64,000 nt of DNA from an uncultured virus (IMG/VR IMGVR_UViG_3300032299_001001) (Duplodnaviria; Heunggongvirae; Uroviricota; Caudoviricetes), in IMG/VR virus record IMGVR_UViG_3300032299_001001, positions 1-64,000 of that record. One strand, given 5' to 3'. The translations under genes were made by a program, and so were the position numbers. Below are positions 1 through 64,000 of the stretch, piece after piece; within the stretch, counting starts at the first letter, position 1; each line of letters opens with the position of its first letter. Below the pieces are notes generated by a model that was not told where the DNA came from, did no database searches, and was given only the letters and a program-made list of their open reading frames with translations.

Positions 1-19
1 CCGGAAAGGGTGACGCGAT

Positions 20-50
20 GCCGCGGGGTTCAGTCCCCGCGGCTTCTTTA
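20..50 (+). terminator. Probable intrinsic terminator
   Basis: GCCGCGGGG-ttcagt-CCCCGCGGC 9-bp stem followed by TTCTTTA. Confidence 0.55.
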
Positions 51-161
51 TGACCACAAGTAATAGGCGCATACCCATACCCTACCACTACATATATTTG
101 ATCACATACCAACAAAGGAAACACCCACATAAACATAAAACACCGTAAGAAAGCCCAAGTG

Positions 162-329
162 ATGACAATCCACCTCACCGAAACCGCCAAACACGAACTC
201 GAACAGACCGCCCATCACTGTTCGATCCCTCCGGAGAAACTTGCCTCCCTATTTGTCGAAGACGGGTTAAGGAGTTATCGTGACTCTCGTGACGAACTCC
301 GAGACTCCCTTGACCACGAAGATAGCTAA
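162..329 (+). CDS. Small RHH-like DNA-binding protein (55 aa, not in the ORF track)
   Basis: Manual translation MTIHLTETAKHELEQTAHHCSIPPEKLASLFVEDGL...; strand-helix-helix pattern. Confidence 0.45.
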   Translation: MTIHLTETAKHELEQTAHHCSIPPEKLASLFVEDGLRSYRDSRDELRDSLDHEDS

Positions 330-468
330 CCTTCGCAACCCGAAGTTGATCCGCTCATTCGCCAGCGACCCCGAACTTGAAGACCGGCTAAAAGCTGAGT
401 CCGAAAGTTCGGGTCGCTCGATGAGCGCGGTCATCCGGCTGGCTCTGCGGAAATTCTTCGGGCTGTAG
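280..468 (+). CDS. Ribbon-helix-helix (CopG-like) regulator; start uncertain
   Basis: RSFASDPELEDRLKAESESSGRSMSAVIRLALRKF fits the CopG/RHH pattern. Confidence 0.65.
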   Translation: MTLVTNSETPLTTKIANLRNPKLIRSFASDPELEDRLKAESESSGRSMSAVIRLALRKFFGL

Positions 469-481
469 TAATAACAACATA

Positions 482-769
482 ATGACTTCGATGATCTTGG
501 AGTGTGAGTCCTTCACTGCGACTCCGCTCGAAAGTGGGAAGCTGCGCCTAGAGATCAAGGCTCCGGTCGAGCGGCCCAAGGAAACACTCGGTCCTCGCGA
601 AGCGGCTGAGAGGTTAAGCACCATCTTCGGCAAGCCAGTGCAGAAGCACTCGCTCGGATATTGGCGAGCACGCGGTCTGCCCTACACCCAAGTTGGCGAC
701 CGGAAATTTATCTACCACGAGGTCGCGATCACCCGATGGGCGCAGGGGCTTGGAACTTCGATTCTATGA
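482..769 (+). CDS. Excisionase/MerR-like HTH DNA-binding protein
   Basis: LGPREAAERL...SLGYWRARGLPYTQVGDRKFIY winged-HTH pattern. Confidence 0.65.
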   Translation: MTSMILECESFTATPLESGKLRLEIKAPVERPKETLGPREAAERLSTIFGKPVQKHSLGYWRARGLPYTQVGDRKFIYHEVAITRWAQGLGTSIL

Positions 770-1221
770 ACTCCAGGCAAAAAGGAAAACGGGTCGAGCG
801 CCTTTGGCGCGACCAACTTCGCGAGGCAGGATTCCTCAAGTCGTTCCGCGGTCAGCAGTATTGCGGTGCGGCCGGCAATGCCGATGTTGTTTGTCCTGAA
901 TTGCCGTCGCTGCACTTCGAAGTGAAGGGAGTGCAGAACTTGAACGTGCTCGCCGCGATGAAGCAGGCGAGCAATGACGCCGGGGATAAGACACCCGTCG
1001 TCGCGCACAAGAAAAACGGCGAGCCCTGGCTCGTCACCATGCTCGCCGCTGATTGGCTTCGTCTCGTGAACGACTCCGATTGGGTCAGTCCAGCAGACTC
1101 CCCAGCAACTCCCGATTCCGTTCAGCCCGCCGTTCTCTATTCGACCGGATTCGTTCCATCACCGCGTCTGATTGATCGGACGAGTAGTAGTAGCGATTGC
1201 CCTGTTTCTGAACATACGTGA
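766..1221 (+). CDS. Holliday junction resolvase-like PD-(D/E)XK nuclease
   Basis: MNSRQKGKRVER...ADVV...HFEVK...PVVAHKKNGEPW; ATG at 766 overlaps the upstream stop. Confidence 0.75.
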   Translation: MNSRQKGKRVERLWRDQLREAGFLKSFRGQQYCGAAGNADVVCPELPSLHFEVKGVQNLNVLAAMKQASNDAGDKTPVVAHKKNGEPWLVTMLAADWLRLVNDSDWVSPADSPATPDSVQPAVLYSTGFVPSPRLIDRTSSSSDCPVSEHT

Positions 1222-1327
1222 TCCCGTTCGGAGTATTCAGGTCGATCACGTAAAAGTTCCTGTCGCCAGCTAATGCGGTTCCCGTAAGGAGACCCGCTAC
1301 AAGTATTGAGTTAATAATTTTCATCAT
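1085..1327 (-). CDS. Small exported protein antisense to the replication module
   Basis: Signal-peptide-like N-terminus MKIINSILVAGLLTGTALA. Confidence 0.5.
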   Translation of the reverse strand: MMKIINSILVAGLLTGTALAGDRNFYVIDLNTPNGITYVQKQGNRYYYSSDQSDAVMERIRSNRERRAERNRELLGSLLD

Positions 1328-1344
1328 TAGGTAAGACTCAGCAC

Positions 1345-3756
1345 ATGCCCACAGCGTTCAAACTCTTCCCATACCAAGAAAAAGCGGTAGCCGAACACCT
1401 CCGGATTCTGGACTCGGTCGGGGCGTCACTCGACGGGACCGGGTGCGGAGGCGGGAAAACGGTCATCGCGAGTGCCCTTGCTGCACGATATGCGTTAAAA
1501 GTGTGCGTTGTATGTCCTAAATCGGTGATTTTGAAATGGACAGAAACCCTGTCCAGCTTCGGGGTGAACCCCCTATTTGTCCTTAATCCCGAAAAGTTAC
1601 GGGTCGGGAACACGCCCTGGCTTAAAAAGACTTCCAAAGGAGGGAAGAAGGTCGCCTTCGAGTGGCAGCTTCCCGAGCGGTGCCTTTTGATTTTCGACGA
1701 AACGCACATGTTCGGGGCCTATAACAGCCAGAACGGGAAGATGCTCGAATCCGCTGCGGGGAACCATGCCGTCCTGATGTTGAGTGCCACGGCCGCAGAA
1801 TCCCCGCTCAAGATGAAGGCGATCGGGGTCAACCTCCGGCTGTTCACGGGCGGCTACTTCTGGAAGTGGGTGCGCGAGATGGGGGCCGAGGAAGGGCGCT
1901 GGGGTGGCCTTGAGTGGAATCCCCGCCGGCCGGAGAACAAGGAGAAGATGGAGCGGCTCCACCATTCGGTATTCGCGAATAGAGGATATCGGGTTTCCGA
2001 GGAGGAGCTACGCGAGCAGTTGCCGGATCTCATGCTCTCCGATGAGCCCCTTTGGCTCTCAGATAAAGACCGCGCTACTGTAAAGGCGCTTTATGACGAA
2101 ATGGCTGATCCGGATGATCCGGGCGGTGTCAAAAACCTCCGGCAGCGCCAAGCCCTTGAAACGGTCAAGGTCGCGTATCTGGTGGAGCGTGCCCAGGAGA
2201 TCGTCGAATCAGGCGGGTCGGTGGTCCTCTTCCTAAATTTCCATGAATCCATCGACCAAGCACGGAAGCTCCTCGAAGACGCGGGTGTCATCGACGGACG
2301 AGAAACGGCCAAAGCCCGAGCGGAAACCCAACGCCGGTTCCAAGAAAACGAACTTCGGTGTGTCATCGTCCAGATCGCGGCGGGTGGCCAATCCATCGAC
2401 CTACACGACGTGGTCGGAGAGTTCCCACGAGTTGCACTTATTTGTCCCCAGTTCTCCGGCCTTGTGGAGGAACAGGCTCTTGGACGGATACGACGGGTCG
2501 GGGCCAAGTCTCGCGCACTCGCTTTAAGGCTCTACGCACCTGGCACCGTGGAGCAGGGAGCCCTGCGTCTGACCGAGGAAAAACGGGAGAATGTAGGAAT
2601 TTTGAATGCAGGGAAAAATAATTTGAACAATGGGGTGGGTACCCCGGTCTCATCTTCCATGTTGGTAATAACGCCATCAACGGAAGAGAGGTTGCACAGC
2701 GAACACTCGCCCTCCTCACTCAAAGAGAAAGCTAAATGCCCAGGATTCCGCAACGACCAAACTCGCGACAAGACCGCCGCAAACCGCGGAAATCTAGGTC
2801 ACCTCGCGACGGAAAAAGAGAACCTCGACATGATTCCGCCGGACGACCCGAAGCTGCGCGAAGCCGTCGAGATGTGCTTGCGTTATCTGTCGGCTCTCCG
2901 CAAGCCCCTCGTAAACGCTCGGGAGCTTCGGGAGCAGCGATACAACATGCTCGACCAGTTCGGGCACGTCGACCACATCATCCTGCACGGCGACAAAGCC
3001 GAGTTGGTCGATTACAAGTTTGCCTTCGGGGAATACGTAGCGGATTCGCCGCAGTTCTGGGCCTATGCCGTCGGGTTGTGGGATGCCCATCCTGAAGTCG
3101 AACAACTGACTGTTCATGTCCTTTTACCTTTCCGGGGGGTCATAGACCGCGAAACGTGGTCCCGGGAAAAAGACTACGATCGTCTGTCAGCGCAAACTGC
3201 CGCCATCATCGCTTCGGCGAGGCGGGATGACCCCTCGACCTATTTAACAGGGGCACACTGCGCTTGGTGCGCCCGCCAAGCCAGTTGCCCGAAACTTTCG
3301 TCTTTGGCCCTGACCATCGCGTCTGAATATAAGGCCGACGAACTCACGCTGCCGGCGCAATACGATCCGGCCAACATCTTTGACCCGCACGTTATTGCGT
3401 TCGCCAAGAAGGCAGCGCCGATCATGCGGTCATGGGCCGATAAGGTCGACGCCCGCGCTCTCGAAATGCGGATGCAAGAAGGAATCGAAATTCCTGGGTT
3501 CGAACTCGCCGAGCGGAAATCCCCTTTCAAGATCACCAACGCCCAAGCCGCGTGGGAGACGGTCAAAGATCAAATTACCCCTGAAGCCTTCGCCGCCTGC
3601 GCCGAGGTCAAGATCGGGGAACTGGAGAAAGCCATCGCACGGACCGCCAAGCGCGGCGAGATGGCCCGCTCCAAAGAACAACTTCGTGACGCATTGGTAG
3701 ACGCCGATGCGGCCAAGTCCGAGGGGACTTATCACTACCTGAAGAAAACCAAGTAA
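1345..3756 (+). CDS. SF2 (SNF2-like) helicase fused to a Cas4-like PD-(D/E)XK exonuclease (DUF2800-like)
   Basis: GCGGGKT, DETH, SAT and QALGRIRR motifs; C-terminal HSPSS..CPG, GHVD, DYK and HCAWC..CP. Confidence 0.8.
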   Translation: MPTAFKLFPYQEKAVAEHLRILDSVGASLDGTGCGGGKTVIASALAARYALKVCVVCPKSVILKWTETLSSFGVNPLFVLNPEKLRVGNTPWLKKTSKGGKKVAFEWQLPERCLLIFDETHMFGAYNSQNGKMLESAAGNHAVLMLSATAAESPLKMKAIGVNLRLFTGGYFWKWVREMGAEEGRWGGLEWNPRRPENKEKMERLHHSVFANRGYRVSEEELREQLPDLMLSDEPLWLSDKDRATVKALYDEMADPDDPGGVKNLRQRQALETVKVAYLVERAQEIVESGGSVVLFLNFHESIDQARKLLEDAGVIDGRETAKARAETQRRFQENELRCVIVQIAAGGQSIDLHDVVGEFPRVALICPQFSGLVEEQALGRIRRVGAKSRALALRLYAPGTVEQGALRLTEEKRENVGILNAGKNNLNNGVGTPVSSSMLVITPSTEERLHSEHSPSSLKEKAKCPGFRNDQTRDKTAANRGNLGHLATEKENLDMIPPDDPKLREAVEMCLRYLSALRKPLVNARELREQRYNMLDQFGHVDHIILHGDKAELVDYKFAFGEYVADSPQFWAYAVGLWDAHPEVEQLTVHVLLPFRGVIDRETWSREKDYDRLSAQTAAIIASARRDDPSTYLTGAHCAWCARQASCPKLSSLALTIASEYKADELTLPAQYDPANIFDPHVIAFAKKAAPIMRSWADKVDARALEMRMQEGIEIPGFELAERKSPFKITNAQAAWETVKDQITPEAFAACAEVKIGELEKAIARTAKRGEMARSKEQLRDALVDADAAKSEGTYHYLKKTK

Positions 3757-3774
3757 TAACGCCACATACCAATT

Positions 3775-4533
3775 ATGGGAAAAGTATCGTTTGAAGAGGC
3801 CGTTGAGGCCCAAGTCATCGAGGAAGTCAGCAACAAAGCCGTTGCCGTCCGCCCCGAATCGCAGGTCGCCATCATGGGCGAGGACCAAGCAAAAGGAATC
3901 TACGGAGAGTTCGGAGCCGACGACATCAAGTTGCCCCGCCTTAACCTCGTCAACAAAGTCGGCGATCTGTCGAACTTGTTCACACCGGGCACTTATGTTC
4001 TCAACAAAGAACACCAGATCAACGACATCGATCCGAAGAACAAGGGCGCGGCCGTTCCGCTCAAAGTCATCGCCGTTCGTCTGAAGGTCGAATACCAAGA
4101 GTCGCTACCCTACGATCCGGACGTTCGTCCCCGCGTCTTCCAAACGGCCGAGGAAGTTCGGCTGGCCGGTGGCCGCGTCGATTACGGTCGCAAGGAAGGC
4201 ATCTTTGCCAAGGTCGGCCACATCGAGTTCTTGATCCAAGAGCCCGAGACACTTTCGGAAGAAGCGGCTACGTCATTCTTCTACGTGCTCGGTGAAAAAC
4301 GCTACGCACGGGTGATTTTTACCGCGTCGTCGACCGCCTACGCCGAGACCGCAGCGATCCTCTACAACGACTATCGCGTCGGGCATCTCAACAAGACGGG
4401 CCTCTTCGGCGGCTTCTACTCGCTCGGGTCGAAGTTGAAGACCGGAGACAAAGGAACGTGGTGGATTCCGTCGATGAAGACGGCCGGCGAAGTTCCCGCG
4501 GAACTGCAAGCCGAGATCAAAGGACTCCTCTAA
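3775..4533 (+). CDS. Putative ssDNA-binding/recombination protein
   Basis: DIKLPRLNLV...PG motif; position between the nuclease and polymerase genes. Confidence 0.5.
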   Translation: MGKVSFEEAVEAQVIEEVSNKAVAVRPESQVAIMGEDQAKGIYGEFGADDIKLPRLNLVNKVGDLSNLFTPGTYVLNKEHQINDIDPKNKGAAVPLKVIAVRLKVEYQESLPYDPDVRPRVFQTAEEVRLAGGRVDYGRKEGIFAKVGHIEFLIQEPETLSEEAATSFFYVLGEKRYARVIFTASSTAYAETAAILYNDYRVGHLNKTGLFGGFYSLGSKLKTGDKGTWWIPSMKTAGEVPAELQAEIKGLL

Positions 4534-4605
4534 TGCATTTCCCCGGTGGGAGGTTTTCGGCCGCTCGTGGGCCACGGGTTCTTCCTCCCGCCGGGGACCA
4601 CTTTT

Positions 4606-4932
4606 ATGGATACAAATACTGAAGTTCTAACTTACGTCGAGAAGACGGCCGAGGCTCTCGGCATCCAGACCGAAATGGGGCGCAAAGCCTTCCGGTCTTT
4701 CTGTGAGGCTGCTGTTCTCCTCGACACCAAACAGCGCGATTACGGTAGCGCAAACATCTCGGCATTCGGTGAGCGCGGCATCGTCGTTCGCATGAACGAC
4801 AAGGTCGAACGATTGAAAACGCTCGTCTGGAATGACCGTTCGCCGGAGCATGAAAAGGTCAGTGATACGTGGTTGGACATCACCAACTACGGAGTCATCG
4901 GCCTGCTCTGCCACCGCCAAGAGTGGAAATGA
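4606..4932 (+). CDS. Nucleotide-modification-associated domain protein (DUF1599/Nmad1-like)
   Basis: KQRDYG..NI...GIVVRMNDKVERL...DTWLDITNYGVI. Confidence 0.7.
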   Translation: MDTNTEVLTYVEKTAEALGIQTEMGRKAFRSFCEAAVLLDTKQRDYGSANISAFGERGIVVRMNDKVERLKTLVWNDRSPEHEKVSDTWLDITNYGVIGLLCHRQEWK

Positions 4933-5018
4933 TCCCGATCGTCGGACTATTCGTATCTTGGGTCGGTCTATTCGGATTCGGAGCATGGCTCGCCGCCAAG
5001 GGAGGAGACGCTAAATGA
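4929..5018 (+). CDS. Small membrane peptide (29 aa)
   Basis: MIPIVGLFVSWVGLFGFGAWLAAKGGDAK; ATGA overlaps at both ends. Confidence 0.45.
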   Translation: MIPIVGLFVSWVGLFGFGAWLAAKGGDAK

Positions 5019-5287
5019 GAACCTACACCGTCGTTATCGACGAGGACGTTCCTCTTGCCGACAAGAAACCCGGCGAACAGTCGCGGTATCAGCACCCGCT
5101 CTCTTACCTGCTAGGCAATCTGAACGTCGGCGACTCGTTCATGTATCCGGCTTCGACACACGAACACTTCAACGGACTGCGCTCGATCGCTCACAGCATC
5201 GGCCGGCGTGGCAAGAAGAAGTTCGCGACCCGAGTCGTCACCGATGGTGAAGGCGTGGATCGGCTTCGCTTCTGGAGGTTACAATGA
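5015..5287 (+). CDS. Small phage protein (GDSF-motif family, probably DNA-binding)
   Basis: LNVGDSF...KKFATR...RFWR. Confidence 0.55.
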   Translation: MRTYTVVIDEDVPLADKKPGEQSRYQHPLSYLLGNLNVGDSFMYPASTHEHFNGLRSIAHSIGRRGKKKFATRVVTDGEGVDRLRFWRLQ

Positions 5288-5409
5288 ACCCCGAAGGATT
5301 CTTTCTTGTCGGGATGGGCTTCGGGCTGCTGCTCGGCGGGCTCTCAACCTACGGAGCGATGTTCGCCTGGGCTATCAAACGCGGGAGGGAAGACGACGAT
5401 GCCGAGTGA
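5284..5409 (+). CDS. Small membrane protein (41 aa)
   Basis: MNPEGFFLVGMGFGLLLGGLSTYGAMFAWAIKR; ATGA coupling to the upstream gene. Confidence 0.45.
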   Translation: MNPEGFFLVGMGFGLLLGGLSTYGAMFAWAIKRGREDDDAE

Positions 5410-5572
5410 TCCCGATCAAGACCGCGACGAGGCGCAAGGGATGGACGCTGAAGAGGCTCACTACTGGGCCAGACGCAGCGACCCAATGGAAGAGTATTGC
5501 GAATACTGCGAAGGCTTCTACGGCGAGTGCGAGTGCGAAGAAAAGCGTGAAGCGGCCAAGGAGGAAGAATGA
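5399..5572 (+). CDS. Acidic Cys-cluster hypothetical protein
   Basis: YCEYCEGFYGECECEE. Confidence 0.4.
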   Translation: MPSDPDQDRDEAQGMDAEEAHYWARRSDPMEEYCEYCEGFYGECECEEKREAAKEEE

Positions 5573-5575
5573 GTT

Positions 5576-5833
5576 ATGCCGCACGTTTCGGAGAATCTCG
5601 CTTACGGCCGAGCTTGTTTACGGAAGCGGCCGTTCGAATCCAAGGAAGCGGCATCAGCCGAACGGTCGGAAGATTTCAGGGTTTATCGATGCCAATACTG
5701 CAACAAGTGGCACCGATCCTCACGACCCCACCTCAAACAACGACTACTCGCGCAGAAAAATCGCAGGCGAACGGAGGTGCGGGTCAAAGCCCTGCGAAAA
5801 CGGGCGATTCTGAAACAATTCTATGAACACTGA
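5576..5833 (+). CDS. Zn-finger-like hypothetical protein
   Basis: C..KRPFES...YRCQYCNKWH. Confidence 0.55.
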   Translation: MPHVSENLAYGRACLRKRPFESKEAASAERSEDFRVYRCQYCNKWHRSSRPHLKQRLLAQKNRRRTEVRVKALRKRAILKQFYEH

Positions 5834-6014
5834 CTACACCATCGGTCGCATCAATTTCGGACCGCGTGACTCTTTTACAACGCTCGGACAACTGATCGAC
5901 GAGATCGCCGCCCAAGAGGAACTAGTCGAAGACCTCTGCGTCTTCGCAGGGAATCAACTAACTGAAATCATTTGGGCGCAAGACCACATGCCCGTGGAGG
6001 TTTACGAGCTATGA
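5823..6014 (+). CDS. Hypothetical protein
   Basis: ORF overlapping both neighbours in operon order. Confidence 0.45.
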   Translation: MNTDYTIGRINFGPRDSFTTLGQLIDEIAAQEELVEDLCVFAGNQLTEIIWAQDHMPVEVYEL

Positions 6015-6496
6015 CTTCGCCGGGGGAGACCACTACATCAAACAACCCGTCTGGGGAGGCGGGGCGTCAACTAGTCCTCCCCCGGCACCCTTCTGTCGCG
6101 ATCGACTTCGAGTCCTACTATGACAAGGACATTAGCGTCACCACTATGGGCGCTTGGAAGTATGCTCGCGAAACCGACATCTATATGGTCGCGATGTATT
6201 TCGACGACGGGACTTGTTTCGTCGGTGCGCCGATCGATGCCCCGTGGCTGCGCTGCCACAAGCGTGACTGGATCATGCACAACGCGGCCTTCGATCTGAC
6301 GCTCTACGAGGCGCTCGCCGAGAAGAAATGGGTCACCCGCGTGGAGCCGCGCTACGTCTTCGATACAGCCGACCTCGCTGCCTACCTCGGCTACCCCAGG
6401 TCGCTCAAAGAAGCAGCTAAACATCTCCTCGGGATCGAGATGAGCAAATCCACCCGAGACAACATGAAAGGAATGAAGTGGACCAAGGACTCTTAA
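6011..6496 (+). CDS. DNA polymerase family A, N-terminal 3'-5' exonuclease part (split gene)
   Basis: ExoI AIDFESYY and ExoII HNAAFD present; ORF stops before ExoIII. Confidence 0.8.
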   Translation: MTSPGETTTSNNPSGEAGRQLVLPRHPSVAIDFESYYDKDISVTTMGAWKYARETDIYMVAMYFDDGTCFVGAPIDAPWLRCHKRDWIMHNAAFDLTLYEALAEKKWVTRVEPRYVFDTADLAAYLGYPRSLKEAAKHLLGIEMSKSTRDNMKGMKWTKDS

Positions 6497-6681
6497 AAGT
6501 ATTCCAAGCCATCTCCGGATGGCGCACACCCGAAGAATTCGGCCACGAGAACGATGGCTATGTCACGTTCGAGGAAGACCGCAAAACCCACTGCCGTTCG
6601 GCTTTCTTCTGGAAAGCGGACTACTCCCACGAGCATCTCAACGCGATGTGGCTGGGCGGGCAGACATTTGTGAAGCGATGA
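6478..6681 (+). CDS. Hypothetical protein between the polymerase halves
   Basis: ORF chained to the next gene by an ATGA overlap. Confidence 0.4.
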   Translation: MDQGLLKVFQAISGWRTPEEFGHENDGYVTFEEDRKTHCRSAFFWKADYSHEHLNAMWLGGQTFVKR

Positions 6682-6884
6682 AATGGACGACGAACAAACC
6701 GCCCGAGGCGAATCTCGGCGATACCCGACAAGTGACCAGATTCCTCTGGTTCCCAAAGGAAATGGCTGGAACTTGGCGGTGGCTGGAGACGGCCACTTGG
6801 GAACAAGTCTACGTCCTCAAGCCGATGAGCGACTGGCTCTACCTCGGCTGGTGGGATGTCTACGAGAAGGGATGGATTAAATGA
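6678..6884 (+). CDS. Trp-rich hypothetical protein
   Basis: MKWTTNKP...RFLWFPK...WRWLE. Confidence 0.55.
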   Translation: MKWTTNKPPEANLGDTRQVTRFLWFPKEMAGTWRWLETATWEQVYVLKPMSDWLYLGWWDVYEKGWIK

Positions 6885-7291
6885 GCGACCACCCCCACAC
6901 ACGAGAAGCCATCGAGCGGTGGCGGCAGGGCAAGACTAATGTCTTCGACGCGCTGGCCGAGTTTGAGGATCAGCGAGATGCCGCTCAAGCCGAGTGCTTA
7001 GAACAGGCCCGGTTGCTTGGGATGAGCGCGGAGCGGGAAGCAGACCTGCGATCGAAGCTGGAAAGTATTCGTAAAGGATACCAAGGCACTTGTTATGCCT
7101 GTGAGCCCGCCGCCGAACTAAATCAGGAATACCGGGACACCGTCCGTGAACTAATCCGGCTATTGGAGATCGAGGAGGAGTCGGACAGTGGAACCGTCTT
7201 TAGACCCAACAAGATTTCTTCCTGCCGCGTCATGGACGGGATGCAGATGAACCAATGTCTCAAGACCTTAAAGGAGTTATCTGAACAATGA
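6881..7291 (+). CDS. Hypothetical coiled-coil protein
   Basis: ECLEQARLLGMSAEREADL and CYACE motifs; ATGA overlaps. Confidence 0.55.
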   Translation: MSDHPHTREAIERWRQGKTNVFDALAEFEDQRDAAQAECLEQARLLGMSAEREADLRSKLESIRKGYQGTCYACEPAAELNQEYRDTVRELIRLLEIEEESDSGTVFRPNKISSCRVMDGMQMNQCLKTLKELSEQ

Positions 7292-7530
7292 GCTACGGAC
7301 TGAAAGATGGGTCTGTCGTGCAACGAACAGCCACCAACCAAGCAAAACAACGCCACGGTATGCCGAAGATCGAGCGCCTCGTTAAGCAGGGCCGGCTCAT
7401 CCCGATCATCGCGAAGTCGGGCGACGACCTGGCCCTCATCGGCTACCGCCGCAAGACGACCAGCCGGAAAGCCAACCAACGGCCGATCCTGCTACCAAGA
7501 CCCTTTGTATTGAAGAAGCCCGATGCCTAA
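7288..7530 (+). CDS. Basic hypothetical protein
   Basis: ATGA-coupled ORF overlapping the polymerase start. Confidence 0.5.
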   Translation: MSYGLKDGSVVQRTATNQAKQRHGMPKIERLVKQGRLIPIIAKSGDDLALIGYRRKTTSRKANQRPILLPRPFVLKKPDA

Positions 7531-8899
7531 ATCCCCTTACATGACCGACGACTTCAAAAAAGAAGTCAAACACTACGCGCTGCAAGATACCAAAGCGACA
7601 TTCGATCTTTGGGAGAAGCACGGCCATAAGATGCCGATGGATGAATTGTTCATCTCGCAGATCACTCGTGAGATGGGAATGCGCGGGGTGCCGGTCAACA
7701 TGGACCGGCTGATCGAGGCGCGGGATAAACTCATCTTGGAGAAGCGCCGTGCCGAAGCCCTGCTTCCGTGGATCGGTGGCGAGTATCCCCCGCTCTCGCT
7801 GCAAGCGATCCGCGACCAGTGTGAGAAAGAAGGTATCCGGGCTCCCAAGTCTTTTGCCGAGAAGGATCCCGAAGGCGCGGCATGGGAGGCAGAGTTCGCC
7901 GACAAATTTCCTTGGGTGCGGGCGGTGCGAGATTACCGCAAAGCGAATAAACATCTGAACACGGTGACCACGATGATCGCCCGCACCCGCCCCGATGGGC
8001 GTATGCCGTATGAGCTTAAATACTTCGGCGCGACGACCGGACGTGATTCCGGTGGCGGGGGCTGGAACTGTCAGAACATCCCGAAGGGTGAAGTAGCCGG
8101 CGTCGATATCCGCAAACTCATCGAGGCCCCAGAAGGTAAGACGCTCGTCATCTGTGACCTTGCCCAGATCGAAGCACGCTGCCTCCCCTACCTCGCCAAA
8201 GACACTGAGCTTCTCAATCTGATCGCCAGCGGCGTCGACATCTATGAGGCCCACGCTCGTGCGACGATGGGCTACAACGATCCGCGTCCGCTCAAGGAAG
8301 TGGATCCAAAGATGCGCTTTCTCGCCAAGGCCCGCGTCCTGGGTCTCGGCTATGGTTGCGGCCCCGCGAAGTTTGTCGTGGTCGCCAAGATGCTGGCCGG
8401 ACTCGACATTAGTTTCGAAGAAGCGCAACAGATTGTGCAGTCGTATCGCGAGGCCAGTCCGAAGATCATCGCGCTGTGGAAGAAGCTCGACCGGGCGCTG
8501 CGGATCTCCACCGACCCGAATGACCGCGAACTGACCATCCCCCTACCCTCCGGCCGCGAACTCGTCTACCGACAGATCAAGCGCCACAACGGCGAGATCA
8601 CCGGACTCCTGCCCCGTCTCGGCAAAATGATGGAGGTCAAACTTTACGGCGGATTACTCGCTGAAAATGCCACTCAGGCATTCGCCCGCGATGTCTTCAT
8701 GGATCGGTGCATCGCGCTGGAAGACGCTGGTTATGAAATTTTGCTAAGAGTCCACGACGAAGTAGTTTTGCTGGTGGACGAATCCGACGCCGAAGCCCAT
8801 CGCCAAGCCGTCGAGAAAATCATGTGCACACCGCCCTCGTGGTGTAGCGACCTCCCCCTCGGAGCCGAAGCGATCATCTCTAAACAATATACCAAGTAA
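7523..8899 (+). CDS. DNA polymerase family A, ExoIII plus polymerase domain
   Basis: YALQD (ExoIII), TGRDSG, motif A DLAQIEAR, motif B RFLAKARVLGLGYG, motif C VHDE. Confidence 0.92.
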   Translation: MPKSPYMTDDFKKEVKHYALQDTKATFDLWEKHGHKMPMDELFISQITREMGMRGVPVNMDRLIEARDKLILEKRRAEALLPWIGGEYPPLSLQAIRDQCEKEGIRAPKSFAEKDPEGAAWEAEFADKFPWVRAVRDYRKANKHLNTVTTMIARTRPDGRMPYELKYFGATTGRDSGGGGWNCQNIPKGEVAGVDIRKLIEAPEGKTLVICDLAQIEARCLPYLAKDTELLNLIASGVDIYEAHARATMGYNDPRPLKEVDPKMRFLAKARVLGLGYGCGPAKFVVVAKMLAGLDISFEEAQQIVQSYREASPKIIALWKKLDRALRISTDPNDRELTIPLPSGRELVYRQIKRHNGEITGLLPRLGKMMEVKLYGGLLAENATQAFARDVFMDRCIALEDAGYEILLRVHDEVVLLVDESDAEAHRQAVEKIMCTPPSWCSDLPLGAEAIISKQYTK

Positions 8900-8909
8900 T
8901 AACGCCTTA

Positions 8910-11228
8910 ATGAACCCCACACCTGAAGAACTCGGAATTAAACCCTGCCCAGCCTCCGGCCAAGGATGCCACTCATGGATGTTCAGGGCAGCGCACGCGC
9001 TGGTTGCTAACTCTTACGATGACCAATTCATCGACCAGTGGATCACTCACTACCTTGAGCGCCCACCCCAACCCCGCGAGATCGCCGACACGGTCTCCAA
9101 AGTCCGCGCCGAGGTCGAGGGGCTGATCGAGCCCAAGGCCCGTGTCTCTCTCAAACGGGCGTTTGATCCCGAGAAGCTCAAGGCCCTGACCGCGGAAGGC
9201 CCGCTTCCGGTGGAAGATTTCCTCCAGTCCTCGCCTGTCGCGGTCGCCGACATCACCGCGTCCGAGTTCCTCCGCCGACTCTACCCAAAGCAGGCGAACA
9301 TCATCTTCACCGACCAGCAGTCCCAGGGGAAGCTCGTCTGGAACGAGACGGTGCCCGACCTATTGGTCGATAACGCGATCACTAAGAACACCGAAGGTGC
9401 GTGGATCATGGTCAACCCGGTGAACGGCAAGTTCCTCGCCATTCCGCGACTCGGTAAGAAGTCTCAACGGGCCGAGGAGAACTTGGTCGCCTACGAATAC
9501 CTCCTCATCGAATCCGATTCGGTCGAGATGGAACTCTGGCTCCGTGTCCTCTCCAAGCTCGACCTCCCGATCGTCACGGTGACGACCTCGGGCTCGAAGT
9601 CCGCTCACGCTCTCGTGCGCGTTGGCCAGAAAGACCGCGAAGGCTACTTGGCCCGTGCCGCGGAGATCGCCGATCTCGTCGTCCCGCTCGGCGCGGACCC
9701 CGCTGCCATGTCCGCGGTGCGCCTGACCCGGGTTCCAGGTTGCATCCGCAAGGACACGGGGAAAGCTCAGACCTTGATCTACTTCAACCCGGAGGCGGGA
9801 GTTTTAATCCCATCGAGCGGGATGGGATTAGAATCAAGCGACGAAGTATCAGATAATGATACAAACTGTCAGGATTCGACAGCTTCTAGCAAACCGTCCA
9901 CTTCCGCAGAGAAGAGTGGACAGTATGACGACATCTACTACGACGGGAAAACCTTCTTCATGCGAGCGGGCGACGGGATCTGGCGCTACGAGATGGTCGC
10001 GATGCTGTCCAGTGAACTCAAATGCCGCAACATCTCCGACCGAGCCCCGAAAGGTGCAGCCATGTCGCCAATGGACCGCGCCAAAGCATTCATCCGCGAA
10101 CACCGCCGGGTCGATGGTGCCGGCCCCAGCCTATACAACCCGAACGAACTTTGGTTTGAGGGGGGCAAGAAATACCTGAACACCGCCAAGAACGTGAAGA
10201 TTATGCCCGCGGCCGAGACCGCCGGAGCTTGGGGTGTCGAGTTCCCCCGCTACGCAGCCATCCTCGACAACGTCTTCGCCCACCTCGACTACCGCGACTT
10301 CTTCATGGCGTGGCTGAAACGCTTCTACGAGTCCGCGGAAAAAGGGAAACTCTGCATGGGGCAAGCCATGATCCTGGTCGGACCCGTCCACTGCTATAAG
10401 ACCTTCTTCATCGAGCGCCTCCTCAAGCCGGCGATGGGCGGCTACGCCGACCTTAGTTCCATCGTCTCGGGCGAGGGCAACGGATTCAACGCCGACCTCT
10501 TCCAGTCCCCGCTCGCGATCATCGACGACACCAAGGCCGCGGAGAGTGAGGCCCAGACCAACCGCTACTCCTCGGCCATCAAGAAGCTCGTGGCGCACGG
10601 CACCCACAAATACCACGAGAAGTATCTGACCCCGATCATGGTCGAATGGCGCGGCCGAGTCGTCATCGCCGCCAACGACGATCCAGTCTCAATCAAAGCG
10701 GTCCCCGCTCTCGATATGTCCAACAAGGACAAGATCATCGCGCTCGCCCTCAAGACCTTCGAGGAAGGGCCGACGGTCGACGATCTCAAGGACGTGGAGA
10801 TCGAACTGCCGGCCTTCCTCGCGTGGCTCAAGGCTTGGGATATCCCCGCCAAATATATCGACGCGGCCAACCGCTACTATGTGATGAGCTACATATCCCC
10901 GGAGGTCATGGAGAAGATCGCCGCGGCCAGCCCGTCCGCGGAACTCCGCGACACGATCAACGCTTGGTGGGACCGCCGGGATGGTAATGAATGGGAAGGC
11001 ACCGCGGTCGAACTCCACCAGTCGTTCAACGATACCTTCGACAATGCGTCCCTGACCCGCCAATGGACGGTGCGCTCGATCGGGCGGCGGTTGGGTGAAC
11101 TCCAGAGCCAAGGTGACCCGAACGTGGAACTCGTCGCGAAACGCTCGGGCAAAGCGAAACTCTACAAATACCGGCTGACCCGACCGAAGATCGAGCCGGA
11201 ACCGGAGCCAGAGCCGGAGGTGTTTTAA
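8910..11228 (+). CDS. Primase-helicase (AEP/RepB-like primase plus SF3/DUF5906-like NTPase)
   Basis: LLIESD, SGSKSAHALV and RLTRVPG primase motifs; Walker A-like GPVHCYKT, IIDD, IAAN. Confidence 0.8.
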   Translation: MNPTPEELGIKPCPASGQGCHSWMFRAAHALVANSYDDQFIDQWITHYLERPPQPREIADTVSKVRAEVEGLIEPKARVSLKRAFDPEKLKALTAEGPLPVEDFLQSSPVAVADITASEFLRRLYPKQANIIFTDQQSQGKLVWNETVPDLLVDNAITKNTEGAWIMVNPVNGKFLAIPRLGKKSQRAEENLVAYEYLLIESDSVEMELWLRVLSKLDLPIVTVTTSGSKSAHALVRVGQKDREGYLARAAEIADLVVPLGADPAAMSAVRLTRVPGCIRKDTGKAQTLIYFNPEAGVLIPSSGMGLESSDEVSDNDTNCQDSTASSKPSTSAEKSGQYDDIYYDGKTFFMRAGDGIWRYEMVAMLSSELKCRNISDRAPKGAAMSPMDRAKAFIREHRRVDGAGPSLYNPNELWFEGGKKYLNTAKNVKIMPAAETAGAWGVEFPRYAAILDNVFAHLDYRDFFMAWLKRFYESAEKGKLCMGQAMILVGPVHCYKTFFIERLLKPAMGGYADLSSIVSGEGNGFNADLFQSPLAIIDDTKAAESEAQTNRYSSAIKKLVAHGTHKYHEKYLTPIMVEWRGRVVIAANDDPVSIKAVPALDMSNKDKIIALALKTFEEGPTVDDLKDVEIELPAFLAWLKAWDIPAKYIDAANRYYVMSYISPEVMEKIAAASPSAELRDTINAWWDRRDGNEWEGTAVELHQSFNDTFDNASLTRQWTVRSIGRRLGELQSQGDPNVELVAKRSGKAKLYKYRLTRPKIEPEPEPEPEVF

Positions 11229-11230
11229 CC

Positions 11231-11560
11231 ATGCACAACGCTGGTGAATTAGAAACGCTCCGCGGCATCTGTCGGCTGGCACTGTGCCCCGAAACCTTGG
11301 ACGGGGATTGGCAAAACGCCGCTACCGCGTTCTTCGGATTTTGTCGGGACCGGCAGATCAACCCGTTCAGGATCGAACTACCCAAAGAAGAAAAGAAGGG
11401 TGACTTCGACTTCAAAATGCCGCAGGGGAAACACAAAGGACGGTCTATGCGCTGGATTGTCGAAAATGACGCGCCCTACGCCGAGTGGTGCGTGGAGAAT
11501 ATGAATTCCGCTTGGATCCGAAACAAATTTATAGAGCTTTTCGAGGAAGCCAGCGTATGA
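11231..11560 (+). CDS. Hypothetical protein with a DUF3820-like MPxGKHKG motif
   Basis: MPQGKHKGRSMRWIVENDAPYAEW. Confidence 0.55.
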   Translation: MHNAGELETLRGICRLALCPETLDGDWQNAATAFFGFCRDRQINPFRIELPKEEKKGDFDFKMPQGKHKGRSMRWIVENDAPYAEWCVENMNSAWIRNKFIELFEEASV

Positions 11561-11982
11561 ACGCCAAATGGACCGCGAGGTTTATTAACTTAGCCTCGCA
11601 CGTTGCCACATGGTCCAAGGACCCCAGTAGCCAAGTCGGGGCCGTCATCGTCCGGCCAGACCGCTCGATCGCCTCAGTCGGCTTCAATGGGTTCCCCCGC
11701 GGGGTCGAGGATCGGGTGGATAGAATTAGCGATAGATCTGCAAAACTGTTGTTCACTTTGCACGCCGAGATGAATGCCATCCTCGGGGCCAAGGAGCCCC
11801 TCCAGGGCCACTCGATCTTTGTCTACCCCTTCCAGCCGTGCGCCCACTGCGCGGCTGCTATCGTCCAAGCAGGCATCAAAGAAGTCTACTGCCCGGAGCA
11901 CTCGGTTCCCCGATGGGAGGAGAGCTTCGCTGCCGCACGCACCATGTTCCATGAAGCAGGAACCGTGGTTCGGTGGATCTAG
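11557..11982 (+). CDS. dCMP deaminase
   Basis: SKDPSSQVGAVIV, GFNGFPRG, HAEMNA, PCAHC. Confidence 0.92.
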   Translation: MNAKWTARFINLASHVATWSKDPSSQVGAVIVRPDRSIASVGFNGFPRGVEDRVDRISDRSAKLLFTLHAEMNAILGAKEPLQGHSIFVYPFQPCAHCAAAIVQAGIKEVYCPEHSVPRWEESFAAARTMFHEAGTVVRWI

Positions 11983-12080
11983 TTCGCTAGAACTACCCAA
12001 ACGCCTCCTCACCTCCTCGCTGGTCGACGGGACAAGCTGCACCGGAAAATGATACATGGTTCCTATGTGCTTATTTAGGG

Positions 12081-12357
12081 GGAACTATGATATTAGTTCC
12101 ACCCTAAGTTCCCTCGCATAACCCAATGCCCGATAGGGGCTTATGCCAAAAGGGAACTGAGGAACTCACTTTTCGGGAAAACCCTACTGTCGTGCGCGTC
12201 CGCGGGGGACGGATTTCGGGGGTATATAATATATTTTCTATGAGAGAAAGTATAAGGGTAAGTTCCTCAGTTCCCTTTTGACGTAAGTATACTGTCCATC
12301 AGCGAGTTAAGTGTGGGAACTATGGGGGGAACTATTAGGGGAACTTTGCATAGTTCC
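12081..12357. repeat. Iteron/inverted-repeat region, candidate replication origin
   Basis: 11 GGAACT/AGTTCC hexamers; perfect 20-bp inverted repeat 12147-12166/12261-12280 around an AT-rich core; non-coding gap between convergent genes. Confidence 0.65.
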
Positions 12358-12374
12358 CATCGGGCACCTCGAAG

Positions 12375-12524
12375 TCAACCCTGCCGGCTGACGATATAGA
12401 GCCCGATCTGGGCGAAAGCATATCCGCCCCACACGATCGCCAACGGCCACTTACCGGATAACGCCATCTCAATCGCAACCCAAGCGTAGGCCACGCCGGT
12501 CGCCGCGATCAGCCAGCCGGACAC
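12375..12524 (-). CDS. Small membrane protein
   Basis: GTG start; SGWLIAATGVAYAWVAI...WGGYAFAQIGL, two hydrophobic segments. Confidence 0.55.
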   Translation of the reverse strand: MSGWLIAATGVAYAWVAIEMALSGKWPLAIVWGGYAFAQIGLYIVSRQG

Positions 12525-12742
12525 TACCAGACCCTCAGATCGCGCTCGGAGAGGATCTCGGCCAGTTTCTCGCGGACCTTGTCGAAGATCGCGTATTCTT
12601 CGGCCGAGTGGTCGGCGTACTTGGTCTCGGACTTGAGGTAGTTGAAGAGGTCGTCGACCGCCCATCGCCAATCGGAGCCCTTCCGGGCGTCGGTCAGGGC
12701 CTCGTCGTCTTGGGGGAGGTTGAACTCCAGGGTGGCTTTCAT
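12524..12742 (-). CDS. Phage hypothetical protein
   Basis: MKATLEFNLP..D N-terminus typical of a widespread small phage family. Confidence 0.65.
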   Translation of the reverse strand: MKATLEFNLPQDDEALTDARKGSDWRWAVDDLFNYLKSETKYADHSAEEYAIFDKVREKLAEILSERDLRVW

Positions 12743-12905
12743 AAAGTGGGATTGTTAATATAGCATCACGCCGGGGAGGTTCCTGCCGGCCCCGAGAAAA
12801 GTTAATAATTCCATTTTGGGTGAAAAAATTTACAGCCCATGATAATGATAGATCTAGGGGCGAGTCGGGTGCCTGGCCCTGACAGTGGTGGGGTGGGTGG
12901 CGGTG

Positions 12906-13412
12906 TCACAAGGGTTCGGAATCTTTGTGTCCGACAGAGTAATCACCCTCTATTGTGTCACTTTGTATACTTTGCAGCGTTGACCCGGAATCGGTGTAAC
13001 TCCCTAACAATGCGATGTTTACCACGTTCTTGTCCTCCTGCCTATCGAGGCCAACAATCTTCCCCGCTATCTCTGTAGCAATCTTTACCTTGTCAGCCTT
13101 GGCAAGCAGTTGGTCTTCAGGTAGTTGCGAAGCATAGGTAGTCATTCGGCTTCCAATGGTGTGGATATTTTCCCGGATAGCTTCCCGGCGCTCTGCCCAA
13201 ATGTCCCGCGCTATCTCCGTGCTTTTCTCTGTAATCTGTTCCTTGCGTTCCTTCTCTGTTCCGACGATCGCGTTCCATCCTTTCTTGGAAGCCTTTGCGC
13301 GTAAGGTATTTGCGTTGATCCCGAAGCGTTCCGAAAGAGTCGCAACCGGGACGCCTTGAAGGTAGAGACCTTTCACCACGTCCCAATCAACCGGAAGAGA
13401 AGCCTTGGGCAT
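12906..13412 (-). CDS. terS: Terminase small subunit (putative)
   Basis: DWDVVKGLYLQG...LSERFGINANTLRAKASKKGW N-terminal HTH typical of TerS. Confidence 0.65.
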   Translation of the reverse strand: MPKASLPVDWDVVKGLYLQGVPVATLSERFGINANTLRAKASKKGWNAIVGTEKERKEQITEKSTEIARDIWAERREAIRENIHTIGSRMTTYASQLPEDQLLAKADKVKIATEIAGKIVGLDRQEDKNVVNIALLGSYTDSGSTLQSIQSDTIEGDYSVGHKDSEPL

Positions 13413-13472
13413 TGACCCATATTACTCTGTTATGGTGTTATTTCAACCGAGTGCTGGCCGCTTGTTTATGTA

Positions 13473-13703
13473 ATGAGCAAGAAACACTTCATCAAAATCG
13501 CGGCAATGATCCGTGAAACACTCAACGTTGGACGCCGCATCAAAGTCGAAACGCAAGCTGATCCAGTTAAGGCGGAAGACTTCAATCGTGGAGTCGAGTA
13601 TGCCGCGCATGTTATTGCGAGCAATCTCGCCTTCATCTTCAAGCAAGAAAATCCCCGCTTCGACCGTGCACGGTTCCTTGAAGCGTGCAACGTGAACCAC
13701 TGA
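13473..13703 (+). CDS. Early phage hypothetical protein (NPRFD family)
   Basis: MSKKHFIKIA...FKQENPRFDRARFLEAC. Confidence 0.7.
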   Translation: MSKKHFIKIAAMIRETLNVGRRIKVETQADPVKAEDFNRGVEYAAHVIASNLAFIFKQENPRFDRARFLEACNVNH

Positions 13704-13736
13704 AACAAGAACCTGCTGGCCTCTTAATTACGAACC

Positions 13737-13922
13737 ATGAAAACACTCACTGAAATCGATCGGGAGATCCAAGAGGTGCTCGCCTCCAATGGCGCTCGCA
13801 GCCTGCTCAAAGAAACACTCCGCAAAGGTATCACGGTCGACTGCGTCGACGCCTACTATGACGTGCAGTTTGCCGCCGATCTTCTGAAAGAACGCATGAA
13901 CGCAATCTTGCTGGCCTCTTAA
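13737..13922 (+). CDS. Hypothetical cassette protein
   Basis: ATG directly after repeat 2; stop codon inside repeat 3 (LLAS*). Confidence 0.7.
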   Translation: MKTLTEIDREIQEVLASNGARSLLKETLRKGITVDCVDAYYDVQFAADLLKERMNAILLAS

Positions 13923-13931
13923 TTACGAACC

Positions 13932-14321
13932 ATGAAAACACTACCCTCTCACCTCTTCATCACCTCAGAAGGTGATCTCTTCGACACTCGCAATCCGCAT
14001 TGGGCTTCGAGCCCGGTCCGGGAAAAGTATCGTTATCACTTCCGGGAGATCAATACTCCCGGGCAGTTGGCGGCGACTCTCCGCGCCGGGGGAGTCACTT
14101 TTCCGGGATGCTATCCGCTCTACTTCGTCACGCTCGGCGGCGATGCGATCTCGTTTGAATCGGTCGAAGCGAATCCCGGCCGGTATTTCAGTGAGATCCG
14201 GGACGGCGATAGCGACCGGATTATCGGCACCGACATTAACTTCGAGGACGAAAACCTTTACTGCGTCGACTCCGACGAAAAGATCCCATCCGCCTATGGT
14301 CCCGGCAACGACGAAGAGTAG
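13932..14321 (+). CDS. Acidic phage hypothetical protein (PGxYPLY family)
   Basis: FPGCYPLYF...INFEDENLYC...IPSAYG; fills the gap between repeats 3 and 4. Confidence 0.7.
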   Translation: MKTLPSHLFITSEGDLFDTRNPHWASSPVREKYRYHFREINTPGQLAATLRAGGVTFPGCYPLYFVTLGGDAISFESVEANPGRYFSEIRDGDSDRIIGTDINFEDENLYCVDSDEKIPSAYGPGNDEE

Positions 14322-14343
14322 TGCTGGCCTCTTAAATACGAAC

Positions 14344-14529
14344 ATGAACATCGAAACACTCCAATACGAACAAGACACTGACCCGGCTTATTGCCCGGCG
14401 TGCGACAGTGCGGACGCTCAGATCCTCGGGCAACTTGGCAACCGGATTCACCTCCGGTGCCGGGGATGCGGATGGGATTTCAGCTTCGTCCGTGAGCAAT
14501 CCGAAACCTTCACCTTCAACCAACACTAA
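14344..14529 (+). CDS. Zn-ribbon protein
   Basis: CPAC...LGQLG....RCRGCGW; ATG just after repeat 4. Confidence 0.65.
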   Translation: MNIETLQYEQDTDPAYCPACDSADAQILGQLGNRIHLRCRGCGWDFSFVREQSETFTFNQH

Positions 14530-14537
14530 TCGAAACC

Positions 14538-14843
14538 ATGAACAAATACGGTAAAGCGATCAAAGAAACTGGAAGCAAATCCAAGTTGGCCCGGGCGGCG
14601 GCGGAGGTTTTCCGCAACCACGGCGACAACTATCCCGAGGATGGACCGATTAAGCTACCCGACAACGTCATTGACGAGATCGCCAAGGATCTCATCCTCG
14701 CCGGGATCCCTTTGAGTGCCGTGCAGGATCTCGACGACCGGCCTTACGAGTTTCTCACCTATGATCTCGCATCGCACATTCACTGGATCTCGCGCCGGTT
14801 CCGTAACTCGGGCGGATGGGATCTCCTCGAAAGCGACCACTGA
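14538..14843 (+). CDS. Hypothetical protein
   Basis: AACC-ATG start context shared with neighbours. Confidence 0.6.
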   Translation: MNKYGKAIKETGSKSKLARAAAEVFRNHGDNYPEDGPIKLPDNVIDEIAKDLILAGIPLSAVQDLDDRPYEFLTYDLASHIHWISRRFRNSGGWDLLESDH

Positions 14844-14860
14844 ACCCTGAATCACGCACC

Positions 14861-15079
14861 ATGAACCCGGACATCCTAACCAAGGACCAGAGAATCAAAC
14901 GCACGCGGAAAGTGGCCCGAGTGATCTTGGACTACACGCCCGGCGAAGATGCCGGGACCGGCTTGATTGATTTGCTCACGGACGCCTTGCATCTCTATGG
15001 CGAGGAACAGGTCCGGTTCCATCTGGACTGGGCCTTAGAGCATTATCACGCTGAGACCGGGGAAGTGCTGGCCTCTTAG
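14861..15079 (+). CDS. Hypothetical cassette protein
   Basis: LIDLLTDALH motif; stop codon inside repeat 5 (VLAS*). Confidence 0.65.
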   Translation: MNPDILTKDQRIKRTRKVARVILDYTPGEDAGTGLIDLLTDALHLYGEEQVRFHLDWALEHYHAETGEVLAS

Positions 15080-15123
15080 TCTTGACAGTCTTAATCACTT
15101 ACACGCATAACACCACAAAACCC

Positions 15124-15633
15124 ATGACCAACTACCTTACTCCTCTGAAAGAAATCGTCTCCAACCCGAGTGGTTGGGACTCGCTCGACAACTATGCCGG
15201 CGCGATTCCGGAACCTGAGTGGCTTTGCCTACTCACCCAGTCCCGGGACTCGGATTGCCTGACCGAGAGCAACTTTCGTTCGGCGCTCCGGGAACTCGGC
15301 GGCGAGAGTGACAACGTATCCATCGACCGGTTTGGCCATTGGGCCTGCGGATGGTGGGAATCGTTGTCGGTCCGCGCCGGGTCCCCGGAGCATGAGAAGG
15401 CGAAAGAGATCGCCGATAAGCTCGAAGACTACCCGGTCGTCGACGAAGACGACTTCTCGGAACTCGAAGACGAGACCGCCCAACGAGTGTGGTGCGACTG
15501 CTACAGCGACCGCGACCGGGTGCAGTATATCCGGGATCACGGAAACCAATTCGATTTCCACAACTATGCCGACCTCCTTGGTTGCGCCCGGGGCAAATAC
15601 TTCTCCGGGTATGCCGGGGAACTTCTTCACTAA
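15124..15633 (+). CDS. Acidic phage hypothetical protein
   Basis: ESNF...RFGHWACGWWE...YPVVDEDDFSELE. Confidence 0.7.
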   Translation: MTNYLTPLKEIVSNPSGWDSLDNYAGAIPEPEWLCLLTQSRDSDCLTESNFRSALRELGGESDNVSIDRFGHWACGWWESLSVRAGSPEHEKAKEIADKLEDYPVVDEDDFSELEDETAQRVWCDCYSDRDRVQYIRDHGNQFDFHNYADLLGCARGKYFSGYAGELLH

Positions 15634-15668
15634 ACGTAATAACACCACACTGCTGGCCTCTTAATTCG

Positions 15669-15989
15669 ATGAACAAATACACCAAACACACTCCCGGGCC
15701 TTGGACCGTGAACTCCGAGGGGCAAATCACTGACCTGCAAGGCCGGACGATCGTCCCGAACGTGCACGCGCACAATGTCCCAAGCAACGCATTCCCCCGG
15801 GGATCTGGGCAATACGTTGCCGAGGATGACGGTGGCGTTGCCAACGCCCGACTCATCGCCGCCGCCCCCGACCTCCTCGATGCGCTCGAAGAGGCGATCG
15901 AAGTGGTTGGAAGTTGGGGAGATGACGGCGACCCATCATGGCTCGAACGGGCTAAATCCGCGATCGCCAAAGTGGGAGGTGCCGAATGA
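15669..15989 (+). CDS. HTPGPW...ANARLIAAAP family protein, copy 1
   Basis: Both motifs visible; ATG just after repeat 6. Confidence 0.7.
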   Translation: MNKYTKHTPGPWTVNSEGQITDLQGRTIVPNVHAHNVPSNAFPRGSGQYVAEDDGGVANARLIAAAPDLLDALEEAIEVVGSWGDDGDPSWLERAKSAIAKVGGAE

Positions 15990-16279
15990 GCAACAACCAA
16001 CACACTCCCGGCCCTTGGTTTTACGAAGGGCAAAACATCCGCAACGGTGACGGCTTGGACGTTGCAACCGTCGACTCGGAACGATCCACCGAACGCTGCA
16101 CGTCTGACCGCATACCTCTGAAAGAGTGGACAGCGAACACGCATCTCATCGCCGCCGCGCCCGACCTACTCGCGGCATTAGAAGCGGTCGATGGATATTG
16201 GGCTGGCGGGGATGCTCCCGAAGAGTTGGCCGCGCAAATCCGCGCAGCAATCGCCAAGGCCGAAGGAGGTGCCGAATGA
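15986..16279 (+). CDS. HTPGPW...ANARLIAAAP family protein, copy 2
   Basis: HTPGPW and ANTHLIAAAPDLL; paralog of the upstream gene. Confidence 0.7.
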   Translation: MSNNQHTPGPWFYEGQNIRNGDGLDVATVDSERSTERCTSDRIPLKEWTANTHLIAAAPDLLAALEAVDGYWAGGDAPEELAAQIRAAIAKAEGGAE

Positions 16280-16365
16280 AAAACCCAACCCTCGATCACC
16301 TCATCGCCGGCCTGGCCCTGCTCCTTGTCTTCATGCAACTCGTCGACTGGATCATCCCGACCTGA
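16276..16365 (+). CDS. Small membrane peptide (29 aa)
   Basis: MKNPTLDHLIAGLALLLVFMQLVDWIIPT; stop abuts repeat 7. Confidence 0.5.
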   Translation: MKNPTLDHLIAGLALLLVFMQLVDWIIPT

Positions 16366-16414
16366 GTGCTGGCCTCTTAATTACGAACCCTTAACCCAAA
16401 CGAAAGAAACCCAA

Positions 16415-17173
16415 ATGAGCTACACCGAAACAATCGACATCGACGGATACCGAGTAGAAATCGCGCAAGACAGCACCCCGGCGAATCCGCTGGAGGAGTT
16501 TGACTGCGATCCTCCGACCCTCGTGTATAACGAAGGGCTGACCCGCTACAATAACCCGCCGGACATCAACTACCTCGTGCGGAAGATCCCCGCCGAACAG
16601 TTTGCCCGGGGGCAACGTGTCCACTTGATCCGTGAATACCTGAACGTCAGTCTCCGCGAGTTTGTCCAGCATCGCCGGTATTCTGAACTCAGTGTCCGGG
16701 ATGCCTTCGCCGAACTGTTGGCCGATCAACACCCGGAGCCCGGTTTCCGGTCATGGCCGACTGACTACTTCGAGACCCTCGAATCCTTGGCCAACCTCGC
16801 CGGGATCCCCTGCTACTACGCGACAAGCCGGGGCTACTGCCAAGGCCACTCCGCGCTGGTCATTGCCTTTGCGACTCCCGAGTGGGCCGCGAAGGTCGGT
16901 GCCCCGGCCGATAGCTGGGCTAGTCAGTGCGAAGGTGCCTTTGACCTCTATACCGCATGGGCATGGGGGGATGTCTATGGCATCGCCTCAATCACTGACC
17001 CGGACGGCAACGAAGTGGAAGACGGTTCCGTCTGGGGATTCTATGCCAGCGACCATGAGCAAAGCGGTTTGCTCGATAGCGCCCGGGACTCGATTTCCTA
17101 CCACAAAAAACAATCCGCGCTCGAAGCGATTGAAGCCTCTGTATGGGCAGCGCGGGATACCGTCACCGTTTGA
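16415..17173 (+). CDS. Phage hypothetical protein (WxWGDVYG...WGFY family)
   Basis: SRGYCQG, WAWGDVYG, SVWGFY; lies between repeats 7 and 8. Confidence 0.7.
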   Translation: MSYTETIDIDGYRVEIAQDSTPANPLEEFDCDPPTLVYNEGLTRYNNPPDINYLVRKIPAEQFARGQRVHLIREYLNVSLREFVQHRRYSELSVRDAFAELLADQHPEPGFRSWPTDYFETLESLANLAGIPCYYATSRGYCQGHSALVIAFATPEWAAKVGAPADSWASQCEGAFDLYTAWAWGDVYGIASITDPDGNEVEDGSVWGFYASDHEQSGLLDSARDSISYHKKQSALEAIEASVWAARDTVTV

Positions 17174-17200
17174 AGTGCTGGCCTCTTAATTACGAACACT

Positions 17201-17455
17201 ATGAACCCTGAAACCATTAACGCCATAGAGCGAAACATTAACATCGTCTACCGCTGGTGGAGAGACGACGACAAAGAGATTCGTCCCGAGCACGTCGAAG
17301 CCTTGGAGGAAGCCGCCGAAGAACGAATCTTTGAAAAACTAGCTGAAGGCTATCGATCCGGGATTTTATCCGACCATATACGATTCGACGACGAAGACCC
17401 GGAAGACGGCCAAGAATATAGCGGCTGGTTCGAAATCAACTTCGACAACCAATAA
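17201..17455 (+). CDS. Acidic hypothetical protein
   Basis: EGYRSG.L...YSGWFEI; ATG just after repeat 8. Confidence 0.65.
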   Translation: MNPETINAIERNINIVYRWWRDDDKEIRPEHVEALEEAAEERIFEKLAEGYRSGILSDHIRFDDEDPEDGQEYSGWFEINFDNQ

Positions 17456-17473
17456 ACAAACCATGAACAAACC

Positions 17474-17785
17474 ATGAACAAACCAACACCCATATTAGAC
17501 GAACTCCGGATCACGGTAGAAGGCGCGGTCGCGCTCTTCGATTCGGAGGCCAACGAAGATCATCCCGACCCGATCGATGATGCGATCGAACTGGTCCGTG
17601 AAGCGGAGGAACTTTTGCCGGCAATCCTCGAAGAGCACAAAGAACTCATCGCCTCCCTGCGCGAGTGCGTTGCCCGACTCGAAAGTCTCGACGACCGGCT
17701 CCTCAAATCAACCGGCAGTGTCAAAGACTCCGAACTCGGGGAGATCACCCGCGCCCGGGCGCTCCTCGCCAAACTGAAACCATGA
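17474..17785 (+). CDS. Hypothetical protein
   Basis: ORF with AACC-ATG start context. Confidence 0.6.
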   Translation: MNKPTPILDELRITVEGAVALFDSEANEDHPDPIDDAIELVREAEELLPAILEEHKELIASLRECVARLESLDDRLLKSTGSVKDSELGEITRARALLAKLKP

Positions 17786-17967
17786 ACCCCGCAACCCGAC
17801 TTCAGGAACTACGTGAGGCGATCGAAGAGGAATACATTTCCTATGCTGAGATCATCGAGCTTCAAGACCTCGCGCAATCAAACCCCGAACTGTTTTTCGG
17901 TGATCCCCTGCTCGCTGAGTGGGCCGGGATTCCGGAAGGCGACTATCATCAAGTGCTGGCCTCTTAA
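17782..17967 (+). CDS. Hypothetical cassette protein
   Basis: ISYAEIIELQ...DPLLAEWAGIPE; stop codon inside repeat 9 (VLAS*). Confidence 0.65.
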   Translation: MNPATRLQELREAIEEEYISYAEIIELQDLAQSNPELFFGDPLLAEWAGIPEGDYHQVLAS

Positions 17968-17978
17968 TAGTGAAGACT

Positions 17979-18407
17979 ATGAAAAAGAACCTCATCAAAT
18001 TCAACATCGGCGACCGGGTGCGTTGCATTACCCGGCCGAGTAAAAACATCCTTGGGGAGCGTCACGAATATGGTGTCGTCGTCCCTTACCGGGGCGAGCA
18101 TAACCCGAAGTCGCCTCGGATTCGCTGGAACACTGGGTGGGGCTTCAATGTCCCGGCGGACGAGATTGTCCGGATTACCCCGGAAGAGGAGACATTGTTT
18201 CCCGAAATACAATTAGCCGACATCGATCGGGCGGTGGCTTCACCACGTATAACTAAACCAATACGTAACACCGTCACAACCACCCATTACATCATCAGTG
18301 ACAAAGAGGGGATCTGGCTAACCACAACACCGGCACCGAGCGACGAGATCCTTTTTACCACTACCGATAAAACCGAGGCCGAGTATGCCCTTTGCCGGTA
18401 TCTCTGA
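17979..18407 (+). CDS. Hypothetical protein with an SH3/KOW-like N-terminus
   Basis: FNIGDRVR...GVVV; fills the gap between repeats 9 and 10. Confidence 0.55.
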   Translation: MKKNLIKFNIGDRVRCITRPSKNILGERHEYGVVVPYRGEHNPKSPRIRWNTGWGFNVPADEIVRITPEEETLFPEIQLADIDRAVASPRITKPIRNTVTTTHYIISDKEGIWLTTTPAPSDEILFTTTDKTEAEYALCRYL

Positions 18408-18435
18408 CTAAGTGCTGGCCTCTTAGAAGTGAACC

Positions 18436-18615
18436 ATGAAAACCAACCTAATCTTCGACACCGCCGCGCAATTCAATGCGACCCATGACTACGACATCGA
18501 CGCAGCACTGCACCTGACATCGGTCGTCCTGCGTCACGCTCACCTCGTTCAGCTTGCCCGGAAAGAGCAAGCCGACCCGCAACTCACCCTCCCCATCGAA
18601 ATTGATGGCGAGTAA
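18436..18615 (+). CDS. Hypothetical protein (59 aa, not in the ORF track)
   Basis: Manual translation MKTNLIFDTAAQF...PQLTLPIEIDGE*; ATG just after repeat 10. Confidence 0.55.
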   Translation: MKTNLIFDTAAQFNATHDYDIDAALHLTSVVLRHAHLVQLARKEQADPQLTLPIEIDGE

Positions 18616-18644
18616 TAACACCACAAAAAGAAACCATAAATACC

Positions 18645-19325
18645 ATGAGCAAGAGAACCATCGAAATCGAAGACACCCTGCAAGAGCGCGTCGACAGTGC
18701 GATCGAGGACGTGAAAACCGAACTCATTAGCTACTGCGACGAAAACGAACCGGACAAGCTGCCCGATCTCGGCAACGACCTCGACTACTCGGGGACGATT
18801 CACGAGATCGTCGACGGCTCGGTGCCGATTTACAACAACGAGATCCGGGACATATTCTACCTCCACGGATCAGAAGTAGAGGAGGCGTTCGACAACGCCG
18901 GCTTCGACAGTAAAGACGACAAAGACTGGCCGCTCGGGTGGAAACCCGCCGCGATTTACAGCTACATCCAAGAGCAAGTCCACGAATGGTATAACGACCA
19001 TGCCGAGGATGTTTTCGAGGAGTGGCAGGAGAAGCACCGGGCGAAGAAGCTCGCCGGAATCGAAATCTTCGAGGTCACGGCCGGTGACTTCCTCAAGGCC
19101 GAGGCCGGGACTTGGCAAGCCGATCGGGTGGCCGAGGAGTTGAAGCGGCTCACCGCGGAACGCGACTACGATCAGGCATGGATCGACGATATGACCGAGC
19201 AGATCGCGAAAGCATACGCCGGTTTCTACTGGTGGTCCTGCCAACCGGGATGCCTCCCGGACGGCGAGGCCAATGGCCCCTTCGAGACCCGTGAAGAGGC
19301 CGAAGAGGATGTGCTGGCCTCTTAG
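18645..19325 (+). CDS. Ocr (T7 gp0.3)-like DNA-mimic antirestriction protein with an extra C-terminal domain
   Basis: Highly acidic; IHEIVDGSVPIYNNEI..IF resembles T7 Ocr IHMAADNAVPHYYADIF as recalled; ends inside repeat 11. Confidence 0.65.
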   Translation: MSKRTIEIEDTLQERVDSAIEDVKTELISYCDENEPDKLPDLGNDLDYSGTIHEIVDGSVPIYNNEIRDIFYLHGSEVEEAFDNAGFDSKDDKDWPLGWKPAAIYSYIQEQVHEWYNDHAEDVFEEWQEKHRAKKLAGIEIFEVTAGDFLKAEAGTWQADRVAEELKRLTAERDYDQAWIDDMTEQIAKAYAGFYWWSCQPGCLPDGEANGPFETREEAEEDVLAS

Positions 19326-19386
19326 GCATGACGCACTGAAGCGTTGAACCCTGAACCATGAACCAAGTAGAAAGGACCCAAAACCA

Positions 19387-19617
19387 ATGAAAAAATTCAA
19401 ATACTACAAAGTGTCCACGACTGACGGCAACGGTCACCAAGGATACACTTACACGACAAGCAAGGCCGAAGCGGAGCGAGCGAAGCAAACCTTTTTCGAT
19501 ATGAGCGAAGGCGACAGTTTCGCAGACGCAGATATCTTCGAAATCGAAGTCGAGCCCACCAAGCGCGGCATCCTCAATGCCTTGCTAGTCCACGCCAGCC
19601 ACCCCGACAACGGATGA
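19387..19617 (+). CDS. Hypothetical protein
   Basis: ORF with A-rich leader. Confidence 0.6.
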   Translation: MKKFKYYKVSTTDGNGHQGYTYTTSKAEAERAKQTFFDMSEGDSFADADIFEIEVEPTKRGILNALLVHASHPDNG

Positions 19618-19666
19618 TCCAAACATTCGTTTGAACGAGTAATAACTCCGCACTGTCGTATTAACC

Positions 19667-20107
19667 ATGAGCAAACCCGAGACGCGGACCCAAACGCGAG
19701 TCGAAGTCACAAAGGACGGTATGCGCTTCCGTCCGCGTCTCGTCACCCATAACCAAAGAAAGAAAGAACCAAACACCATGAACTATAGAGAATTCGATCC
19801 CAATAATGCTTGCCTCCCTACCGAGGCTTACCACTATCTGGCCTTGGCCTTGGCCGAGCAGGACAAACCCGCAACCCGCTGGCCCCGCCGCTTTTGGCAT
19901 TGGCTTATCGGGGCTACCCCGCTCATCGTCGCGGCGGCTTTCCTGCCCTTGGCTGACCCGCCAGCGGATCACCTCATCCCTCTGGCCCATCGGGTCAGCG
20001 CCGAGAGTAAGATCCACAGCCTTGTCTGGGTGCAGCCGCTCCCCGGCAAGAGACTGCCGGCACCTCCGACCCTGCCGTCCATTAACGAAAACCCGTATAG
20101 CTTCTAA
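19667..20107 (+). CDS. Hypothetical membrane protein (alternative start 19778)
   Basis: Hydrophobic segment WLIGATPLIVAAAFLPL; GTAATAAC upstream. Confidence 0.5.
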   Translation: MSKPETRTQTRVEVTKDGMRFRPRLVTHNQRKKEPNTMNYREFDPNNACLPTEAYHYLALALAEQDKPATRWPRRFWHWLIGATPLIVAAAFLPLADPPADHLIPLAHRVSAESKIHSLVWVQPLPGKRLPAPPTLPSINENPYSF

Positions 20108-20109
20108 CC

Positions 20110-20352
20110 ATGACCCTTCCTGAAAAACCCACTACCGACACCTTTGTCCGCGACCAGATCCGGACCCGGGTCTCCCAGTTCATCAACAAAGCCGCCTGCA
20201 AACAATATCTCATGGATTATGCCGACCAGACCCGGCACCACAAATTCAGCCGGGTCGACTCGGAGATCTTCGATGAGCTTAATGCCGTCCTGCGTAAGCA
20301 CATGCGGACAATCATCAGCCGCAACCCCTCCTTTGGTAAGACCCTCCGATGA
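20110..20352 (+). CDS. Hypothetical protein
   Basis: INKAACKQYL...FSRV...NPSFGKTL. Confidence 0.6.
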   Translation: MTLPEKPTTDTFVRDQIRTRVSQFINKAACKQYLMDYADQTRHHKFSRVDSEIFDELNAVLRKHMRTIISRNPSFGKTLR

Positions 20353-20394
20353 TACTCCACTTGCCTTGGTTTAATAACGCCATACATTGCTCCT

Positions 20395-20772
20395 ATGCAA
20401 GTGACGGTAACCGAGCGGACCTTCGGTCTGAAGGTCAGGGTCAAAGTCGGGGGCGATGCGCTCTCGGCTTGGCGCTCGGCGACCAAGTTCACCGACACCT
20501 TATCTACTGACGGGGATGACGACGAATCCGATGCGGGTTGGGCGCTATCCAACGCAAACCGGGCTTTCGTCTGGCTCAAGTCCTGGCCCGAGTCGCGGAG
20601 AAAAGGGAACAGCAAGACCCTGACCCATGAGTGCGTCCATGTCGCCATGAGCTTCCTCCGTGACCATGTCCGCGAGGACATCCGCAAAGCCGAAGAGACC
20701 TGCTGCTATCTGGTGCAGCACTTGGTCGATGAGATCGAACACAAGCTCAACAACCGGAAGAAATCCCGATGA
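20395..20772 (+). CDS. Small zincin-like (HExxH) protein
   Basis: LTHECVH...EETCCYL. Confidence 0.6.
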   Translation: MQVTVTERTFGLKVRVKVGGDALSAWRSATKFTDTLSTDGDDDESDAGWALSNANRAFVWLKSWPESRRKGNSKTLTHECVHVAMSFLRDHVREDIRKAEETCCYLVQHLVDEIEHKLNNRKKSR

Positions 20773-21077
20773 ACAAAGAAAAACTCTGGGCTATTTTCCT
20801 GCACAATAATCCCCGGCTCGCTACCGAACCGGAAATGAACCCGGAGGCGCTGCGCCGGTTCTTCGACCTGACATGGAATGCCGCCTACGAGGCCGGGGCC
20901 GAGGATATGGCCGAGCGGGAGTGCGAGATCGATGGCGGGGCTCCGGAACAAGCGCAAGCGAAAGCCGATGAAACGGTTGCCGACGCGATCGCCGAAGCGT
21001 TGGCTGCATTCCTCGGGCCGGCCGTCGAGACCAAGAAGATCTATGTTAAAAAAGCGAACAAGAAGAAAGCTGACTAA
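20769..21077 (+). CDS. Hypothetical protein
   Basis: ATGA-coupled ORF. Confidence 0.55.
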   Translation: MNKEKLWAIFLHNNPRLATEPEMNPEALRRFFDLTWNAAYEAGAEDMAERECEIDGGAPEQAQAKADETVADAIAEALAAFLGPAVETKKIYVKKANKKKAD

Positions 21078-21346
21078 AGAGGAGAGCGACGGCGCACAAG
21101 CGTGGAAGAATCGCTTCGTGGAAAGCTACGACCGCGAACTCTCGATCGTCGACAACCTCCGGGTCGCCGTCGGTCTGATCGACCTTTTCAACTACGGCGA
21201 TGCCAAGTCGATGGTGCAGTCAGTCATCGACCGCCACGACCAAGAGACCAAGGAGTTATTGGCATGATGGAGCCCCGCGACATCACGCTGGTTCTGCTCG
21301 TCGCATGGGCCGCTTTTGCCACGGTCATTTTCTTTCGGTATTTTCT

Positions 21347-21529
21347 ATGAAACGTAAAAGCAAAAGCACAGTCAACGCGGCCGGCAATTACACCAAGCCG
21401 ACGATGAGGAAGCGCCTATTTCAGAAGATCAAATCCGGAAGCAAGGGCGGAGACTCAGGCGAGTGGAGCGCCCGCAAGGCGCAGATGCTCGCCAAACAAT
21501 ACAAAGCCAAAGGCGGAGGCTACCGATGA
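21347..21529 (+). CDS. Small basic protein (DUF5872-like, first part)
   Basis: NYTKP..RKRLF..IK.G.KGG..GEWSARKAQMLAKQYKAKGGGY. Confidence 0.7.
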   Translation: MKRKSKSTVNAAGNYTKPTMRKRLFQKIKSGSKGGDSGEWSARKAQMLAKQYKAKGGGYR

Positions 21530-21756
21530 AGAAGTCGCAGCTTTCGCTCAAGAACTGGACCGCTCAAAAGTGGCGGACTTCGGACGGCTCACCCTCCAAA
21601 GGCAAGAAACGCTATCTGCCCGACGCCGCGTGGAAGTCGCTCTCGGCTGGTGAGAAAGCGGCCACCAACCGTGCCAAGGCCAAAGGCAACCGTGCTGGGA
21701 AACAGTTCGTCAGACAACCCAAGAAGATCGCCCAAAAGACGGCGCAATACAGATAA
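21526..21756 (+). CDS. Small basic protein (DUF5872-like, second part)
   Basis: SLKNWTAQKWRT...RYLP..AW..LS..EKAATNRAK...KQFV.QP. Confidence 0.7.
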   Translation: MKKSQLSLKNWTAQKWRTSDGSPSKGKKRYLPDAAWKSLSAGEKAATNRAKAKGNRAGKQFVRQPKKIAQKTAQYR

Positions 21757-21760
21757 GACT

Positions 21761-22027
21761 ATGGCTACATACAAAGGTAAGACGGTAACGCTGTATAAGC
21801 CCCGCAAAATGGCTGGCATCACTCCGGCCGCGAAGAAGAAGTCGGTCTTCGTGCCGGGCAAGAAGGCTGGCACCGCGAAGGTCGTCCACTTCGGGGACTC
21901 CTCGATGTCGGACTTCACCAAGCACAAGAATCCGAAACGCCGCGCTAGTTTTCGTGCGCGTCACAAGTGTGACACCGCCACGGATAAGACAACCGCTCGA
22001 TACTATTCGTGTAAATACCTTTGGTGA
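21761..22027 (+). CDS. Conserved basic viral protein
   Basis: VHFGD..M...NPKRRASFRARHKC...ARYYSCK. Confidence 0.7.
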   Translation: MATYKGKTVTLYKPRKMAGITPAAKKKSVFVPGKKAGTAKVVHFGDSSMSDFTKHKNPKRRASFRARHKCDTATDKTTARYYSCKYLW

Positions 22028-22536
22028 TGAAACCTAAGAAGAGCCGCCAATACGTTTCGGTTTCTTGTCCCGACTGCGGACACCGCCGGCCGATGCGGTC
22101 TGACCAGTATGCGAGGACAGTAAAAGCGGATCGCCCTTTTTATTGCTTACCGTGCAGCCAAAACCACAAGGTATACCAAGACACGGCCCGCAAAGTATTT
22201 GATTTCGACAAGCTCGACTGGTCCAACAACAAGCGTAACCCGTGGAATCCCCTTTACTCTCGGTGGCAAAAGGTTCACCGGAGGTGCGCCCCAGATTCTT
22301 ATCATGCTACGTGGTATTACAACACTGGCATTTACGTAGATTCGGTGTGGGCCGAATATGAGCCTTTTCGTAAATGGGCTTTGAAGCACGGATTCAAACC
22401 CGAGTTGGAATTAGATCGCATTGATCCATACGGCCCATACTCACCGAAGAATTGCCGATGGGTAACCCACGCGGTCAACTGCAACAACAAGCGCCCTCGC
22501 GGTTTCGCCGCGAGTCTCAAGAAGAAAGCCGCGTGA
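22027..22536 (+). CDS. HNH-like homing endonuclease with a Zn ribbon
   Basis: CPDC, LYSRW...RC, LELDRID...YSPKNCRWV...NNKR. Confidence 0.75.
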   Translation: MKPKKSRQYVSVSCPDCGHRRPMRSDQYARTVKADRPFYCLPCSQNHKVYQDTARKVFDFDKLDWSNNKRNPWNPLYSRWQKVHRRCAPDSYHATWYYNTGIYVDSVWAEYEPFRKWALKHGFKPELELDRIDPYGPYSPKNCRWVTHAVNCNNKRPRGFAASLKKKAA

Positions 22537-22796
22537 CTGTGAGTAATAACACCGCAACCGAATATCCCCGGCTGCACCAGATCGGGTGCAACGTGAAGCG
22601 TGAACCGATGGACCATGTTCCGTGGACCGAGTTGGATGCCGCGATCAACGATGCAGGCTTGGACCGTGAACGGTTCAGCGAATTGTTTGGGGTCCAGACG
22701 TGCTACGCCCGCGGCCCCTACCCTTGGGACGTGGAAGCCGTGCTTGTACGGATGATGTCCGGACAACTCACCGGCACGCAGAAGTATCGGGATTAG

Positions 22797-23036
22797 ATGA
22801 TCCACGAGTTCAAAGCACCGATTTCAGTCCACACTCCGCTCGGCCAGGGTGATGCTTTTCTGTTTGTGGACTATGGAATTGTTTCGGCCGGCACTGGGGT
22901 AAACTCCGTCTGGGTAGTGCGCCTTCACCATACTGGCATAGTTAAGCACTTCTTCTCCGAGGATATCCGTATCTACGGCAATCCGATGGACGGGCGAGAG
23001 TGGGATGTCGAGATACCGGAGGATTGGGTGCAATGA
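22797..23036 (+). CDS. Hypothetical protein
   Basis: TPLGQG.A...DYG...NSVWVV. Confidence 0.6.
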   Translation: MIHEFKAPISVHTPLGQGDAFLFVDYGIVSAGTGVNSVWVVRLHHTGIVKHFFSEDIRIYGNPMDGREWDVEIPEDWVQ

Positions 23037-23293
23037 TTGACCTGAAGAAAAAGATCGAAGACTTGATCGGCGACGACGAAACCGTGCTCCTCGCCGATGG
23101 GTTCGAGGATGCCTTCGTCGGGATTGGCCGTCAGTTCGGCCGGCCGATGGCGGTCTATGACCGGGCGAAGTGCATTCAGATTTTGATGCGCGACGAGATG
23201 GATCACGAAGTCGCCGAAGAGTATTTCCAATTCAACGTCGAAGGCGCTTGGGTCGGCGAACAGACTCCAATCTTTTTGGAGGTAAACGAATGA
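23033..23293 (+). CDS. Conserved phage protein (DGFEDAFVG family)
   Basis: ADGFEDAFVG...VYDRAKC...EYFQFNVEGAWVGEQTPIF. Confidence 0.7.
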   Translation: MIDLKKKIEDLIGDDETVLLADGFEDAFVGIGRQFGRPMAVYDRAKCIQILMRDEMDHEVAEEYFQFNVEGAWVGEQTPIFLEVNE

Positions 23294-24480
23294 TTCCCTT
23301 TGTCCATGTCTGTAAACGCGATGAAGGATTTTTCGCGAAGTGGCTGCGTCATGCTCGCGGCCTTGGTCAGTTCCCCGAGATGGTCGTCTGGGCCGAGCCC
23401 GGCGTGAAGGTCGACCACAAGATCGACCGCGTCTTTGTATCGCCCTACGGATATCCCGAGGTCTGCACCCACATGTGGCATGAAGCGTGCACCATGTTGC
23501 GTGAACCCGTGCTCTACTTGGAGACGGACGCCTGGCCCTGTGCCCCGAACTGGTATGAGGTCTTGGCCGCGGACTACGCACAGCGCGAAAACCCTGCGGC
23601 CTTGGTCACTGCATCCTGTCACCCGCCACACGATACGGTCGGCGGGATCGGGATCTACGATGCAAAGAAGCTCCCGCTGCCCAAGACCTACAACGAGTTC
23701 CGCACTTGGGTCCGTGAAGGCGCTGCCTTCGACGAATGGATCGGAACCCTCGGACCGGAGTATGTCTCGAAGACTCCACTCATCCGGCACAGTTACGGCA
23801 TCTACCAAGGGGCCGACCTGATCGGCTACCACGCCTTTGGATCACGGGCGCACTTCGAGAAGATGTGCCGTGGCGCGGCTATCTTCCACAAGGATGCCTA
23901 TGGCACGGTGTCGAAGTGGGTCGGGCCGGATTCACAGCCTGCTCCCCTGCCCTGCGAGGGCGCGACCCCGCCGGACATGAGTGAAACGAGCAAACACCGC
24001 GACTGGTTTTTGCCTTACACGCAGGGTCACGGGATGGATGTCGGCTTCGGCGGCGATGCCCTGACTCCAACGTGTATCACCTTCGACATGCCCCAGCCCT
24101 ACACCTCGGTCGGGACATCAGCCCAACACCTAGGCGGTGACGCCCGCAAGATTCCGCTTAAAGCCGACACTCTCGACTGGCTCTACAACTCGCACTTGAT
24201 CGAGGACTTCACCTACGGCGAACAGATCGCGCTCGTGCTTGAATGGATGCGAGTGCTCAAGCCTGGTGGACGTTTGCTTATCCTAGCCCCCGACCAACAG
24301 CGGTTCTTGGCCCACTGCGCGGCGACGGGTCAGTCGATCAACGACAACCACAAAGAGGCCGACTACTCACTCAAGACTTTCAAAAAGAAAGTGCTCAAGA
24401 CCGGCAACATCCGCGCCCGTGTCGTGGCTGAAGAAGACTTCGCCGACTACTCGTGGGGCGTTGTCTTGGAAAAATTATGA
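23290..24480 (+). CDS. Glycosyltransferase-like domain fused to a class I SAM methyltransferase
   Basis: N-terminal YLETD (DxD-like); C-terminal MDVGFGG, SHLIED, EWMRVLKPGG. Confidence 0.7.
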   Translation: MIPFVHVCKRDEGFFAKWLRHARGLGQFPEMVVWAEPGVKVDHKIDRVFVSPYGYPEVCTHMWHEACTMLREPVLYLETDAWPCAPNWYEVLAADYAQRENPAALVTASCHPPHDTVGGIGIYDAKKLPLPKTYNEFRTWVREGAAFDEWIGTLGPEYVSKTPLIRHSYGIYQGADLIGYHAFGSRAHFEKMCRGAAIFHKDAYGTVSKWVGPDSQPAPLPCEGATPPDMSETSKHRDWFLPYTQGHGMDVGFGGDALTPTCITFDMPQPYTSVGTSAQHLGGDARKIPLKADTLDWLYNSHLIEDFTYGEQIALVLEWMRVLKPGGRLLILAPDQQRFLAHCAATGQSINDNHKEADYSLKTFKKKVLKTGNIRARVVAEEDFADYSWGVVLEKL

Positions 24481-24785
24481 CTGAAGAAAACACACAATCA
24501 ATCGATGCCCCCATCCACAGCCACAGCCTGAAAGCCGTGGCGACTTACCTCGGTAAGAAGATCGAAGAGACTAAAAACGAAGGCATGTCCGAGGGCGATG
24601 CCCTCCTACAGCAGGTCTTTTTCCAGCAGACGCTTCTTCTTAATGCGATCAATTCCTCGATCAGCCTGTCCAACCAGGTTAATCGCGCTCTCCAGCGGGA
24701 GGTCGCGAAGATGAAGGGGGAAGAGCTTCCGGAGGAGCCCCTGCAAGAGGAGTCGAAACTTATTGTGCCAGACCGATTCCGGTGA
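24477..24785 (+). CDS. Hypothetical protein
   Basis: ATGA-coupled ORF. Confidence 0.55.
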   Translation: MTEENTQSIDAPIHSHSLKAVATYLGKKIEETKNEGMSEGDALLQQVFFQQTLLLNAINSSISLSNQVNRALQREVAKMKGEELPEEPLQEESKLIVPDRFR

Positions 24786-24802
24786 TTTCATCGGGGTAGT
24801 CT

Positions 24803-24874
24803 GCTCTCGTCGTCTAACGGTTAGGACACAGCCCTCTCAAGGCTGCGATACGGGTTCGATTCCCGTCGGGAGTG
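24803..24874 (+). tRNA. tRNA-Glu (anticodon CTC), CCA not encoded
   Basis: Acceptor GCTCTCG/CGGGAGT; anticodon arm CAGCC-CTCTCAA-GGCTG; T arm ACGGG-TTCGATT-CCCGT. Confidence 0.9.
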
Positions 24875-25457
24875 GTTTCTCATTGAGCCAGCACCAGGAT
24901 GGGAAGGTGTAGCCTTGGCTGACCTCTTGAGCGACATCCTGCGGCAACCAGATTTTCGCTTTGATCGCGCAGCCACAGACCCCGCATTGGTTGAGCCGTG
25001 AAGCATAAGCCGTGGTCCGTGCACCGATCAGGTTGAAGAGCCATTCGGCCAACCCCTTGCACCGCCAGCACCCCTTGACCATTGTGTTCAGGGGACATGA
25101 GGCACAGAGCGCGGCCCGGCGTTCGGCTTCGGGTTGATCAACAAGTCCCCTGCCCCTAAGTGCGGAGACCGCGGCTTGGATGAAACGCTTAACGTCCTCC
25201 ATCGTGAAGTGGGTCTTGAGTGCGTAGTCACCCTCGATGACGTGGCTGCAACTCTCACTGCCGATCGGAAGCTGGGCACAGACAAAGTCTTGGATGTCGG
25301 CCGAAGGATCACCCGCCGCAAGACTATTGGACTTACGATGGGTCGCCACCTTCTTGACCAGTTCGCGCAAGGTCGAAGCGGCAAACTCGAAGCCCGTCTC
25401 CGGTTGAACATAACGCCAACCGCCGGGCGGGGTCACTCTGGTATCGGTTACTATCAT
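24837..25457 (-). CDS. Cys-rich conserved phage protein
   Basis: PPGGW, CASCP, CWRC, CGVCGC..KAK, CW. Confidence 0.7.
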   Translation of the reverse strand: MIVTDTRVTPPGGWRYVQPETGFEFAASTLRELVKKVATHRKSNSLAAGDPSADIQDFVCAQLPIGSESCSHVIEGDYALKTHFTMEDVKRFIQAAVSALRGRGLVDQPEAERRAALCASCPLNTMVKGCWRCKGLAEWLFNLIGARTTAYASRLNQCGVCGCAIKAKIWLPQDVAQEVSQGYTFPSWCWLNEKPLPTGIEPVSQP

Positions 25458-28400
25458 CGATCGGCAAGGATTTCGCGGGGCACGGCCGAGCGGCGGGCTT
25501 GGTTGTAGGCGGAGACGCGGTCGTTTTTACCGCGGGACCGAACCAAGTCTATGCTCTGCTTGCTCGCGTCGTAGGGTTTGTATATTCCGGTGGTCACCAT
25601 TTTGATGGTGTCGCCGCCGAGACCTCCGTCACGGAGGATCGCTTTGGCCCGCTGCACAGACACCCCGAGACGGATCGCGGCGAGGTAGTCCCTGCGAATT
25701 GAGTCGATCAGGCTGCGCCGGGCGGCGTTGGACCGAGCATAGCCGTCGATCACGTCGCCGGCCGAGCGGGTGCCTTGGGCGGTGAACTCGCGGTTGAAGA
25801 GGGCCGAGGCATCGCGCATCTCGCGCATGAAGCGGGAAGATTTGAACTGGAGTGCCTGCTGCGCGTCGACCGAGGAGACACGCTGGCCGAGTGCGACACT
25901 GGAAAGCTCGTTGATGAGGTTGTAGGAACGTCCGGTCTCGCTCTCGATACCGAAGGCGGCTTTACCGATACGCTCGGCGCTGTTCACGGTGCCGGGGACG
26001 AAAGGATCGTAGAAGATCTTGCGGGCTACATTGAGACCGATGTTCGCTCCGGTGTCCTGCGGGTTGTAGACCTGACGGCCGGCCGCATCACGGTTCCGCA
26101 TCACGTCCATGATCGCTCCGGCGAAGATTTGCTCGCTGGTAAAGGGATCAATGGCTTGGCGCACCATGTCCATCGTGCCCTTGAGTAAGATCTCGTCTGC
26201 ACTGCCGGGACTGCGTATTGAACGCATGAATGCGGTCAAAGGCTTTTTGAAATACTCGTAGGGGTCCAAGAAGCTGACATCGAGAAAGTCGATCTCGCCG
26301 TTTGCTTTGCGGAAGAGGACAAGCTGACTGTTCTTCTGCCAGTCGGGCAGGAAGCGGCGGAGGTCTTCTTCGTCTTCTCCGGAAATGCCCGCCATCGCCA
26401 TAGCGGCGGAGCCGACGGCAAACGGGAGGAAGGCGGCAATAGTCATGCCGCGGACCCGCTTCCAGCCGATTGCTTCGAGTTCTTTGTTGCCCGTGGCTCG
26501 GCCTTCTGTGATCTCCTGGCGGGCCAGCTTTTGCAGATTGTAAGTGGTGCGGATGACTTCGCTCGTGAAGGTCACGAACGGGGCAACGAAGGGGAACTTC
26601 TTGAGATCCTGCACAATGGCCGGGGCCAGTGAGTAGGTCCAGTGGATGTCCCGGGCGATGACTGCGGCTTTCTCCTTGATCTTGTTGTCGTCCCAGTCAG
26701 GAAAGGCTCTCCGGTATTTATCCTGCTCGGCCTCGTAGATCATCACTTTGAACCAGTCGTCACCGGCCGAGTAGGTCTTGACCGCGAAGTCGGCCACCCG
26801 CTTGAAGGGATCTCCGACTTTATTCCAAACGAAGTCCCCGAAGTCAGGGCTCCCGGCGCGGCGGCTGGCCGTGAGGAGATCTTCAAGGAGTCCGGTGGTG
26901 ATCGACTCGCCGACGATACCGCGGCGGATATAGTCGTCGATTTTCACCCGCCACTCGGCGCGGCTCATGTTGCGATATTTCCCGAAGGTGCTGGCCAGCA
27001 CAGTGTCGGTAGAGTTGGCGAACCGTCGCTTAAAGTCGCCGCTGGTAATATCGTCCAACCCCAAGTTCCCGCCTGCGATTAGTGGCATGTAGTTACCGAA
27101 GAAGTTCCGGACCTGGGACGCCACCGATCCGACCGTCTTGGTCGCCATCGAGATGCCGGTCAGCTTCATCAAAGCACGCAGCCAAGCGTAGTGCTCCTCG
27201 GTCGAGCCAACCGGGAACATCTTGAAGAGCCCCTCGGCCAGATCCGGATGCACATACATCCCACCAAGAGGTCTCAGTGAAGGATTCTTCTCGGTTGAAA
27301 TACGGACGTAGCCGGGCGGGTGACGGGTATCGTCGGGGTTGTTCTCACGACTCCAAAGCCAGCCCTCTTGGATACCGAGGTCCCGCAGTTCCTTGAGGAA
27401 GTTATCGTTGGCGATGACGCTGGAGAGCTTCATTACCGTCTTGGCATAGTTGACGCTCGGATCTTCGTAGCGACCCCAAAGGGCTTGGATCTCCGGCGCG
27501 ATGTTGCCGCGCTGGTTGAACATGCTGAGATTCTTCTGCCCGGGGATGCGGCCGGAGAGCACCTCGATCGTCGGGGCCTCTGCGCCGATCGCGAGATAGC
27601 CTTCGAGGAGGTTCTCGACCTCGTCGTCGATCACTGAATCGTTGGCGAGTGCTTCGGCGTCGATACGGGAAAGTGTGCGGCCTTCGTCGGCAGCATCAGC
27701 GATCAGGTCTTGGGCTTTCGCTTTAGCCAAGCTGTTGCGGATATACTTACGGGCCGCGTCCATGACCTTGGCATCTTTTCGCACACGGTCAGTCCACTGC
27801 GGATCATCGAAGATCGCATAGCTACGGTTAAGGTAGGTGCCGAGCGCCTCATCAACTGTGATCGCCAAGTCGCCATTGACCAAACCCTCGTTAGGCAACT
27901 GCCGTGAAAGCGACTCGATGTGTGAGGACATCTCGCGGATCGTCGCAGCCAGTTCTTCCGGCAACTGGGCCAGGGCTTGCGTCTGTTTGTTCTGCTTAAA
28001 GTTGCGGCGGTTGTCGCGGATGTATTGGTCGCGCTTCTTGGCGGCTTGATTGGTCAACCCGCGAGCCCGCAAATCTTCAATTTCGCCGATCTGCTGCTCG
28101 GTGAGCGGGTTGTCCAAGTTACCGAGCGCCGTGTTGATCGTCTCCAGGGGCGGTGTCTCACCTTTGTAGAAATTTTTAATCTGCCGCTCCAACACCCGGG
28201 AGAGGTCTTGGATCTTCGACACATCGACTTTGATCGCCATCCGGCTTGAGCGGTAGAGATCGCCGGCCCGCTTATCGAGAAGCTCGTCGACGGCAAACAT
28301 ACCACCGCGGCTGATTGTGCCTCCCGTCGGCGTGCGGCGGGTCACCGGACGCCAGACTCGCCCGCGGGCTCGGGATTCGTTCGGTTGGTCCACCGCGCCA

Positions 28401-31400
28401 CTAGCTGCGTTCGACTGTATGGAAATTTGAACGTCGAAGGGGACCACGACTTTCTTTTTCCCGATCTTGACGGTCTTTACGTTTCCTGGAACGACATCCC
28501 AAACACGTTGAACCTCACCATTACGAACGCGCACCCAGGATCCATCGTCCTGTTTCGTGAACTTTAACTCATCGCGGAAGTAGCTGTTGATTTCGGGGAT
28601 CGTTGAATCTCTTCCCTTAATGTAGGGTTGCGAGGTGACGATTCGTGGGAAGGGCTCCCCAAGATCGACAAGTCCCTCAAGGCGAATGTCGATGTTGAAA
28701 AGTTTTTTGTGGGCATTGAGATTCGTGAGGTAGTCAAAAACATTGATCGACTGACCGACCACCCCGCTCCCGGTCACATCCGGATTGGTGTATTTGATGA
28801 CACGGTTGGTCGGCTTGTCCGAGTGGACTTGGTGCTCGGAACCGTCGCCGATCTTCTTACGGCCATTAATGACCGTGTTCTCAAAACTCTCAGGATCAAG
28901 GATGAGCCCTTGCTCTTCGAGGACGTTGATGAGTTCCTCGAACGCAGCCGCGCCTTGGGCACGACGGCGCTGTTCTAATCGTTGATCGGCTTGCCCGCCA
29001 GTGTCGGCACGAAACCGGAAGCTCTCGCCTGCGCCGAGATCTCGGCCTCGGTTGGCGGATTCTTGGAGGCGTAGTAAAGCCCTTCCGATGTTCCCTTCAG
29101 GGCTTCCCGTTCGCGGTCGTCCTCGAAGGTTTCCTTCGGCATCTTGGTAGATGAGATTCGGGCTTTCACCGACGGCGCGGCTTTCGTTGAGGTCTTCATT
29201 TGGTAGAGTCAGTCCTGCTTCGGCTGCGAGTTCGGAAAGCCGGGTAGCTCGAACGCTGTCGGGCCGTCCAGTGTCGCGTCCCGCCAACCGGCTTCTTGCA
29301 ATAGCCGATCCCACTGTTCGAGCGTAAGCGGCTCGCCCGGCTTCACGGGAATCTTCGTTGCCGAGGAAGTTGCCGGTTCCTTTGTAATATTTTGTTTCAT
29401 AGTTATTACTTGAGACTAACTCTCTGACGGGCAAAAAGAGCGAGCCGTTCTTATCAAAAATTAAGACACGAGTCCCTCCGTTTTGTTCAATCAAAGTCCG
29501 GAATTGGATCCCGGCTGTCTCTAAAATACCACGGGATTGGTCTGCCGTCTGATTTGGGATAAAGACATCATAAAGTCTAGAAGTGCCTTCTGAGTCTCTC
29601 AGGAATGGAATTACTTGCTTCTGGTTTCTCAGTGCCCCCTTGAGCGCGGCCATTACCTCTACGTCCTCATACGTCAGTCCCGGAGCATAGTGCTCGGTTA
29701 CCGTCGTGGGCTCCGCGCCGTCTGCCCAATCTCCGATAGCGTCACTGACTCGGCTTTGATCTAGCCCGAAAACCGTATGAATCCTACTGGCAAACGCCCT
29801 GAGTTGCTCTTGCTGCGTTCCAGTCAACGCCGCCCGGGCCTGTGCAAATGTCAGATTCTCCCGTTCATTAGGGGAGACAAACTCCATCGCCACCGCCCGA
29901 CTCTCCGTCACAGTGTCCGCAGCCAAGGCACCCCGCCAATCCATGAACTCCTCGGGGAGAAGGGCCACCTTCTGCGTGGCAAAAGGACGCTCGGAAGCAG
30001 GAACCTTGATCCGTGTTCCGTCAGCCGCGTAGTTGTGAGCCCCATAATTGACCCAGGAATTCTGCCCCCGGGTCTCGGTGGTCAGCGCCCTCTGGGCCAG
30101 CGGGGTGAACATCTGGCTGTGCTTGATCCAGGCGTTCTCCTCGCCGCGGGCTCCGAACTGGTAGTCCTCGGCTGCGTGACCGAAGAGATCGTGGATCGCA
30201 CGCAGCTTGTCATTCATCGTCAGCCCGTCGGCATCGGGCTGGTTGAGGAGCGGGTGCGGTTCACCGCCCGTGAAAAACCACAAGTGTTTGTTATCCCGGA
30301 CATCGCGCACCATCTCCCGGGAATTGGCGTAGGGTTGCCCCTCGGTTGTCCACGGCTCGAAGGTGACTCCCATCGTATTGATGGCATAGTCCCACTGCTG
30401 CTGGATCTCGAAGCCCAGTTGCCGGTAGGCGTCCTGGGTCTCCCGACCTTCATCGAGGACCGGGAGTGCGTCATAAGCCGCAGCGATGCTGCGAGCCCGT
30501 TGTTCGTCGACTGGGGCGTAGTGCCCGCGGACTACTTCGCCGAGCCCGTAACGGGCATTGTAGGCACTGACTCCTTCTTGGACGAAGGGGTTTGGCTCGG
30601 CGTTGGGCCGAACTGTTTGCCTTTGAACTTGGTCGCCTCCACTTGCGGATCCCATCCCTGGGGTGGTCGCTTGTAGGGCAGGTTGGTTTCTTCTGTCATT
30701 GGTTGCTCCTTGGTTAGACAAAGCCTCGCGGCTTTCGTTAGAAATTGCTCTCGATTCTTGGGGGGTCTGGATGGTGACCGGCTCTACAAAATCCCGAAGA
30801 TCAGGGATTTCCCACCACCTGACTTGCCGCTGCGGGATAAAGGCGGCGTCCCGCATCTGCGGTGTCAGATCACCCGCCCGCATCCCCGTGGGGAAGATGT
30901 GCACTGGAACCGGGACGGTTCCGTAAACTTCCCGCACGGCATCGATTCTGGACCGACCTTCATGGTCTTTAATTTTCCAGACACCAGCCGTGTCATCCCA
31001 AGTTGCACTGAGGAACGGAGGACCGAGCTTCTCGCCGCGGCTGAGTGCGCCAACAACAAAATCTTTAGTCTCGGTATCGGAAACACCGCCAGGAACGAGA
31101 CGGCGGAACTCGTCCGGTGTCATGTATTTCACGAACCCGAAGTAATTGATGTCAATTTGGTTCGGAACCTGACCGATCCCTTCACGCGAATCAAAAATGT
31201 TTTCGATAGGTGAAGGACTAACCGCCCGACTCATCGTCACCGGATCAGCCAGCGTATCGACATCGGCGTCCGCTTCCTCGACCGTCGCCTCTGCACCCCG
31301 TTCCATGTTCCGTGCAGCCATGAACTCTTGCAGCAAGGCTTCACGTTCCGCGGTCGTGCCGGTCAATCCCCGGGCGATGATCTGGTCTTCAATAAAATTG

Positions 31401-34400
31401 GTTGCTTGGTCGAGGGCGGCGAGATCCTGGGCCAAGGGGTTCGCTCCGATCGGAGGTTTGGCATAGCCCTCGGTCGTGCCTTCGAGAGCACCGAAGGTCG
31501 CGGCCCACGCATCTTGGAAAGCGTTGGCCAGCGGGCTCGTCTCCGCGGTCTTCTTGCCAGAGTTGAGATCGACGATGTCGCCCCAAGCCTCGGCCACGGG
31601 TCCGGACAGCGAGGTCTTCTTGCCTTTGGTCTTGGCTTTACCGAGCCCGAGTTGCAGGGCGAGCTTGAGAAATTCCGGACTCTCCATGAGACCGCGTGCG
31701 GTCTCCTCGGCATTGACCAGATAGGCAAAGCGGCGATCGGCATCGGCTCCGACCACGTTCGGGTTGGAGAGGTCATCGACCTGACGGCTCAACTGCGCCA
31801 GTGTTGTGGGGTTATTACCCGCGGGGACTTCGAGACCGTTGGTCCGGGCGACAGCCTTGAGCATTCGCACACGGAAGGCTTCGATTCCTTTGATCGCGGC
31901 CTTCTCGACGGTGTTGAGTTTTTCCAGTCTGGCGAACTTTGTTTTGGAGAACACATGGGCGATCTCGTGCAACATGGTCAGCCCGATGTCATCGGCCTCA
32001 TGCCAGTTATCGAGGTTGAGCACGACCGAGTAGCGGCCGACTGGCGAAGTCGCGTTCTCGTCGACTCCGAGCACACCGGCCCAAGAGGTCCGCGTCTGTC
32101 CGGTCACAAGATCGAACGCCCGTGCCCGGGCTTCTTTGCCGGCTTGTTTGCGGGTGCGCCCCGACTCACCGCCGAAAGCATACGTCTCCACGCCACCCGG
32201 AGTGGTCACCTCGAAGACACCCTCACCTTCCTCGCCTTGAACTTCCTGCACCCGAGCCCGCACTTCTTCACCGCGCAAAGGCTGGGTCGCGAAGTTGCGG
32301 CGGAAGATACCGACCTGCATCGCGATGTCATCAATGTTGAGACCGAACCGCTGACCCTGGCTCAAGACGACCTTGGCAATCATCCGCATGAACGCCGGTC
32401 GGTCGCCATCTTGCGCCATGAACTCAAGCGCGGCCTTCGGACCTTCGAAGATCCGGCTACGCACGGCCTCTTGGGCATTGCGGCGGATCGCATCGATCCG
32501 CTCACGGTTGGCCATGTAACTGGAAAATTCCTCTTGGTATCCGGCGACGAGTTCTTCAACTGATCGACCCATCAGGTCGGCCATGTTCGCCTCGGTCGCG
32601 GCGACAACGCGGCGTCCCTTGGTCGCGGCGAGAGCGTCGAGGGTGGTCGAGACTGCTTGGTAGATCTTCTCGACGACTGCCTCAGAGAGGCCGGCGACTA
32701 GACTGCGGTCGCCGATGAAGGAGCCGACGAAGGCTCGCCTCGCGGTGCTGGCGTTCCGTTGGTCAGGAGTTCCTCCCAGGCCAAGTCCTCCACCAGATCC
32801 AGCGGGTCCAGCCGGAACAGTTCCGGTTTGGCCATCATCAGTTCGGCCCACACGGTTACGTCCCCGTTGAGTGCCCGCTCGATTACGTCCTCGCCCACGG
32901 CTTTCTGTAGGCCCTCCGGCAGCGACCGGTTGCGCTCCAGTAGTCCGCCCACGAAGATCGTTAGCATTTGCGGGTTGTCCCGAAAGTATTTCTGAACCTT
33001 GTTGGGTTCCTTGGTTGATTTGGTCATAGGTTTTATTCCCTTGGAGATACTCTAGCAGTTCTTCGACACGTTGCTGGTCGCTTTCGCTCAATTCTTCTCC
33101 GCGGAGATGGTCTTTAAGAAGGTCGTCATCCTCTTCACTCAGGCGAGAACGGCGCTCCCGAGCATCCATCGCGGCATCGCTGGTCCGCTCGGCAAACCTC
33201 TCAGCCGGAGTCTGTTGGGGCCGCGCATCTCCGGTCGTCCCCGCGGCGAGATCGGCTTCTGCCGCCCGCTGGTTACGTCCGGTCCGGACCGCCGATTTCT
33301 TGGCGCTCTGCGCCTTGGTCATCGCCGTCTTGATCGGGCTGAAATCTCCGTAGCTCTGCCAACGCTTCACGATCGGCTCGACCGCGGCCGATGCCTGTGC
33401 TGCGGTTTGCCCCGAGGCCACGAGTTCCTCGGTGATCTGACGCGCTGCTTCCTGCACATCGCGACCGGTATCGGCTCCCGTCTCGTTCTCCTGATTGCTC
33501 TCGAAGATATCGAGCATCCGGCTGTTGAACTTTTTGAAGAGCGCGAGATCGCGCACCGGAGGCACACCCTTCTTATCGCGGCCGGCCACCTGTTCGATGA
33601 TCGAGGCATCGGCTTCGTCGGAAGCCATCGCTTTGGCCTCGGGATCGAGGTCGCTGCGACGATCAATGAACCGTGCAGCCCGTGCCCGTGCATCGCCGAC
33701 AAAGAACTGGTCGGCCTCGTCGAGGCTTTCCAGCTTTGACTGCACCGAACCAACGGTTTTGCCCGCGCTCTCTTTCTGTGTCTGCTTGCCCTTGCGAGCC
33801 CGCTCACTGCGAAGTAAACGCTCGGGTGAGTTGAAATAGATATTGTCAAAACCTCCCGGGCCGGTGTTCTCCCCGTTCACCGAAAAGTCATAGGCGGCAT
33901 CTCCGCGGCGATAGGTGTTGCCGTTGTAGACGACCTTAGTCACGACGTTGGCGGTCTGACCGTTCTTCATCGTGCGCGGCTCCACTTGCACACCTTCGGG
34001 AAGATTCTGAAGCTGGTCATCCGGCACCGGGACATCGAGTCCGAGGTTCATCTGACGCACCGTGGTGAAGAGGTTCTTCATCCACTTGCCGAAGTTTACG
34101 ACTTCTTTGACCCCGGGCTCACCTTCCTTGTCGAAGTAGCGCACCTCGCCCGGCACCTTGTTCGTCTTGCCGGGGTTGGCGTAGAGACCATCGTCGAAGA
34201 ACGCCTCTTGCGGCTGACCTTCTTGGTAAGGTGTCCCAAAGACGCGCTCGGCTTTCGCCTTGGTCGGCTTCGGTCCGAGCACCGAATTAACGGCAACATC
34301 GACCGGTGACTGCTTCGGCGTGGGCTGCTTGAACATCCCGAGCCGGTTGTATTGCTGCGGGGTAAAGACGAGCTTCTCTTGGTTGCCCTCGGCATCCGGC

Positions 34401-36721
34401 TCGGTCACCACGACCACGTTGCCATTCGGACGGCGGGCTTCGAAAGTCGCACCGAACGAAAGCGAGTCATCGGCTTTCTCATCCGAGAGGTAGACCGTCA
34501 CCTTGTCCTTGGGTTGCAGGCTCTCGACAAATTGGCGCGACTGATCCGGAGGACGGTTGACCGTTTGCTGTGCGACTTTGACCTGCTCGACTTTGGTATC
34601 GGCGATCGTCTGCTTGCTCTTCTGAATCTCCGCATCGAGTGCCGTCGCTTCGGCCGGCGCTTTGCTTAAAGTGTCTTCGACCTGAACGAGCTTTTGATAC
34701 AGCGGCTCGGTCAGCGTGCTCTTGGCTTCCGGTGCCAGGTCCCGGCGCTCGATCTCCCCGATCGAACTCTCCAGCGTGGTCCGCGCATCTCGCAGCAAGG
34801 TCACCGCATTGCGGTCCAGTGTCTCAGCGGTCTCCGCTGCTTGGTCCACGATCGAGACTTCAGGGCGGGCCAGTGCCGCCTTGGAAATTTCCTCCGCGCC
34901 CATCGTTGCGAGATCGGGCATCGGTGTCGGTTGTTCGACCGGCGGAGTCTGCACTGCCGGGATCGAAGTAGCAGTTAGACGAGTCAGCGCAGGGGCCGCA
35001 ACGATCTCGACTTCGCTCTCCGCAGGAACTTCGACCTCCGTGCCATCATTGGCCCGCAGCAAAAACCTTGCACCGTCTTGGGCCAGTGACCCCTCGTAGC
35101 CATTGAACCGCACATTGGAACCAACCGCCTGACCAGCCGGCGTCATGTCCGGACCATCATCAAGCACCGATTCCGTGGCCGGGGTGCGCGGTTTAGGTTT
35201 CTGGACCGGGGTGCGTTTTACCTGCGTCGATCCGACCTCATCGTCATCGAAGAACCCAAGGGCTTTCTGTGCCAGAGCTTTTTCCGATCGGGTCGGGAGA
35301 TTGAGATACTCGACACCATTAAGCAGCGAGAACACTTCACCCTGCGGAGTTGAAAACCTCGGCAACCCAGAAAACTTTTGTGGATCAGGGTTAAAGATCG
35401 CGACCTTGCCTTCGTCATTACGGCGAAAATCAAAACCCCCAACAACCTTCGGCTCCGACCAGTTACTCTCAAGGACTGTGAGTGGTTGGCCCGACGCCGG
35501 ATCCTCCGGGATGTTGACTAGTGTCTGCTGTGTAGTCCGGCGCAACTTCTCCGCCGTCTGCGGAGCCAGTGCTTCGATGACACTGCCAGCGCCACCCAAA
35601 GCACCGCCGACTGTGGCCCCCGCCAGAGCGGCAATCCGCCGCTCCCGTTCCGCTTCCGGCGTTCCGACCACTTCCTCGATCGTCCGGTTCGGATCGGCCG
35701 CACCGAGAGCGGCTTGCTCCAATCCGGTCTGCACATACTCGGTGCCACCTTCCAAGGTTGCCGCAGCAGGAAGACCAACACCAACGCTTCGGGCCACCCG
35801 GCCAGGAAATGAAATCCCTGTGGCTGTATCGACACCCTCTGCTGCCGCCCGTCCCGTCTTCGTGAAAGGCTTGAGAAATTTCCCCGCGATAAAGACCTCA
35901 CCCAAAGTATCGAGTGCAGCCCCAGGAACAGCAAACGCTGCCGCTGCCAAGGCATCCCCTTCACCCGTCTCTTGGGCGATCTGACCGAAGCTCCCGCCCG
36001 CGATCTGGCCAAAGTTGGCGGCATAAGCACCTCCGATAGCTCCTCGGGTAGCTGCTTTATTGATGAGTTCAGCCCCCTCACCGAGAAGCATTCTTTTCGC
36101 GACCATCCCGGCCACTTCTTTTTCCGCGACATCTTTGGCCAACCCCGCAGTCACCCGCTTGCCAATCTCATTGGCCACAATTTTCTTCGCCACCGTCTTC
36201 GCGGCAAAACCACCGACGCCACCACCGACGGCCGAGACAAGTAACTGCGGGATCTGCTCACCAAGTAACCCAGCCGCATAAGTCGCCGCATCCCCCAGCC
36301 CGCCAATCTCCTCGAAGGGATCCTGCACAGTCGCTTGGTTCTGCGCGGCCTCCTCCATCTTACGGACGTAATTATCCAGCCCGAACTCCTCGATTCCCTC
36401 CACCCCGAGCGCCTGCCCCATGAGCCCGACCAACCCGTAGCCGAGACCTTGGGTCTGGTCGACACCGCGATCTAAACCAGTCGAGAACTCTTCGCGGAGG
36501 GTGCGTTCGGGCGCGGGATTCAGGATCGTCCCGCGTAGAGCAACCCTCGAAGCAAACTCCTCTAAGGGAACAACCACGTCTTCCTCTTCACTTGAAGAAG
36601 CACTGGGGGGTGGAGTGGTTCCGGGCGGACGCGCCGAAAGGCGGTAGAAATCTTCTACTGGGATTATTACATCCTCGGAAGTCTCAGTTGCCGCATCATC
36701 CTCAAGGTCATACCAAGCCAT
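25454..36721 (-). CDS. Giant polyvalent internal virion protein (3755 aa)
   Basis: Last gene of the internal-virion cluster; HEIAH zincin, ParB-like DHEGRSR, RAIHDLFGH domain and kinase-like GSEHQV...SQPYI...DVVPGNV. Confidence 0.85.
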   Translation of the reverse strand: MAWYDLEDDAATETSEDVIIPVEDFYRLSARPPGTTPPPSASSSEEEDVVVPLEEFASRVALRGTILNPAPERTLREEFSTGLDRGVDQTQGLGYGLVGLMGQALGVEGIEEFGLDNYVRKMEEAAQNQATVQDPFEEIGGLGDAATYAAGLLGEQIPQLLVSAVGGGVGGFAAKTVAKKIVANEIGKRVTAGLAKDVAEKEVAGMVAKRMLLGEGAELINKAATRGAIGGAYAANFGQIAGGSFGQIAQETGEGDALAAAAFAVPGAALDTLGEVFIAGKFLKPFTKTGRAAAEGVDTATGISFPGRVARSVGVGLPAAATLEGGTEYVQTGLEQAALGAADPNRTIEEVVGTPEAERERRIAALAGATVGGALGGAGSVIEALAPQTAEKLRRTTQQTLVNIPEDPASGQPLTVLESNWSEPKVVGGFDFRRNDEGKVAIFNPDPQKFSGLPRFSTPQGEVFSLLNGVEYLNLPTRSEKALAQKALGFFDDDEVGSTQVKRTPVQKPKPRTPATESVLDDGPDMTPAGQAVGSNVRFNGYEGSLAQDGARFLLRANDGTEVEVPAESEVEIVAAPALTRLTATSIPAVQTPPVEQPTPMPDLATMGAEEISKAALARPEVSIVDQAAETAETLDRNAVTLLRDARTTLESSIGEIERRDLAPEAKSTLTEPLYQKLVQVEDTLSKAPAEATALDAEIQKSKQTIADTKVEQVKVAQQTVNRPPDQSRQFVESLQPKDKVTVYLSDEKADDSLSFGATFEARRPNGNVVVVTEPDAEGNQEKLVFTPQQYNRLGMFKQPTPKQSPVDVAVNSVLGPKPTKAKAERVFGTPYQEGQPQEAFFDDGLYANPGKTNKVPGEVRYFDKEGEPGVKEVVNFGKWMKNLFTTVRQMNLGLDVPVPDDQLQNLPEGVQVEPRTMKNGQTANVVTKVVYNGNTYRRGDAAYDFSVNGENTGPGGFDNIYFNSPERLLRSERARKGKQTQKESAGKTVGSVQSKLESLDEADQFFVGDARARAARFIDRRSDLDPEAKAMASDEADASIIEQVAGRDKKGVPPVRDLALFKKFNSRMLDIFESNQENETGADTGRDVQEAARQITEELVASGQTAAQASAAVEPIVKRWQSYGDFSPIKTAMTKAQSAKKSAVRTGRNQRAAEADLAAGTTGDARPQQTPAERFAERTSDAAMDARERRSRLSEEDDDLLKDHLRGEELSESDQQRVEELLEYLQGNKTYDQINQGTQQGSEILSGQPANANDLRGRTTGAQPVAAGGPTESRGRGRNRAGTQRGRNRVGRTDDGQTGTVPAGPAGSGGGLGLGGTPDQRNASTARRAFVGSFIGDRSLVAGLSEAVVEKIYQAVSTTLDALAATKGRRVVAATEANMADLMGRSVEELVAGYQEEFSSYMANRERIDAIRRNAQEAVRSRIFEGPKAALEFMAQDGDRPAFMRMIAKVVLSQGQRFGLNIDDIAMQVGIFRRNFATQPLRGEEVRARVQEVQGEEGEGVFEVTTPGGVETYAFGGESGRTRKQAGKEARARAFDLVTGQTRTSWAGVLGVDENATSPVGRYSVVLNLDNWHEADDIGLTMLHEIAHVFSKTKFARLEKLNTVEKAAIKGIEAFRVRMLKAVARTNGLEVPAGNNPTTLAQLSRQVDDLSNPNVVGADADRRFAYLVNAEETARGLMESPEFLKLALQLGLGKAKTKGKKTSLSGPVAEAWGDIVDLNSGKKTAETSPLANAFQDAWAATFGALEGTTEGYAKPPIGANPLAQDLAALDQATNFIEDQIIARGLTGTTAEREALLQEFMAARNMERGAEATVEEADADVDTLADPVTMSRAVSPSPIENIFDSREGIGQVPNQIDINYFGFVKYMTPDEFRRLVPGGVSDTETKDFVVGALSRGEKLGPPFLSATWDDTAGVWKIKDHEGRSRIDAVREVYGTVPVPVHIFPTGMRAGDLTPQMRDAAFIPQRQVRWWEIPDLRDFVEPVTIQTPQESRAISNESREALSNQGATNDRRNQPALQATTPGMGSASGGDQVQRQTVRPNAEPNPFVQEGVSAYNARYGLGEVVRGHYAPVDEQRARSIAAAYDALPVLDEGRETQDAYRQLGFEIQQQWDYAINTMGVTFEPWTTEGQPYANSREMVRDVRDNKHLWFFTGGEPHPLLNQPDADGLTMNDKLRAIHDLFGHAAEDYQFGARGEENAWIKHSQMFTPLAQRALTTETRGQNSWVNYGAHNYAADGTRIKVPASERPFATQKVALLPEEFMDWRGALAADTVTESRAVAMEFVSPNERENLTFAQARAALTGTQQEQLRAFASRIHTVFGLDQSRVSDAIGDWADGAEPTTVTEHYAPGLTYEDVEVMAALKGALRNQKQVIPFLRDSEGTSRLYDVFIPNQTADQSRGILETAGIQFRTLIEQNGGTRVLIFDKNGSLFLPVRELVSSNNYETKYYKGTGNFLGNEDSREAGRAAYARTVGSAIARSRLAGRDTGRPDSVRATRLSELAAEAGLTLPNEDLNESRAVGESPNLIYQDAEGNLRGRPRTGSPEGNIGRALLRLQESANRGRDLGAGESFRFRADTGGQADQRLEQRRRAQGAAAFEELINVLEEQGLILDPESFENTVINGRKKIGDGSEHQVHSDKPTNRVIKYTNPDVTGSGVVGQSINVFDYLTNLNAHKKLFNIDIRLEGLVDLGEPFPRIVTSQPYIKGRDSTIPEINSYFRDELKFTKQDDGSWVRVRNGEVQRVWDVVPGNVKTVKIGKKKVVVPFDVQISIQSNAASGAVDQPNESRARGRVWRPVTRRTPTGGTISRGGMFAVDELLDKRAGDLYRSSRMAIKVDVSKIQDLSRVLERQIKNFYKGETPPLETINTALGNLDNPLTEQQIGEIEDLRARGLTNQAAKKRDQYIRDNRRNFKQNKQTQALAQLPEELAATIREMSSHIESLSRQLPNEGLVNGDLAITVDEALGTYLNRSYAIFDDPQWTDRVRKDAKVMDAARKYIRNSLAKAKAQDLIADAADEGRTLSRIDAEALANDSVIDDEVENLLEGYLAIGAEAPTIEVLSGRIPGQKNLSMFNQRGNIAPEIQALWGRYEDPSVNYAKTVMKLSSVIANDNFLKELRDLGIQEGWLWSRENNPDDTRHPPGYVRISTEKNPSLRPLGGMYVHPDLAEGLFKMFPVGSTEEHYAWLRALMKLTGISMATKTVGSVASQVRNFFGNYMPLIAGGNLGLDDITSGDFKRRFANSTDTVLASTFGKYRNMSRAEWRVKIDDYIRRGIVGESITTGLLEDLLTASRRAGSPDFGDFVWNKVGDPFKRVADFAVKTYSAGDDWFKVMIYEAEQDKYRRAFPDWDDNKIKEKAAVIARDIHWTYSLAPAIVQDLKKFPFVAPFVTFTSEVIRTTYNLQKLARQEITEGRATGNKELEAIGWKRVRGMTIAAFLPFAVGSAAMAMAGISGEDEEDLRRFLPDWQKNSQLVLFRKANGEIDFLDVSFLDPYEYFKKPLTAFMRSIRSPGSADEILLKGTMDMVRQAIDPFTSEQIFAGAIMDVMRNRDAAGRQVYNPQDTGANIGLNVARKIFYDPFVPGTVNSAERIGKAAFGIESETGRSYNLINELSSVALGQRVSSVDAQQALQFKSSRFMREMRDASALFNREFTAQGTRSAGDVIDGYARSNAARRSLIDSIRRDYLAAIRLGVSVQRAKAILRDGGLGGDTIKMVTTGIYKPYDASKQSIDLVRSRGKNDRVSAYNQARRSAVPREILADR
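28975..29199 (-). CDS. Putative nested (+1 frame) small gene inside the giant ORF
   Basis: ATG 9 nt after the stop of the previous nested ORF; overlies an Arg/Gly-rich linker. Confidence 0.35.
   Translation of the reverse strand: MKTSTKAAPSVKARISSTKMPKETFEDDREREALKGTSEGLYYASKNPPTEAEISAQARASGFVPTLAGKPIND
29209..29400 (-). CDS. Putative nested (+1 frame) small gene inside the giant ORF
   Basis: GTAATAAC motif 1 nt before the ATG; protein-like PLTLEQWDRLLQEAGW. Confidence 0.5.
   Translation of the reverse strand: MKQNITKEPATSSATKIPVKPGEPLTLEQWDRLLQEAGWRDATLDGPTAFELPGFPNSQPKQD
30532..30699 (-). CDS. Putative nested (+1 frame) small gene (55 aa)
   Basis: AAGGAG Shine-Dalgarno-like sequence 6 nt before the ATG; MTEETNLPYKRPPQGWDPQVEATKFKGKQFG... 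Confidence 0.4.
   Translation of the reverse strand: MTEETNLPYKRPPQGWDPQVEATKFKGKQFGPTPSQTPSSKKESVPTMPVTGSAK
32698..33027 (-). CDS. Putative nested (+1 frame) gene (109 aa)
   Basis: AAGGGAATAAAACCT-ATG leader; globular helical composition while the host frame is R/G-rich. Confidence 0.55.
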   Translation of the reverse strand: MTKSTKEPNKVQKYFRDNPQMLTIFVGGLLERNRSLPEGLQKAVGEDVIERALNGDVTVWAELMMAKPELFRLDPLDLVEDLAWEELLTNGTPAPRGEPSSAPSSATAV

Positions 36722-36760
36722 TGGTAAAGGTAGCTGTTAAGAGGTTATTACGCAACGCGA

Positions 36761-38242
36761 TCACTTGGAGTCTTCGTCTTCTTCCTCGGATCCGGTCAAC
36801 TCATTAGTGAAATCCCTCAACCAGCGTGCAGGAACACCTACGCCGGGGATGGCAGTCACGTCGCCGCTCGCCACGCTTTTTGCACCTTGATATAGAGTGT
36901 TGGCTGCAAATTCGTTGGCTTTTCGCAAGCCCTCGACAGATCCGCGCACAGCGTCTTTAGCCAGCCGAGCCACCCCGCGACCGCTCGCATCGTATCCCCG
37001 ACCTGCGAGTCCCAGCGCCAAGCCGCCACCTTCAGCGTCACCTTTTCTAAGCAACTCATACTTAAAAGTCTCTGCCGGCATTAGCTCACCGCTTTGTGAC
37101 ACCACAAGTAATCCGGGCGACTTCTCGGCTCGGGCCGCTACGTCACGATTGATTGCTGAGATGTTGACTCCTTTTTCACTGGTGTGCTCAAGTTCCAAGT
37201 CACGAATGTTCACAACTTTACCCTCTACACTCGGGGTGCGAGCGAGCACTGCTCGCAGACCAACTAGCGTCTCGTTATTTTTGGCGAGCCTCTCCTCGAT
37301 CGCGTCCCCGTCGTAGACTGTCCCGTCCGGAGCAGTATATCTTCCGGCTTTTTTAGCAGCTTGGAGTAGATTGTTTTCATCCAGAAGTCCGAGCGCATTG
37401 TTGAGTTCATTTTTTGGCTGTGCTATGCCGGCTTGCTCCAGCACTGCCTGCGCCTCTTCAGGTCTGCCTAACTCTATCAATCGTTGGGCAACGGTAGTTG
37501 CTTTGTCGGCCATAGCTAAGTCTACAGTGGGGGTTTTCGAGGAAACGTCTTGCCCGACTTTCCAGTCAGTAGTCTGAACCCGACGGTTTTCCTCCGCCGC
37601 TTTGCGGGCTACACTCTCGGCTTCCGATAACGTCAGGCCAAAGACCGGCGCATAGTTGTTGGCGAAGCCGTTGTTCCAATCATCGATAAGTTGTTTGCGG
37701 TCGGCCGACTTCATCGCACCACTGACGCGGCGGCTAAAGTCCAGATAGTCTTGGGAGAAGCCGCGCCACACTTGGTTGACTAAATCATCGGGCAGACCTT
37801 GAGGCTGTTCAGCGGTAGTAGCTTGGGTTCCCCCAGAGGCTTGCCTTTGCGCGATCTCCATCTCCCGAGCTTGCTCTTGGCGGAGCCCACCGGAATCCGG
37901 GAGATCGTCAAACACCGTCCGATTGGCCGGAGTCAAAAGATCAAAACTCCCGCCGTAAGATTCCGCCACGGGGGTTCTTAGATCAGCCTCTTGTGCCCGG
38001 CTGAGATCCACCGTCGCTCCCGCAGGGGCGGCAGGATTATTCGACAGAGAAGCAAACATTTCTTGGGCTTGCCGTGTTTGGGCATCGGGATCGTTCACCG
38101 CTTGAGCGTTGGGGGTGAACGCTTCGGCTGGTTGGGTCCGCATCTGTCTCCAACGAGAACGAGCCTCGTCGTAGATGTCACTGACATCATCGCCCTGCTT
38201 ACGCCCATACTCTTGGGCTACGAATTGTTCGAAAGGTGTCAT
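36761..38242 (-). CDS. Putative internal virion protein
   Basis: A/Q-rich helical composition; position in the injection-protein cluster. Confidence 0.55.
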   Translation of the reverse strand: MTPFEQFVAQEYGRKQGDDVSDIYDEARSRWRQMRTQPAEAFTPNAQAVNDPDAQTRQAQEMFASLSNNPAAPAGATVDLSRAQEADLRTPVAESYGGSFDLLTPANRTVFDDLPDSGGLRQEQAREMEIAQRQASGGTQATTAEQPQGLPDDLVNQVWRGFSQDYLDFSRRVSGAMKSADRKQLIDDWNNGFANNYAPVFGLTLSEAESVARKAAEENRRVQTTDWKVGQDVSSKTPTVDLAMADKATTVAQRLIELGRPEEAQAVLEQAGIAQPKNELNNALGLLDENNLLQAAKKAGRYTAPDGTVYDGDAIEERLAKNNETLVGLRAVLARTPSVEGKVVNIRDLELEHTSEKGVNISAINRDVAARAEKSPGLLVVSQSGELMPAETFKYELLRKGDAEGGGLALGLAGRGYDASGRGVARLAKDAVRGSVEGLRKANEFAANTLYQGAKSVASGDVTAIPGVGVPARWLRDFTNELTGSEEEDEDSK

Positions 38243-38694
38243 TCGTCTCCAGTAAGTCCACTCCCAAGGGTCTTACCGCCACCGCCACTTGCGGCTGCGC
38301 GACCCCCGCTTTGGTAAGACTTAATTAGGTCCGCGACTCCGCCACCGTAGCGACTAGTGGGTGCCGCCGGAGCATTGTTACCCCCACCCCCACTACCACT
38401 CCCACCAGATCTCAGCAGACGACGGCGCTCCTCGATGTCTTCAGTTTGAAGTTTATTGACGAGCGTCAGACGCTCGGTGTCGTAAGCGAGTTTCTTGAGA
38501 TTAAACTCAGCCTCGGCCCGTTTCTGCGGAAGCAAAATTTGAGCAAGCTCGTTTTCCAAATCCATCTTCTCCTGCGCCCGCTGATTCTCCTGCGCGTCAT
38601 TAAACGCGGTCTGGAACGTAGCCGCAGGGTTCCAGCCCCACGGAACGGGGTCCGGGGCTGCGATGGGATAACTTCTGAGCCAAGATTCAGCCAT
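38239..38694 (-). CDS. Putative internal virion protein
   Basis: Coiled coil plus Gly-rich tail; operon position. Confidence 0.55.
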   Translation of the reverse strand: MAESWLRSYPIAAPDPVPWGWNPAATFQTAFNDAQENQRAQEKMDLENELAQILLPQKRAEAEFNLKKLAYDTERLTLVNKLQTEDIEERRRLLRSGGSGSGGGGNNAPAAPTSRYGGGVADLIKSYQSGGRAAASGGGGKTLGSGLTGDE

Positions 38695-38696
38695 AA

Positions 38697-40424
38697 TTAT
38701 GCTCCTGTCCCCGCCCCGTAGTCGAAATTATTGAACCCATAGGGGTTACTCGCTTGTCTGTTAACGATACTACTGGCCAGATTCCCAAACACGGTCATCC
38801 CCGAGTTAATCGCTGACCCCACCAAGTTTTGATTGGTCGTTACTTGTGAGGCTTTCCAAGCGTTGTTGTTGGCCCAGTTAGCCATTGTGGCGTCTGCCAT
38901 TGTTGCAGCACCGGCTGTTCTGGCTGCGTTCATCGCGTCAAACACTCCTGTGCGGACGCCTACGGCCGTCCCCAATACCTTGTCGCGAGCGTTGATTCGT
39001 GCAGCCCTGTCTTGATAAATGGCGTTAGCTTTGGTGCCAAAAATACTATTGGCCACATTTGCGTTTGTGCTGGCGATTGAGCGTTCTGTGTTGAGATTCT
39101 CCCCGTAAACGGTCTGCCGACTTTGGAAGTTACGGTCCCAGATGTTAGTCAGCCTATTGCTGTTTCTGGCTGTCCTCTCGGAAATGTTGTCTCGCCGCGC
39201 ATCGAAGCCCAGTCGATTGGTATCAAGTTGTGACTGAAGCACATTGGAGGCGATGCCAAGATCCCCACGCACCCGATCGCCGATCCGGCCCAAGTTACTG
39301 TCGAGAGTCGTTTTGAATGCGCTTTGTCTCTGATCTCGATCGCTGGCTGCGGTATCTATCGACGCACGCATCAGCGAATCTTGACCGGAACGCATTTCAC
39401 CAAACAGACCAAGTGCTTGGGTCCCCAGTCCGGCCACACGAGTGTCGTAGTTGAGTCGACGCTGGTCCTCATACATCTTGGTTCCTTGCTGCATCAGATC
39501 CATCGAAGTCAGTCCCAGGTCACGGGCAGTCAACCCGCGTCCCATTTGACTTGAAGCACCGAAGCCCCCCTGCAAAGCACGCATCGCGCTCGACTTGGCC
39601 ACGTTCGCTTGCACGTCGGCCGAGATCTGACCACTCATCATCGCGGCAGCGTTGTTGTCGACAATGGCGGCAAGCTCTTGGGCGCGTGGGTCAGCTTCGG
39701 CGATAAGCCGTTGATTGGTGTCAAAGATGCTCTTCGTCAACGAATCAAGTGTCGCGGCGGCGTTGTCGGCCGAAATAAAAGATTCAAACTTCCCGAGTGC
39801 TTCGTCGGCTCTCCCCCGAAAAGTATCCCCCAGACTGATACTTTTGGAATCGAAGTCGTTGATTGTCTGGAGAGCCTCTTGGTCTCCTTTTTGGACTACG
39901 TCGGACGCCCGCGAGTCGAATTCGTCGGTGACCGCTTGGGATCGGACATTGAAGTCGTTGAGTGCTGCGGAAAATTCTTCTCTGTCTTGGGTGTCTAGAA
40001 GTGAAGACGCCTCGTTAAGATCTCGGGTGATCTTATCTAGGTCCTCCTGCAATAAAGCATCTTCTTGTTCTTGGGCTCCTCTAAGAGTGTCGCTATACCC
40101 CTTGATACGGTCCAAAAGTTTTTGCTCTTCGGCATCAAGCTCTTTGGCTCCGCTCGCTACTAGTCCGTCTACGTTGGCTACAAACTCGTCGGTAAGCCGT
40201 GTAATTTCCGGAACTAGCGGTGGCGGTTTGTTTCCTTTCCCATACGCCGCGTTACGGATAGCCCGAACATTATCATCAGCGATACGTTGAAGGTCTGCCA
40301 GAGGCACTTGAGTCGGGGAACTTCCGCCGCCGCCACCACCACCACCAAACAAACCTGCTTGGCCTGCTATCCCCGCCCCAACGCCTAGTGCGCTAACTCC
40401 TACGCCTACTGCTGCCCAAGACAT
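38697..40424 (-). CDS. Putative DNA ejection/pilot protein
   Basis: MSWAAVGVGVSALG Gly-rich hydrophobic N-terminus; ARDLGLTS motif; coiled coil. Confidence 0.6.
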   Translation of the reverse strand: MSWAAVGVGVSALGVGAGIAGQAGLFGGGGGGGGSSPTQVPLADLQRIADDNVRAIRNAAYGKGNKPPPLVPEITRLTDEFVANVDGLVASGAKELDAEEQKLLDRIKGYSDTLRGAQEQEDALLQEDLDKITRDLNEASSLLDTQDREEFSAALNDFNVRSQAVTDEFDSRASDVVQKGDQEALQTINDFDSKSISLGDTFRGRADEALGKFESFISADNAAATLDSLTKSIFDTNQRLIAEADPRAQELAAIVDNNAAAMMSGQISADVQANVAKSSAMRALQGGFGASSQMGRGLTARDLGLTSMDLMQQGTKMYEDQRRLNYDTRVAGLGTQALGLFGEMRSGQDSLMRASIDTAASDRDQRQSAFKTTLDSNLGRIGDRVRGDLGIASNVLQSQLDTNRLGFDARRDNISERTARNSNRLTNIWDRNFQSRQTVYGENLNTERSIASTNANVANSIFGTKANAIYQDRAARINARDKVLGTAVGVRTGVFDAMNAARTAGAATMADATMANWANNNAWKASQVTTNQNLVGSAINSGMTVFGNLASSIVNRQASNPYGFNNFDYGAGTGA

Positions 40425-40894
40425 ACGCAGTTTCTCCTCTCTAATGAAGTTTGAAGGCGTGGATTGTGGTGTTTTTCGATGATTCGCTCTTCGATCTCTT
40501 CGACCGTTTTCTCTTCAGCCACATGAAAAGTCGCCCAAATCGTGTCTTCATGGACAAACAACACTCTCCTAGTCCCAGGTTTCGTTATTCCTAGATATGG
40601 GGCCTGATATAGCACTGAACCTTCATTGGCAGACCATACCGAGACAGACCCCTTCAAAAGAACAAATGGGTGCTCCGTCTTATGGATCTTGCTAGTCAAA
40701 ACAGCACCAGCCGGCATGTGGATCTCGCGAATATACATCCCTTCGGTGAATCGATGGACCACCGGAAATTGCTCGCAGTTAAGCACGCCGCCGTTTTCTG
40801 CAATTCGTTCTTCGAGTTTATCGACGAAGTCGTCGGTCGCCTCCCTTAACTCCTCGGGCGTCAGATCTTCACATGATGGTAATACAAGGCTCAT
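40406..40894 (-). CDS. Cupin-like conserved phage protein
   Basis: HRFTEGMYIREI.MPAG..LTSKIHKTEH...PGTRR. Confidence 0.7.
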   Translation of the reverse strand: MSLVLPSCEDLTPEELREATDDFVDKLEERIAENGGVLNCEQFPVVHRFTEGMYIREIHMPAGAVLTSKIHKTEHPFVLLKGSVSVWSANEGSVLYQAPYLGITKPGTRRVLFVHEDTIWATFHVAEEKTVEEIEERIIEKHHNPRLQTSLERRNCVCLGQQ

Positions 40895-40912
40895 TGTGCG
40901 GTTATTACTATA

Positions 40913-43255
40913 TCACCTAAATTGAAGAACGCGACGGGTGTGGGCGGCTCCGCGGTTTCCGGTAAAGTTTTGTTGGGCGATCTGGCTGGCCAGCATCTCC
41001 TTGGCCTTCTCGATATGGGGGGTGATTTGCTCGCCGCCCAGGAGAATCCCCTTGGTCGCCTCGTAGATCGCTTGGTAGTTGCGAAGATACATTTTCTCCG
41101 CATCCGTGGTATGGGGAATAAAGCGGCGTTTGGCCAAGATCCGGACCACCGGAACCACGTTGGGTAGCGTAATCCAATATTTCCGCTTGAGGAAACCGTC
41201 GGACGGATCAATCCCCTCGCCGCGGTCGACCGCGCCTTCACGCCACTTGTCGTCCGTCTCACGGTATCCGGTGCCACCGCGAATCCACTCGTTGAGCCGA
41301 TCGTGCACGGGCTTGGGATCGCCGTCGAAAGACATGTAGAGAATCGTCTCAACCTCACGAGGCAGGAAGAACTCGCCCGTGGCATTCACTGAAAGAGTAT
41401 ACTCGGCCACGGTGCCGACCCACTTGCCGGCGAACATCAGTTGCTCCTCGGCCGCGTTGACCATGCGCTTCACGGCGGAGTTCGAGAGTCGGTAAGCCTC
41501 GGGCAGTTCCAGCCCGATCCGGCCCCAGTGGTAGCCGAAGCTGTCATTAGCCGAAGCGAGCAACGCTTCACGGGTCGAGCGACGGGCGGCTTCGATCGCA
41601 GTCATCACATCGCGTTCGACCGCAGCTAGGGCTTGCTGCTTGAGCGCGGTCGCCACTTCCGGCTGTCCGGCCGAGGTCGCCAGATAGCTTTCGACCAGGA
41701 TCTTCCGCTGCTCGTAGGTCGGTGTCGGTGCGGTGCCGTTGTAGTCTTCGCGGCGTTGGAGGAAATCTTGCTGCGCCCCGATCTCGGTCGAAGCCTGGGA
41801 CAAATAGGTGGTCAACCGTGCCGTCGGGATCGTGACCCCGTTGGGTAGTTCATTGTGCAGCTTGCCCTCGTCGCCGGCCGCAGCCCGACGGGCCGCTTCG
41901 ACTTGGGCCATCAAGTCACGCTCGATCAACGCTTGGCCTTCGGCTTTGAGCGCCGACGCGGCTTCGATTTGACCAGCCCCGGACGCGACATAGCTTTCCA
42001 CGAATTTTTTCCGCACTTCATAGGTAAAAGGATTTGGTTTGGTTCCGCTCGAATAGTTCTCACGGCGGGCCAAGAAGTCCCAGTGAGCGCCAGCCTCGGC
42101 GGCAGCTTGGCTCAGATACTCGTTGATTCTAGCTGTGGCGATCCGCACACCCTCGGGGAGTTCGTTGTGTAGACGCCCCGCCTCTCCGGCCGTAGCACGG
42201 CGTGCGGCTTCGACATTCTGCATCAAGTCACGCTCAATAATGGAGAACGCTTCCTGCTTTTTGGCGTTGGCTACATCAACCGTGCCGCCCAAAGTGGCGA
42301 TATAGGATTCGACCAAAGGCTTGAGCACCTCGTAAGCGAACGGATTGGGCTTCGCTCCACTGGAGTAATCCTCACGGCGGGCCAGAAAGTCGTAGTGCGT
42401 TCCCGCCTCGGTCGCTGCCTGGGAGAGATACGTGGTCAGGCGTGCCGTCGGAATTTGCAAACCTCCGGGCAGTTCATTGTGGAGCCGCCCTTCGGTTCCA
42501 GCCGCATCGCGCCGAGTCTGCTCAACCAAGGTCGTCACATTGCGGTCAATCAACTCGAAGGCTTGCGTCTTGAGCCCCGTGCCATCGCCACCTGCATCAG
42601 TAACGATCAACGACAGGGTCAGGAGTCGGACGACTTCTACCGGAAGAAGCGTGTTGAAAATTGCCACATCAGAAGTCAGGGCTGTGTAAGTAAGCGGTGT
42701 CCTCGACTTATCCTCGCGGCGGCTGACAAAGTTGTGCTGGTCGATCGCTTGCTGGTAAGCCTGATTGATGAGGCTCTTGATCCGACCTTCAGGCAAGCGG
42801 TATTGGACGAGGGTCTCAAGGCCGACACGCCCTGTCAGTCCGCCAAAGGTATTCTGCCCGTTATTTGTCGCAAGCGTCTGGAACGTCGAACGGCGAGCCC
42901 GCTCGACCTCGTTCATCAAGTTGCGCTCGATGTAGGAGTTGGCCTTGGTTTCCAACCCCGTTGCCAGTTCAAGTTGGTTATTCTCCTCGCGCCAGAGCGC
43001 CAAGATCATCGACTTGGTCGCATCCAAGTTGTCTAGGATGAGGCTACCCGTAGCGGGGTTACCAGTCGTGCCGCCTGCGTTCCAAGTCAGCAAGGCTTTC
43101 TCCATCTCCTCGCGGCGGGAGAGGAAGTTGTAGTGGTCGATCAGCCTACGCTGGGCCTCGTCAATCCTCTGGTCGATACGCGCCGTGTCGGTCACCGCCA
43201 CGCCATTATCGACGTAGGGTGCAAGCAAGTTACGCGCTTCGAGGTAAGTCGCCAT
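40913..43255 (-). CDS. Putative head-tail adaptor/tail tubular protein with internal ~104-aa repeats
   Basis: Three near-identical units starting G(R/K)LHNELP plus diverged units; position in the tail module. Confidence 0.55.
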   Translation of the reverse strand: MATYLEARNLLAPYVDNGVAVTDTARIDQRIDEAQRRLIDHYNFLSRREEMEKALLTWNAGGTTGNPATGSLILDNLDATKSMILALWREENNQLELATGLETKANSYIERNLMNEVERARRSTFQTLATNNGQNTFGGLTGRVGLETLVQYRLPEGRIKSLINQAYQQAIDQHNFVSRREDKSRTPLTYTALTSDVAIFNTLLPVEVVRLLTLSLIVTDAGGDGTGLKTQAFELIDRNVTTLVEQTRRDAAGTEGRLHNELPGGLQIPTARLTTYLSQAATEAGTHYDFLARREDYSSGAKPNPFAYEVLKPLVESYIATLGGTVDVANAKKQEAFSIIERDLMQNVEAARRATAGEAGRLHNELPEGVRIATARINEYLSQAAAEAGAHWDFLARRENYSSGTKPNPFTYEVRKKFVESYVASGAGQIEAASALKAEGQALIERDLMAQVEAARRAAAGDEGKLHNELPNGVTIPTARLTTYLSQASTEIGAQQDFLQRREDYNGTAPTPTYEQRKILVESYLATSAGQPEVATALKQQALAAVERDVMTAIEAARRSTREALLASANDSFGYHWGRIGLELPEAYRLSNSAVKRMVNAAEEQLMFAGKWVGTVAEYTLSVNATGEFFLPREVETILYMSFDGDPKPVHDRLNEWIRGGTGYRETDDKWREGAVDRGEGIDPSDGFLKRKYWITLPNVVPVVRILAKRRFIPHTTDAEKMYLRNYQAIYEATKGILLGGEQITPHIEKAKEMLASQIAQQNFTGNRGAAHTRRVLQFR

Positions 43256-43678
43256 TTACTGAATTCTTGCCCAAGTGCTTGCTGCAACTTTCTGCCATGC
43301 TACTCCGGAAGTAGCCGCCACGTTTGGTGAACCAAATGATGTAGAGTAAACCGTTTGGCTCGTCGCGGTAACCGTCAGCGTGGTAACTGCACTTCTGGCA
43401 AAAACCCGCAAAGTCTGCCCGACCACACTTGTCGCATTTGTCGGCAACACAACGGTCAAGTTTGCGATGGTTCCAGAGTGATCCAGAAAAAGGGTTTCAT
43501 CTTGCCCCCCGGAATTGAAATTAATGGTAGCACCCGTGGCAGGTGTGGCCACTGTAACTGTAGGACGATTCTTCTTCGCCTCGGGGGCCGTGAGGTAGGA
43601 CGCAAACGTATCGAGCAACGACTGGGGGTCGTTGGGATACTTGGTTCCGTTGGGGAGTGTTCCTGGGATGAGTGCCAT
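43256..43678 (-). CDS. Putative structural protein
   Basis: Thr-rich beta composition; LTVVLP. Confidence 0.55.
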   Translation of the reverse strand: MALIPGTLPNGTKYPNDPQSLLDTFASYLTAPEAKKNRPTVTVATPATGATINFNSGGQDETLFLDHSGTIANLTVVLPTNATSVVGQTLRVFARSAVTTLTVTATSQTVYSTSFGSPNVAATSGVAWQKVAASTWARIQ

Positions 43679-43681
43679 AAC

Positions 43682-45133
43682 TTAGAATGCGGTTAATACA
43701 AAATCTCTATCGATGCGCGTTCCAGCGGTGTTTCTTAAAATGACAAAACAAGATACATCACCTATACCACTCTTGGATGTAACACTGGGGTAGAGCGAGC
43801 CGACAATAGGTATACAGATTGAGGGGTCAGGACCGCCTCCTTGAGCGCCAGCGTCAGGTAGTCCATTATGTGATGGGGTGACAGTAGCGGAGCTTAACAG
43901 TATCCGACTCCCTTGTGCGTTATTAAAACGAATCCAGTATAATCCCAATGAATCCTTTAATACAACGACGGTTCCCCCGTATCCATTTAGAGATTGCGAG
44001 TTACGAATAGTGCCATTTGCAAATACTTGAACAAATCCTTTAGCTACTAAACCGTTTAGTTTTTCTTGCGTGACATTTCCGTTCTCGATCTTCGCCGTGG
44101 TAATAGCCCCATCCGATACTGTTGAAGCAGTCCCAGCACTGGCAGCATAATTAACACTGAAGTTAGACGGGTTATAGACGTAATGACTACTACCGTCGTT
44201 CCCTCCCCACAGCCAGGTTGGTTGACCTCCTTGACCGGACCAAAAGAAAGTCATCGCCGTGCCGTTTGCTCCTCCTTGGGATAGCGTGCTCGCTTTAGTA
44301 GCCAAGGTTGCAGTGTTTGCGTTTCCGTTCAAAGCTGCCGTCACAGTTCCAGCAGAAAAGTTTCCTGACGCATCGCGGGCTACGATGGCGTTTGCCGTAT
44401 TCGCGCTGGTCGCCGTGGTCGCGGAGTTGGAAACTTTGCCAGCGGTAGAAATCGTCGCCAGTTTTGTATCAACAATGCCAGCATCACTTTTGATGTCCGC
44501 GTTGACGATCGTGTCTGCGGTGATTGCGGACGCAATCGCTATGTTAGCCGAACCGTTGAACGACGTTGCTGTTCCCGTGACATCACCACTGATAGCGATA
44601 GTCCGAGCCGTATGAAGCGTGGTTGCAGTTCCAGCGTTGCCAGTGACATTGCCCGTCAGGTCTCCGGTAAACCCTCCACTCACGCCAAGCGTGCCTGTGA
44701 TCGTCGTATTTCCTGCGGCCAGAGTGCCTGTCGTCGTAATGTTTCCGCTGGTATTGATGGCGGTCGACCCACCGATTGTGCCATCGGTTATAGCTCCACC
44801 ACCGACTTTGCCGCCCGTTGTAATCTTAGCCAGTTTGCCGTCCTCGATCCCCGCTGCTGCCACGATCTTCTCCTTGGTGATTGCTCCGTCCGGAATAAGG
44901 TTCTGGGTCTCAAGCTGACGGATCAAGGAGCCTCGGCGGATAACCACAGTGTCATTTATCTGCGGCGTCCCACCGGGAGTTTTGGTATTAAACATCGCTT
45001 CCTCGACTTGGGCTACCGAAGTCTTCAGCGTGTCCCCGTTCTTGTTCACGACAAATTCATCGGTGGCTGAAAGCGATCCTGTAATAGGGTCTAACGCGCC
45101 GATTTTCTTGTCAGAGGTATAGGAGGTGGCCAT
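43682..45133 (-). CDS. Tail fibre protein
   Basis: G/T/A-rich; TARTIAISGDVTG, SANTANAIVARDASGNFSAG and WSGQGGQPTWLWG fibre motifs. Confidence 0.8.
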   Translation of the reverse strand: MATSYTSDKKIGALDPITGSLSATDEFVVNKNGDTLKTSVAQVEEAMFNTKTPGGTPQINDTVVIRRGSLIRQLETQNLIPDGAITKEKIVAAAGIEDGKLAKITTGGKVGGGAITDGTIGGSTAINTSGNITTTGTLAAGNTTITGTLGVSGGFTGDLTGNVTGNAGTATTLHTARTIAISGDVTGTATSFNGSANIAIASAITADTIVNADIKSDAGIVDTKLATISTAGKVSNSATTATSANTANAIVARDASGNFSAGTVTAALNGNANTATLATKASTLSQGGANGTAMTFFWSGQGGQPTWLWGGNDGSSHYVYNPSNFSVNYAASAGTASTVSDGAITTAKIENGNVTQEKLNGLVAKGFVQVFANGTIRNSQSLNGYGGTVVVLKDSLGLYWIRFNNAQGSRILLSSATVTPSHNGLPDAGAQGGGPDPSICIPIVGSLYPSVTSKSGIGDVSCFVILRNTAGTRIDRDFVLTAF

Positions 45134-45154
45134 TGTTCTTAAATTACGCGGTTA

Positions 45155-45316
45155 TTACTGGATGAGCAACTGGTTGCCCTCGTCATCCAAAAGGAGTTCG
45201 TGGTCGGGGGAAGTCTGAATCTGGAGGGCGTAGCCGTCAGGCAAGTCGTTCCAAGAATTCTGGTCGGCCTCGATGTCAGTATCCAATGTTCTCAGGATTT
45301 TCGGGTCGGCGCTCAT
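45155..45316 (-). CDS. Small acidic protein
   Basis: MSADPKILRT...LLLDDEGNQLLIQ; overlaps the upstream stop. Confidence 0.5.
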   Translation of the reverse strand: MSADPKILRTLDTDIEADQNSWNDLPDGYALQIQTSPDHELLLDDEGNQLLIQ

Positions 45317-48150
45317 AAGGATCCTCCGTTTACGGCTTCGACGACTTTCTGACCATGTAACATGAGTCGGCCGAGTCGGGCATGTCCGGCCCACTCAACC
45401 CGCAGAGTGAAGTCGTGTCCCAAGTAGGCGGGCACGTCGGTTGCCAAGTTGGCGGTCCTAGGCGGGGTCGGGAAGCGAACTTGGGGAGCATAGCCGCGAG
45501 AATAGTTGAGAAGCTGCGGGGGATCGGGGTCGTAAGCCGAGGCGGTGTTGGCCTGTTCCAACTGGGCTCCCCAGACGTAGGCTCCAGCGAATCCATCGCC
45601 CGCGTAAGTCGCACCTCCCGCGGAAGTGGCCAAACCAATCACGCATTCGGTTGTCCCCGCGGTGTTGGTCGTGGCGGTGATCGAGCAGCGATACCAGCCA
45701 TTATCGAGAGCTTCGATACGTGCGGTCGTTCCGGCGCTGGCATTACTCGCTGTTCCGGCAATCCCGCTCAGATGGAACCATGCTTCCCTGTTGGCGCTGA
45801 AAGCCGAGCCTGTGCTGTTCATCCGCAGATAAATACGGTCACGCTCGTCGGGTTTGGCGTAGATAGAAAAAGTGTAGGCGGCACCGGAGACCAGAGTCGG
45901 GCTGGTGTCAGTCGCCGTATGAACGCCGTTGGTTGTCGTGTCAACCAGTTTGTCGGCATCAATCAGTTCCCCGAGCGGGTTGGGCACTTGGTCAACTACC
46001 ACCGTGGCATTGGTCTTGGTCCAAACCGCGTTGTCGATCGCCTCGGTGTAGAAAAGTAAATTCTTATCTTGAAGCAGGAACTCTGTAACGAAGTTGCGCT
46101 GAAACGTCTGCCATGTCGTGAAGTTCGGGTAGTCATCGGGCCGGTAAGCCAGCGATGAAGTGAAAATATTGTCCGGCCCACCGCCGATGTCATCGAACCA
46201 CAAGTCACAGCGCAGCAACTTCTTGAGGCTCATGTTGTCTCTAAAATCGTAAGCCTTGGTTACGATGCTGGCGTTGATGATCCTCGGACCTTCGATCGGA
46301 GTATCGTATTCGTCGTTACGAGTGATCTCCCAGATCTCATTGCGGCGACCCGTCTCGTCTTCATGCAGACAGATAGCGAAACACTTGGGCTCACCGTCGA
46401 ACGTGCCCTGAAGAAGTTTGTAGATGCGAAGGCCGGTCCAGACACCATCGAACACCGCAGCGGCTTTTCCACGTCCGGTGGAAACAGACTGGAAGTCGAG
46501 GACGGCGATACCGTCGTAAAGTGTCGGAATAGGCTCGGCAGCAAACTCATCAGCCTGAGTTTGGTTGGCCGCACGGCGCGGGTATTGCTTGGGGAGACAC
46601 GTCATTAAAAGACGGTTGTCGAAGTTGGCGAAGGTTACTCCGTCGAGCATCCACTGGGTATCCTGCTTGAGCACGGGATCAATCTCCGCACTCACTGGGG
46701 TCAGACCATAGTTGTCAGCCTCGGCCCTGGCGTTCCGGTAGGTGCGGATGCCGTTGCCTTCTCTGCTGCGGAAGAACAAGTCACCGTTGACCGGAATGAC
46801 GCTGTCGCTGGTCGATCCAATATTGTCGAAAAGCACGCGCTGGAATCCTTGGGTATTCTTCCATTGATCGCGGGGGGCAGAGACTTGGAAGGTCACCGCA
46901 CCGCGCTCGCAGAAGGCGATCAAGTCGCCTTGTCCGGTCGACGTGTCCTGCACCGGAAGAAAGACAAGCCCTGTAATCCGGCCGAGTTTGCCGGTCGGGG
47001 CGAAGCTGCCACCTTCGTTGAGGAATGTATTCTCGGTAAATCGAAGAAGGTCGCTGTCTTGCCCCGCATTGAATCGGCTGACAAAGCCCCCGCTGCCCGC
47101 GCTGGTCACTGCAACAGGAATTGTAAACGTAGTCGTGCTCGGTGCCGTCGCTACGGTGTAAGTCGAATTGATCGGCGGCGTGCTGCTGTGACCTTGAATC
47201 GTGATCTGGTCACCCGCGACAAAGCCGTGGGCGCTGGCGGTCGTGATGACGCTCGGATTGGCCGCGCTCGAACTGGTGATCGCCACGTTGGTCGTGGAGC
47301 CGCCAAACACCAAGTCGCCAGCAATAATTTCGGCTCCTTCGTTCACTGCGACAAAGAGCCGCCCTTGCCCGTAAGACATCTGTTTCCCGATCGGGATAAC
47401 TTGCAATCCGTAGTAACTGGCCCGGCGGAGCACGTAGCCGTCATAGACCCGAGGCTCGTCTTTCCCCGTCTGAATGACGACGAACTTTTCCGCTTGGGTC
47501 ATGTAGACCGGAACGTCAGCGGAGATCTCATCCGTCGAGTTGAGCAAGTAGCATGAGGCGTTTTCAAAGTTCAGCGCGTAGATCTTGCCGTCGGCCACAA
47601 CGATCATCTGGGCGGGGTTTCCCTCGCGGGGGTCTTGGTAGACGATTGCGCCTTGGATCAGGGTCGCCCCAATAATGTCGGAGACGCGATTCCGGCTGGT
47701 GTCTCCATCGATCAAGTCGTCCTGATAAGTAGAGTCGACATCCCGGCGTGCTGTGATCGTGCCGGTGACTGATCCAGTCTCGGACGTTGGGAAAGTGTAG
47801 GAATTCGCATCGACGATCGTGATCCGATGGGTGCCGTTGATCCCTGCCGGAGTAGCCCCTGCGATCGTCACTTGGTCTTTGTTGTCGTAACCGTGGGCCA
47901 TGGCCGAGACTGTCGCTTTACCACCAGCAATCGTAATCGTCACCGTCTGCACAGGACGCGGATTGCGCCAGTAGGTCGGCGGGATCTCACGAAACCCAGG
48001 ACGGGTCTTCGGTCCGTTGCCGCCGCGGAAGGTGACGTTAGTGGCATACCAAGCGGCTTCGCTTGGTGTTTGCGGCGGCTCCTTGGAGCCGTCCATCCCC
48101 GCAGGAAGGCCGCGGAAGCCGTCGATCAATCTTTCGGTGTCGGCGATCAT
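45313..48150 (-). CDS. Tail nozzle/stabilisation-like protein with inserted beta modules
   Basis: 945 aa, beta-rich; two AHG..GD.(V/I)TI.G repeats; inserted NGWYRC...WGAQLE module. Confidence 0.6.
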   Translation of the reverse strand: MIADTERLIDGFRGLPAGMDGSKEPPQTPSEAAWYATNVTFRGGNGPKTRPGFREIPPTYWRNPRPVQTVTITIAGGKATVSAMAHGYDNKDQVTIAGATPAGINGTHRITIVDANSYTFPTSETGSVTGTITARRDVDSTYQDDLIDGDTSRNRVSDIIGATLIQGAIVYQDPREGNPAQMIVVADGKIYALNFENASCYLLNSTDEISADVPVYMTQAEKFVVIQTGKDEPRVYDGYVLRRASYYGLQVIPIGKQMSYGQGRLFVAVNEGAEIIAGDLVFGGSTTNVAITSSSAANPSVITTASAHGFVAGDQITIQGHSSTPPINSTYTVATAPSTTTFTIPVAVTSAGSGGFVSRFNAGQDSDLLRFTENTFLNEGGSFAPTGKLGRITGLVFLPVQDTSTGQGDLIAFCERGAVTFQVSAPRDQWKNTQGFQRVLFDNIGSTSDSVIPVNGDLFFRSREGNGIRTYRNARAEADNYGLTPVSAEIDPVLKQDTQWMLDGVTFANFDNRLLMTCLPKQYPRRAANQTQADEFAAEPIPTLYDGIAVLDFQSVSTGRGKAAAVFDGVWTGLRIYKLLQGTFDGEPKCFAICLHEDETGRRNEIWEITRNDEYDTPIEGPRIINASIVTKAYDFRDNMSLKKLLRCDLWFDDIGGGPDNIFTSSLAYRPDDYPNFTTWQTFQRNFVTEFLLQDKNLLFYTEAIDNAVWTKTNATVVVDQVPNPLGELIDADKLVDTTTNGVHTATDTSPTLVSGAAYTFSIYAKPDERDRIYLRMNSTGSAFSANREAWFHLSGIAGTASNASAGTTARIEALDNGWYRCSITATTNTAGTTECVIGLATSAGGATYAGDGFAGAYVWGAQLEQANTASAYDPDPPQLLNYSRGYAPQVRFPTPPRTANLATDVPAYLGHDFTLRVEWAGHARLGRLMLHGQKVVEAVNGGSL

Positions 48151-48151
48151 C

Positions 48152-48613
48152 TTAGTGGAGGTCGACCCAAGCAGTATCCGTGCGGACTTGAAGTTTGTTT
48201 GTCGTGCTGTTGTAGACCATGAGCCCGGCTGGGGGGCTGGTGATGGCGTCTCGCTGGGTGGTTGTCATGCGCGGAGGGAGAAAACCTTGGGTTGTGCTGG
48301 TGATATCCAGCATCGCCTTTGAGTTAGGGGTTGATGTTCCGATGCCGACGTTACCAGCACCGATCGGCTCGATGGTCACGCCTGCCTGCCCGCCCACTAC
48401 ACACCGGCCAATCTCAGAATAAATCCCCGGAAATCCCCAAGCGGCACCTACGCGCAACTGCCCAGCTTGTTCGGCATCTCGGAAATAATTACGACCACCA
48501 AGCCCCTCTATTTGAACATTATCCAGATAAAGCCTCCTGCCACTAAAATCACCACCATCATTCCGAAGGACAACGGTCCCCGGAATATTGCTGGAGGTTG
48601 CGGGTATATCCAC
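48152..48613 (-). CDS. Short fibre-like protein
   Basis: GNVGIGT.TP...LDITSTTQGFLPPRMTT.QRDAI..P.AGLMVYN; GGAGG before a GTG start. Confidence 0.6.
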   Translation of the reverse strand: MDIPATSSNIPGTVVLRNDGGDFSGRRLYLDNVQIEGLGGRNYFRDAEQAGQLRVGAAWGFPGIYSEIGRCVVGGQAGVTIEPIGAGNVGIGTSTPNSKAMLDITSTTQGFLPPRMTTTQRDAITSPPAGLMVYNSTTNKLQVRTDTAWVDLH

Positions 48614-48628
48614 CGCTTGAACCTCCGG

Positions 48629-48856
48629 TTACTCGGTCATTCCGGCGCGGATGGCTTCATCGAAGCCCATCTCTTCACCAGCGGCTTCGGCTTCAGCCTC
48701 GGGAGCTTCCTCGGCAGCACCTTCAACGGGAAGACCGTCAACGGCGACCAAGGTGAGTCCGTCAGCTTCGAGGCGCAGGGTAGCCAGCGCGTCAAAAGTG
48801 GAGCCTTCGGTCACGCCATCGGGCGGAACCATACCTTCGGGAATAGGGAATTTCAT
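48629..48856 (-). CDS. Small acidic protein downstream of the capsid gene
   Basis: ORF with A-rich leader. Confidence 0.6.
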   Translation of the reverse strand: MKFPIPEGMVPPDGVTEGSTFDALATLRLEADGLTLVAVDGLPVEGAAEEAPEAEAEAAGEEMGFDEAIRAGMTE

Positions 48857-48894
48857 AATGATTGGTTTTCTTGATCGACGTTACTTTAATGCAG

Positions 48895-48942
48895 CGCCTC
48901 TGGCACCCCGGGAGCCGAAGCTCCCAGAGTGATGTGAGGTGC
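48895..48942 (-). terminator. Stem-loop after the capsid gene
   Basis: GGGAGC-TTCG-GCTCCC with extended pairing; U-tract is weak. Confidence 0.45.
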
Positions 48943-48948
48943 TACCTC

Positions 48949-50124
48949 TTAGTAGCAAGCGACCAAGTCGAGGGCACGCTGGCAGCGGCGGTGGCGAACC
49001 ACGAAGCCGAGGTCAGGGCGCTCCACTTTCGGGCCGTAGGCGAACAGCGCACGGAAGAACCCTGAGTTTCCATCGACGTTGCAGTCGCGGTCAGGGATGT
49101 TCCGCCAGACGAATTCACCGGTCCAGCTATACTGGGGGTTATACTTCATCGGGCTGGCTGCTTTCGGCTTGGGCACAAGAACCTTCAACACGTCAGCGTG
49201 ATAAATCACGGTGTCAGTGAATTGGGCGTTCTTATACGCATCCGAAACTTCCCACTTGTGACCCTTCGTCGTCGGCTGTGACGCGAACGGCTGACGGCGA
49301 ACCCATGCACCGCCGACGAAGTCGTAACGGGGCGGGAATTCAACCGTGAAGAAGCGGTAGCCGCGATACACACCGGAGAGACCGGGCGCTCCGAGCATCG
49401 GGGACTGGGTCTCCGATCCTTCGAAAGCGTAACGGAAGTCGTCACGGGTGTTAGCGTCTTGGCGCTTGAGGTCATGGAACGTGAAACGCTCGCCGACTGC
49501 CGCATAAATCGGGGTCATCTCGTCAACACGAGCGAACGGATTCATGCTGCCGCCATTGTAACCAAGCTGCTGGTAGATCTCTTCGAGGATCCCCCAGGTC
49601 AGTTTAGAAGTGGCGGGTGTGACAGGGAAGGTATCCGTGCCGGACGGGAGGTTCGCGGCTGCAACCATTTTGGTGCCGCAAGCCGTGATATACTCGTCCT
49701 GATAAGCATTGGTCCAAACCCATTTCGTGTTCTCGGAAAGAACGCGAACGATGTTTTTGACCTGATCTTCGACCTGCCAAGCGAACTGAAGATCGTCCAG
49801 ACAGATGTCGGGCGAGTTCAGCGCGGCCTTTTTGAGGCTGGTCTGGCGCAGGGTGATGCCGAAGTTGTCGATGTTCTGACCGGCGACTTGGCACTGACCA
49901 CCCGCTTCGCCGTCCGAAGACTCCCATGCATTGAAAGTGACGGGGCTGGACGAGAGCGTGCGCTCGTAGATGGGATAACTATATTCCGTTCCTTGCCCGT
50001 CCATCCACTGCTCACGCGGCAGATACTTCAGGTAGAAATCGGAGTTGATGATGTTCTTCGAGACATTGTTCCGGATAAGGCCGGCATGTTCCACGAAGAG
50101 AGCTTCAATATTATTGCAAGGCAT
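48949..50124 (-). CDS. Major capsid protein
   Basis: 391 aa; follows the scaffold gene; own leader and downstream hairpin. Confidence 0.75.
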   Translation of the reverse strand: MPCNNIEALFVEHAGLIRNNVSKNIINSDFYLKYLPREQWMDGQGTEYSYPIYERTLSSSPVTFNAWESSDGEAGGQCQVAGQNIDNFGITLRQTSLKKAALNSPDICLDDLQFAWQVEDQVKNIVRVLSENTKWVWTNAYQDEYITACGTKMVAAANLPSGTDTFPVTPATSKLTWGILEEIYQQLGYNGGSMNPFARVDEMTPIYAAVGERFTFHDLKRQDANTRDDFRYAFEGSETQSPMLGAPGLSGVYRGYRFFTVEFPPRYDFVGGAWVRRQPFASQPTTKGHKWEVSDAYKNAQFTDTVIYHADVLKVLVPKPKAASPMKYNPQYSWTGEFVWRNIPDRDCNVDGNSGFFRALFAYGPKVERPDLGFVVRHRRCQRALDLVACY

Positions 50125-50311
50125 AATGCTTGTTTTTCTCCTAATTTGTGGGGTTATTACTTTGCCTTGATCGGGAGACGCACATGCGGTCCGAGGCTAG
50201 TAACAACACCACGATTTTGCTTTTCTCTTCCCGTCGCGGATCGGGCTTCCTCGCGAACCTAACTTTTCTGATTTCTACCGGATGATTGCCGCTACCCGTA
50301 AACGTGAGACT

Positions 50312-50339
50312 AAGTTACGCTCAGTTAAGGGGTTGTCAA
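50312..50339 (-). promoter_or_regulatory. Candidate sigma70-like promoter for the capsid gene
   Basis: TTGACA-16 nt-TAACTT on the minus strand. Confidence 0.35.
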
Positions 50340-50354
50340 ATTACGGGATTATTA

Positions 50355-50391
50355 TAAAAGCAAAGGGAGGGGGCAAAATGTCCCCCTCCCT
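50355..50391 (-). terminator. Intrinsic terminator after the scaffold gene
   Basis: AGGGAGGGGG-loop-CCCCCTCCCT followed by TTGCTTTTA. Confidence 0.65.
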
Positions 50392-50423
50392 CGCGTCCGG
50401 TCACCGAAGTTTCCGGAGGGATT

Positions 50424-51686
50424 TTAAGATAACCCTGACTTGATCGCCGAGAAGAAGTCCTCGTGCTCGACCTTTTCCTCTTGGCCGCTGCCCACGATTG
50501 GGTCGGCTGCTCCCCCACCCGCACCAGGCTTCGCGCTCTGGTATTTCGAGAGGGTCTTGTTTAGCTCGGCCGTCTTGGCGAACAACTGCTGCACCAGACC
50601 ATAGAGGAACGGTGAGGCTGCGGCCCGGAGAGCGACTTCGGCCCGTGCTTGGTCGTTGTCGGCCACCGTGCTCCAATCCAGTCCCGTGGCGAATTGCTCG
50701 ATCTCCCCGATCTTCTGGTTCCACGCATCGTCGCCTTCACGGCGGCGGAAGAGCGGAGCTTTCTCGGAAACATCGCCCCAGATCTTCTCAAGGGCTCCCC
50801 GATACTGCTTGTTGCGCTGCTCGATGAACGCATTCTGCTGCTCGGTGTGATGTTCTTGGATCTTCTCCAGGGCGAGCTTCGCATTATGGCGCACCTTGTT
50901 GGCGATGCCTTCGACCTTCTGCCATTCTTCCGCCATCGCGTAGAAGCGCATCCGGTCGCGGTCATTCATGCCGCTGGCCATATCGACGAGTAGCTCGGTC
51001 TGCTTCTCCGGATCAGCTTCGGCAAACGCCACACGGGCGTCGGCCTCACGAAACTCATACTTCTTGGCGAAGGATTCGAGTTGCCCGTTGATCCGTTCAC
51101 GCGGCACCGCGACCGCATCTTTGAATTCCTTGGTCGCCTCGACCCGCGCAATTTGAAGCTCGCGCTCGTAGGCATCGACCGTTTCACGGAGAGCTTTGAC
51201 CTCGTCGGGTGCGACATCGGTCGACTTCTTCTCCAGTTCGGCCACCTTGGCTTCGAGTTCCTCGCGGCGACGGCGCTCTTCTTTGAGTGCCTTACGCTGC
51301 TCGGCCCACTTCTTCGTGGCACCTTCGGTCATCGCCCCTTCGGGAGGTGCGTCGTCCGGCTCCGGCTTGGCCTCGGCTTTCTTCGGTCCGCCCAGGAGTT
51401 CAGCCAAAGCATCGGCATCGGCCGTGGCCGGGGCTTCTGCTTTGGTCGGTTCCGCAACGGGTTCCGTCTTAGGTGCTTCGGTTTTGGTCTCGGGAGCCTT
51501 GGGGGCTTCCGCCTTGGGTGCCTCGGGCGTGGGAGCGCCGATCGAGTTGAAGGCTTCCGACAGCGAACGAGCCGCGTCGAAAGTCATAGTGCCACCGGCT
51601 TCGGAAAGTTCCGGAGTGACAGTGGGTTGTGTTTGGTTGTCCGACGCCGGGGCGGACGGGTTACTCGGCGTATTGGTTTCTGCCAT
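50424..51686 (-). CDS. Capsid scaffolding protein (putative)
   Basis: P/A/E-rich N-terminus, long coiled coil, directly upstream of the capsid gene. Confidence 0.65.
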   Translation of the reverse strand: MAETNTPSNPSAPASDNQTQPTVTPELSEAGGTMTFDAARSLSEAFNSIGAPTPEAPKAEAPKAPETKTEAPKTEPVAEPTKAEAPATADADALAELLGGPKKAEAKPEPDDAPPEGAMTEGATKKWAEQRKALKEERRRREELEAKVAELEKKSTDVAPDEVKALRETVDAYERELQIARVEATKEFKDAVAVPRERINGQLESFAKKYEFREADARVAFAEADPEKQTELLVDMASGMNDRDRMRFYAMAEEWQKVEGIANKVRHNAKLALEKIQEHHTEQQNAFIEQRNKQYRGALEKIWGDVSEKAPLFRRREGDDAWNQKIGEIEQFATGLDWSTVADNDQARAEVALRAAASPFLYGLVQQLFAKTAELNKTLSKYQSAKPGAGGGAADPIVGSGQEEKVEHEDFFSAIKSGLS

Positions 51687-51689
51687 AAA

Positions 51690-51977
51690 TTATTCGTCGA
51701 CCAAGTTCGGCATCAGATCCTTGGTGGACGGGACGACCTTGATCGGGGTCGCCAAGGCTTCGAGGGAACGCAGCGCGTGGAAGAACCCTTCGCGGCGGGC
51801 GTTTTGCAGGGCGTTGAAAATTAGAAAGTCGACATCGCTCGGCACCGGCATCTCGGTCGGCTCTCCCAGATCGCGGAGCACATCCAAGGCGGCTTGCATC
51901 GAGGGGTGGCGCAGCACTTCGGCGAGTCCGCCTTGTAGGAGTTCGTTGCGGCGAAATGAGTTTAGATTGTGTTTCAT
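51690..51977 (-). CDS. Hypothetical protein
   Basis: GTAATAAC upstream; operon position. Confidence 0.6.
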   Translation of the reverse strand: MKHNLNSFRRNELLQGGLAEVLRHPSMQAALDVLRDLGEPTEMPVPSDVDFLIFNALQNARREGFFHALRSLEALATPIKVVPSTKDLMPNLVDE

Positions 51978-51995
51978 AAAGTGGTTGCGGCGTTA

Positions 51996-52511
51996 TTACG
52001 CCTTGCTCGGATGAATCCGCAGGAAGGCACGAGCCAACGAGACGTTGCGCTTCTTGAGCCAAACCCCGTCGCCCGTCTCGGAGTCACGGTCACCGCGGCC
52101 ATTGGTATTGCCTTCGACTACATCGATCGTCCGAGCCCCCACCCCGACCACGATCCCTGTATGGGAGAAGTCAAAGACGACGATGTCCCCCACCACAGCC
52201 TTGGCCGATTCGGGTAGCACGGTCACGGTGTTCGGACGCTTCTTGGCCCACTCGATCAGACCGAAAGCCAGTGCCGTGGTCGGTCGCCATTTCGCAGGCG
52301 AGCTATGCTTCAAGCCGAGCCACTCCTTCGCTTCAGGATACCCGAGCCACTGCTGCACGCACCAATCGACAAACGCCGCGCACCAAGGCCAGGGTCCGGG
52401 CGGCAAGCTCGATGCGGCTTGGTAGACGCGGATCTTGGCCCCGCGGTTATTGCCACCCGATTCACGCACTCCCACTTGGGACATCGCGACATCCGCCAGC
52501 TTTTGAATCAT
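51996..52511 (-). CDS. CHAP-domain endolysin/amidase
   Basis: PWCAAFV, SHTGIV, VEGNT. Confidence 0.85.
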   Translation of the reverse strand: MIQKLADVAMSQVGVRESGGNNRGAKIRVYQAASSLPPGPWPWCAAFVDWCVQQWLGYPEAKEWLGLKHSSPAKWRPTTALAFGLIEWAKKRPNTVTVLPESAKAVVGDIVVFDFSHTGIVVGVGARTIDVVEGNTNGRGDRDSETGDGVWLKKRNVSLARAFLRIHPSKA

Positions 52512-52512
52512 A

Positions 52513-52656
52513 CTACTCAGGCTTAACCACTTTTTTCCCGTCGCCCGGCTCGACCGAGACCGTCACCCTTTTATTGAGGAAGTCGTAGCCGAACCCGATT
52601 TTCGGGGTCACGCAGCCGGTGAGGAGCAAAGCCACCGCAGCGACCGCGTATTTCAT
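52513..52656 (-). CDS. Small lipoprotein (possible spanin)
   Basis: MKYAVAAVALLLTGC lipobox next to the lysin. Confidence 0.6.
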   Translation of the reverse strand: MKYAVAAVALLLTGCVTPKIGFGYDFLNKRVTVSVEPGDGKKVVKPE

Positions 52657-52829
52657 TTGCGGGAGAACTTCGCGACGATGTCGGCGACCGCCTTGAGCGT
52701 CTTCTCCGGCTGCTCGCCGGGGATGAGCGCGAAGATCGCGATCAAGGCGAGGATGAGGCCGTAGGCCGCTCCGAGGATTTCCAGCCAATTAAGCTGGCTG
52801 ACGATTTGGATGATGTTGGTGATGTCCAT
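52653..52829 (-). CDS. Holin-like membrane protein (58 aa, not in the ORF track)
   Basis: MDITNIIQIVSQLNWLEILGAAYGLILALIAIFALIPGEQPEK...; GTAATAAC upstream. Confidence 0.6.
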   Translation of the reverse strand: MDITNIIQIVSQLNWLEILGAAYGLILALIAIFALIPGEQPEKTLKAVADIVAKFSRK

Positions 52830-52849
52830 ATTATGTTGTGTGGTTATTA

Positions 52850-53137
52850 CTATCGTTGCAAAATTGCCGCCCGCAACCCGTCCATGATGAAAGCCGAGAG
52901 CGCCCCGATCGCGGCGGCGATCCCGTAGATCGTCGACTTGGTATTCTCCAAGTGCTTGAGCCGGTCGTCATGTTTTTCGAACGATCTCCGGAAGGACTCC
53001 TGGTGCTCCAAGATCAGGTCGACCTTGGTCTCAAGCCGCGCCAGTCTTTCACCATCGAAGCTCATCGACAGAGATTCTTCCTTCCGTCGGCGAGAACCGT
53101 CGGGGGCCAACATGTTGAGCGGGTCGGAGACATTCAT
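52850..53137 (-). CDS. Coiled-coil protein with C-terminal transmembrane segment (XhlA/holin-like)
   Basis: ERLARLETKVD...HDDRLKHLE followed by a hydrophobic C-terminus. Confidence 0.6.
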   Translation of the reverse strand: MNVSDPLNMLAPDGSRRRKEESLSMSFDGERLARLETKVDLILEHQESFRRSFEKHDDRLKHLENTKSTIYGIAAAIGALSAFIMDGLRAAILQR

Positions 53138-53182
53138 TGTTAATATGCTTCTGGATCAGGACTCCTGCAACTGAGGCTCACA

Positions 53183-53599
53183 TTAGCTATTCAGTGCGTT
53201 CATGGCCGACTGGACAGCGGCTTCAAAAGTGACGCTGGGATTCGGCCAGTCGTTACGCGGCGTCGGATTGGCGGCGAACATGGCGAGGATCTGCTGCAAG
53301 TAGGCTTCGACGGCGTTTAGCTCGGCGCATGTTTTGCCTGCGGCGATGAGTGATTGGCGCAAATACAAAAGTGTGGGCTGGCGGTCGCCTGCGAGGCCGA
53401 CACTACGGAGGTGTTCTTCGGCGGTAATCATCTCGGCTTCCAGCTTTATTTGGTTGACCTCTTCTGGCGTGGGTTGTTGTCCCAATGTAGAGTGCCATCT
53501 GACAATTTTGTCATTCACTACTTGCCATAGTTGCAGCGGACCAACTATGCCGTTTCGCTGCCGAACTATAACACACACCTTTTTGTAAAAATCGCTCAT
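53183..53599 (-). CDS. Fibre-associated hypothetical protein
   Basis: Start overlaps the fibre gene stop. Confidence 0.5.
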   Translation of the reverse strand: MSDFYKKVCVIVRQRNGIVGPLQLWQVVNDKIVRWHSTLGQQPTPEEVNQIKLEAEMITAEEHLRSVGLAGDRQPTLLYLRQSLIAAGKTCAELNAVEAYLQQILAMFAANPTPRNDWPNPSVTFEAAVQSAMNALNS

Positions 53600-55332
53600 A
53601 ATTGCACTCCAGTGAACCAACTAACTCCGTTGTCAGACCTGACAGCGGCATTCTGATCGCCAAAAAAGTTCACTCTTACGGTTACTACATCGTTTTCCTC
53701 CATAGGTATGATTCCAAATACCTGTGCCTGTCCTTGCGTCCCGTCAAAAGTTCCTGTGTAAAAAGCTCGCACTCTCAGATTGTTAACGTAAATCCCAAGC
53801 TCAACCTGCGTATCCGAAGGAAGATCGTAATAGATTGCGGCGTTAAAGGCATACAGGCCCGCCTTTCCTGTTGGCACGACAAAACGATTATTTGCCACGT
53901 CAAATCCTCCAGTCGTATCGAATCCTGAGTTTGCCCACTGAACTAAACCTGCATTAGATCCTGTAGCAGGTTCGCGACTGAAGCCTCCTGAAGATCCCGT
54001 AGCCGCAAGCTGCCCTCCCGAAATGCTCAAGCCGCCGCCAATCGAAGTCCACTTGAGGTCATAATTAGAGTCTGAATCTGGAACAACGGCTAACACTTGG
54101 TTCGGGCCATTTGGCGGACTCAAAGATTGCAAACAGCCCTGATTTGCGACAGTCATGGAATTAGTCCACGAATAATTCCACACTGGCGTCACCGATTTTT
54201 GGCTAACCGCGCTTGGGCCACCCCCCGTTATTTGGGAAAGCAAAGCGATGCTCACGTAATCGCCGTCGCTATTTGAAGTAGTTTGGACAATCTTAAAACT
54301 ACTCAAGTGACCCCCAGTTGTAGGTCGGAAAGAGAAATTTATAGTCGGACCCAATACCGCAGTCTGCGCGATTAAGTTTGCCGTGGCGAAACTGCTTGTA
54401 GTTGCGGTCCAGAGTTCAAGCTGCTCTGGGCCGGAAGCTGCATTTCCAGTGGAAGGATAATCAACAACATAAGCGTATTGCGTTCCGCCTGCGGTGAAAA
54501 ACTGCATTACCTTGCGCGAACCTCCTCCTTGCACCGGAACAGTGCCGCCTGACTGTGCAAACTGAGGCGCGGTAGGCTGGCCTGTCGGAGAGGTGACGCC
54601 AATATTGTCGTAAGAATAATATCGCCTCAACGTAGCCAGTGCTTGGCTACCAAAATACGGCAAAGTCGGGCTGTAACGCAGCGTTACAAAGACTTGATCG
54701 TTATTGTCGGAGGCCGACCATTCAAGTTGGTTCTGGAAATACTTGAGGTTTAATTGATTGTCTCTTGACGGTTTCAGCACGAGTGTGCCGCCTAACTGAA
54801 CACGCGGTATGCTTGTTCTAATGTCAGGTAGACCTAAACGAAACAGTTGGGCAAAATCTTCGTCCAGATTAAAATATGGAACCGGAGTCGTGGCGCTAAA
54901 TTCTGGCGGATCGAACGTGGTGGTGGCAACCGCACTGTCCAGCTTGTTTTTATCGGCAACCGAAAGAAACCCGGCTGCTAACGCGGTTGCGTCGGGGTGG
55001 GTATGAACCGTCGGAGCAGCGCCAACATCAGTCGCGTCGAGTGTGACCGCGCCGGTCTCGCCGTTGACCGAAGTCACTGGGTAGTCGCCGCCATATTCCC
55101 AGTCTGTCGCCAGCCCAGCATTGTTGCGTCGAATATAAATACCCGCTTGCCGTCTGTTTACCAGCCAGACGCCGGTAGAATCCCGCACGAGATATGCGGC
55201 CCCGATGGCAGGATCGCCGACCGTAACGGGTAAATCGGCAAAGGTGGGGACTTCACCCTCGAAAACTACGGTGCCCCCTCCCGACCCAACGAGATCGAGG
55301 TTTCCGGTAAAGGGGTTGAAGCTCCAACTCAT
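53596..55332 (-). CDS. Tail fibre/spike with a C1q-like C-terminal domain
   Basis: FNPFTGNLD, VTSVNGETGAVTL, FD..NNRFVVP...GLYAF...SWFTG. Confidence 0.7.
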   Translation of the reverse strand: MSWSFNPFTGNLDLVGSGGGTVVFEGEVPTFADLPVTVGDPAIGAAYLVRDSTGVWLVNRRQAGIYIRRNNAGLATDWEYGGDYPVTSVNGETGAVTLDATDVGAAPTVHTHPDATALAAGFLSVADKNKLDSAVATTTFDPPEFSATTPVPYFNLDEDFAQLFRLGLPDIRTSIPRVQLGGTLVLKPSRDNQLNLKYFQNQLEWSASDNNDQVFVTLRYSPTLPYFGSQALATLRRYYSYDNIGVTSPTGQPTAPQFAQSGGTVPVQGGGSRKVMQFFTAGGTQYAYVVDYPSTGNAASGPEQLELWTATTSSFATANLIAQTAVLGPTINFSFRPTTGGHLSSFKIVQTTSNSDGDYVSIALLSQITGGGPSAVSQKSVTPVWNYSWTNSMTVANQGCLQSLSPPNGPNQVLAVVPDSDSNYDLKWTSIGGGLSISGGQLAATGSSGGFSREPATGSNAGLVQWANSGFDTTGGFDVANNRFVVPTGKAGLYAFNAAIYYDLPSDTQVELGIYVNNLRVRAFYTGTFDGTQGQAQVFGIIPMEENDVVTVRVNFFGDQNAAVRSDNGVSWFTGVQL

Positions 55333-55566
55333 CTAGCTCTTCAGAACTCGGGTGAGATTAGTTCCGGTGTAGGAGAAGTTGCGGGTCTCGACGATCTGGC
55401 CGTTCAACTTATACTCTACCTTCGTCAGGTTGCTCCCCGCGTAGGTAAGCGCAATGTCGTCCCAGGTCGGGTTGGTGCCGTAGAGCACCGAATTGATCTT
55501 CTGGAGCGACCGCTCGGTGTAGTCCTCACGCAGGGGCGTGTCTCCTTCTGGATAATAAGCTGGCAT
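55333..55566 (-). CDS. Small virion-associated protein (MPxYxPEGD family)
   Basis: N-terminus shared with the ORFs starting at 62741 and 62566. Confidence 0.6.
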   Translation of the reverse strand: MPAYYPEGDTPLREDYTERSLQKINSVLYGTNPTWDDIALTYAGSNLTKVEYKLNGQIVETRNFSYTGTNLTRVLKS

Positions 55567-55570
55567 ATTA

Positions 55571-55783
55571 TTACTTAATACTCCGGTTCACGGACCTCGG
55601 CAACACGGCCAGGTTACTGGAGTGGTTGCTCATTCCGTTTTTATGGTGCACGTCCTTGCCGTCGCCTTTAGAGACGCGGCCGGCACGCTCCATCTTACGA
55701 CGGGCGGCGTTGCGCTGGGCACGACGCTTCTTCTGCTCGGGGGACGAGTGGTAAAGATATTCCTGTGCGTAGTCTCTTGGCAT
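55571..55783 (-). CDS. Small HNH endonuclease-like protein
   Basis: RDYAQEY...RAQRNAARR...GDGKDVHHK...N...NR. Confidence 0.75.
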   Translation of the reverse strand: MPRDYAQEYLYHSSPEQKKRRAQRNAARRKMERAGRVSKGDGKDVHHKNGMSNHSSNLAVLPRSVNRSIK

Positions 55784-55786
55784 AGG

Positions 55787-58099
55787 TCACATCGGTTGCG
55801 CCGGACCAATCTTCGCAGCGGTCTGGGCATCTTTGAGGGCGAGATCCTGCATCGTCTTGGCTTGCTTGGTCTGCATATCGACTTGGTGCTTCTCGATCTG
55901 CATCTGGAGCTTCGCTCTGCGTTCGGCCAAGTCGGCTTGGGCCTTCGGACTTAGCATCTGGGCATCGGCCAACTGACGCTCCATGTCGGCGATGCGAGCT
56001 TGCTCGGCTTCGATGGCGCGAGCTTGCTCGGCCTCTTGGGCTTTGGCTTGCTGCTCGGCGGCGGCTTGCAACTCATCGGCGAGTCGCTGGCCGGAAGCGT
56101 TCAACTGCTGGAACCGTTGGCGCATGAGCCCAATCTGGTCCTGACGGGCAACATCGGGAGCGAGCAATTCCAAGTGTTCACCGAGATGCGGCAACATCGT
56201 CTGGTAAGCGGCGAGCGCGGCGGCAGGGTCGGCCTGACCTTGCGAGATCGCTTGGTCGAGACCGTCGAGCGCCGTCAGGTGACGCGAAGCGTGGATGAAG
56301 TGGTTCTCGCCGGAGGAGACGGGCAGCGCCGTGCCAGCCGACATCGTGGCATTCTCCAAGAGCGCGATCTTGTCATCGATCGGGGTGCGGAGCGTGGTCG
56401 CAGGCGAGGGCAGATAGCGGTCGACCACTTCCTGCCCAAAGCGGGCGGCAATGCGGTCGCGCAAGAGATTGACCCGACCCATCTCGTCCAAGGAACCGAA
56501 GATCTGCATCGTCTCATCGATAGCGGCCGAGCGCATCCCAGGGCTTCCGTAACCAATGGCGCGAACGGGCTCGACTGTAGAGAAACGATGGATCGCTTCG
56601 GTCGGCACTCCGCGGGCCAAGCAACGCCTCTTGAAGTCGACGGCTTCGCGACCGCCGGGTTCATTGGCAGCATAATCACGAGCCGCGAGTCGGCGGTAGG
56701 CTTCCCGAAGGAGACGTTTCCACGGGTGGTAGAAAAGATTGATCGCCGCGGCACCGAGCACGGCTTCTTGCTGCAACTGGGCACGAACCTCATACGCAGT
56801 GCGGCTTTGACCATCCGGAGTGATCGAGCGGGACTGGTAGCCGATCGTCCGGTTCTGCATGTTCATGGTGAGGTCGTTCAAGACCGGCATGAGGTTCTGG
56901 TTGTAGTTCGGGATCGCCTTCTCGACGATCTTCAGCCCCGGAGGAAAGAGTGCGTAGGGGCCGTAGTAGGAAAGGGTCAGGTCTTCGAGGGCGCGGGAAC
57001 CATTGTCGCCGGGCTGGACGATCAGGGCCGAGGAGAGCAACGCACCATCGACCATGCCGCAGCGCAGACGATTCAAAAGCTGGATGTGTGGATACACCTT
57101 GTATCCAAGCCCGCGGATGCCGTGGTAGGTGCCGTTGCCGACGCCATAGCAAAAAGTAACGAAGCAATTCGTCGGGGCGGCGAAACGATTCGGGCGCTTG
57201 AAGAGGAAGTCCTCTTCCTTGGCGTTCTCGTCCGAGCCGATCGGATCCTTGAGGAACATGAGGTGACTGACCTTGCCGTCGAACTCGCGCACCCACATGT
57301 GGACGACATGGACTTTCTTGCCACGGCTATTGCCGTAAAGGAGGTCGTTATTTTTAAGTTCGACTTCGAGCTTCTCCCACTCGCCGGCCTCTTGAAACGA
57401 ACTGTCGCGGCAAGCGCGGATCAACGCCTGTTTCACCATCTTCACGTTCCATCCGAGGTCTTTAGCCACGGAGGGATCTTCGATGAATTTGTAAAGCTGG
57501 TGGGCTTGGTATTCGCGATCAACCGTGGCGACCTCGATCTCCCACTCGGAAGCGCGTGTTCCACGCGGCAACCGGAACTCGGAGAGCCCGGCCACACGCC
57601 AACGCCAGTCGACCTCGTCCTCAAAATAACAAACCCCGACGCCATGCGAGACGAACTGGTCGGCAAGCATCTGGTGATTGAACTCGAATTCCTGCCACTC
57701 TTTGAGGGTCCGCGTGAATTCCTCGGCGAGGATGCGCTCCCACTCGACCTTCTGCTCGGGGGAACCGTAATCGATCGAGATACGAGCCAAGACATCGACG
57801 GACGATGTGAGGTCGTAGTATCCGGCGAGGGCTTGTTCTTTCAGGGCGGCAGCTTCGCCGAAATCGAGGTTCGTGCGCTCACCTTGGCCCATCTCGATGA
57901 GGTCTTGCTGATTGAAGGGGGCGGCACCATTGAACATCGCGTCAACTAGGGCGCGGTTTTTACTGGAGCCTTGGTCGGAATCCTTGATCGCTTTGTAGAT
58001 CGATCGAGCCGAATTGACGTTGTCGACGCGCATCTTCGGAGCCTTTCCGTTTTCGTCGAGGCCGAGGATTTCAAGAGGGGCTAGTTCGGAATTTGTCAT
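55787..58099 (-). CDS. Portal protein
   Basis: 770 aa, RTAYEV motif, Q-rich coiled-coil tail, between terminase and capsid genes. Confidence 0.75.
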   Translation of the reverse strand: MTNSELAPLEILGLDENGKAPKMRVDNVNSARSIYKAIKDSDQGSSKNRALVDAMFNGAAPFNQQDLIEMGQGERTNLDFGEAAALKEQALAGYYDLTSSVDVLARISIDYGSPEQKVEWERILAEEFTRTLKEWQEFEFNHQMLADQFVSHGVGVCYFEDEVDWRWRVAGLSEFRLPRGTRASEWEIEVATVDREYQAHQLYKFIEDPSVAKDLGWNVKMVKQALIRACRDSSFQEAGEWEKLEVELKNNDLLYGNSRGKKVHVVHMWVREFDGKVSHLMFLKDPIGSDENAKEEDFLFKRPNRFAAPTNCFVTFCYGVGNGTYHGIRGLGYKVYPHIQLLNRLRCGMVDGALLSSALIVQPGDNGSRALEDLTLSYYGPYALFPPGLKIVEKAIPNYNQNLMPVLNDLTMNMQNRTIGYQSRSITPDGQSRTAYEVRAQLQQEAVLGAAAINLFYHPWKRLLREAYRRLAARDYAANEPGGREAVDFKRRCLARGVPTEAIHRFSTVEPVRAIGYGSPGMRSAAIDETMQIFGSLDEMGRVNLLRDRIAARFGQEVVDRYLPSPATTLRTPIDDKIALLENATMSAGTALPVSSGENHFIHASRHLTALDGLDQAISQGQADPAAALAAYQTMLPHLGEHLELLAPDVARQDQIGLMRQRFQQLNASGQRLADELQAAAEQQAKAQEAEQARAIEAEQARIADMERQLADAQMLSPKAQADLAERRAKLQMQIEKHQVDMQTKQAKTMQDLALKDAQTAAKIGPAQPM

Positions 58100-58851
58100 T
58101 TTTGCAGGGCTTCGATAAGTGAGCCGTCTTTACAACCGTGGACGACGGCGGCGTTGGTCGGCACAGGGCCGTAGACCGATTTGTCGTCGATCGGATCGCA
58201 GTAGATGCGCCCGTCTTCATCGATCTCGTAGTTCTTGGTGCGCCAGTTGTTGTGTATCAACTGTGATACCGCGGTGTTCGGGCGCATCTCGTGGCGGAGG
58301 TAAACGTCGAAGGGCTCGACATTCGGGCCGTCGTCGGTGCGGACATAGCTCCACAAGAGCGAGCGGGTCGGAAAGTCAGCCGGATAGACACAGGTGCCGA
58401 TGACATGCTCGCCGTCGACTTTGACGAATTCGCCGGTCTTACGATCCAGCATCCGGGTCACTTGGGTGGCTCCCAAGAAAGGCTTCTGGGCTTGGTTGTA
58501 TTCGGTCTCGATCGCGTCGAGCCAATCCTCGCGGATCGGGGTGTTGTCGGCCTCGAACCAATACCAAGTGTCCTTATTCCCGCTGTGCTGGAGGTGGCGC
58601 ACGGTGCGAGCCCAAAGGTGGTTGGCCGATTGGGGCCAGCCGAGTTCGCACTCGCTATCAGGAATAAAGAGATCGGCCGAGGCAAAGCTCGGGGCCAGGC
58701 TCTCTTTCAAAGAGGCGGCTTCGTCTTTCGTATTGTAGGCCCCGACGACGAGCAGCTTGTGCCGGGAAAGGTTCCCCAAAAGGGCCATGTGCCCGGCCAG
58801 CTTGGTGGCGAGCTTGAGGTCGACTTGGGAAACAGGCAGGACGAGGAGCAT
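58096..58851 (-). CDS. Glycosyltransferase-like protein
   Basis: GWPQSAN, WFEAD (DxD-like), HGCKDGS. Confidence 0.55.
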   Translation of the reverse strand: MLLVLPVSQVDLKLATKLAGHMALLGNLSRHKLLVVGAYNTKDEAASLKESLAPSFASADLFIPDSECELGWPQSANHLWARTVRHLQHSGNKDTWYWFEADNTPIREDWLDAIETEYNQAQKPFLGATQVTRMLDRKTGEFVKVDGEHVIGTCVYPADFPTRSLLWSYVRTDDGPNVEPFDVYLRHEMRPNTAVSQLIHNNWRTKNYEIDEDGRIYCDPIDDKSVYGPVPTNAAVVHGCKDGSLIEALQK

Positions 58852-58865
58852 GGTTTACGGAGTTA

Positions 58866-59258
58866 TTACTTTAACACAGTGTCGAGCAAATCCCAATTAT
58901 CGGGCTGACGGTGCAGCCGCGGCGAATAGCAAATCTTCTTCCTCTTCTTAATCTCGTCAAATCGCCAGAGGACGAACTGCTTCAAGTCGGGGAGCCAAGC
59001 GGCGAGAATCTGGAAGTCGCCGCGAGCATAAGCCTTCTTGGTTTTCTTACCGCGGCTCGTCATCACTCCGTAGTTATTGCGGTGCGGGTTAAAGGTCGCG
59101 GTTTTTACCTGAACACTGATGGGTCGTTTCGGGGGACGGAGAATAACGAGGTCGGCGGCATGGGCATGACCGAGCGGCACGTAGACTTTCCAGCCACGCC
59201 CATCGGCTTCATAAATAAACCTCACCTCGGCCGAGGTGCCTTTTTCACAGTCAGTCAT
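58866..59258 (-). CDS. PD-(D/E)XK endonuclease
   Basis: KGTSAE..F...DLVI...VQVKT. Confidence 0.75.
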   Translation of the reverse strand: MTDCEKGTSAEVRFIYEADGRGWKVYVPLGHAHAADLVILRPPKRPISVQVKTATFNPHRNNYGVMTSRGKKTKKAYARGDFQILAAWLPDLKQFVLWRFDEIKKRKKICYSPRLHRQPDNWDLLDTVLK

Positions 59259-60229
59259 GCAGCAACGGCGTGGACTAGAGGAGCCACTTTGCCGAAGATT
59301 TCAAAAGTCGAGTTGCGCCGGACGAGATGCGGTATGCGGAGGGCGTTTTGCCGATCGACCTCTTGAGCCGCTTGTTCTTCGGTGGAATGGCGGTCGGTCT
59401 TGTAGAGGTGGCGGGTCGCGGCACGGTGGCTCTTGAGCGTGACACGCTCGCCCGTGCTGCGTGAGACCACTTGCCAATCTCCGGGCGGGAGCACATTGCG
59501 GTCGACATCCGGCGGAGGAATGAACGGCGGGATCTCAAAGTGGGATATCCCACCGTCATAACAATAGGTGCCGTCTTTTCGCGGGTAGAGACAGTCCGGC
59601 GTCCAAAGGCAGGTCTCCTGGATGAAGGGCACCCCGAGACCAATGGCCAAGCCCATCGGGGATGACTGGTTGCCGATGAAAAGATCAGACCCCGCAATCA
59701 GCTTGGCTAGTTCGAGGTAGTCGTTGGTCACGGCATATTCCGCGTGGACTGAGGTCACTTTGCGGAGTTCTTCGACCTCCTGCGGCAACCCGACAAAGAG
59801 CATCTTCGTGCCGAGCTTTTCGCCTATGAGATCCCACCGGAAGTAAGGGTTGTGGTAGCGCGGACTGCGGTGACAGACGACCCGTCCCCGAGCCCGCACC
59901 GAGGGGGAAACTTTCAGCCAAGGATCGGGCACCGCGTTGGCGCTGACCCAATCACTTTGCAGTTCCATCAAGCTGACCCCGTAGATCAACCCACCATTAC
60001 GAAAGGTGGAGAAATTAACGCAGTGCTCGTTGGCTGGCGCATCCCCGTGAATCACCTTGCCGACGTAGTCCTGGGCTTCCAAAAGCGGACGCAACACCGC
60101 CGCCCGTTGCTCGGTCATCTTCGCCGTCCAAGGCCGCGAGTTGAGATACAGATTCCCGCGCCCGAGTTCCCTCATCGAGGGCAGCGCGTAGAGGACATCC
60201 CCTAAGTCTCCGGAGTGGAAATAATTCAC
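59255..60229 (-). CDS. GT9 (heptosyltransferase-like) glycosyltransferase
   Basis: HSGDLGDVLYALP, LELAKLIAGSDLFIGNQSSP. Confidence 0.75.
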   Translation of the reverse strand: MNYFHSGDLGDVLYALPSMRELGRGNLYLNSRPWTAKMTEQRAAVLRPLLEAQDYVGKVIHGDAPANEHCVNFSTFRNGGLIYGVSLMELQSDWVSANAVPDPWLKVSPSVRARGRVVCHRSPRYHNPYFRWDLIGEKLGTKMLFVGLPQEVEELRKVTSVHAEYAVTNDYLELAKLIAGSDLFIGNQSSPMGLAIGLGVPFIQETCLWTPDCLYPRKDGTYCYDGGISHFEIPPFIPPPDVDRNVLPPGDWQVVSRSTGERVTLKSHRAATRHLYKTDRHSTEEQAAQEVDRQNALRIPHLVRRNSTFEIFGKVAPLVHAVAA

Positions 60230-60729
60230 GGGGTCTTCTGGATGCCGCGCATCACTGACTTGATGAAATCGGGCGATTCCTTCTCCTCAAGCATCGCAGC
60301 AATCCGAGCCGCCTCGGCCTTCTGCTCCGGAGTAACGCCCGGCACTTTATCGACCCCGATCCGCGAAATGATCGACTTCTTGAACGCAAGATCATCTTCC
60401 GCGTAAGCCTTGCTCGCTTCGTCCTTGCCGAACTCTTTTTTGCGCCACTCCTGCTGCTCTTCAGAAAGCTCGAACTCAGGCGTGTATCCAGTCTCTTCCA
60501 TCAAGTGCCGGGCCGCTTCGATTTTGAGAAGACCCTGCATCTTGTTCGGGTCGGCCATGTTACGGTTGAACGGGTTGGCCACGATTACCCGCGGCTCTTT
60601 GGGGTCACTTCCATTGAGTCCTGCGCCCCACGCCAAACCAGCGGTATTTGTATTCTTGCGGAACCACTCGGTCAGCCCGAGTTCGTCGGCTGTCTTGACC
60701 GGATACCCGTATGAAGTTCCCAGCGGCAT
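60226..60729 (-). CDS. Hypothetical protein
   Basis: TAATG coupling with the upstream gene. Confidence 0.55.
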   Translation of the reverse strand: MPLGTSYGYPVKTADELGLTEWFRKNTNTAGLAWGAGLNGSDPKEPRVIVANPFNRNMADPNKMQGLLKIEAARHLMEETGYTPEFELSEEQQEWRKKEFGKDEASKAYAEDDLAFKKSIISRIGVDKVPGVTPEQKAEAARIAAMLEEKESPDFIKSVMRGIQKTP

Positions 60730-60914
60730 TATACCCAATCGTCGTTAGCTTCTTCGCGTGTTTCGGTCTCGTCCTGTTGGAACATGGTGTCCTCCTTGGA
60801 CAACACCTCAGTCACCGCATCGACGGCCTGAAGCCAATCCGGCGCGGTCAGCGAAATCATCCGCAGCGGTGGCGCATTCTTCCGCAACTCCTCAACTGTG
60901 ACGCGATACGACAT
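60729..60914 (-). CDS. Hypothetical protein
   Basis: ATAATAAC variant motif upstream. Confidence 0.5.
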   Translation of the reverse strand: MSYRVTVEELRKNAPPLRMISLTAPDWLQAVDAVTEVLSKEDTMFQQDETETREEANDDWV

Positions 60915-60942
60915 TGTGCGGTTATTATACCGCTAGATCAGT

Positions 60943-61218
60943 TCACAACCAAACGCGGCGTTGCTGCGTCGGCGTGATGGCATACTCTGCCGCCGGATCT
61001 GGCCGGTCGTCAGTCACGCGCAGGTTGAGGTGCCAGCCGTCGAGCAGCGTGCTGACTGGATTCTCGGGGTCGCTGTTGTCTACGTCTGCCAGCAGGCCCA
61101 CGGGATCAAGCGCATAGCCCTCGCCGCTGGTTTTCCAGCCGTTCTCGGCATCGTAGTAATCGGCCATCGCGGCTTGCGCTGTGGCCTCGTCGGGGAATTT
61201 GTAGAGGTAGTCCGTCAT
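60943..61218 (-). CDS. Fibre-associated small protein
   Basis: DYLYKFPDEATA...GWHLNLR...P...RRVW. Confidence 0.65.
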   Translation of the reverse strand: MTDYLYKFPDEATAQAAMADYYDAENGWKTSGEGYALDPVGLLADVDNSDPENPVSTLLDGWHLNLRVTDDRPDPAAEYAITPTQQRRVWL

Positions 61219-61222
61219 GGCT

Positions 61223-62566
61223 TTAGGTGGTTAGCTGTTGGAGCAGCGTGTTGCTCAAGCGGCGGGGCCAGTAGGCGATCTTGCGGATGTGGCCGTTGTA
61301 GCCAAGAGATGGGCTTGATCCTACGCGCAGATGCGTAATTCCCGATGGGACGCTTCCTGCGGTGTCTGAAACAACTGAAGCCCCGTTGACAGACATAGAA
61401 AAGTCGTTGGCAGCGATTGTGGCCGCCTGCTTCATCACGCTGCCGAGTGTGATGCTTCCAGCGTTGACGCTAGCTTGTGGGGCGCCGCCAGAATCCACAT
61501 ACAGCCTTACCTTGTCTGGAGATGTCTCCGTCAATAATAAGACTTGGTTGAGCGCAAAATTTGCATCGAAGCTAACAAGAGCTTTGTTTCCAGCCTGCGA
61601 GAAAGTCTGGACAAACTCCGCAAACAACGTCCCCTCGCTCTGATTGTAGAACGAACTAATCGGCGTGACGACCGCCGAGTCCGCTGCGCGTGTAGCGGTG
61701 GCGGTGGTCGTCGGGATGTAGCTGGTGGGGAAGCCGCCTGCTTCTATTTGGGCGCCCCAGACGTAGAGGCCGGAGGTGCCGTCGCCTGCAAACGATGCAG
61801 CGCCTGACGCATTAAAGACGTAAACAAACATCCCATAGCTCGTCAGTGCGCTCACGGCTCCGGTAAGGTCAGCGCGATACCATCCATTGCCTACCGAAGT
61901 AATGTTTGCGGAAGCCACCGTAGCGCCTGTTCCGTATTCAGCCGCGCTGGTTGAAATGGTCCCATTGGACAAATTAACTCCTACTTGAAACGCCGTCGTT
62001 TCAAGAGCGTTTCCGCATCTTAAAAGAGCGAAGTTATAGCCCCCAGCCTTGAAATACACGCTTGCTGTGACTGTTGCTCCAGCGGCAACGGAGCCGCCAA
62101 CTTGAGCCACGCGATGCGTAGAAACATTGCTTGTGGTTGGAATGACCAATTCGGCAGAAGTCGTTCCATCAGGAGCCGTGGTCGCGTTGGCAGAAACGGT
62201 GGCATCGCCTTTTACCCAGCTTGCATTATCCAACTCCGCGCTCCGCACCAACAGATTCGTCCGCTGCTCCTCTATCAGTAACCCACGCGATGCACCAGTC
62301 ACCGGATCGTGGTCGAAGCGCGGCGTGTCGTTGCTGGCCGTTTGCAGCACACCAGATGCGTCGAAGAAGGTGGCGTTGCTGGCGCGGGTGAAGGTGATCG
62401 CGGGCCCAATCCCGTGATTAAGCGTCTTATTACTGACAAAATTCCGGTAGAATGAACCGAACATGAAATCCAAAGCCGGAGGCAAACCGCCCACAACTTT
62501 GGCCATTGAACGCTCCAAAGAGTCGCCGGCCAACGCCGCGTTATTCTCTGGGAAATAGCTAGGCAT
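61223..62566 (-). CDS. Head/tail spike fibre with carbohydrate-binding (LamG-like) modules
   Basis: TFTRAS.AT, PRFDHDP, GLLIEEQRTNLL, NGWYR, WGAQIEAG.FPTSYIPT. Confidence 0.75.
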   Translation of the reverse strand: MPSYFPENNAALAGDSLERSMAKVVGGLPPALDFMFGSFYRNFVSNKTLNHGIGPAITFTRASNATFFDASGVLQTASNDTPRFDHDPVTGASRGLLIEEQRTNLLVRSAELDNASWVKGDATVSANATTAPDGTTSAELVIPTTSNVSTHRVAQVGGSVAAGATVTASVYFKAGGYNFALLRCGNALETTAFQVGVNLSNGTISTSAAEYGTGATVASANITSVGNGWYRADLTGAVSALTSYGMFVYVFNASGAASFAGDGTSGLYVWGAQIEAGGFPTSYIPTTTATATRAADSAVVTPISSFYNQSEGTLFAEFVQTFSQAGNKALVSFDANFALNQVLLLTETSPDKVRLYVDSGGAPQASVNAGSITLGSVMKQAATIAANDFSMSVNGASVVSDTAGSVPSGITHLRVGSSPSLGYNGHIRKIAYWPRRLSNTLLQQLTT

Positions 62567-62741
62567 TAAGCTCGTTGAGGGCGCTGACAAACTTGAACAT
62601 CAGCGTCTCGTTGGAGTCGACCGGAAGCGGTGCATAGGACCCGTTCAGCTTTTTGCTGACAAGCGACAGAGCTTTCTGCAAAAGCCGCTCGAAGCTGTCG
62701 CTCGGCAATGGGGTGTCACCTTCTGGAAAGTATGATGGCAT
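62559..62741 (-). CDS. Small protein (MPxYxPEGD family)
   Basis: MPSYFPEGDTPLPSDSFERLLQK. Confidence 0.6.
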   Translation of the reverse strand: MPSYFPEGDTPLPSDSFERLLQKALSLVSKKLNGSYAPLPVDSNETLMFKFVSALNELNA

Positions 62742-62761
62742 TAGGGTGTTATGATACATCC

Positions 62762-64000
62762 TCAAAATGATTGGAGCAACTGACCTGACCGCCGCGGGGC
62801 ATACTTCGAAGTCATCGTCGACTTCCAACTGCTCATCCCGCGGCGACTCCCGCCCGTCTCTTGAGGAGGACGAAGCCCGAACCGCTCGCGGACAACATCG
62901 AGCATGACGAAGGCCGCGTCGGCTACGTCGGGCGATCGGCCGATCCTGGCTTTCATGTCGGTCTTACTCTCGACGACGACCTTCATCGATCCGGATTTGC
63001 GCGTGTCGTAGTTCCGGCTGGTCATCTCCCGAGCAAGATCCGGACCGATCCCTCTTAGTTGATTATTCTGCAAAAACTCCTTCGCCCCGAACCAAAGCTC
63101 GGTGACGCGGTTCACATACTTATCCTGGGCCGCAGTCGCATCGTAAGCCGAGAGTGAGCGCCCCGAGGGAGCCCCGCCGAAGTGGACCCGCAGAAACTCG
63201 TTGGACCCGCAGACCGTGGCCATCGCATCGCAGAAGGGCACACCGCCGCCCGTCACGTCGACCCCGATGTTGCGCCACGGCACCCCAGCTTTGACCACGA
63301 TGTCTTTGATCTTCTTGGCGATCTGGAAGGTGCGCGGCTCGGGGTTGCTCGCCTCCTCGTCGAGGTAGTGGAACTCATCGAACGAAACCTGATCGACCCC
63401 ATCTTTATTCTGGCCAAACGAGCCCAAATAAATGACACACCTATCCCCGCCGCTCACAAAGGAGGGGTCGATGCCGACAATTCGTTCGACGCGGCCCCTC
63501 CACACGGGCTTCTGGTCGGCTTGGAAGCGAATGATTTCGGCCTCGCTGTAGATCGCTTTGCTGACCGCCTGGGGTGGCCAGAACCCCCGATAGTCACGCC
63601 AAAAGATCGGATTGTCCTCGCCGAGTCGTTCACGCGCCTCATCGATCTTCTCCCATCTCTGGATCGGCCATTTGTTCTCGCCGGCCAAGTAGTTCGGATT
63701 CTTGAGGGCATCGAGGTGCAGACAGACCCCACCCAGCTTCGTCTCCCACTTCTCATCATTGACCGTGATGCTCCCCCACCCGTTCGTCGGCTCGACGAAG
63801 CGCCCGAAGGGGTCGTAGTAGGAGACAGGGTTCGCCGCCGCGCAGATGTGGAGAAACGGGTTGTTCGAGAGGTTGGACATCGCCGTGTCGAGGAAGGCAT
63901 GACCCAACTCACTCAACTCGTCGGCCGCGACGATGACCCGCGGTGCCTTCATGCCTCGCATTTTGCCGGTCACCTCCGAGGTCTTTCGCGCCTCGGCCGG
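62762..64000 (-). CDS. terL: Terminase large subunit (5' end beyond the window)
   Basis: Walker B VAADE, AANP, GIDP...GGD, SPDVADA nuclease motifs; frame open to the window edge. Confidence 0.9.
   Translation of the reverse strand, partial: PAEARKTSEVTGKMRGMKAPRVIVAADELSELGHAFLDTAMSNLSNNPFLHICAAANPVSYYDPFGRFVEPTNGWGSITVNDEKWETKLGGVCLHLDALKNPNYLAGENKWPIQRWEKIDEARERLGEDNPIFWRDYRGFWPPQAVSKAIYSEAEIIRFQADQKPVWRGRVERIVGIDPSFVSGGDRCVIYLGSFGQNKDGVDQVSFDEFHYLDEEASNPEPRTFQIAKKIKDIVVKAGVPWRNIGVDVTGGGVPFCDAMATVCGSNEFLRVHFGGAPSGRSLSAYDATAAQDKYVNRVTELWFGAKEFLQNNQLRGIGPDLAREMTSRNYDTRKSGSMKVVVESKTDMKARIGRSPDVADAAFVMLDVVRERFGLRPPQETGGSRRGMSSWKSTMTSKYAPRRSGQLLQSF

Follow-up and report, generated by a model that had tools for sequence, protein, structure and literature searches.

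Introduction

What does a 13-nt sequence do when it recurs, always in the same orientation, at gene boundaries in the early region of an uncultured lake virus of the class Caudoviricetes? The window analyzed here is a stretch of 64,000 nucleotides (IMG/VR IMGVR_UViG_3300032299_001001, positions 1 to 64,000). An earlier note, made from the letters alone, described this part of it as a modular array of anti-defense cassettes in which the repeat acts as a crossover site for gaining, losing or shuffling genes. The repeat is most likely a gene-expression signal, the identical copies of which also mark the points where single gene units are gained and lost.

The repeat and the array

The 13 letters TGCTGGCCTCTTA are present between 13452 and 19324 in 10 exact copies and one variant with two mismatches, each of them on the + strand. 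The 11 same-orientation copies of the earlier note are the same sites, some shifted there to the preceding G. Matches with up to two mismatches (n = 11) were compared with 100 shuffles, in which the random expectation was 0.81 (sd 0.91, largest 3) and none of the 100 reached 11. Outside the array, neither strand of the 66,433-bp genome holds a further copy or a 9-10-nt sub-word of TGCTGGCCTCTTA.

13473..19617, + strand: array, 17 small genes grouped into 11 repeat-led units
13452..13464, + strand: copy 1 (head), TGCTGGCCGCTTG, two mismatches, in the 60-bp divergent region between a helix-turn-helix (HTH) protein gene and the first array gene
13714..13726, + strand: copy 2, ahead of gene 13737-13922
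13909..13921, + strand: copy 3, ahead of gene 13932-14321; its own TAA terminates gene 13737-13922
14322..14334, + strand: copy 4, ahead of gene 14344-14529
15066..15078, + strand: copy 5, followed by gene 15124-15633 after a 45-nt leader
15651..15663, + strand: copy 6, ahead of gene 15669-15989
16367..16379, + strand: copy 7, followed by gene 16415-17173 after a 35-nt leader
17176..17188, + strand: copy 8, ahead of gene 17201-17455
17954..17966, + strand: copy 9, ahead of gene 17979-18407
18413..18425, + strand: copy 10, ahead of gene 18436-18615
18645..19325, + strand: Ocr-like anti-restriction gene, 226 aa, pI 4.2
19312..19324, + strand: copy 11, the last; its own TAG terminates the Ocr-like gene, and gene 19387-19617 begins 62 nt on
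19344..19394, + strand: conserved non-coding element with TGAACC heptad repeats, which closes the variable array

The full repeat unit is 24 nt long, A-S-TGCTGGCCTCTTA-A-T-N-N-Y-G-A-A-C, and is situated between a stop codon and an ATG, ahead of 11 of the 17 early genes (one Ocr-like). Its profile, drawn from 38 distinct contexts, has a sharp edge, conservation starting only at position -2. An AT-rich stretch fills positions 14-18, with C or T at position 18 in 36 of the 38 contexts; G stands at position 19 in 35 and is followed by A20, A21 and C22. The ATG had been said to follow often via TTACGAAC, and G-A-A-C does occupy positions 19-22 in most of these contexts; it stays there even when the ATG is 20-45 nt further downstream. 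The repeat has the orientation of its gene in 47/47 copies from five sequences, and the core is exact in 39 of their 44 non-head copies, the flanking genes being 82-98% identical.

The placement of the copies at gene boundaries was correctly seen. When a downstream ATG is counted only if it opens an ORF of at least 30 codons, it lies 5-12 nt after the 13-mer in 8 of the 11 copies, the remaining gaps being 35 and 45 nt in two copies and 62 nt in the last. The stop codon of the upstream ORF lies 0-10 nt ahead of the 13-mer, and the TAA or TAG of the repeat is itself the stop of four genes (ending at 13922, 15079, 17967 and 19325), whose products have C-termini of the form ...(L/V)LAS. Each repeat-led unit holds 1-3 genes, with tight, repeat-free internal junctions (ATGA overlaps, 8-18 nt). 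Starts lacking a Shine-Dalgarno (SD) sequence are common among the array genes with and without the repeat; the absence of SD after the repeat thus does not speak specifically for transcripts with short leaders.

Many of the proteins were expected to be acidic, and the pI is below 5.5 in 15 of 17; none of the 17 has a Pfam family at E ≤ 0.01. The product of gene 18645-19325, already noted as Ocr-like, matches phrog_2568, 'ocr-like anti-restriction' (E 3e-4), and its homologs carry PF08684, presumably the ocr family. The gene was found in the relatives G001, G002 and G003, not in G004 or G005. The modular array of the earlier note holds in that the region is hyperplastic, with small, mostly acidic orphan genes and one Ocr-like gene, and in that the repeat is the border of the units. 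Its statement that attC-type palindromes are lacking also holds, the array having no recurrent hairpin, and Rfam gave no match over 11000-26000 apart from a tRNA. The element at 19344..19394 is 98% identical in G004 and 85% in G005, despite their different arrays.

Gain, loss and order of units in related genomes

Three complete relatives have 13, 17 and 3 copies of the repeat, and other relatives have short, genome-specific hairpins in its place. Genomes of the window's lineage have 10-16 near-identical copies besides the head copy, before ~60% of early genes, and the three copies of G003, a hairpin-type genome, are exactly on the two cassettes that it has in common with the window; the repeat thus moves together with genes. 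G001 lacks unit C (13909-14321), G002 has it replaced, and the window in turn lacks units O, Q and R of its relatives. In a 3,395-nt contig of run X7 gene 17201-17455 is gone and the repeat stands directly before gene 17474. In contigs from other lake samples the repeat has different neighbors; many of the joints there have sides of just 21-24 nt, no more than the repeat. The repeat may also be exchanged for another start signal: gene 18436 has the clade's ribosome binding site GAAAGGAAC in G004 and G005 where the window has the repeat, and gene 17474 differs in the same way between G003 and G001.

Gene content was predicted to change exactly at the repeats. Whole repeat-to-repeat units do differ, but only 27 of 50 homology-block boundaries are at a repeat, which is far over the uniform expectation (~12%) but not over the ~60% of gene junctions that have a repeat (binomial p 0.84). 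Other breakpoints are at gene junctions without the repeat (window 14840 and 17470). Since the shared cassettes are collinear in all four complete genomes, no shuffling is seen, contrary to the earlier proposal.

The head copy and the neighboring HTH gene

A related 13-mer is present at the head position in 11 of 11 related loci covering the site, including those of relatives without array copies. Hairpin-type genomes have the form TGCTGGTCACTT(A/G), whereas the form of the window's lineage is TGCTGGCC(G/T)CTTG; in all 11 loci the 13-mer is followed by an AT-rich 5-mer and then by G at position 19. Head copies differ from array copies in having G, not A, at position 13 in four of the four genomes of the lineage. 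The crossover site of the earlier note agrees with the variation of whole units between relatives, but not with the retention of the head copy in relatives that have no array copies. Conservation of the head copy in every relative covering the site points to an expression or regulatory role as primary, with crossover as a consequence. The promoter or operator of the array must be confined to the 60-130-bp divergent space that holds this copy.

12906..13412, - strand: HTH protein gene, 168 aa, N-terminal helix-turn-helix, transcribed away from the array
13419..13446, - strand: sigma-70-like match TTGAAA-16-TAATAT, 9/12 matches, 6 nt short of the HTH-gene ATG

The HTH gene was found in 5 of 5 relatives. 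Pfam assigned Terminase_5 to 22 and Sigma70_r4_2 to 16 of 36 homologs of its product. The structure model has three short helices at residues 10-43 and long helices after them, with a pLDDT of ~82 for the HTH only. The protein may regulate the head copy or may instead be the small terminase subunit, a possibility raised because there is no other candidate next to the large terminase gene (TerL). The sigma-70-like match ends 6 nt from the ATG, so that an mRNA started from it would be leaderless; matches at 9/12 are not more frequent than in shuffles.

Proposed function of the repeat

Judged from sequence, the leading reading, held at about even odds, is that a strand-specific gene-start signal of 24 nt has the repeat as its 13-nt core and serves as a DNA site for transcription control. 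One sequence-specific protein would read this site and control transcription of each 1-3-gene unit, and the site may have multiplied from the head copy. Our single best guess, a tentative one, is a compact promoter in which the 13-mer would be the binding region, the five AT-rich bases would melt, and transcription would start at or near G19, so that most units would have leaders of 4-8 nt. An operator of the neighboring HTH protein is nearly as likely, the head copy then being the true operator and the array copies polar road-blocks resembling stoperators. Under transcription control, gain and loss of cassettes would be a by-product of recombination at the copies. With 24-nt copies identical to one another and AACC-ATG-AA a common gene start, there would be microhomology for the recombination genes of the phage:

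661-1221: RusA
1345-3756: helicase-exonuclease

A repeated expression signal, mentioned only as an alternative in the earlier note, is closer to this reading than is cassette crossover.

Promoters of T7-type single-subunit RNA polymerases are ~23-24 nt long, with an invariant upstream block, an AT-rich stretch of 4-5 nt and G at the start, and occur in many co-oriented copies at gene borders. The phage repeat has in common with them its length, its block layout, the G at the presumed start and the co-oriented copies at gene borders. The leaders would, however, be far shorter than those of T7, and a gene for such a polymerase was not found in the genome: the large ORFs and the 3755-aa virion protein, searched against Pfam, PHROGs and PDB sequences, gave no phage RNA polymerase or sigma factor, and a conserved DxDxD motif is lacking. 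A sigma-70 -35/-10 layout was rejected for the copies, as the consensus scan had no match at them, and a sigma-54 layout was rejected on our own reading, there being no GC at the -12 place.

The main rival, distinctly less probable than transcription control, is an RNA-level start-associated element in a long early mRNA, through which a host or phage factor or the ribosome would initiate, re-initiate or repress translation of the gene that follows, as has been proposed for the 13-bp start-associated sequences (SAS) of Cluster K mycobacteriophages. Of 40 distinct contexts, 23 have the first base of the ATG at repeat positions 22-28; an SD-like word is present in 0/23 of these leaders vs. 5/13 longer ones, and the ATG is the start codon of every downstream gene. 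The upstream stop is inside the repeat or at most 10 nt away in most copies, and the interchange of the repeat with GAAAGGAAC before genes 18436 and 17474 fits as well. The 13-mer is also somewhat more open in predicted RNA folds than with shuffled flanks (0.45 vs. 0.38, z 3.7, 25/37 copies), but this effect is small and G-poor gene starts may alone account for it. Junctions of the array that lack the repeat have SD-less AACC-ATG starts just as often, which means that such starts do not require it; upstream of the head copy there is no same-strand gene from which to re-initiate; and the repeat has no SD, its CCTC resembling the anti-SD instead.

The other explanations are much less probable. 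A dedicated recombination site, at which single units would be excised or inserted by cassette crossover, possibly by the clade's tyrosine recombinase, is improbable, although units C/P, O, Q and R vary from genome to genome and end in the repeat on both sides, and the contigs from other lake samples link it to different neighbors. The earlier note saw no integrase, which is true within the window; just beyond its end, the genome encodes at 64794-66020 what is probably a tyrosine recombinase, judging by a protein-atlas score of 0.99 to clusters carrying PF00589, an R...K...LRH...Y pattern invariant in six genomes, and sub-threshold Pfam and NCBIfam integrase matches in the correct order. But it is found equally in relatives without array copies and has no match to integron integrases. 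Tyrosine recombinases use sites with inverted symmetry and a central overlap region, and the repeat has neither. The collinear cassettes, the lack of an excess of block boundaries over random gene junctions, the breakpoints at repeat-less junctions, and the many contig joints with sides no longer than the repeat also stand against such a site, and a head copy kept where there is nothing to exchange implies another primary role. Very unlikely is a signal of the boxA kind, acting in the nascent RNA on antitermination or elongation. The partial likeness of CTCTTAA to boxA, remarked on in the earlier note for lambda nut, would extend to rrn operons, and the copies are strand-specific with one at the operon head; but known boxA signals act once per operon, whereas there are 10-16 copies within 6-9 kb here, the most conserved part, TGCTGGCC, has no boxA counterpart, and a boxB-like hairpin after the repeat is absent in the window, the tRNA being the only Rfam match. 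We give as little credence to a site of DNA metabolism, whether for Chi-like protection, a strand-specific nick, or packaging (pac) by the HTH protein as terminase. All copies are on one strand, the HTH neighbor looks like a small terminase subunit, and GCTGG is common to the repeat and E. coli Chi, the likeness behind the earlier Chi-like idea; but none of these roles accounts for the 24-nt length, the fixed stop-to-ATG placement at gene starts or the limitation to one 6-kb array.

Relation to known systems

Integron attC/IntI arrays likewise run in one direction, have small genes unrelated to each other and a repeat wherever these meet, and go with a tyrosine recombinase gene in the genome. 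Unlike them, the phage array has no attC-like imperfect palindromes, its repeat is nearly invariant whereas attC sites vary, its recombinase is not adjacent, has no IntI match and is also present in repeat-less relatives, and its cassette order is conserved. An integron-like mechanism is unlikely.

SAS, the function of which was still a proposal as of 2025, is also a 13-bp asymmetric repeat in a single orientation that, like the phage repeat, occurs only in the non-structural genome part. Each is separated by a few bases from an ATG downstream, with the upstream stop at times within the repeat, and in both the same gene family has or lacks the repeat, depending on the genome. SAS has companion inverted repeats, with a consensus that differs by sub-lineage, and lineage-specific hairpins are present in the sister genomes here. 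In contrast to SAS, which has the SD core AGGAG 3-7 bp from the start, the phage repeat lacks an SD, leaves 5-14 nt to the ATG and is followed by GAAC as a further conserved block. The two sequences are not alike and come from unrelated phage groups, and all relatives here have one copy at the operon head.

The stoperators of Cluster A mycobacteriophages (L5 gp71 type), in the passages of PMC9283540 that describe them, are also asymmetric 13-mers, with one site at the early promoter and the rest in short intergenic spaces, oriented according to the direction of transcription. The L5 repressor, of ~180 residues with an N-terminal HTH, is comparable to the 168-aa N-terminal-HTH protein encoded beside the head copy (PMC9283540). 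Unlike the genome-wide stoperators of that account, the copies here are in one array only. The putative HTH regulator here may instead be a small terminase subunit, and a fold search gave no significant match between it and the solved stoperator repressor (rank 43, E 3.7). The probable tyrosine recombinase is the only hint of a temperate life here; a prophage copy was not found.

The promoter-early stem-loops (PeSLs) of T4-type phages, in the portions of PMC2839356 and PMC4122927 that deal with them, are also regulatory motifs repeated between stop and start codons in hyperplastic regions rich in small orphan genes. They bound indels and replacements between close relatives, and recombination from copy to copy was proposed as a by-product of the regulatory element (PMC2839356; PMC4122927). 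PeSLs are, however, described there as longer and as built from a stem-loop, an SD and a sigma-70 consensus promoter, three parts that the phage repeat lacks. Mini-circles have been demonstrated for PeSLs (PMC2839356; PMC4122927).

The repeat and its copies

A short word that recurs in one orientation at gene boundaries of the early region was reported in the earlier note, and that observation holds. At no more than two mismatches TGCTGGCCTCTTA has 11 matches, all on the + strand between 13452 and 19324, against a chance expectation of 0.81 (sd 0.91); 11 was reached in none of 100 shuffles. Ten copies are exact and the first, at 13452, reads TGCTGGCCGCTTG. A search of both strands of the 66,433-bp genome for the 13-mer and its 9–10-nt sub-words found none elsewhere. 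With the copies from relatives, taken at the same threshold, the set comes to 47: 11 in the window, 13, 17 and 3 in the complete relatives G001, G002 and G003, and 3 on L064, a contig of 1.4 kb. All 47 run in gene direction.

The profile was drawn from the 38 contexts left once near-identical ones had been dropped. It is sharp: conservation ends at −2, with none further upstream, and the 13-mer core is nearly invariant. An A stands at −2 in 31 of the 38 contexts, and a G or C at −1 in 35. After the core come A14 (29/38), T15 (28/38), two loose positions, a C or T at 18 (36/38), G19 (35/38) and then A20, A21 and C22. The GAAC is fixed even where the ATG lies 20–45 nt downstream, and is thus part of the repeat, not of the start-codon context. 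On this alignment the repeat unit is 24 nt long, a linear 24-mer without symmetry.

The phage and its source

Bases 1–64000 are taken from a single contig of 66,433 bp, which belongs to a novel tailed phage. In a megablast search of 50,697 phage records nothing matched 13000–20000, and the DNA polymerase has distant matches alone, below 33% identity. The genome is laid out as follows.

0.6–12 kb, + strand: RusA, helicase-exonuclease, split DNA polymerase, primase, dCMP deaminase
13.4–25.4 kb, + strand: small genes
25.4–64.5 kb, − strand: 3755-aa virion protein (25454–36721, − strand), tail and head genes, endolysin, large terminase subunit TerL
64794–66020 (L089:4794–6020), + strand, just past the end of the window: probable tyrosine recombinase, 408 aa

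The sequencing runs that contain the array are DNA from lake-water metagenomes of 17 studies; none is RNA. A capsid fragment 94% identical to 48949–50124 lies on a 5-kb contig (L090/L093, G006) binned in a metagenome-assembled genome (MAG) titled Cyanobium sp. A search of 300 other genomes from the MAG's order gave no capsid match, the capsid-protein search found no prophage copy, and the MAG has no 16S. The repeat occurs in it at chance level, with two one-mismatch matches vs. one for a control. The protein-atlas neighbours of the recombinase are chiefly from Verrucomicrobiota.

Relatives and the head copy

Sixteen viral-contig loci of relatives were found through the primase, at 71–96% identity. 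Three of these alone carry the repeat (L009, L010 and L016, which are G001, G002 and G003), with whole-record counts at no more than one mismatch of 12, 16 and 3; the counts for the relatives G004 and G005 are 0. The copies lie on a single strand and in the array only. A scan of all viral contigs gave 41 matching stretches, the multi-copy contigs being G001–G003 only, and a metagenome scan gave five, of which one, L064, is a true relative.

Other relatives have short hairpins at the same type of junction, uniform within a genome and different between genomes, followed by the clade's ribosome-binding site (RBS) GAAAGGAA(A)C. There are 6–8 of them between early genes in L002, L005, L006, L008, L011, L014, L015 and L016, where the arrays lie downstream of the primase. 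They vary between genomes by paired changes in both arms (GTCCG.., GTCGC.., GTTCG.., GTCGG..), a pattern suggestive of concerted evolution or else of co-evolution between hairpin and binding protein.

The diverged first copy at 13452, here called the head copy, lies between a gene for a predicted helix-turn-helix (HTH) protein and the first array gene. Its layout is alike in each of the 11 loci that reach the start of this small − strand gene: the gene's start codon, a 60–130-bp spacer, a repeat-related 13-mer, an AT-rich 5-mer and a G. The 13-mer is TGCTGGTCACTT(A/G) in six hairpin-type loci, CGCTGGTCACTTA in G003 and TGCTGGCC(G/T)CTTG in L009, L010 and the window; the head site of L014, the eleventh and most distant locus, is much diverged. 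Since this layout is found throughout the covered loci, one head copy appears to be ancestral to the clade and to have multiplied in the window's lineage.

Position of the repeat relative to genes

Leaders were surveyed in 40 distinct contexts, heads included, up to the next ATG with 35 or more codons behind it. The A of this ATG falls at repeat position 22–28 in 23 contexts, at 17–21 in 4 and beyond 28 in 13, and every downstream start is ATG. A Shine-Dalgarno (SD)-like word is present in 0 of the 23 short leaders and 5 of the 13 long ones, and none was found in the repeat. AACC-ATG starts without SD are the rule in the window's array whether the repeat is present or absent, so the absence of SD is not specific to the repeat. 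The upstream open reading frame stops 0–36 nt ahead of the repeat or uses the repeat's own TAA/TAG, which is why four proteins of the window end in (L/V)LAS.

The same gene may stand behind different signals. In the window and G001 the repeat precedes gene 18436, which in G004 and G005 stands behind GAAAGGAAC; gene 17474 has the repeat ahead of it in G003, an RBS in G001, and in the window neither of the two. The same genes behind the repeat, a classical RBS or neither form a natural comparison set. In sister genomes lineage-specific hairpins occupy the same type of junction, and one ancestral copy heads the operon everywhere. With this set, promoter, operator and RNA signal could be told apart directly by a small number of constructs.

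A second junction motif, TAATAAC-n-CC-r-CA, has 21 copies across the window, each in the local gene direction (for example at 3754, 8897, 15637, 18613 and 19640 on the + strand and 36750, 40907, 45157, 50159, 58868 and 60927 on the − strand). Most are the double stop of the upstream gene, with the next ATG 6–30 nt further on, and the motif is conserved among relatives.

Genes of the array

The array holds 17 genes in 11 repeat-led units. Junctions within units are tight (ATGA overlaps, 8–18 nt) and free of the repeat. The pI is below 5.5 in 15 of the 17 products, and none of the 17 matched a Pfam family at E ≤ 0.01. The gene at 18645–19325 is Ocr-like: it matches phrog_2568 (E 3e-4), and many of its 332 homologues carry PF08684, which we take to be the ocr family. 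The units bordered by the repeat carry likely anti-defence genes, one of them Ocr-like, and the repeat could therefore be used as a handle to find such genes in metagenomes.

The genes at 15669–15989 and 15986–16279 (+) are tandem phrog_1273 paralogues, both starting ...HTPGPW, which share an ATGA overlap inside one repeat-led unit. This unit is longer in G002, with additional repeats of the same piece.

Gain and loss of cassettes

Repeat-to-repeat pieces of the four complete genomes were clustered by blastn.

Order of repeat-to-repeat cassettes in the window and three relatives (one letter per blastn cluster)
Window: A B C D E F G H I J K
G001: L M N B D D' O E F H I J K
G002: L N B P D D' Q O R E F H S J T U V
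G003: H J V

The differences are of presence and absence only. Unit C is found in the window only, with P in its place in G002; O is shared by G001 and G002 only, and Q and R are in G002 only. Both ends of each of these units lie within the repeat. Homology blocks mostly begin at −6 to 0 and finish at +14 to +49 of a copy. Inside the arrays 27 of 50 block boundaries, counted over three genome pairs that are not independent, fall within −10 to +50 of a copy in both genomes. The share expected if boundaries were uniformly placed is about 12% (p 9e-13), whereas against the roughly 60% of gene junctions that bear a repeat (11 of 17–18 in the window's array) there is no excess of boundaries (p 0.84). 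Further breakpoints lie at repeat-free junctions, at 14840 and 17470 of the window.

Contigs from four other lake runs have many joints ending at a copy. The sides of a joint are often 21–24 nt long, that is, the repeat itself, so these joints show new neighbours and not which copy was involved. On one long contig (run X7, record 22, 3,395 nt) exactly 17198–17470 is missing, and the repeat at 17176 directly precedes gene 17474, an arrangement also found in G003.

Gene content was expected in the earlier note to change at the repeats. This is so for whole units (C/P, O, Q and R), but not for the boundaries taken together, which show no excess there. Shuffling of genes at the repeat, also proposed, finds no support in the cassette order: the window, G001, G002 and G003 are collinear, so that no reordering is seen. 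The statement that attC-type palindromes are absent stands, no recurrent hairpin with a stem of at least 6 bp being found in 13.4–19.4 kb. The comparison with integrons survives in part: units do differ repeat-to-repeat, but attC hairpins, an adjoining IntI and changes of order are missing. In integrons attC sites are imperfect inverted repeats that form a hairpin at the cassette 3′ end, IntI adjoins the array and cassettes change order between relatives. Here the repeat has no symmetry, the order is collinear, and the recombinase lies some 14 kb off without an IntI-type match above cut-off.

The 408-aa protein scores 0.99 to tyrosine recombinases in a protein atlas, where PF00589 clusters make up 19 of the 30 matches. 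The motifs G-x-R-R-x-E, I-A-K, L-R-H-S and H-Y are invariant in six genomes (the R/K/R-H/Y pattern). Pfam matches, a SAM-like and a catalytic domain in the correct order, are sub-threshold. No NCBIfam or Pfam model was above cut-off; the best match, that of one homologue to an XerA-type model, has E 0.0027. A profile search of the PDB gave no match. The gene is found in genomes with and without array copies. Its identity is 34–44% in G002, G003 and G005, vs. 77–94% for neighbouring genes; by this comparison it is a fast-evolving protein. Its presence suggests that the phage is, or once was, temperate.

Any use of the repeat as a dedicated recombination site is improbable, in spite of the units that begin and end within it. 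Still less probable is the wider proposal that the repeat and the hairpins of sister lineages are recombination sites of a system for cassette exchange, operated by the divergent tyrosine recombinase of the clade; if true, a virus would carry a platform for anti-defence genes that is integron-like but lacks attC sites.

Candidate readers of the repeat

The HTH gene (12906–13412, −), which adjoins the head copy, encodes a 168-aa protein with an N-terminal helix-turn-helix, for which 114 homologues were found. Among 36 homologues Terminase_5 is matched in 22 (best E 1.5e-6) and Sigma70_r4_2 in 16. The structural model is confident for residues 10–43 only. A Foldseek search with it gave no significant match (best E 0.62); a small terminase and a Cluster A repressor both stand far down the list, insignificant. 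No other candidate for a small terminase was found adjoining TerL, and the HTH protein may be either that subunit or a regulator. Its ATG stands 6 nt behind the end of a sigma-70-like match, TTGAAA-16-TAATAT. A sigma-70 consensus scan of 11.5–26 kb gave 5 sites vs. 5.9 expected, with 0 at repeat copies; promoter and terminator scans likewise gave shuffle-level counts and none at the copies.

No phage RNA polymerase or sigma factor was found by Pfam, PHROGs and PDB-sequence searches of the large open reading frames, and a polymerase search in the protein atlas gave no usable match. The 3755-aa protein was negative for an RNA polymerase in Pfam, PHROGs and a PDB sequence search. A profile of its residues 560–1540 found nothing in the PDB below E 0.18, the AlphaFold model of that region is poor (pLDDT 58, pTM 0.27), and no conserved DxDxD motif was found in the protein. 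Region 1540–1800 has an invariant HExxH at 1585–1589. The C-terminal ~970 aa are conserved, and the central ~900 aa (about 1850–2780) are unrelated between lineages. Homologues carry PF18760/PF18762, presumably polyvalent-protein domains, and the protein is probably a polyvalent injected protein.

Just two genes are common to the window and G003 but missing from both G004 and G005: the Ocr-like gene and one of 103 aa, the latter absent from G002. A search for a factor specific to repeat-bearing genomes thus found none but the Ocr-like gene common to all of them, which argues for a clade-wide or host factor as the reader of the repeat.

What the repeat may be

The reading we favour, with about even confidence, is that the repeat is a DNA-level site of transcription control. 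The head copy lies in the sole space for an early promoter and operator, and the copies are strictly gene-oriented, heading units of 1–3 genes. The sequence itself, an invariant block and an AT-rich 5-mer ending in a pyrimidine and then G, points the same way. Promoters of single-subunit polymerases have such a layout, of invariant block, AT-rich 5-mer and G. As a compact promoter, a form we put forward tentatively, transcription would start near G19. T7-type promoter sets are served by a phage single-subunit RNA polymerase, whereas none was matched in the large open reading frames here. The 24-nt layout equally suits a bipartite protein site. As an operator the repeat would be a stoperator-like site of the neighbouring HTH protein, a form that we rate only a little lower than the promoter; the two forms are not mutually exclusive.

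With the stoperators of Cluster A mycobacteriophages, so far as the available part of their description goes (PMC9283540), the repeat has in common a 13-mer, an orientation rule, a copy in operator position by the early promoter, and a small HTH protein, predicted here and a repressor there. Here the head copy lies in a divergent intergenic region and the rest lie co-oriented at gene junctions. The repressor of the stoperators binds the 13-mer as a monomer, whereas the candidate here is a predicted 168-aa HTH protein with insignificant fold matches; stoperators are scattered genome-wide in temperate phages and the copies here lie at 13.4–19.3 kb only.

The main rival to transcription control, itself rather unlikely, is a start signal acting at the RNA level in the manner of the start-associated sequences (SAS) of Cluster K mycobacteriophages. 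In the sections of the reports used here (PMC3203893, PMC12699233), SAS have nearly all their formal features in common with the repeat, which is likewise 13 bp, asymmetric, in one orientation, in a non-structural region and just upstream of ATG starts; their mechanism is there still unverified after more than a decade. SAS occupy the RBS position with an SD core, whereas the repeat has no SD core. Slight support for an RNA-level signal comes from predicted folds, in which the 13-mer is a little more open than with shuffled flanks (0.45 vs. 0.38, z 3.7, 25 of 37 copies). A boxA-like signal and a Chi, nick or pac site are both very improbable readings.

Promoter-early stem-loops (PeSLs) of T4-type phages, as far as the portions drawn on describe them (PMC2839356, PMC4122927), are also regulatory repeats tied to indels in hyperplastic regions, and here indels between close relatives are bounded by the repeat (units C/P, O, Q and R). 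Their sigma-70 consensus promoter is absent from the repeat, and their stem-loop, a terminator or attenuator, has no counterpart in the window's array, while sister genomes have short hairpins at such junctions. Because no sequence is shared with SAS, stoperators or PeSLs and at least one defining feature of each is missing, the repeat is an analogue of them. Short asymmetric gene-start repeats are known from a few phage groups, and this is an independent case in an unrelated clade of uncultured freshwater phages.

Two other layouts were rejected. For sigma-54 (GG...GC), judged by eye, GC is missing from the −12 place and genes would contain the start. For a strictly leaderless reading, with a −10-like TAAT at 12–15 and the start at the ATG, just 9 of 38 contexts have T at position 17, and the ATG of the head copies lies elsewhere.

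Neighbouring elements

An Rfam scan of 11000–26000 gave one tRNA and nothing else; a tRNA-Glu (anticodon CTC) at 24802–24875 (+) closes the small-gene region. The contig ends (genome 1–70 and 66365–66433) have ~67 nt in common with 4 mismatches, including a GC-rich hairpin and then a T-run; the likeness is no clean assembly overlap.

A non-coding stretch at 12070–12370 has an AT-rich palindrome (12223–12240) surrounded by 10 or more copies of GGGAACT(A/G), which occur in both orientations. It looks like replication-origin iterons, or arm-type sites, and is 92% identical in G004. Behind the array, at 19344–19394, lies a conserved non-coding element of TGAACC heptads, 98% identical in G004 despite the differing arrays. 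It recurs near 15280 in L005, 15818 in L002 and 15268 in L008; in hairpin-type genomes it lies within a larger inverted repeat, behind the second hairpin. The HNH endonuclease gene at 22024–22536 (+), probably a free-standing mobile endonuclease, is present in the window and G001 only (99% identical) and absent from G002–G005.

Follow-up and report, generated by a model that had tools for sequence, protein, structure and literature searches.

Genes nested out of frame within other genes are well known in tiny viruses; in tailed phages they are mainly spanins of the Rz1 type. In phage lambda and its relatives, the small spanin gene Rz1 is nested in the +1 frame of Rz, a larger late gene on the same strand. 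Rz1 is initiated from a start codon and ribosome-binding site of its own, both frames are translated, and its product is a lipoprotein with a lipobox Cys. The B-in-A and E-in-D genes of the Microviridae are overprinted gene pairs of small viruses, and programmed frameshifts are found in phage structural genes such as lambda G/GT and T7 10A/10B. To our knowledge, annotations of large phage genes hardly ever include nested ones, because gene callers forbid them by design. Overprinted pairs of RNA viruses are the subject of a review (PMC8227390).

The window analysed here, a stretch of 64,000 nt from an uncultured tailed phage, contains four small ORFs (ORFs A to D) on the minus strand, all in the +1 frame of a 3755-aa ORF, and the strand, frame and coordinates given for them in the initial annotation are correct (Table 1). 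The start signals described there are also all present: a Shine-Dalgarno-like tract in front of ORF A (Table 1), AAGGAG 6 nt upstream of the ATG of ORF B, the motif GTAATAAC at 29402-29409, 1 nt before the ATG of ORF C, and for ORF D a gap of 9 nt behind the stop of ORF C. The motif GTAATAAC occurs 17 times in the 64,000-nt window against 0.46 expected.

Table 1. Positions of the nested ORFs and of associated features in the window
Feature	Position	Strand	Remarks
Host gene	25454..36721	-	3755-aa ORF, phage polyvalent virion protein
ORF A	32698..33027	-	109 aa, +1 frame; very probably a real nested gene
ORF B	30532..30699	-	55 aa, +1 frame; undecided, probably a by-product
ORF C	29209..29400	-	63 aa, +1 frame; gene status not supported
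ORF D	28975..29199	-	74 aa, +1 frame; possible second nested gene
AAGGGA, Shine-Dalgarno-like tract	33037..33042	-	9 nt upstream of the ORF A start codon
Dual-coding linker	32717..33166	-	host aa 1186-1335; base composition in +1 phase
HEIAH, zincin metallopeptidase motif	31955..31969	-	aa 1585-1589; module directly downstream of ORF A

The giant gene holds 21 ATG-initiated +1 ORFs of at least 40 aa, among which the four rank 3rd, 7th, 9th and about 13th. In 2000 synonymous-codon shuffles of the gene 16.4 +/- 2.5 such ORFs were obtained, and the spans of ORFs A, B, C and D were stop-free in 53%, 78%, 56% and 24% of the shuffles, respectively. The bare presence of the ORFs thus carries no weight, their number being no higher than chance. 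Their placement, on the other hand, is not random. Base composition in the +1 phase was found in 16 of 248 segments of 45 codons each along the giant gene, and these combine into three stretches, at aa 1186-1335, 1996-2040 and 2461-2595, which coincide exactly with the sites of ORF A, ORF B and ORFs C/D; the 11 other +1 ORFs tested are strongly host-phased in composition.

The giant ORF is the second-to-last gene of a minus-strand structural block with tail genes upstream, and its frame is uninterrupted in all relatives examined. Its residues 2952-3561 match a PHROG annotated as 'virion structural protein'. The 3755-aa protein gave no match in Pfam at E 0.01, and LPD38 scored 16.1 bits on it against a cut-off of 27; among the relatives, Kinase-PolyVal was recognised in P0008 (30.5 against a cut-off of 27) and ART-PolyVal in P0159 (58.7 against 31.2). 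The first and last His and the Glu of HEIAH are invariant across clades (alignment A4), and the match of this module to Peptidase_M13 is weak (E 0.074 only). An HExxH zincin-like module within a giant multidomain protein of the structural block is a feature of polyvalent proteins, and we assign the product of the 3755-aa ORF to the phage polyvalent proteins. In Iyer et al. 2017 (PMC5512222), the peptidase is predicted to cut the polyvalent protein into units. ESR motifs are present at every domain border of the giant protein.

The initial annotation had placed the four ORFs in inter-domain linkers of R/G-rich sequence, upstream of zincin, HDxxGH and kinase-like domains. The first part can be stated for ORF A: it overlaps a linker that separates the zincin (HExxH) peptidase module from an N-terminal module and that in the host frame is R/G-rich and of low complexity, with an ESR motif at aa 1273-1275 (32897-32905). 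The order of the modules was correctly described, ORF A lying upstream of HEIAH (aa 1585), ORF B upstream of IHDLFGH (aa 2176) and ORF D upstream of a kinase-like region that corresponds to Kinase-PolyVal in P0008.

To find relatives, we scanned with the host-frame peptidase domain, a search blind to the +1 frame, which gave 14 loci in four clades, all of them lake-water phages. An intact A-like +1 ORF is present in 14/14 of these loci within an uninterrupted giant ORF (102-116 aa when counted from the ATG, in an open stretch of 106-129 codons), and a scan with +1 patterns returned the identical 14 contigs. The initial annotation had named stops in the +1 frame, or a missing ATG and leader, in homologous linkers as part of the outcome that would speak against a gene; at ORF A, frame and ATG are intact in all 14. 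Together with the window copy, the DNA-level evidence for ORF A comprises 15 metagenomic records of one phage group, in all of which the frame, start codon, length and sequence of the ORF are conserved.

An improbable alternative is that none of the four ORFs is a gene, that they are chance-open +1 frames of G-rich, T-poor linker codons, and that the conservation of ORF A is a side effect of a constraint on the host linker or on the DNA or RNA. The number and length of the ORFs, which are as in the codon shuffles, fit this view, as does the opening of span A in about half of them. However, host conservation and codon usage do not predict the similarity observed. In the six inter-clade pairs, local alignment scores were 99-258 in the +1 frame and 72-200 in the host frame. 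A host-only null, in which the host proteins were kept and the codons redrawn (300 draws), gave +1 scores that averaged 33-45 and peaked at 57-108, so that the +1 frame of ORF A stands at z 9-18 above the null in 6/6 clade pairs. Between clades, the ORF A protein is better conserved than the overlapping host-frame linker. Elsewhere, a host identity of 29-36% yields no detectable +1 similarity, and between the window and L022 ORF A is the sole alternative-frame similarity unexplained by the host identity of 73-78%. The host frame across ORF A, in keeping with the same alternative, retains conservation of its own (z 1.5-7.5), and its linker motifs ESR and GTGTV are kept in far homologues; the host linker is thus not a pure passenger. 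When the +1 protein was held fixed and its codons were resampled, the host frame was stop-free in only 0-3%, and we conclude that the host frame over ORF A is held open by selection.

Codon-level conservation in both frames, a check put forward in the initial annotation, came out in favour of ORF A, whose +1 amino-acid sequence is constrained more than the host-frame sequence. Over three independent close pairs, +1-synonymous changes numbered 64 of 168 against 25% expected (p 1.8e-4), and 58 of 164 when the alignments were host-guided (p 0.0028); single pairs reach p 0.01-0.2 only, and these single-pair tests depend on a simple mutation model (kappa 2) and could be inflated if first-position changes are those best tolerated by the host linker. 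Host-synonymous changes were not enriched (34.5 of 168 against 31% expected). Across ORF A, variation gathers at the wobble sites of the +1 frame and is scarce at those of the host frame, a pattern that an RNA or DNA element would not give, and an Rfam search of the region gave no family match. The dN/dS over ORF A is 0.36-0.39 in the +1 frame and 0.84-0.95 in the host frame; nine control +1 ORFs gave host values of at most 0.15 and +1 values of at least 0.94. We conclude that the +1 frame of ORF A is under purifying selection beyond the host-frame constraint.

In all clades, the GC content by codon position in the region of ORF A is rotated to the +1 phase. The product of ORF A is predicted to be acidic (pI 4.7) and all-helical, with a disordered Ser/Pro-rich tail. 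AlphaFold2 modelled it, from an alignment of only seven close sequences, as a helical bundle of seven helices with a pLDDT of 77.2 and a pTM of 0.64. No family in Pfam or PHROGs matched the product, a point that would also suit the absence of a gene, no known fold was matched in Foldseek and VIA (best Z 4.2), and no match was found in the ESM Atlas, where its recognition of 1870 is under the level typical of most known families. Cys is absent from all A-like products examined and product A has no signal peptide; an embedded spanin of the Rz1 type was rejected for ORF A on these grounds.

The initial annotation had proposed that all four ORFs are overprinted genes, each specifying an inhibitor or chaperone cognate to the effector domain downstream. 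Its first half stands for ORF A, with its conservation, purifying selection and predicted fold; the signs for ORF D are weak, ORF C is not borne out, and for ORF B the data are too few. As a whole we consider the proposal highly improbable, although the ORFs occupy the sole three +1-phased regions of the gene, each has a start signal and a catalytic-looking module downstream, and both A and D show an excess of +1-synonymous change. No result connects a product with the domain next to it.

ORF D, its ATG included, is intact in the window and in both close relatives, and was not found in five other clade genomes; in P0159 and P0161 the host frame carries deletions over its span. In the three close genomes, its dN/dS is 0.38-0.83 in the +1 frame against 0.31-0.62 in the host frame, and 16 of 32 and 19 of 36 host-nonsynonymous changes are +1-synonymous, where 34% would be expected (p 0.04 and 0.016, respectively). 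Its per-codon phase score is +0.106, and its AlphaFold2 model is weak (pLDDT 66.7, pTM 0.31). Since these signs are like those of ORF A but weak, and come from three close genomes only, we regard ORF D as a possible second, lineage-restricted nested gene, with the balance tilted somewhat against it.

ORF B is intact in 3/3 close genomes, which differ at only 6 sites within it. Its product is P/T/S/K-rich and of low complexity, its C-terminal half lies over the conserved beginning of the phrog_3170 domain, its phase score is negative (-0.022), and the module that holds it differs in P0159 and P0161. At the position of ORF C, the relative L002 has no ATG and unrelated sequence, and the module at 29164-29889 is replaced in DNA contigs from three of the four runs examined (X4, X5 and X7); in these homologues ORF C is not intact. 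The selection test on ORF C has no power, because its product differs between the window and L001 by a single residue; its phase score is +0.024. ORFs B and C, each unlikely to be a gene, most probably arise as by-products of the composition of the linkers. For three of the four look-alikes in this gene (B, C and D), gene status cannot be demonstrated, and the presence of an ORF together with a good Shine-Dalgarno motif is no guide to gene status here.

The start of ORF A is preceded by AAGGA or AGGAG at the equal spacing of 9 nt in L106 and the L113-type loci, by AAGG 11 nt before the ATG in L104/L105 and by a Shine-Dalgarno-like tract 15 nt from the ATG in the L110 type; none is present within 20 nt of the ATG in L117. 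These tracts stem from different host codons in each type, and many real genes of this phage have no Shine-Dalgarno sequence at all. That the ORF A sequence is reached instead through programmed ribosomal frameshifting into +1, with a shortened giant protein of the N-terminal module and the A domain as the product, is most improbable. Such products are common in phage structural genes, and ORF A lies on the same strand in a +1 frame that is already open 8 codons upstream of the ATG in the window and 20 in L106. In the seven L113-type loci, however, a +1 stop (TAA) stands two codons before the ATG and excludes a fusion product in that clade, the +1 frame of the L110 type opens only 4 codons before the ATG, the ATG is retained in 15/15 records though a frameshift product needs none, and a conserved slippery site was not seen in the upstream sequences of the loci.

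ORF A is thus very probably a real nested second gene in a dual-coding linker, where one stretch of DNA specifies two proteins. The explanation that we consider likely as a whole is that the linker of the polyvalent protein is dual-coding and that a separate ORF A protein is made by internal initiation. The +1 frame would encode a separate acidic, all-helical protein of about 105-116 aa; judging from the sequence, this would be translated from the late mRNA by internal initiation at its own ATG behind the Shine-Dalgarno-like tract, and ribosomes in the giant frame would cross the same DNA and produce a merely tolerant, disordered linker.

As to function, our best guess, a tentative one, is that the product of ORF A pairs with the self-processing peptidase module next to it, as its chaperone or inhibitor; alternatively, the product may be an independent late or injected accessory protein. 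The initial annotation had also suggested relics of gene pairs absorbed into the giant gene, and this fits the pattern in which the nested frame has the look of an ordinary coding frame and the host frame that of a passenger; no split arrangement was found. A speculative and rather unlikely extension is that the small helical protein is the older gene, that the giant protein was assembled by reading through it with the R/G-rich linker as a by-product, that the small protein is produced together with the giant one and controls the neighbouring zincin, which would cut at the ESR motifs, and that whole genes can hide in the inter-domain linkers of giant injected phage proteins, with ORF D as a second example.

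With ORF A, a nested gene would extend across four phage clades within an 11-kb polyvalent gene, with the nested frame as the better conserved one, and a small acidic protein would join the components that accompany injected polyvalent effectors. This suggests searching for hidden genes in the disordered linkers that giant multidomain proteins of phages contain. ORF A itself offers a clean testable case, because its start codon can be removed by a host-silent change that leaves the giant protein unaltered.

Compared with the polyvalent proteins described in the available text of PMC5512222, the host gene is likewise giant, multidomain and located in a late/virion block, with a zincin-like peptidase module, and with Kinase-PolyVal and ART-PolyVal in its relatives; in that text the words 'overlapping' and 'linker' do not occur and no second gene inside a polyvalent-protein gene is described. 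Like lambda G/GT and T7 10A/10B, the locus would yield a second product from another frame of a late structural gene, but the start codon of ORF A is conserved and a stop lies upstream of it in one clade. ORF A, like Rz1, lies entirely within a larger gene of the same strand, in its +1 frame, and has its own ATG; in contrast to Rz, its host is a 3755-aa polyvalent virion protein and not a small membrane protein, and the overlapped host part is a disordered linker. With the overprinted genes of small viruses the locus shares two-frame coding in which one frame is ordered and of ordinary composition and the other is of low complexity and disordered. Those genomes are small and short of coding space, whereas ORF A lies in an 11-kb gene of a 66-kb tailed phage, and here it is the long host frame that looks like the passenger.

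The initial annotation had proposed that four small genes are overprinted on the gene of a 3755-aa virion protein, in its inter-domain linkers, perhaps encoding inhibitors or chaperones of the adjacent effector domains. The coordinates, the shared strand and the +1 frame of all four ORFs, designated A to D, were confirmed against the window sequence, and so were their start signals: AAGGGA ahead of the ATG of A (see the table below for spacing), AAGGAG 6 nt before that of B, and GTAATAAC 1 nt before that of C; the start of D follows the stop of C at a distance of 9 nt. In the giant gene, 21 ATG-initiated ORFs of at least 40 aa occur in the +1 frame and none in the +2 frame; other +1 ORFs reach 204, 137 and 108 aa, some of them exceeding all four candidates in length. 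In 2000 shuffles that kept protein and codon usage, 16.4 +/- 2.5 +1 ORFs of at least 40 aa were obtained, 5.5% of the shuffles reached 21, and the longest +1 ORF averaged 191 aa versus 204 aa observed. The spans of A, B, C and D were stop-free in 53%, 78%, 56% and 24% of the shuffles, respectively. The mere presence of the four ORFs is at chance level.

Coordinates and upstream tracts of the features discussed
Feature	Locus	Position	Strand	Remark
Giant gene	window	25454-36721	-	3755-aa ORF, second-to-last of structural block
ORF A	window	32698-33027	-	+1 frame
ORF B	window	30532-30699	-	+1 frame
ORF C	window	29209-29400	-	+1 frame
ORF D	window	28975-29199	-	+1 frame
137-aa +1 ORF	window	31363-31776	-	
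ART-PolyVal-like module	window	30746-31224		477-nt stretch, cleanly skipped in 3 of 4 sequencing runs compared; absent from L001
Module holding ORF C	window	29164-29889		724-nt stretch; three runs and L002 have 562-565 other letters in its place
[ED]SR site, aa 1273	window	32897-32905		motif example
GTAATAAC	window	3753-3760	+	example site
GTAATAAC	window	8896-8903	+	example site
GTAATAAC	window	36744-36751	-	example site
GTAATAAC	window	58862-58869	-	example site
GTAATAAC inside giant gene	window	31811-31818		in frame (Gly/Ser-Asn-Asn)
GTAATAAC inside giant gene	window	29402-29409		in frame (Gly/Ser-Asn-Asn)
AAGGGA	window	9 nt upstream of ORF A ATG		
AAGGA	L106	9 nt upstream of A-like ATG		
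AGGAG	L113-type loci (n=7)	9 nt upstream of A-like ATG		
AAGG	L104/L105	11 nt upstream of A-like ATG		
Purine tract	L110 type	15 nt upstream of A-like ATG		
No purine tract	L117	within 20 nt of A-like ATG		

The placement of the four ORFs is non-random. A position-specific base profile, trained with 11 further genes from the window, was used to scan the giant gene in 248 segments of 45 codons. The +1 phase fitted better than the host phase, i.e. that of the giant protein, in only 16 segments, and the +2 phase was preferred in none. Together the 16 segments make up three regions: aa 1186-1335 (A), aa 1996-2040 (B) and aa 2461-2595 (C/D). The per-codon phase scores of A, D, C and B were +0.163, +0.106, +0.024 and -0.022, respectively; those of 11 other +1 ORFs ranged from -0.22 to -0.40. 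The GC content of region A by host codon position (0.73/0.65/0.42), when rotated to +1, follows the gene-wide pattern (0.64/0.45/0.67), and the same rotation was observed in four other lineages.

Two close relatives with the giant gene, the IMG/VR contigs L001 and L002, share 92% and 88% protein identity with the window. Over the whole giant gene the variable sites are distributed 411/311/946 among the three codon positions, an excess at position 3 that is gone in A, B and D. For nine control +1 ORFs, dN/dS was at most 0.15 in the host frame and at least 0.94 in the +1 frame wherever computable; for region A it was 0.36-0.39 in the +1 frame versus 0.84-0.95 in the host frame. Between the window and L001, about 16% of the bases differ over the span of ORF A versus 5-9% at synonymous sites of the flanking domains, which suggests either a separate history (recombination) or faster evolution of the linker and nested gene.

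Six relatives of product A, with 61-88% identity, are present in the large protein database, which has nested +1 ORFs entered as proteins (P0001-P0007), mostly from contigs of 589-2640 bp; a search of shorter proteins found no host-frame fragments beside them. Probably these contigs are too short to hold the giant ORF, which extends past their ends and is itself uncalled, and we therefore set the nested calls aside: where the giant ORF runs off the contig, such entries are no independent proof of gene status. For one of these entries, P0005, 116 of 116 positions are codon-for-codon compatible with the linker in P0161, an intact giant protein.

Comparison of alternative-frame segments between the window and the distant locus L022 gave three matches. 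Two of them, with host identities of 73-78%, reflect ordinary hitch-hiking, and region A is the third; there the host proteins are only about 29% identical and the product A profile matched the +1 frame of the L022 giant gene with an E value of 2.7e-14. Loci were also chosen blind to the +1 frame, by scanning IMG/VR with the host-frame peptidase domain. In all 14 loci found in this way the giant ORF is unbroken and accompanied by an A-like +1 ORF of 102-116 aa whose ATG lies at the equivalent place; the loci fall into four clades, of which one is new. A +1-pattern scan returned the same 14 contigs. No relative turned up when metagenomes and genome collections were scanned with the ORF A alignment, P0033 had no locus in IMG/VR, and scans with P0162 returned many loci, all for an unrelated shared domain except L022. 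A tblastn search of GenBank phages with the four products gave no meaningful match.

To decide which frame is under selection in region A, both frames were compared across homologues. Between clades (six pairs), local alignment scores were 99-258 in the +1 frame and 72-200 in the host frame. When the host proteins were kept and the codons redrawn, the +1 mean fell to 33-45 and the maximum of 300 draws was 57-108 (z 9-18). In the converse test, with the +1 protein kept, the host score was still above the null, less so (z 1.5-7.5), and the host frame was stop-free in only 0-3% of the draws. Both frames are thus kept in region A. Within clades, three independent pairs (window-L001, L093-L094 and L095-L099) showed 64 +1-synonymous changes out of 168 versus 25% expected from a simple mutation model (p 1.8e-4; single pairs reach only p 0.008-0.23). 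With host-guided alignments the count was 58 of 164 (p 0.0028). Part of this excess could come from the host frame favouring changes at the first codon position; control regions with many host changes gave 37%, 46% and 25% versus 33-36% expected. Host-synonymous changes amounted to 34.5 of 168 versus 31% expected. By these codon-level comparisons the giant frame is required to remain open and is under some constraint itself, and the amino-acid sequence is defended mainly in the +1 frame.

The ATG of ORF A is provided by the host Tyr codon TAT and a following codon beginning with G, and in one clade by Asp-Gly; among the Tyr codons of the giant gene TAC occurs 53 times versus 31 for TAT. The 9-nt-spaced tracts ahead of the A-like ATGs fall on different host codons in each locus type. 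A frameshift fusion as the source of A is ruled out in the L113 type, where the +1 frame has a stop two codons ahead of the ATG, and internal initiation is therefore the likeliest route. Three further hypotheses were set aside. A split gene with a free-standing small gene is not borne out by the proteins P0149 and P0093, which have their starts within the peptidase module and resemble truncated ORFs; for an internal promoter, promoter-like sites are no more frequent than chance predicts; and region A has no Rfam match to suggest an RNA element.

The alignment of the product A family (15 sequences) has invariant hydrophobic and charged positions, including a Pro-Glu-Leu run, an Arg two residues on, a Glu-Asp pair and two adjacent Leu. 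The proteins have a pI of 4.2-5.0, no Cys, a variable acidic N-terminus and a Ser/Pro-rich tail. AlphaFold2, run with seven close sequences, predicted seven helices (pLDDT 77.2, pTM 0.64; pLDDT 80-92 over residues 10-95). No family match was found in Pfam or PHROGs, no fold match at E 0.001 by Foldseek against PDB and BFVD, and no usable match in the ESM Atlas. The best Z in a wide VIA search was 4.2, and the rows with bacteriocin-immunity and inhibitor-like helical bundles are at noise level. Since the gene always lies directly before the peptidase module, our first guess is that product A may be a partner of that module.

ORF D is intact in the window, L001 and L002, with dN/dS of 0.31-0.62 in the host frame and 0.38-0.83 in the +1 frame, the +1 value being the lower one for two of three pairs, and with an excess of +1-synonymous change (p 0.016-0.04). 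A +1 scan found it only in the two known contigs, and it was found in none of five genomes of other clades; P0159 and P0161 have host-frame deletions across its span, and AlphaFold2, run as for A, gave pLDDT 66.7 and pTM 0.31. With three weak signs (phase composition, dN/dS and the +1-synonymous excess), D is a tentative candidate for a gene. ORF B, preceded by a strong AAGGAG, is likewise intact in the three genomes, with only six variable sites, too few changes for dN/dS; its product is of low complexity, and the C-terminal half shares its DNA with the conserved beginning of the following domain. We consider it unlikely to be a gene. The same degree of doubt applies to ORF C, which lies directly behind a real genome-wide motif and has almost the same sequence in L001; the L002 sequence cannot be aligned and lacks the ATG, and the module of ORF C is replaced in L002 and in three (X4, X5 and X7) of the four runs compared, all of which are DNA contigs. 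The proposal of hidden overprinted genes is thus upheld for A, possible for D, and unsupported for B and C.

The motif GTAATAAC occurs 17 times in the window versus 0.46 expected, every copy having the same orientation as the genes around it. In many cases it includes the stop (TAA) of the upstream gene and lies 6-30 nt ahead of the next ATG, and nCCnCA usually comes after it. It has the look of a gene-junction signal of the phage, which might be a promoter, processing or re-initiation site. The 137-aa +1 ORF starts 34 nt after an intragenic copy with the full extended consensus, and is clearly non-coding by composition (-0.37 per codon) and dN/dS (+1 above 1.8).

The window is a 64-kb piece of a viral record of 66.4 kb, in which replication genes occupy the plus strand up to about 24 kb, followed by a structural block on the minus strand. 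Among relatives, the giant gene shows exchange of whole modules. The giant protein has a HEIAH motif, a PHROG virion-protein match, a phrog_3170 domain and a sub-threshold LPD38 match, and its relatives contain Kinase-PolyVal and ART-PolyVal domains. It contains eight [ED]SR motifs versus 2.2 expected (p 0.0025), at aa 1273, 1844, 1989, 1996, 2273, 2457, 2513 and 2782, and six ESR versus 1.2 expected (p 0.0005). At least five (aa 1273, 1989, 1996, 2513 and 2782) are placed at putative borders between modules and have similar surroundings, x-E-S-R-A/G/E, and the first is also found in the distant homologues P0023, P0036 and P0162. We regard them as candidate sites at which the giant protein may be cut by the zincin peptidase it contains.

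The giant protein is best classed among the phage-type polyvalent proteins described by Iyer et al. 2017 (PMC5512222). There, the zincin domain is predicted to cut polyvalent proteins into units, and the words 'overlapping' and 'linker' do not occur. A limited literature search found no report of a gene nested inside a polyvalent or giant virion protein. The comparative evidence strongly supports ORF A as a nested out-of-frame phage gene, which would be of a kind already known, in a setting that is new.
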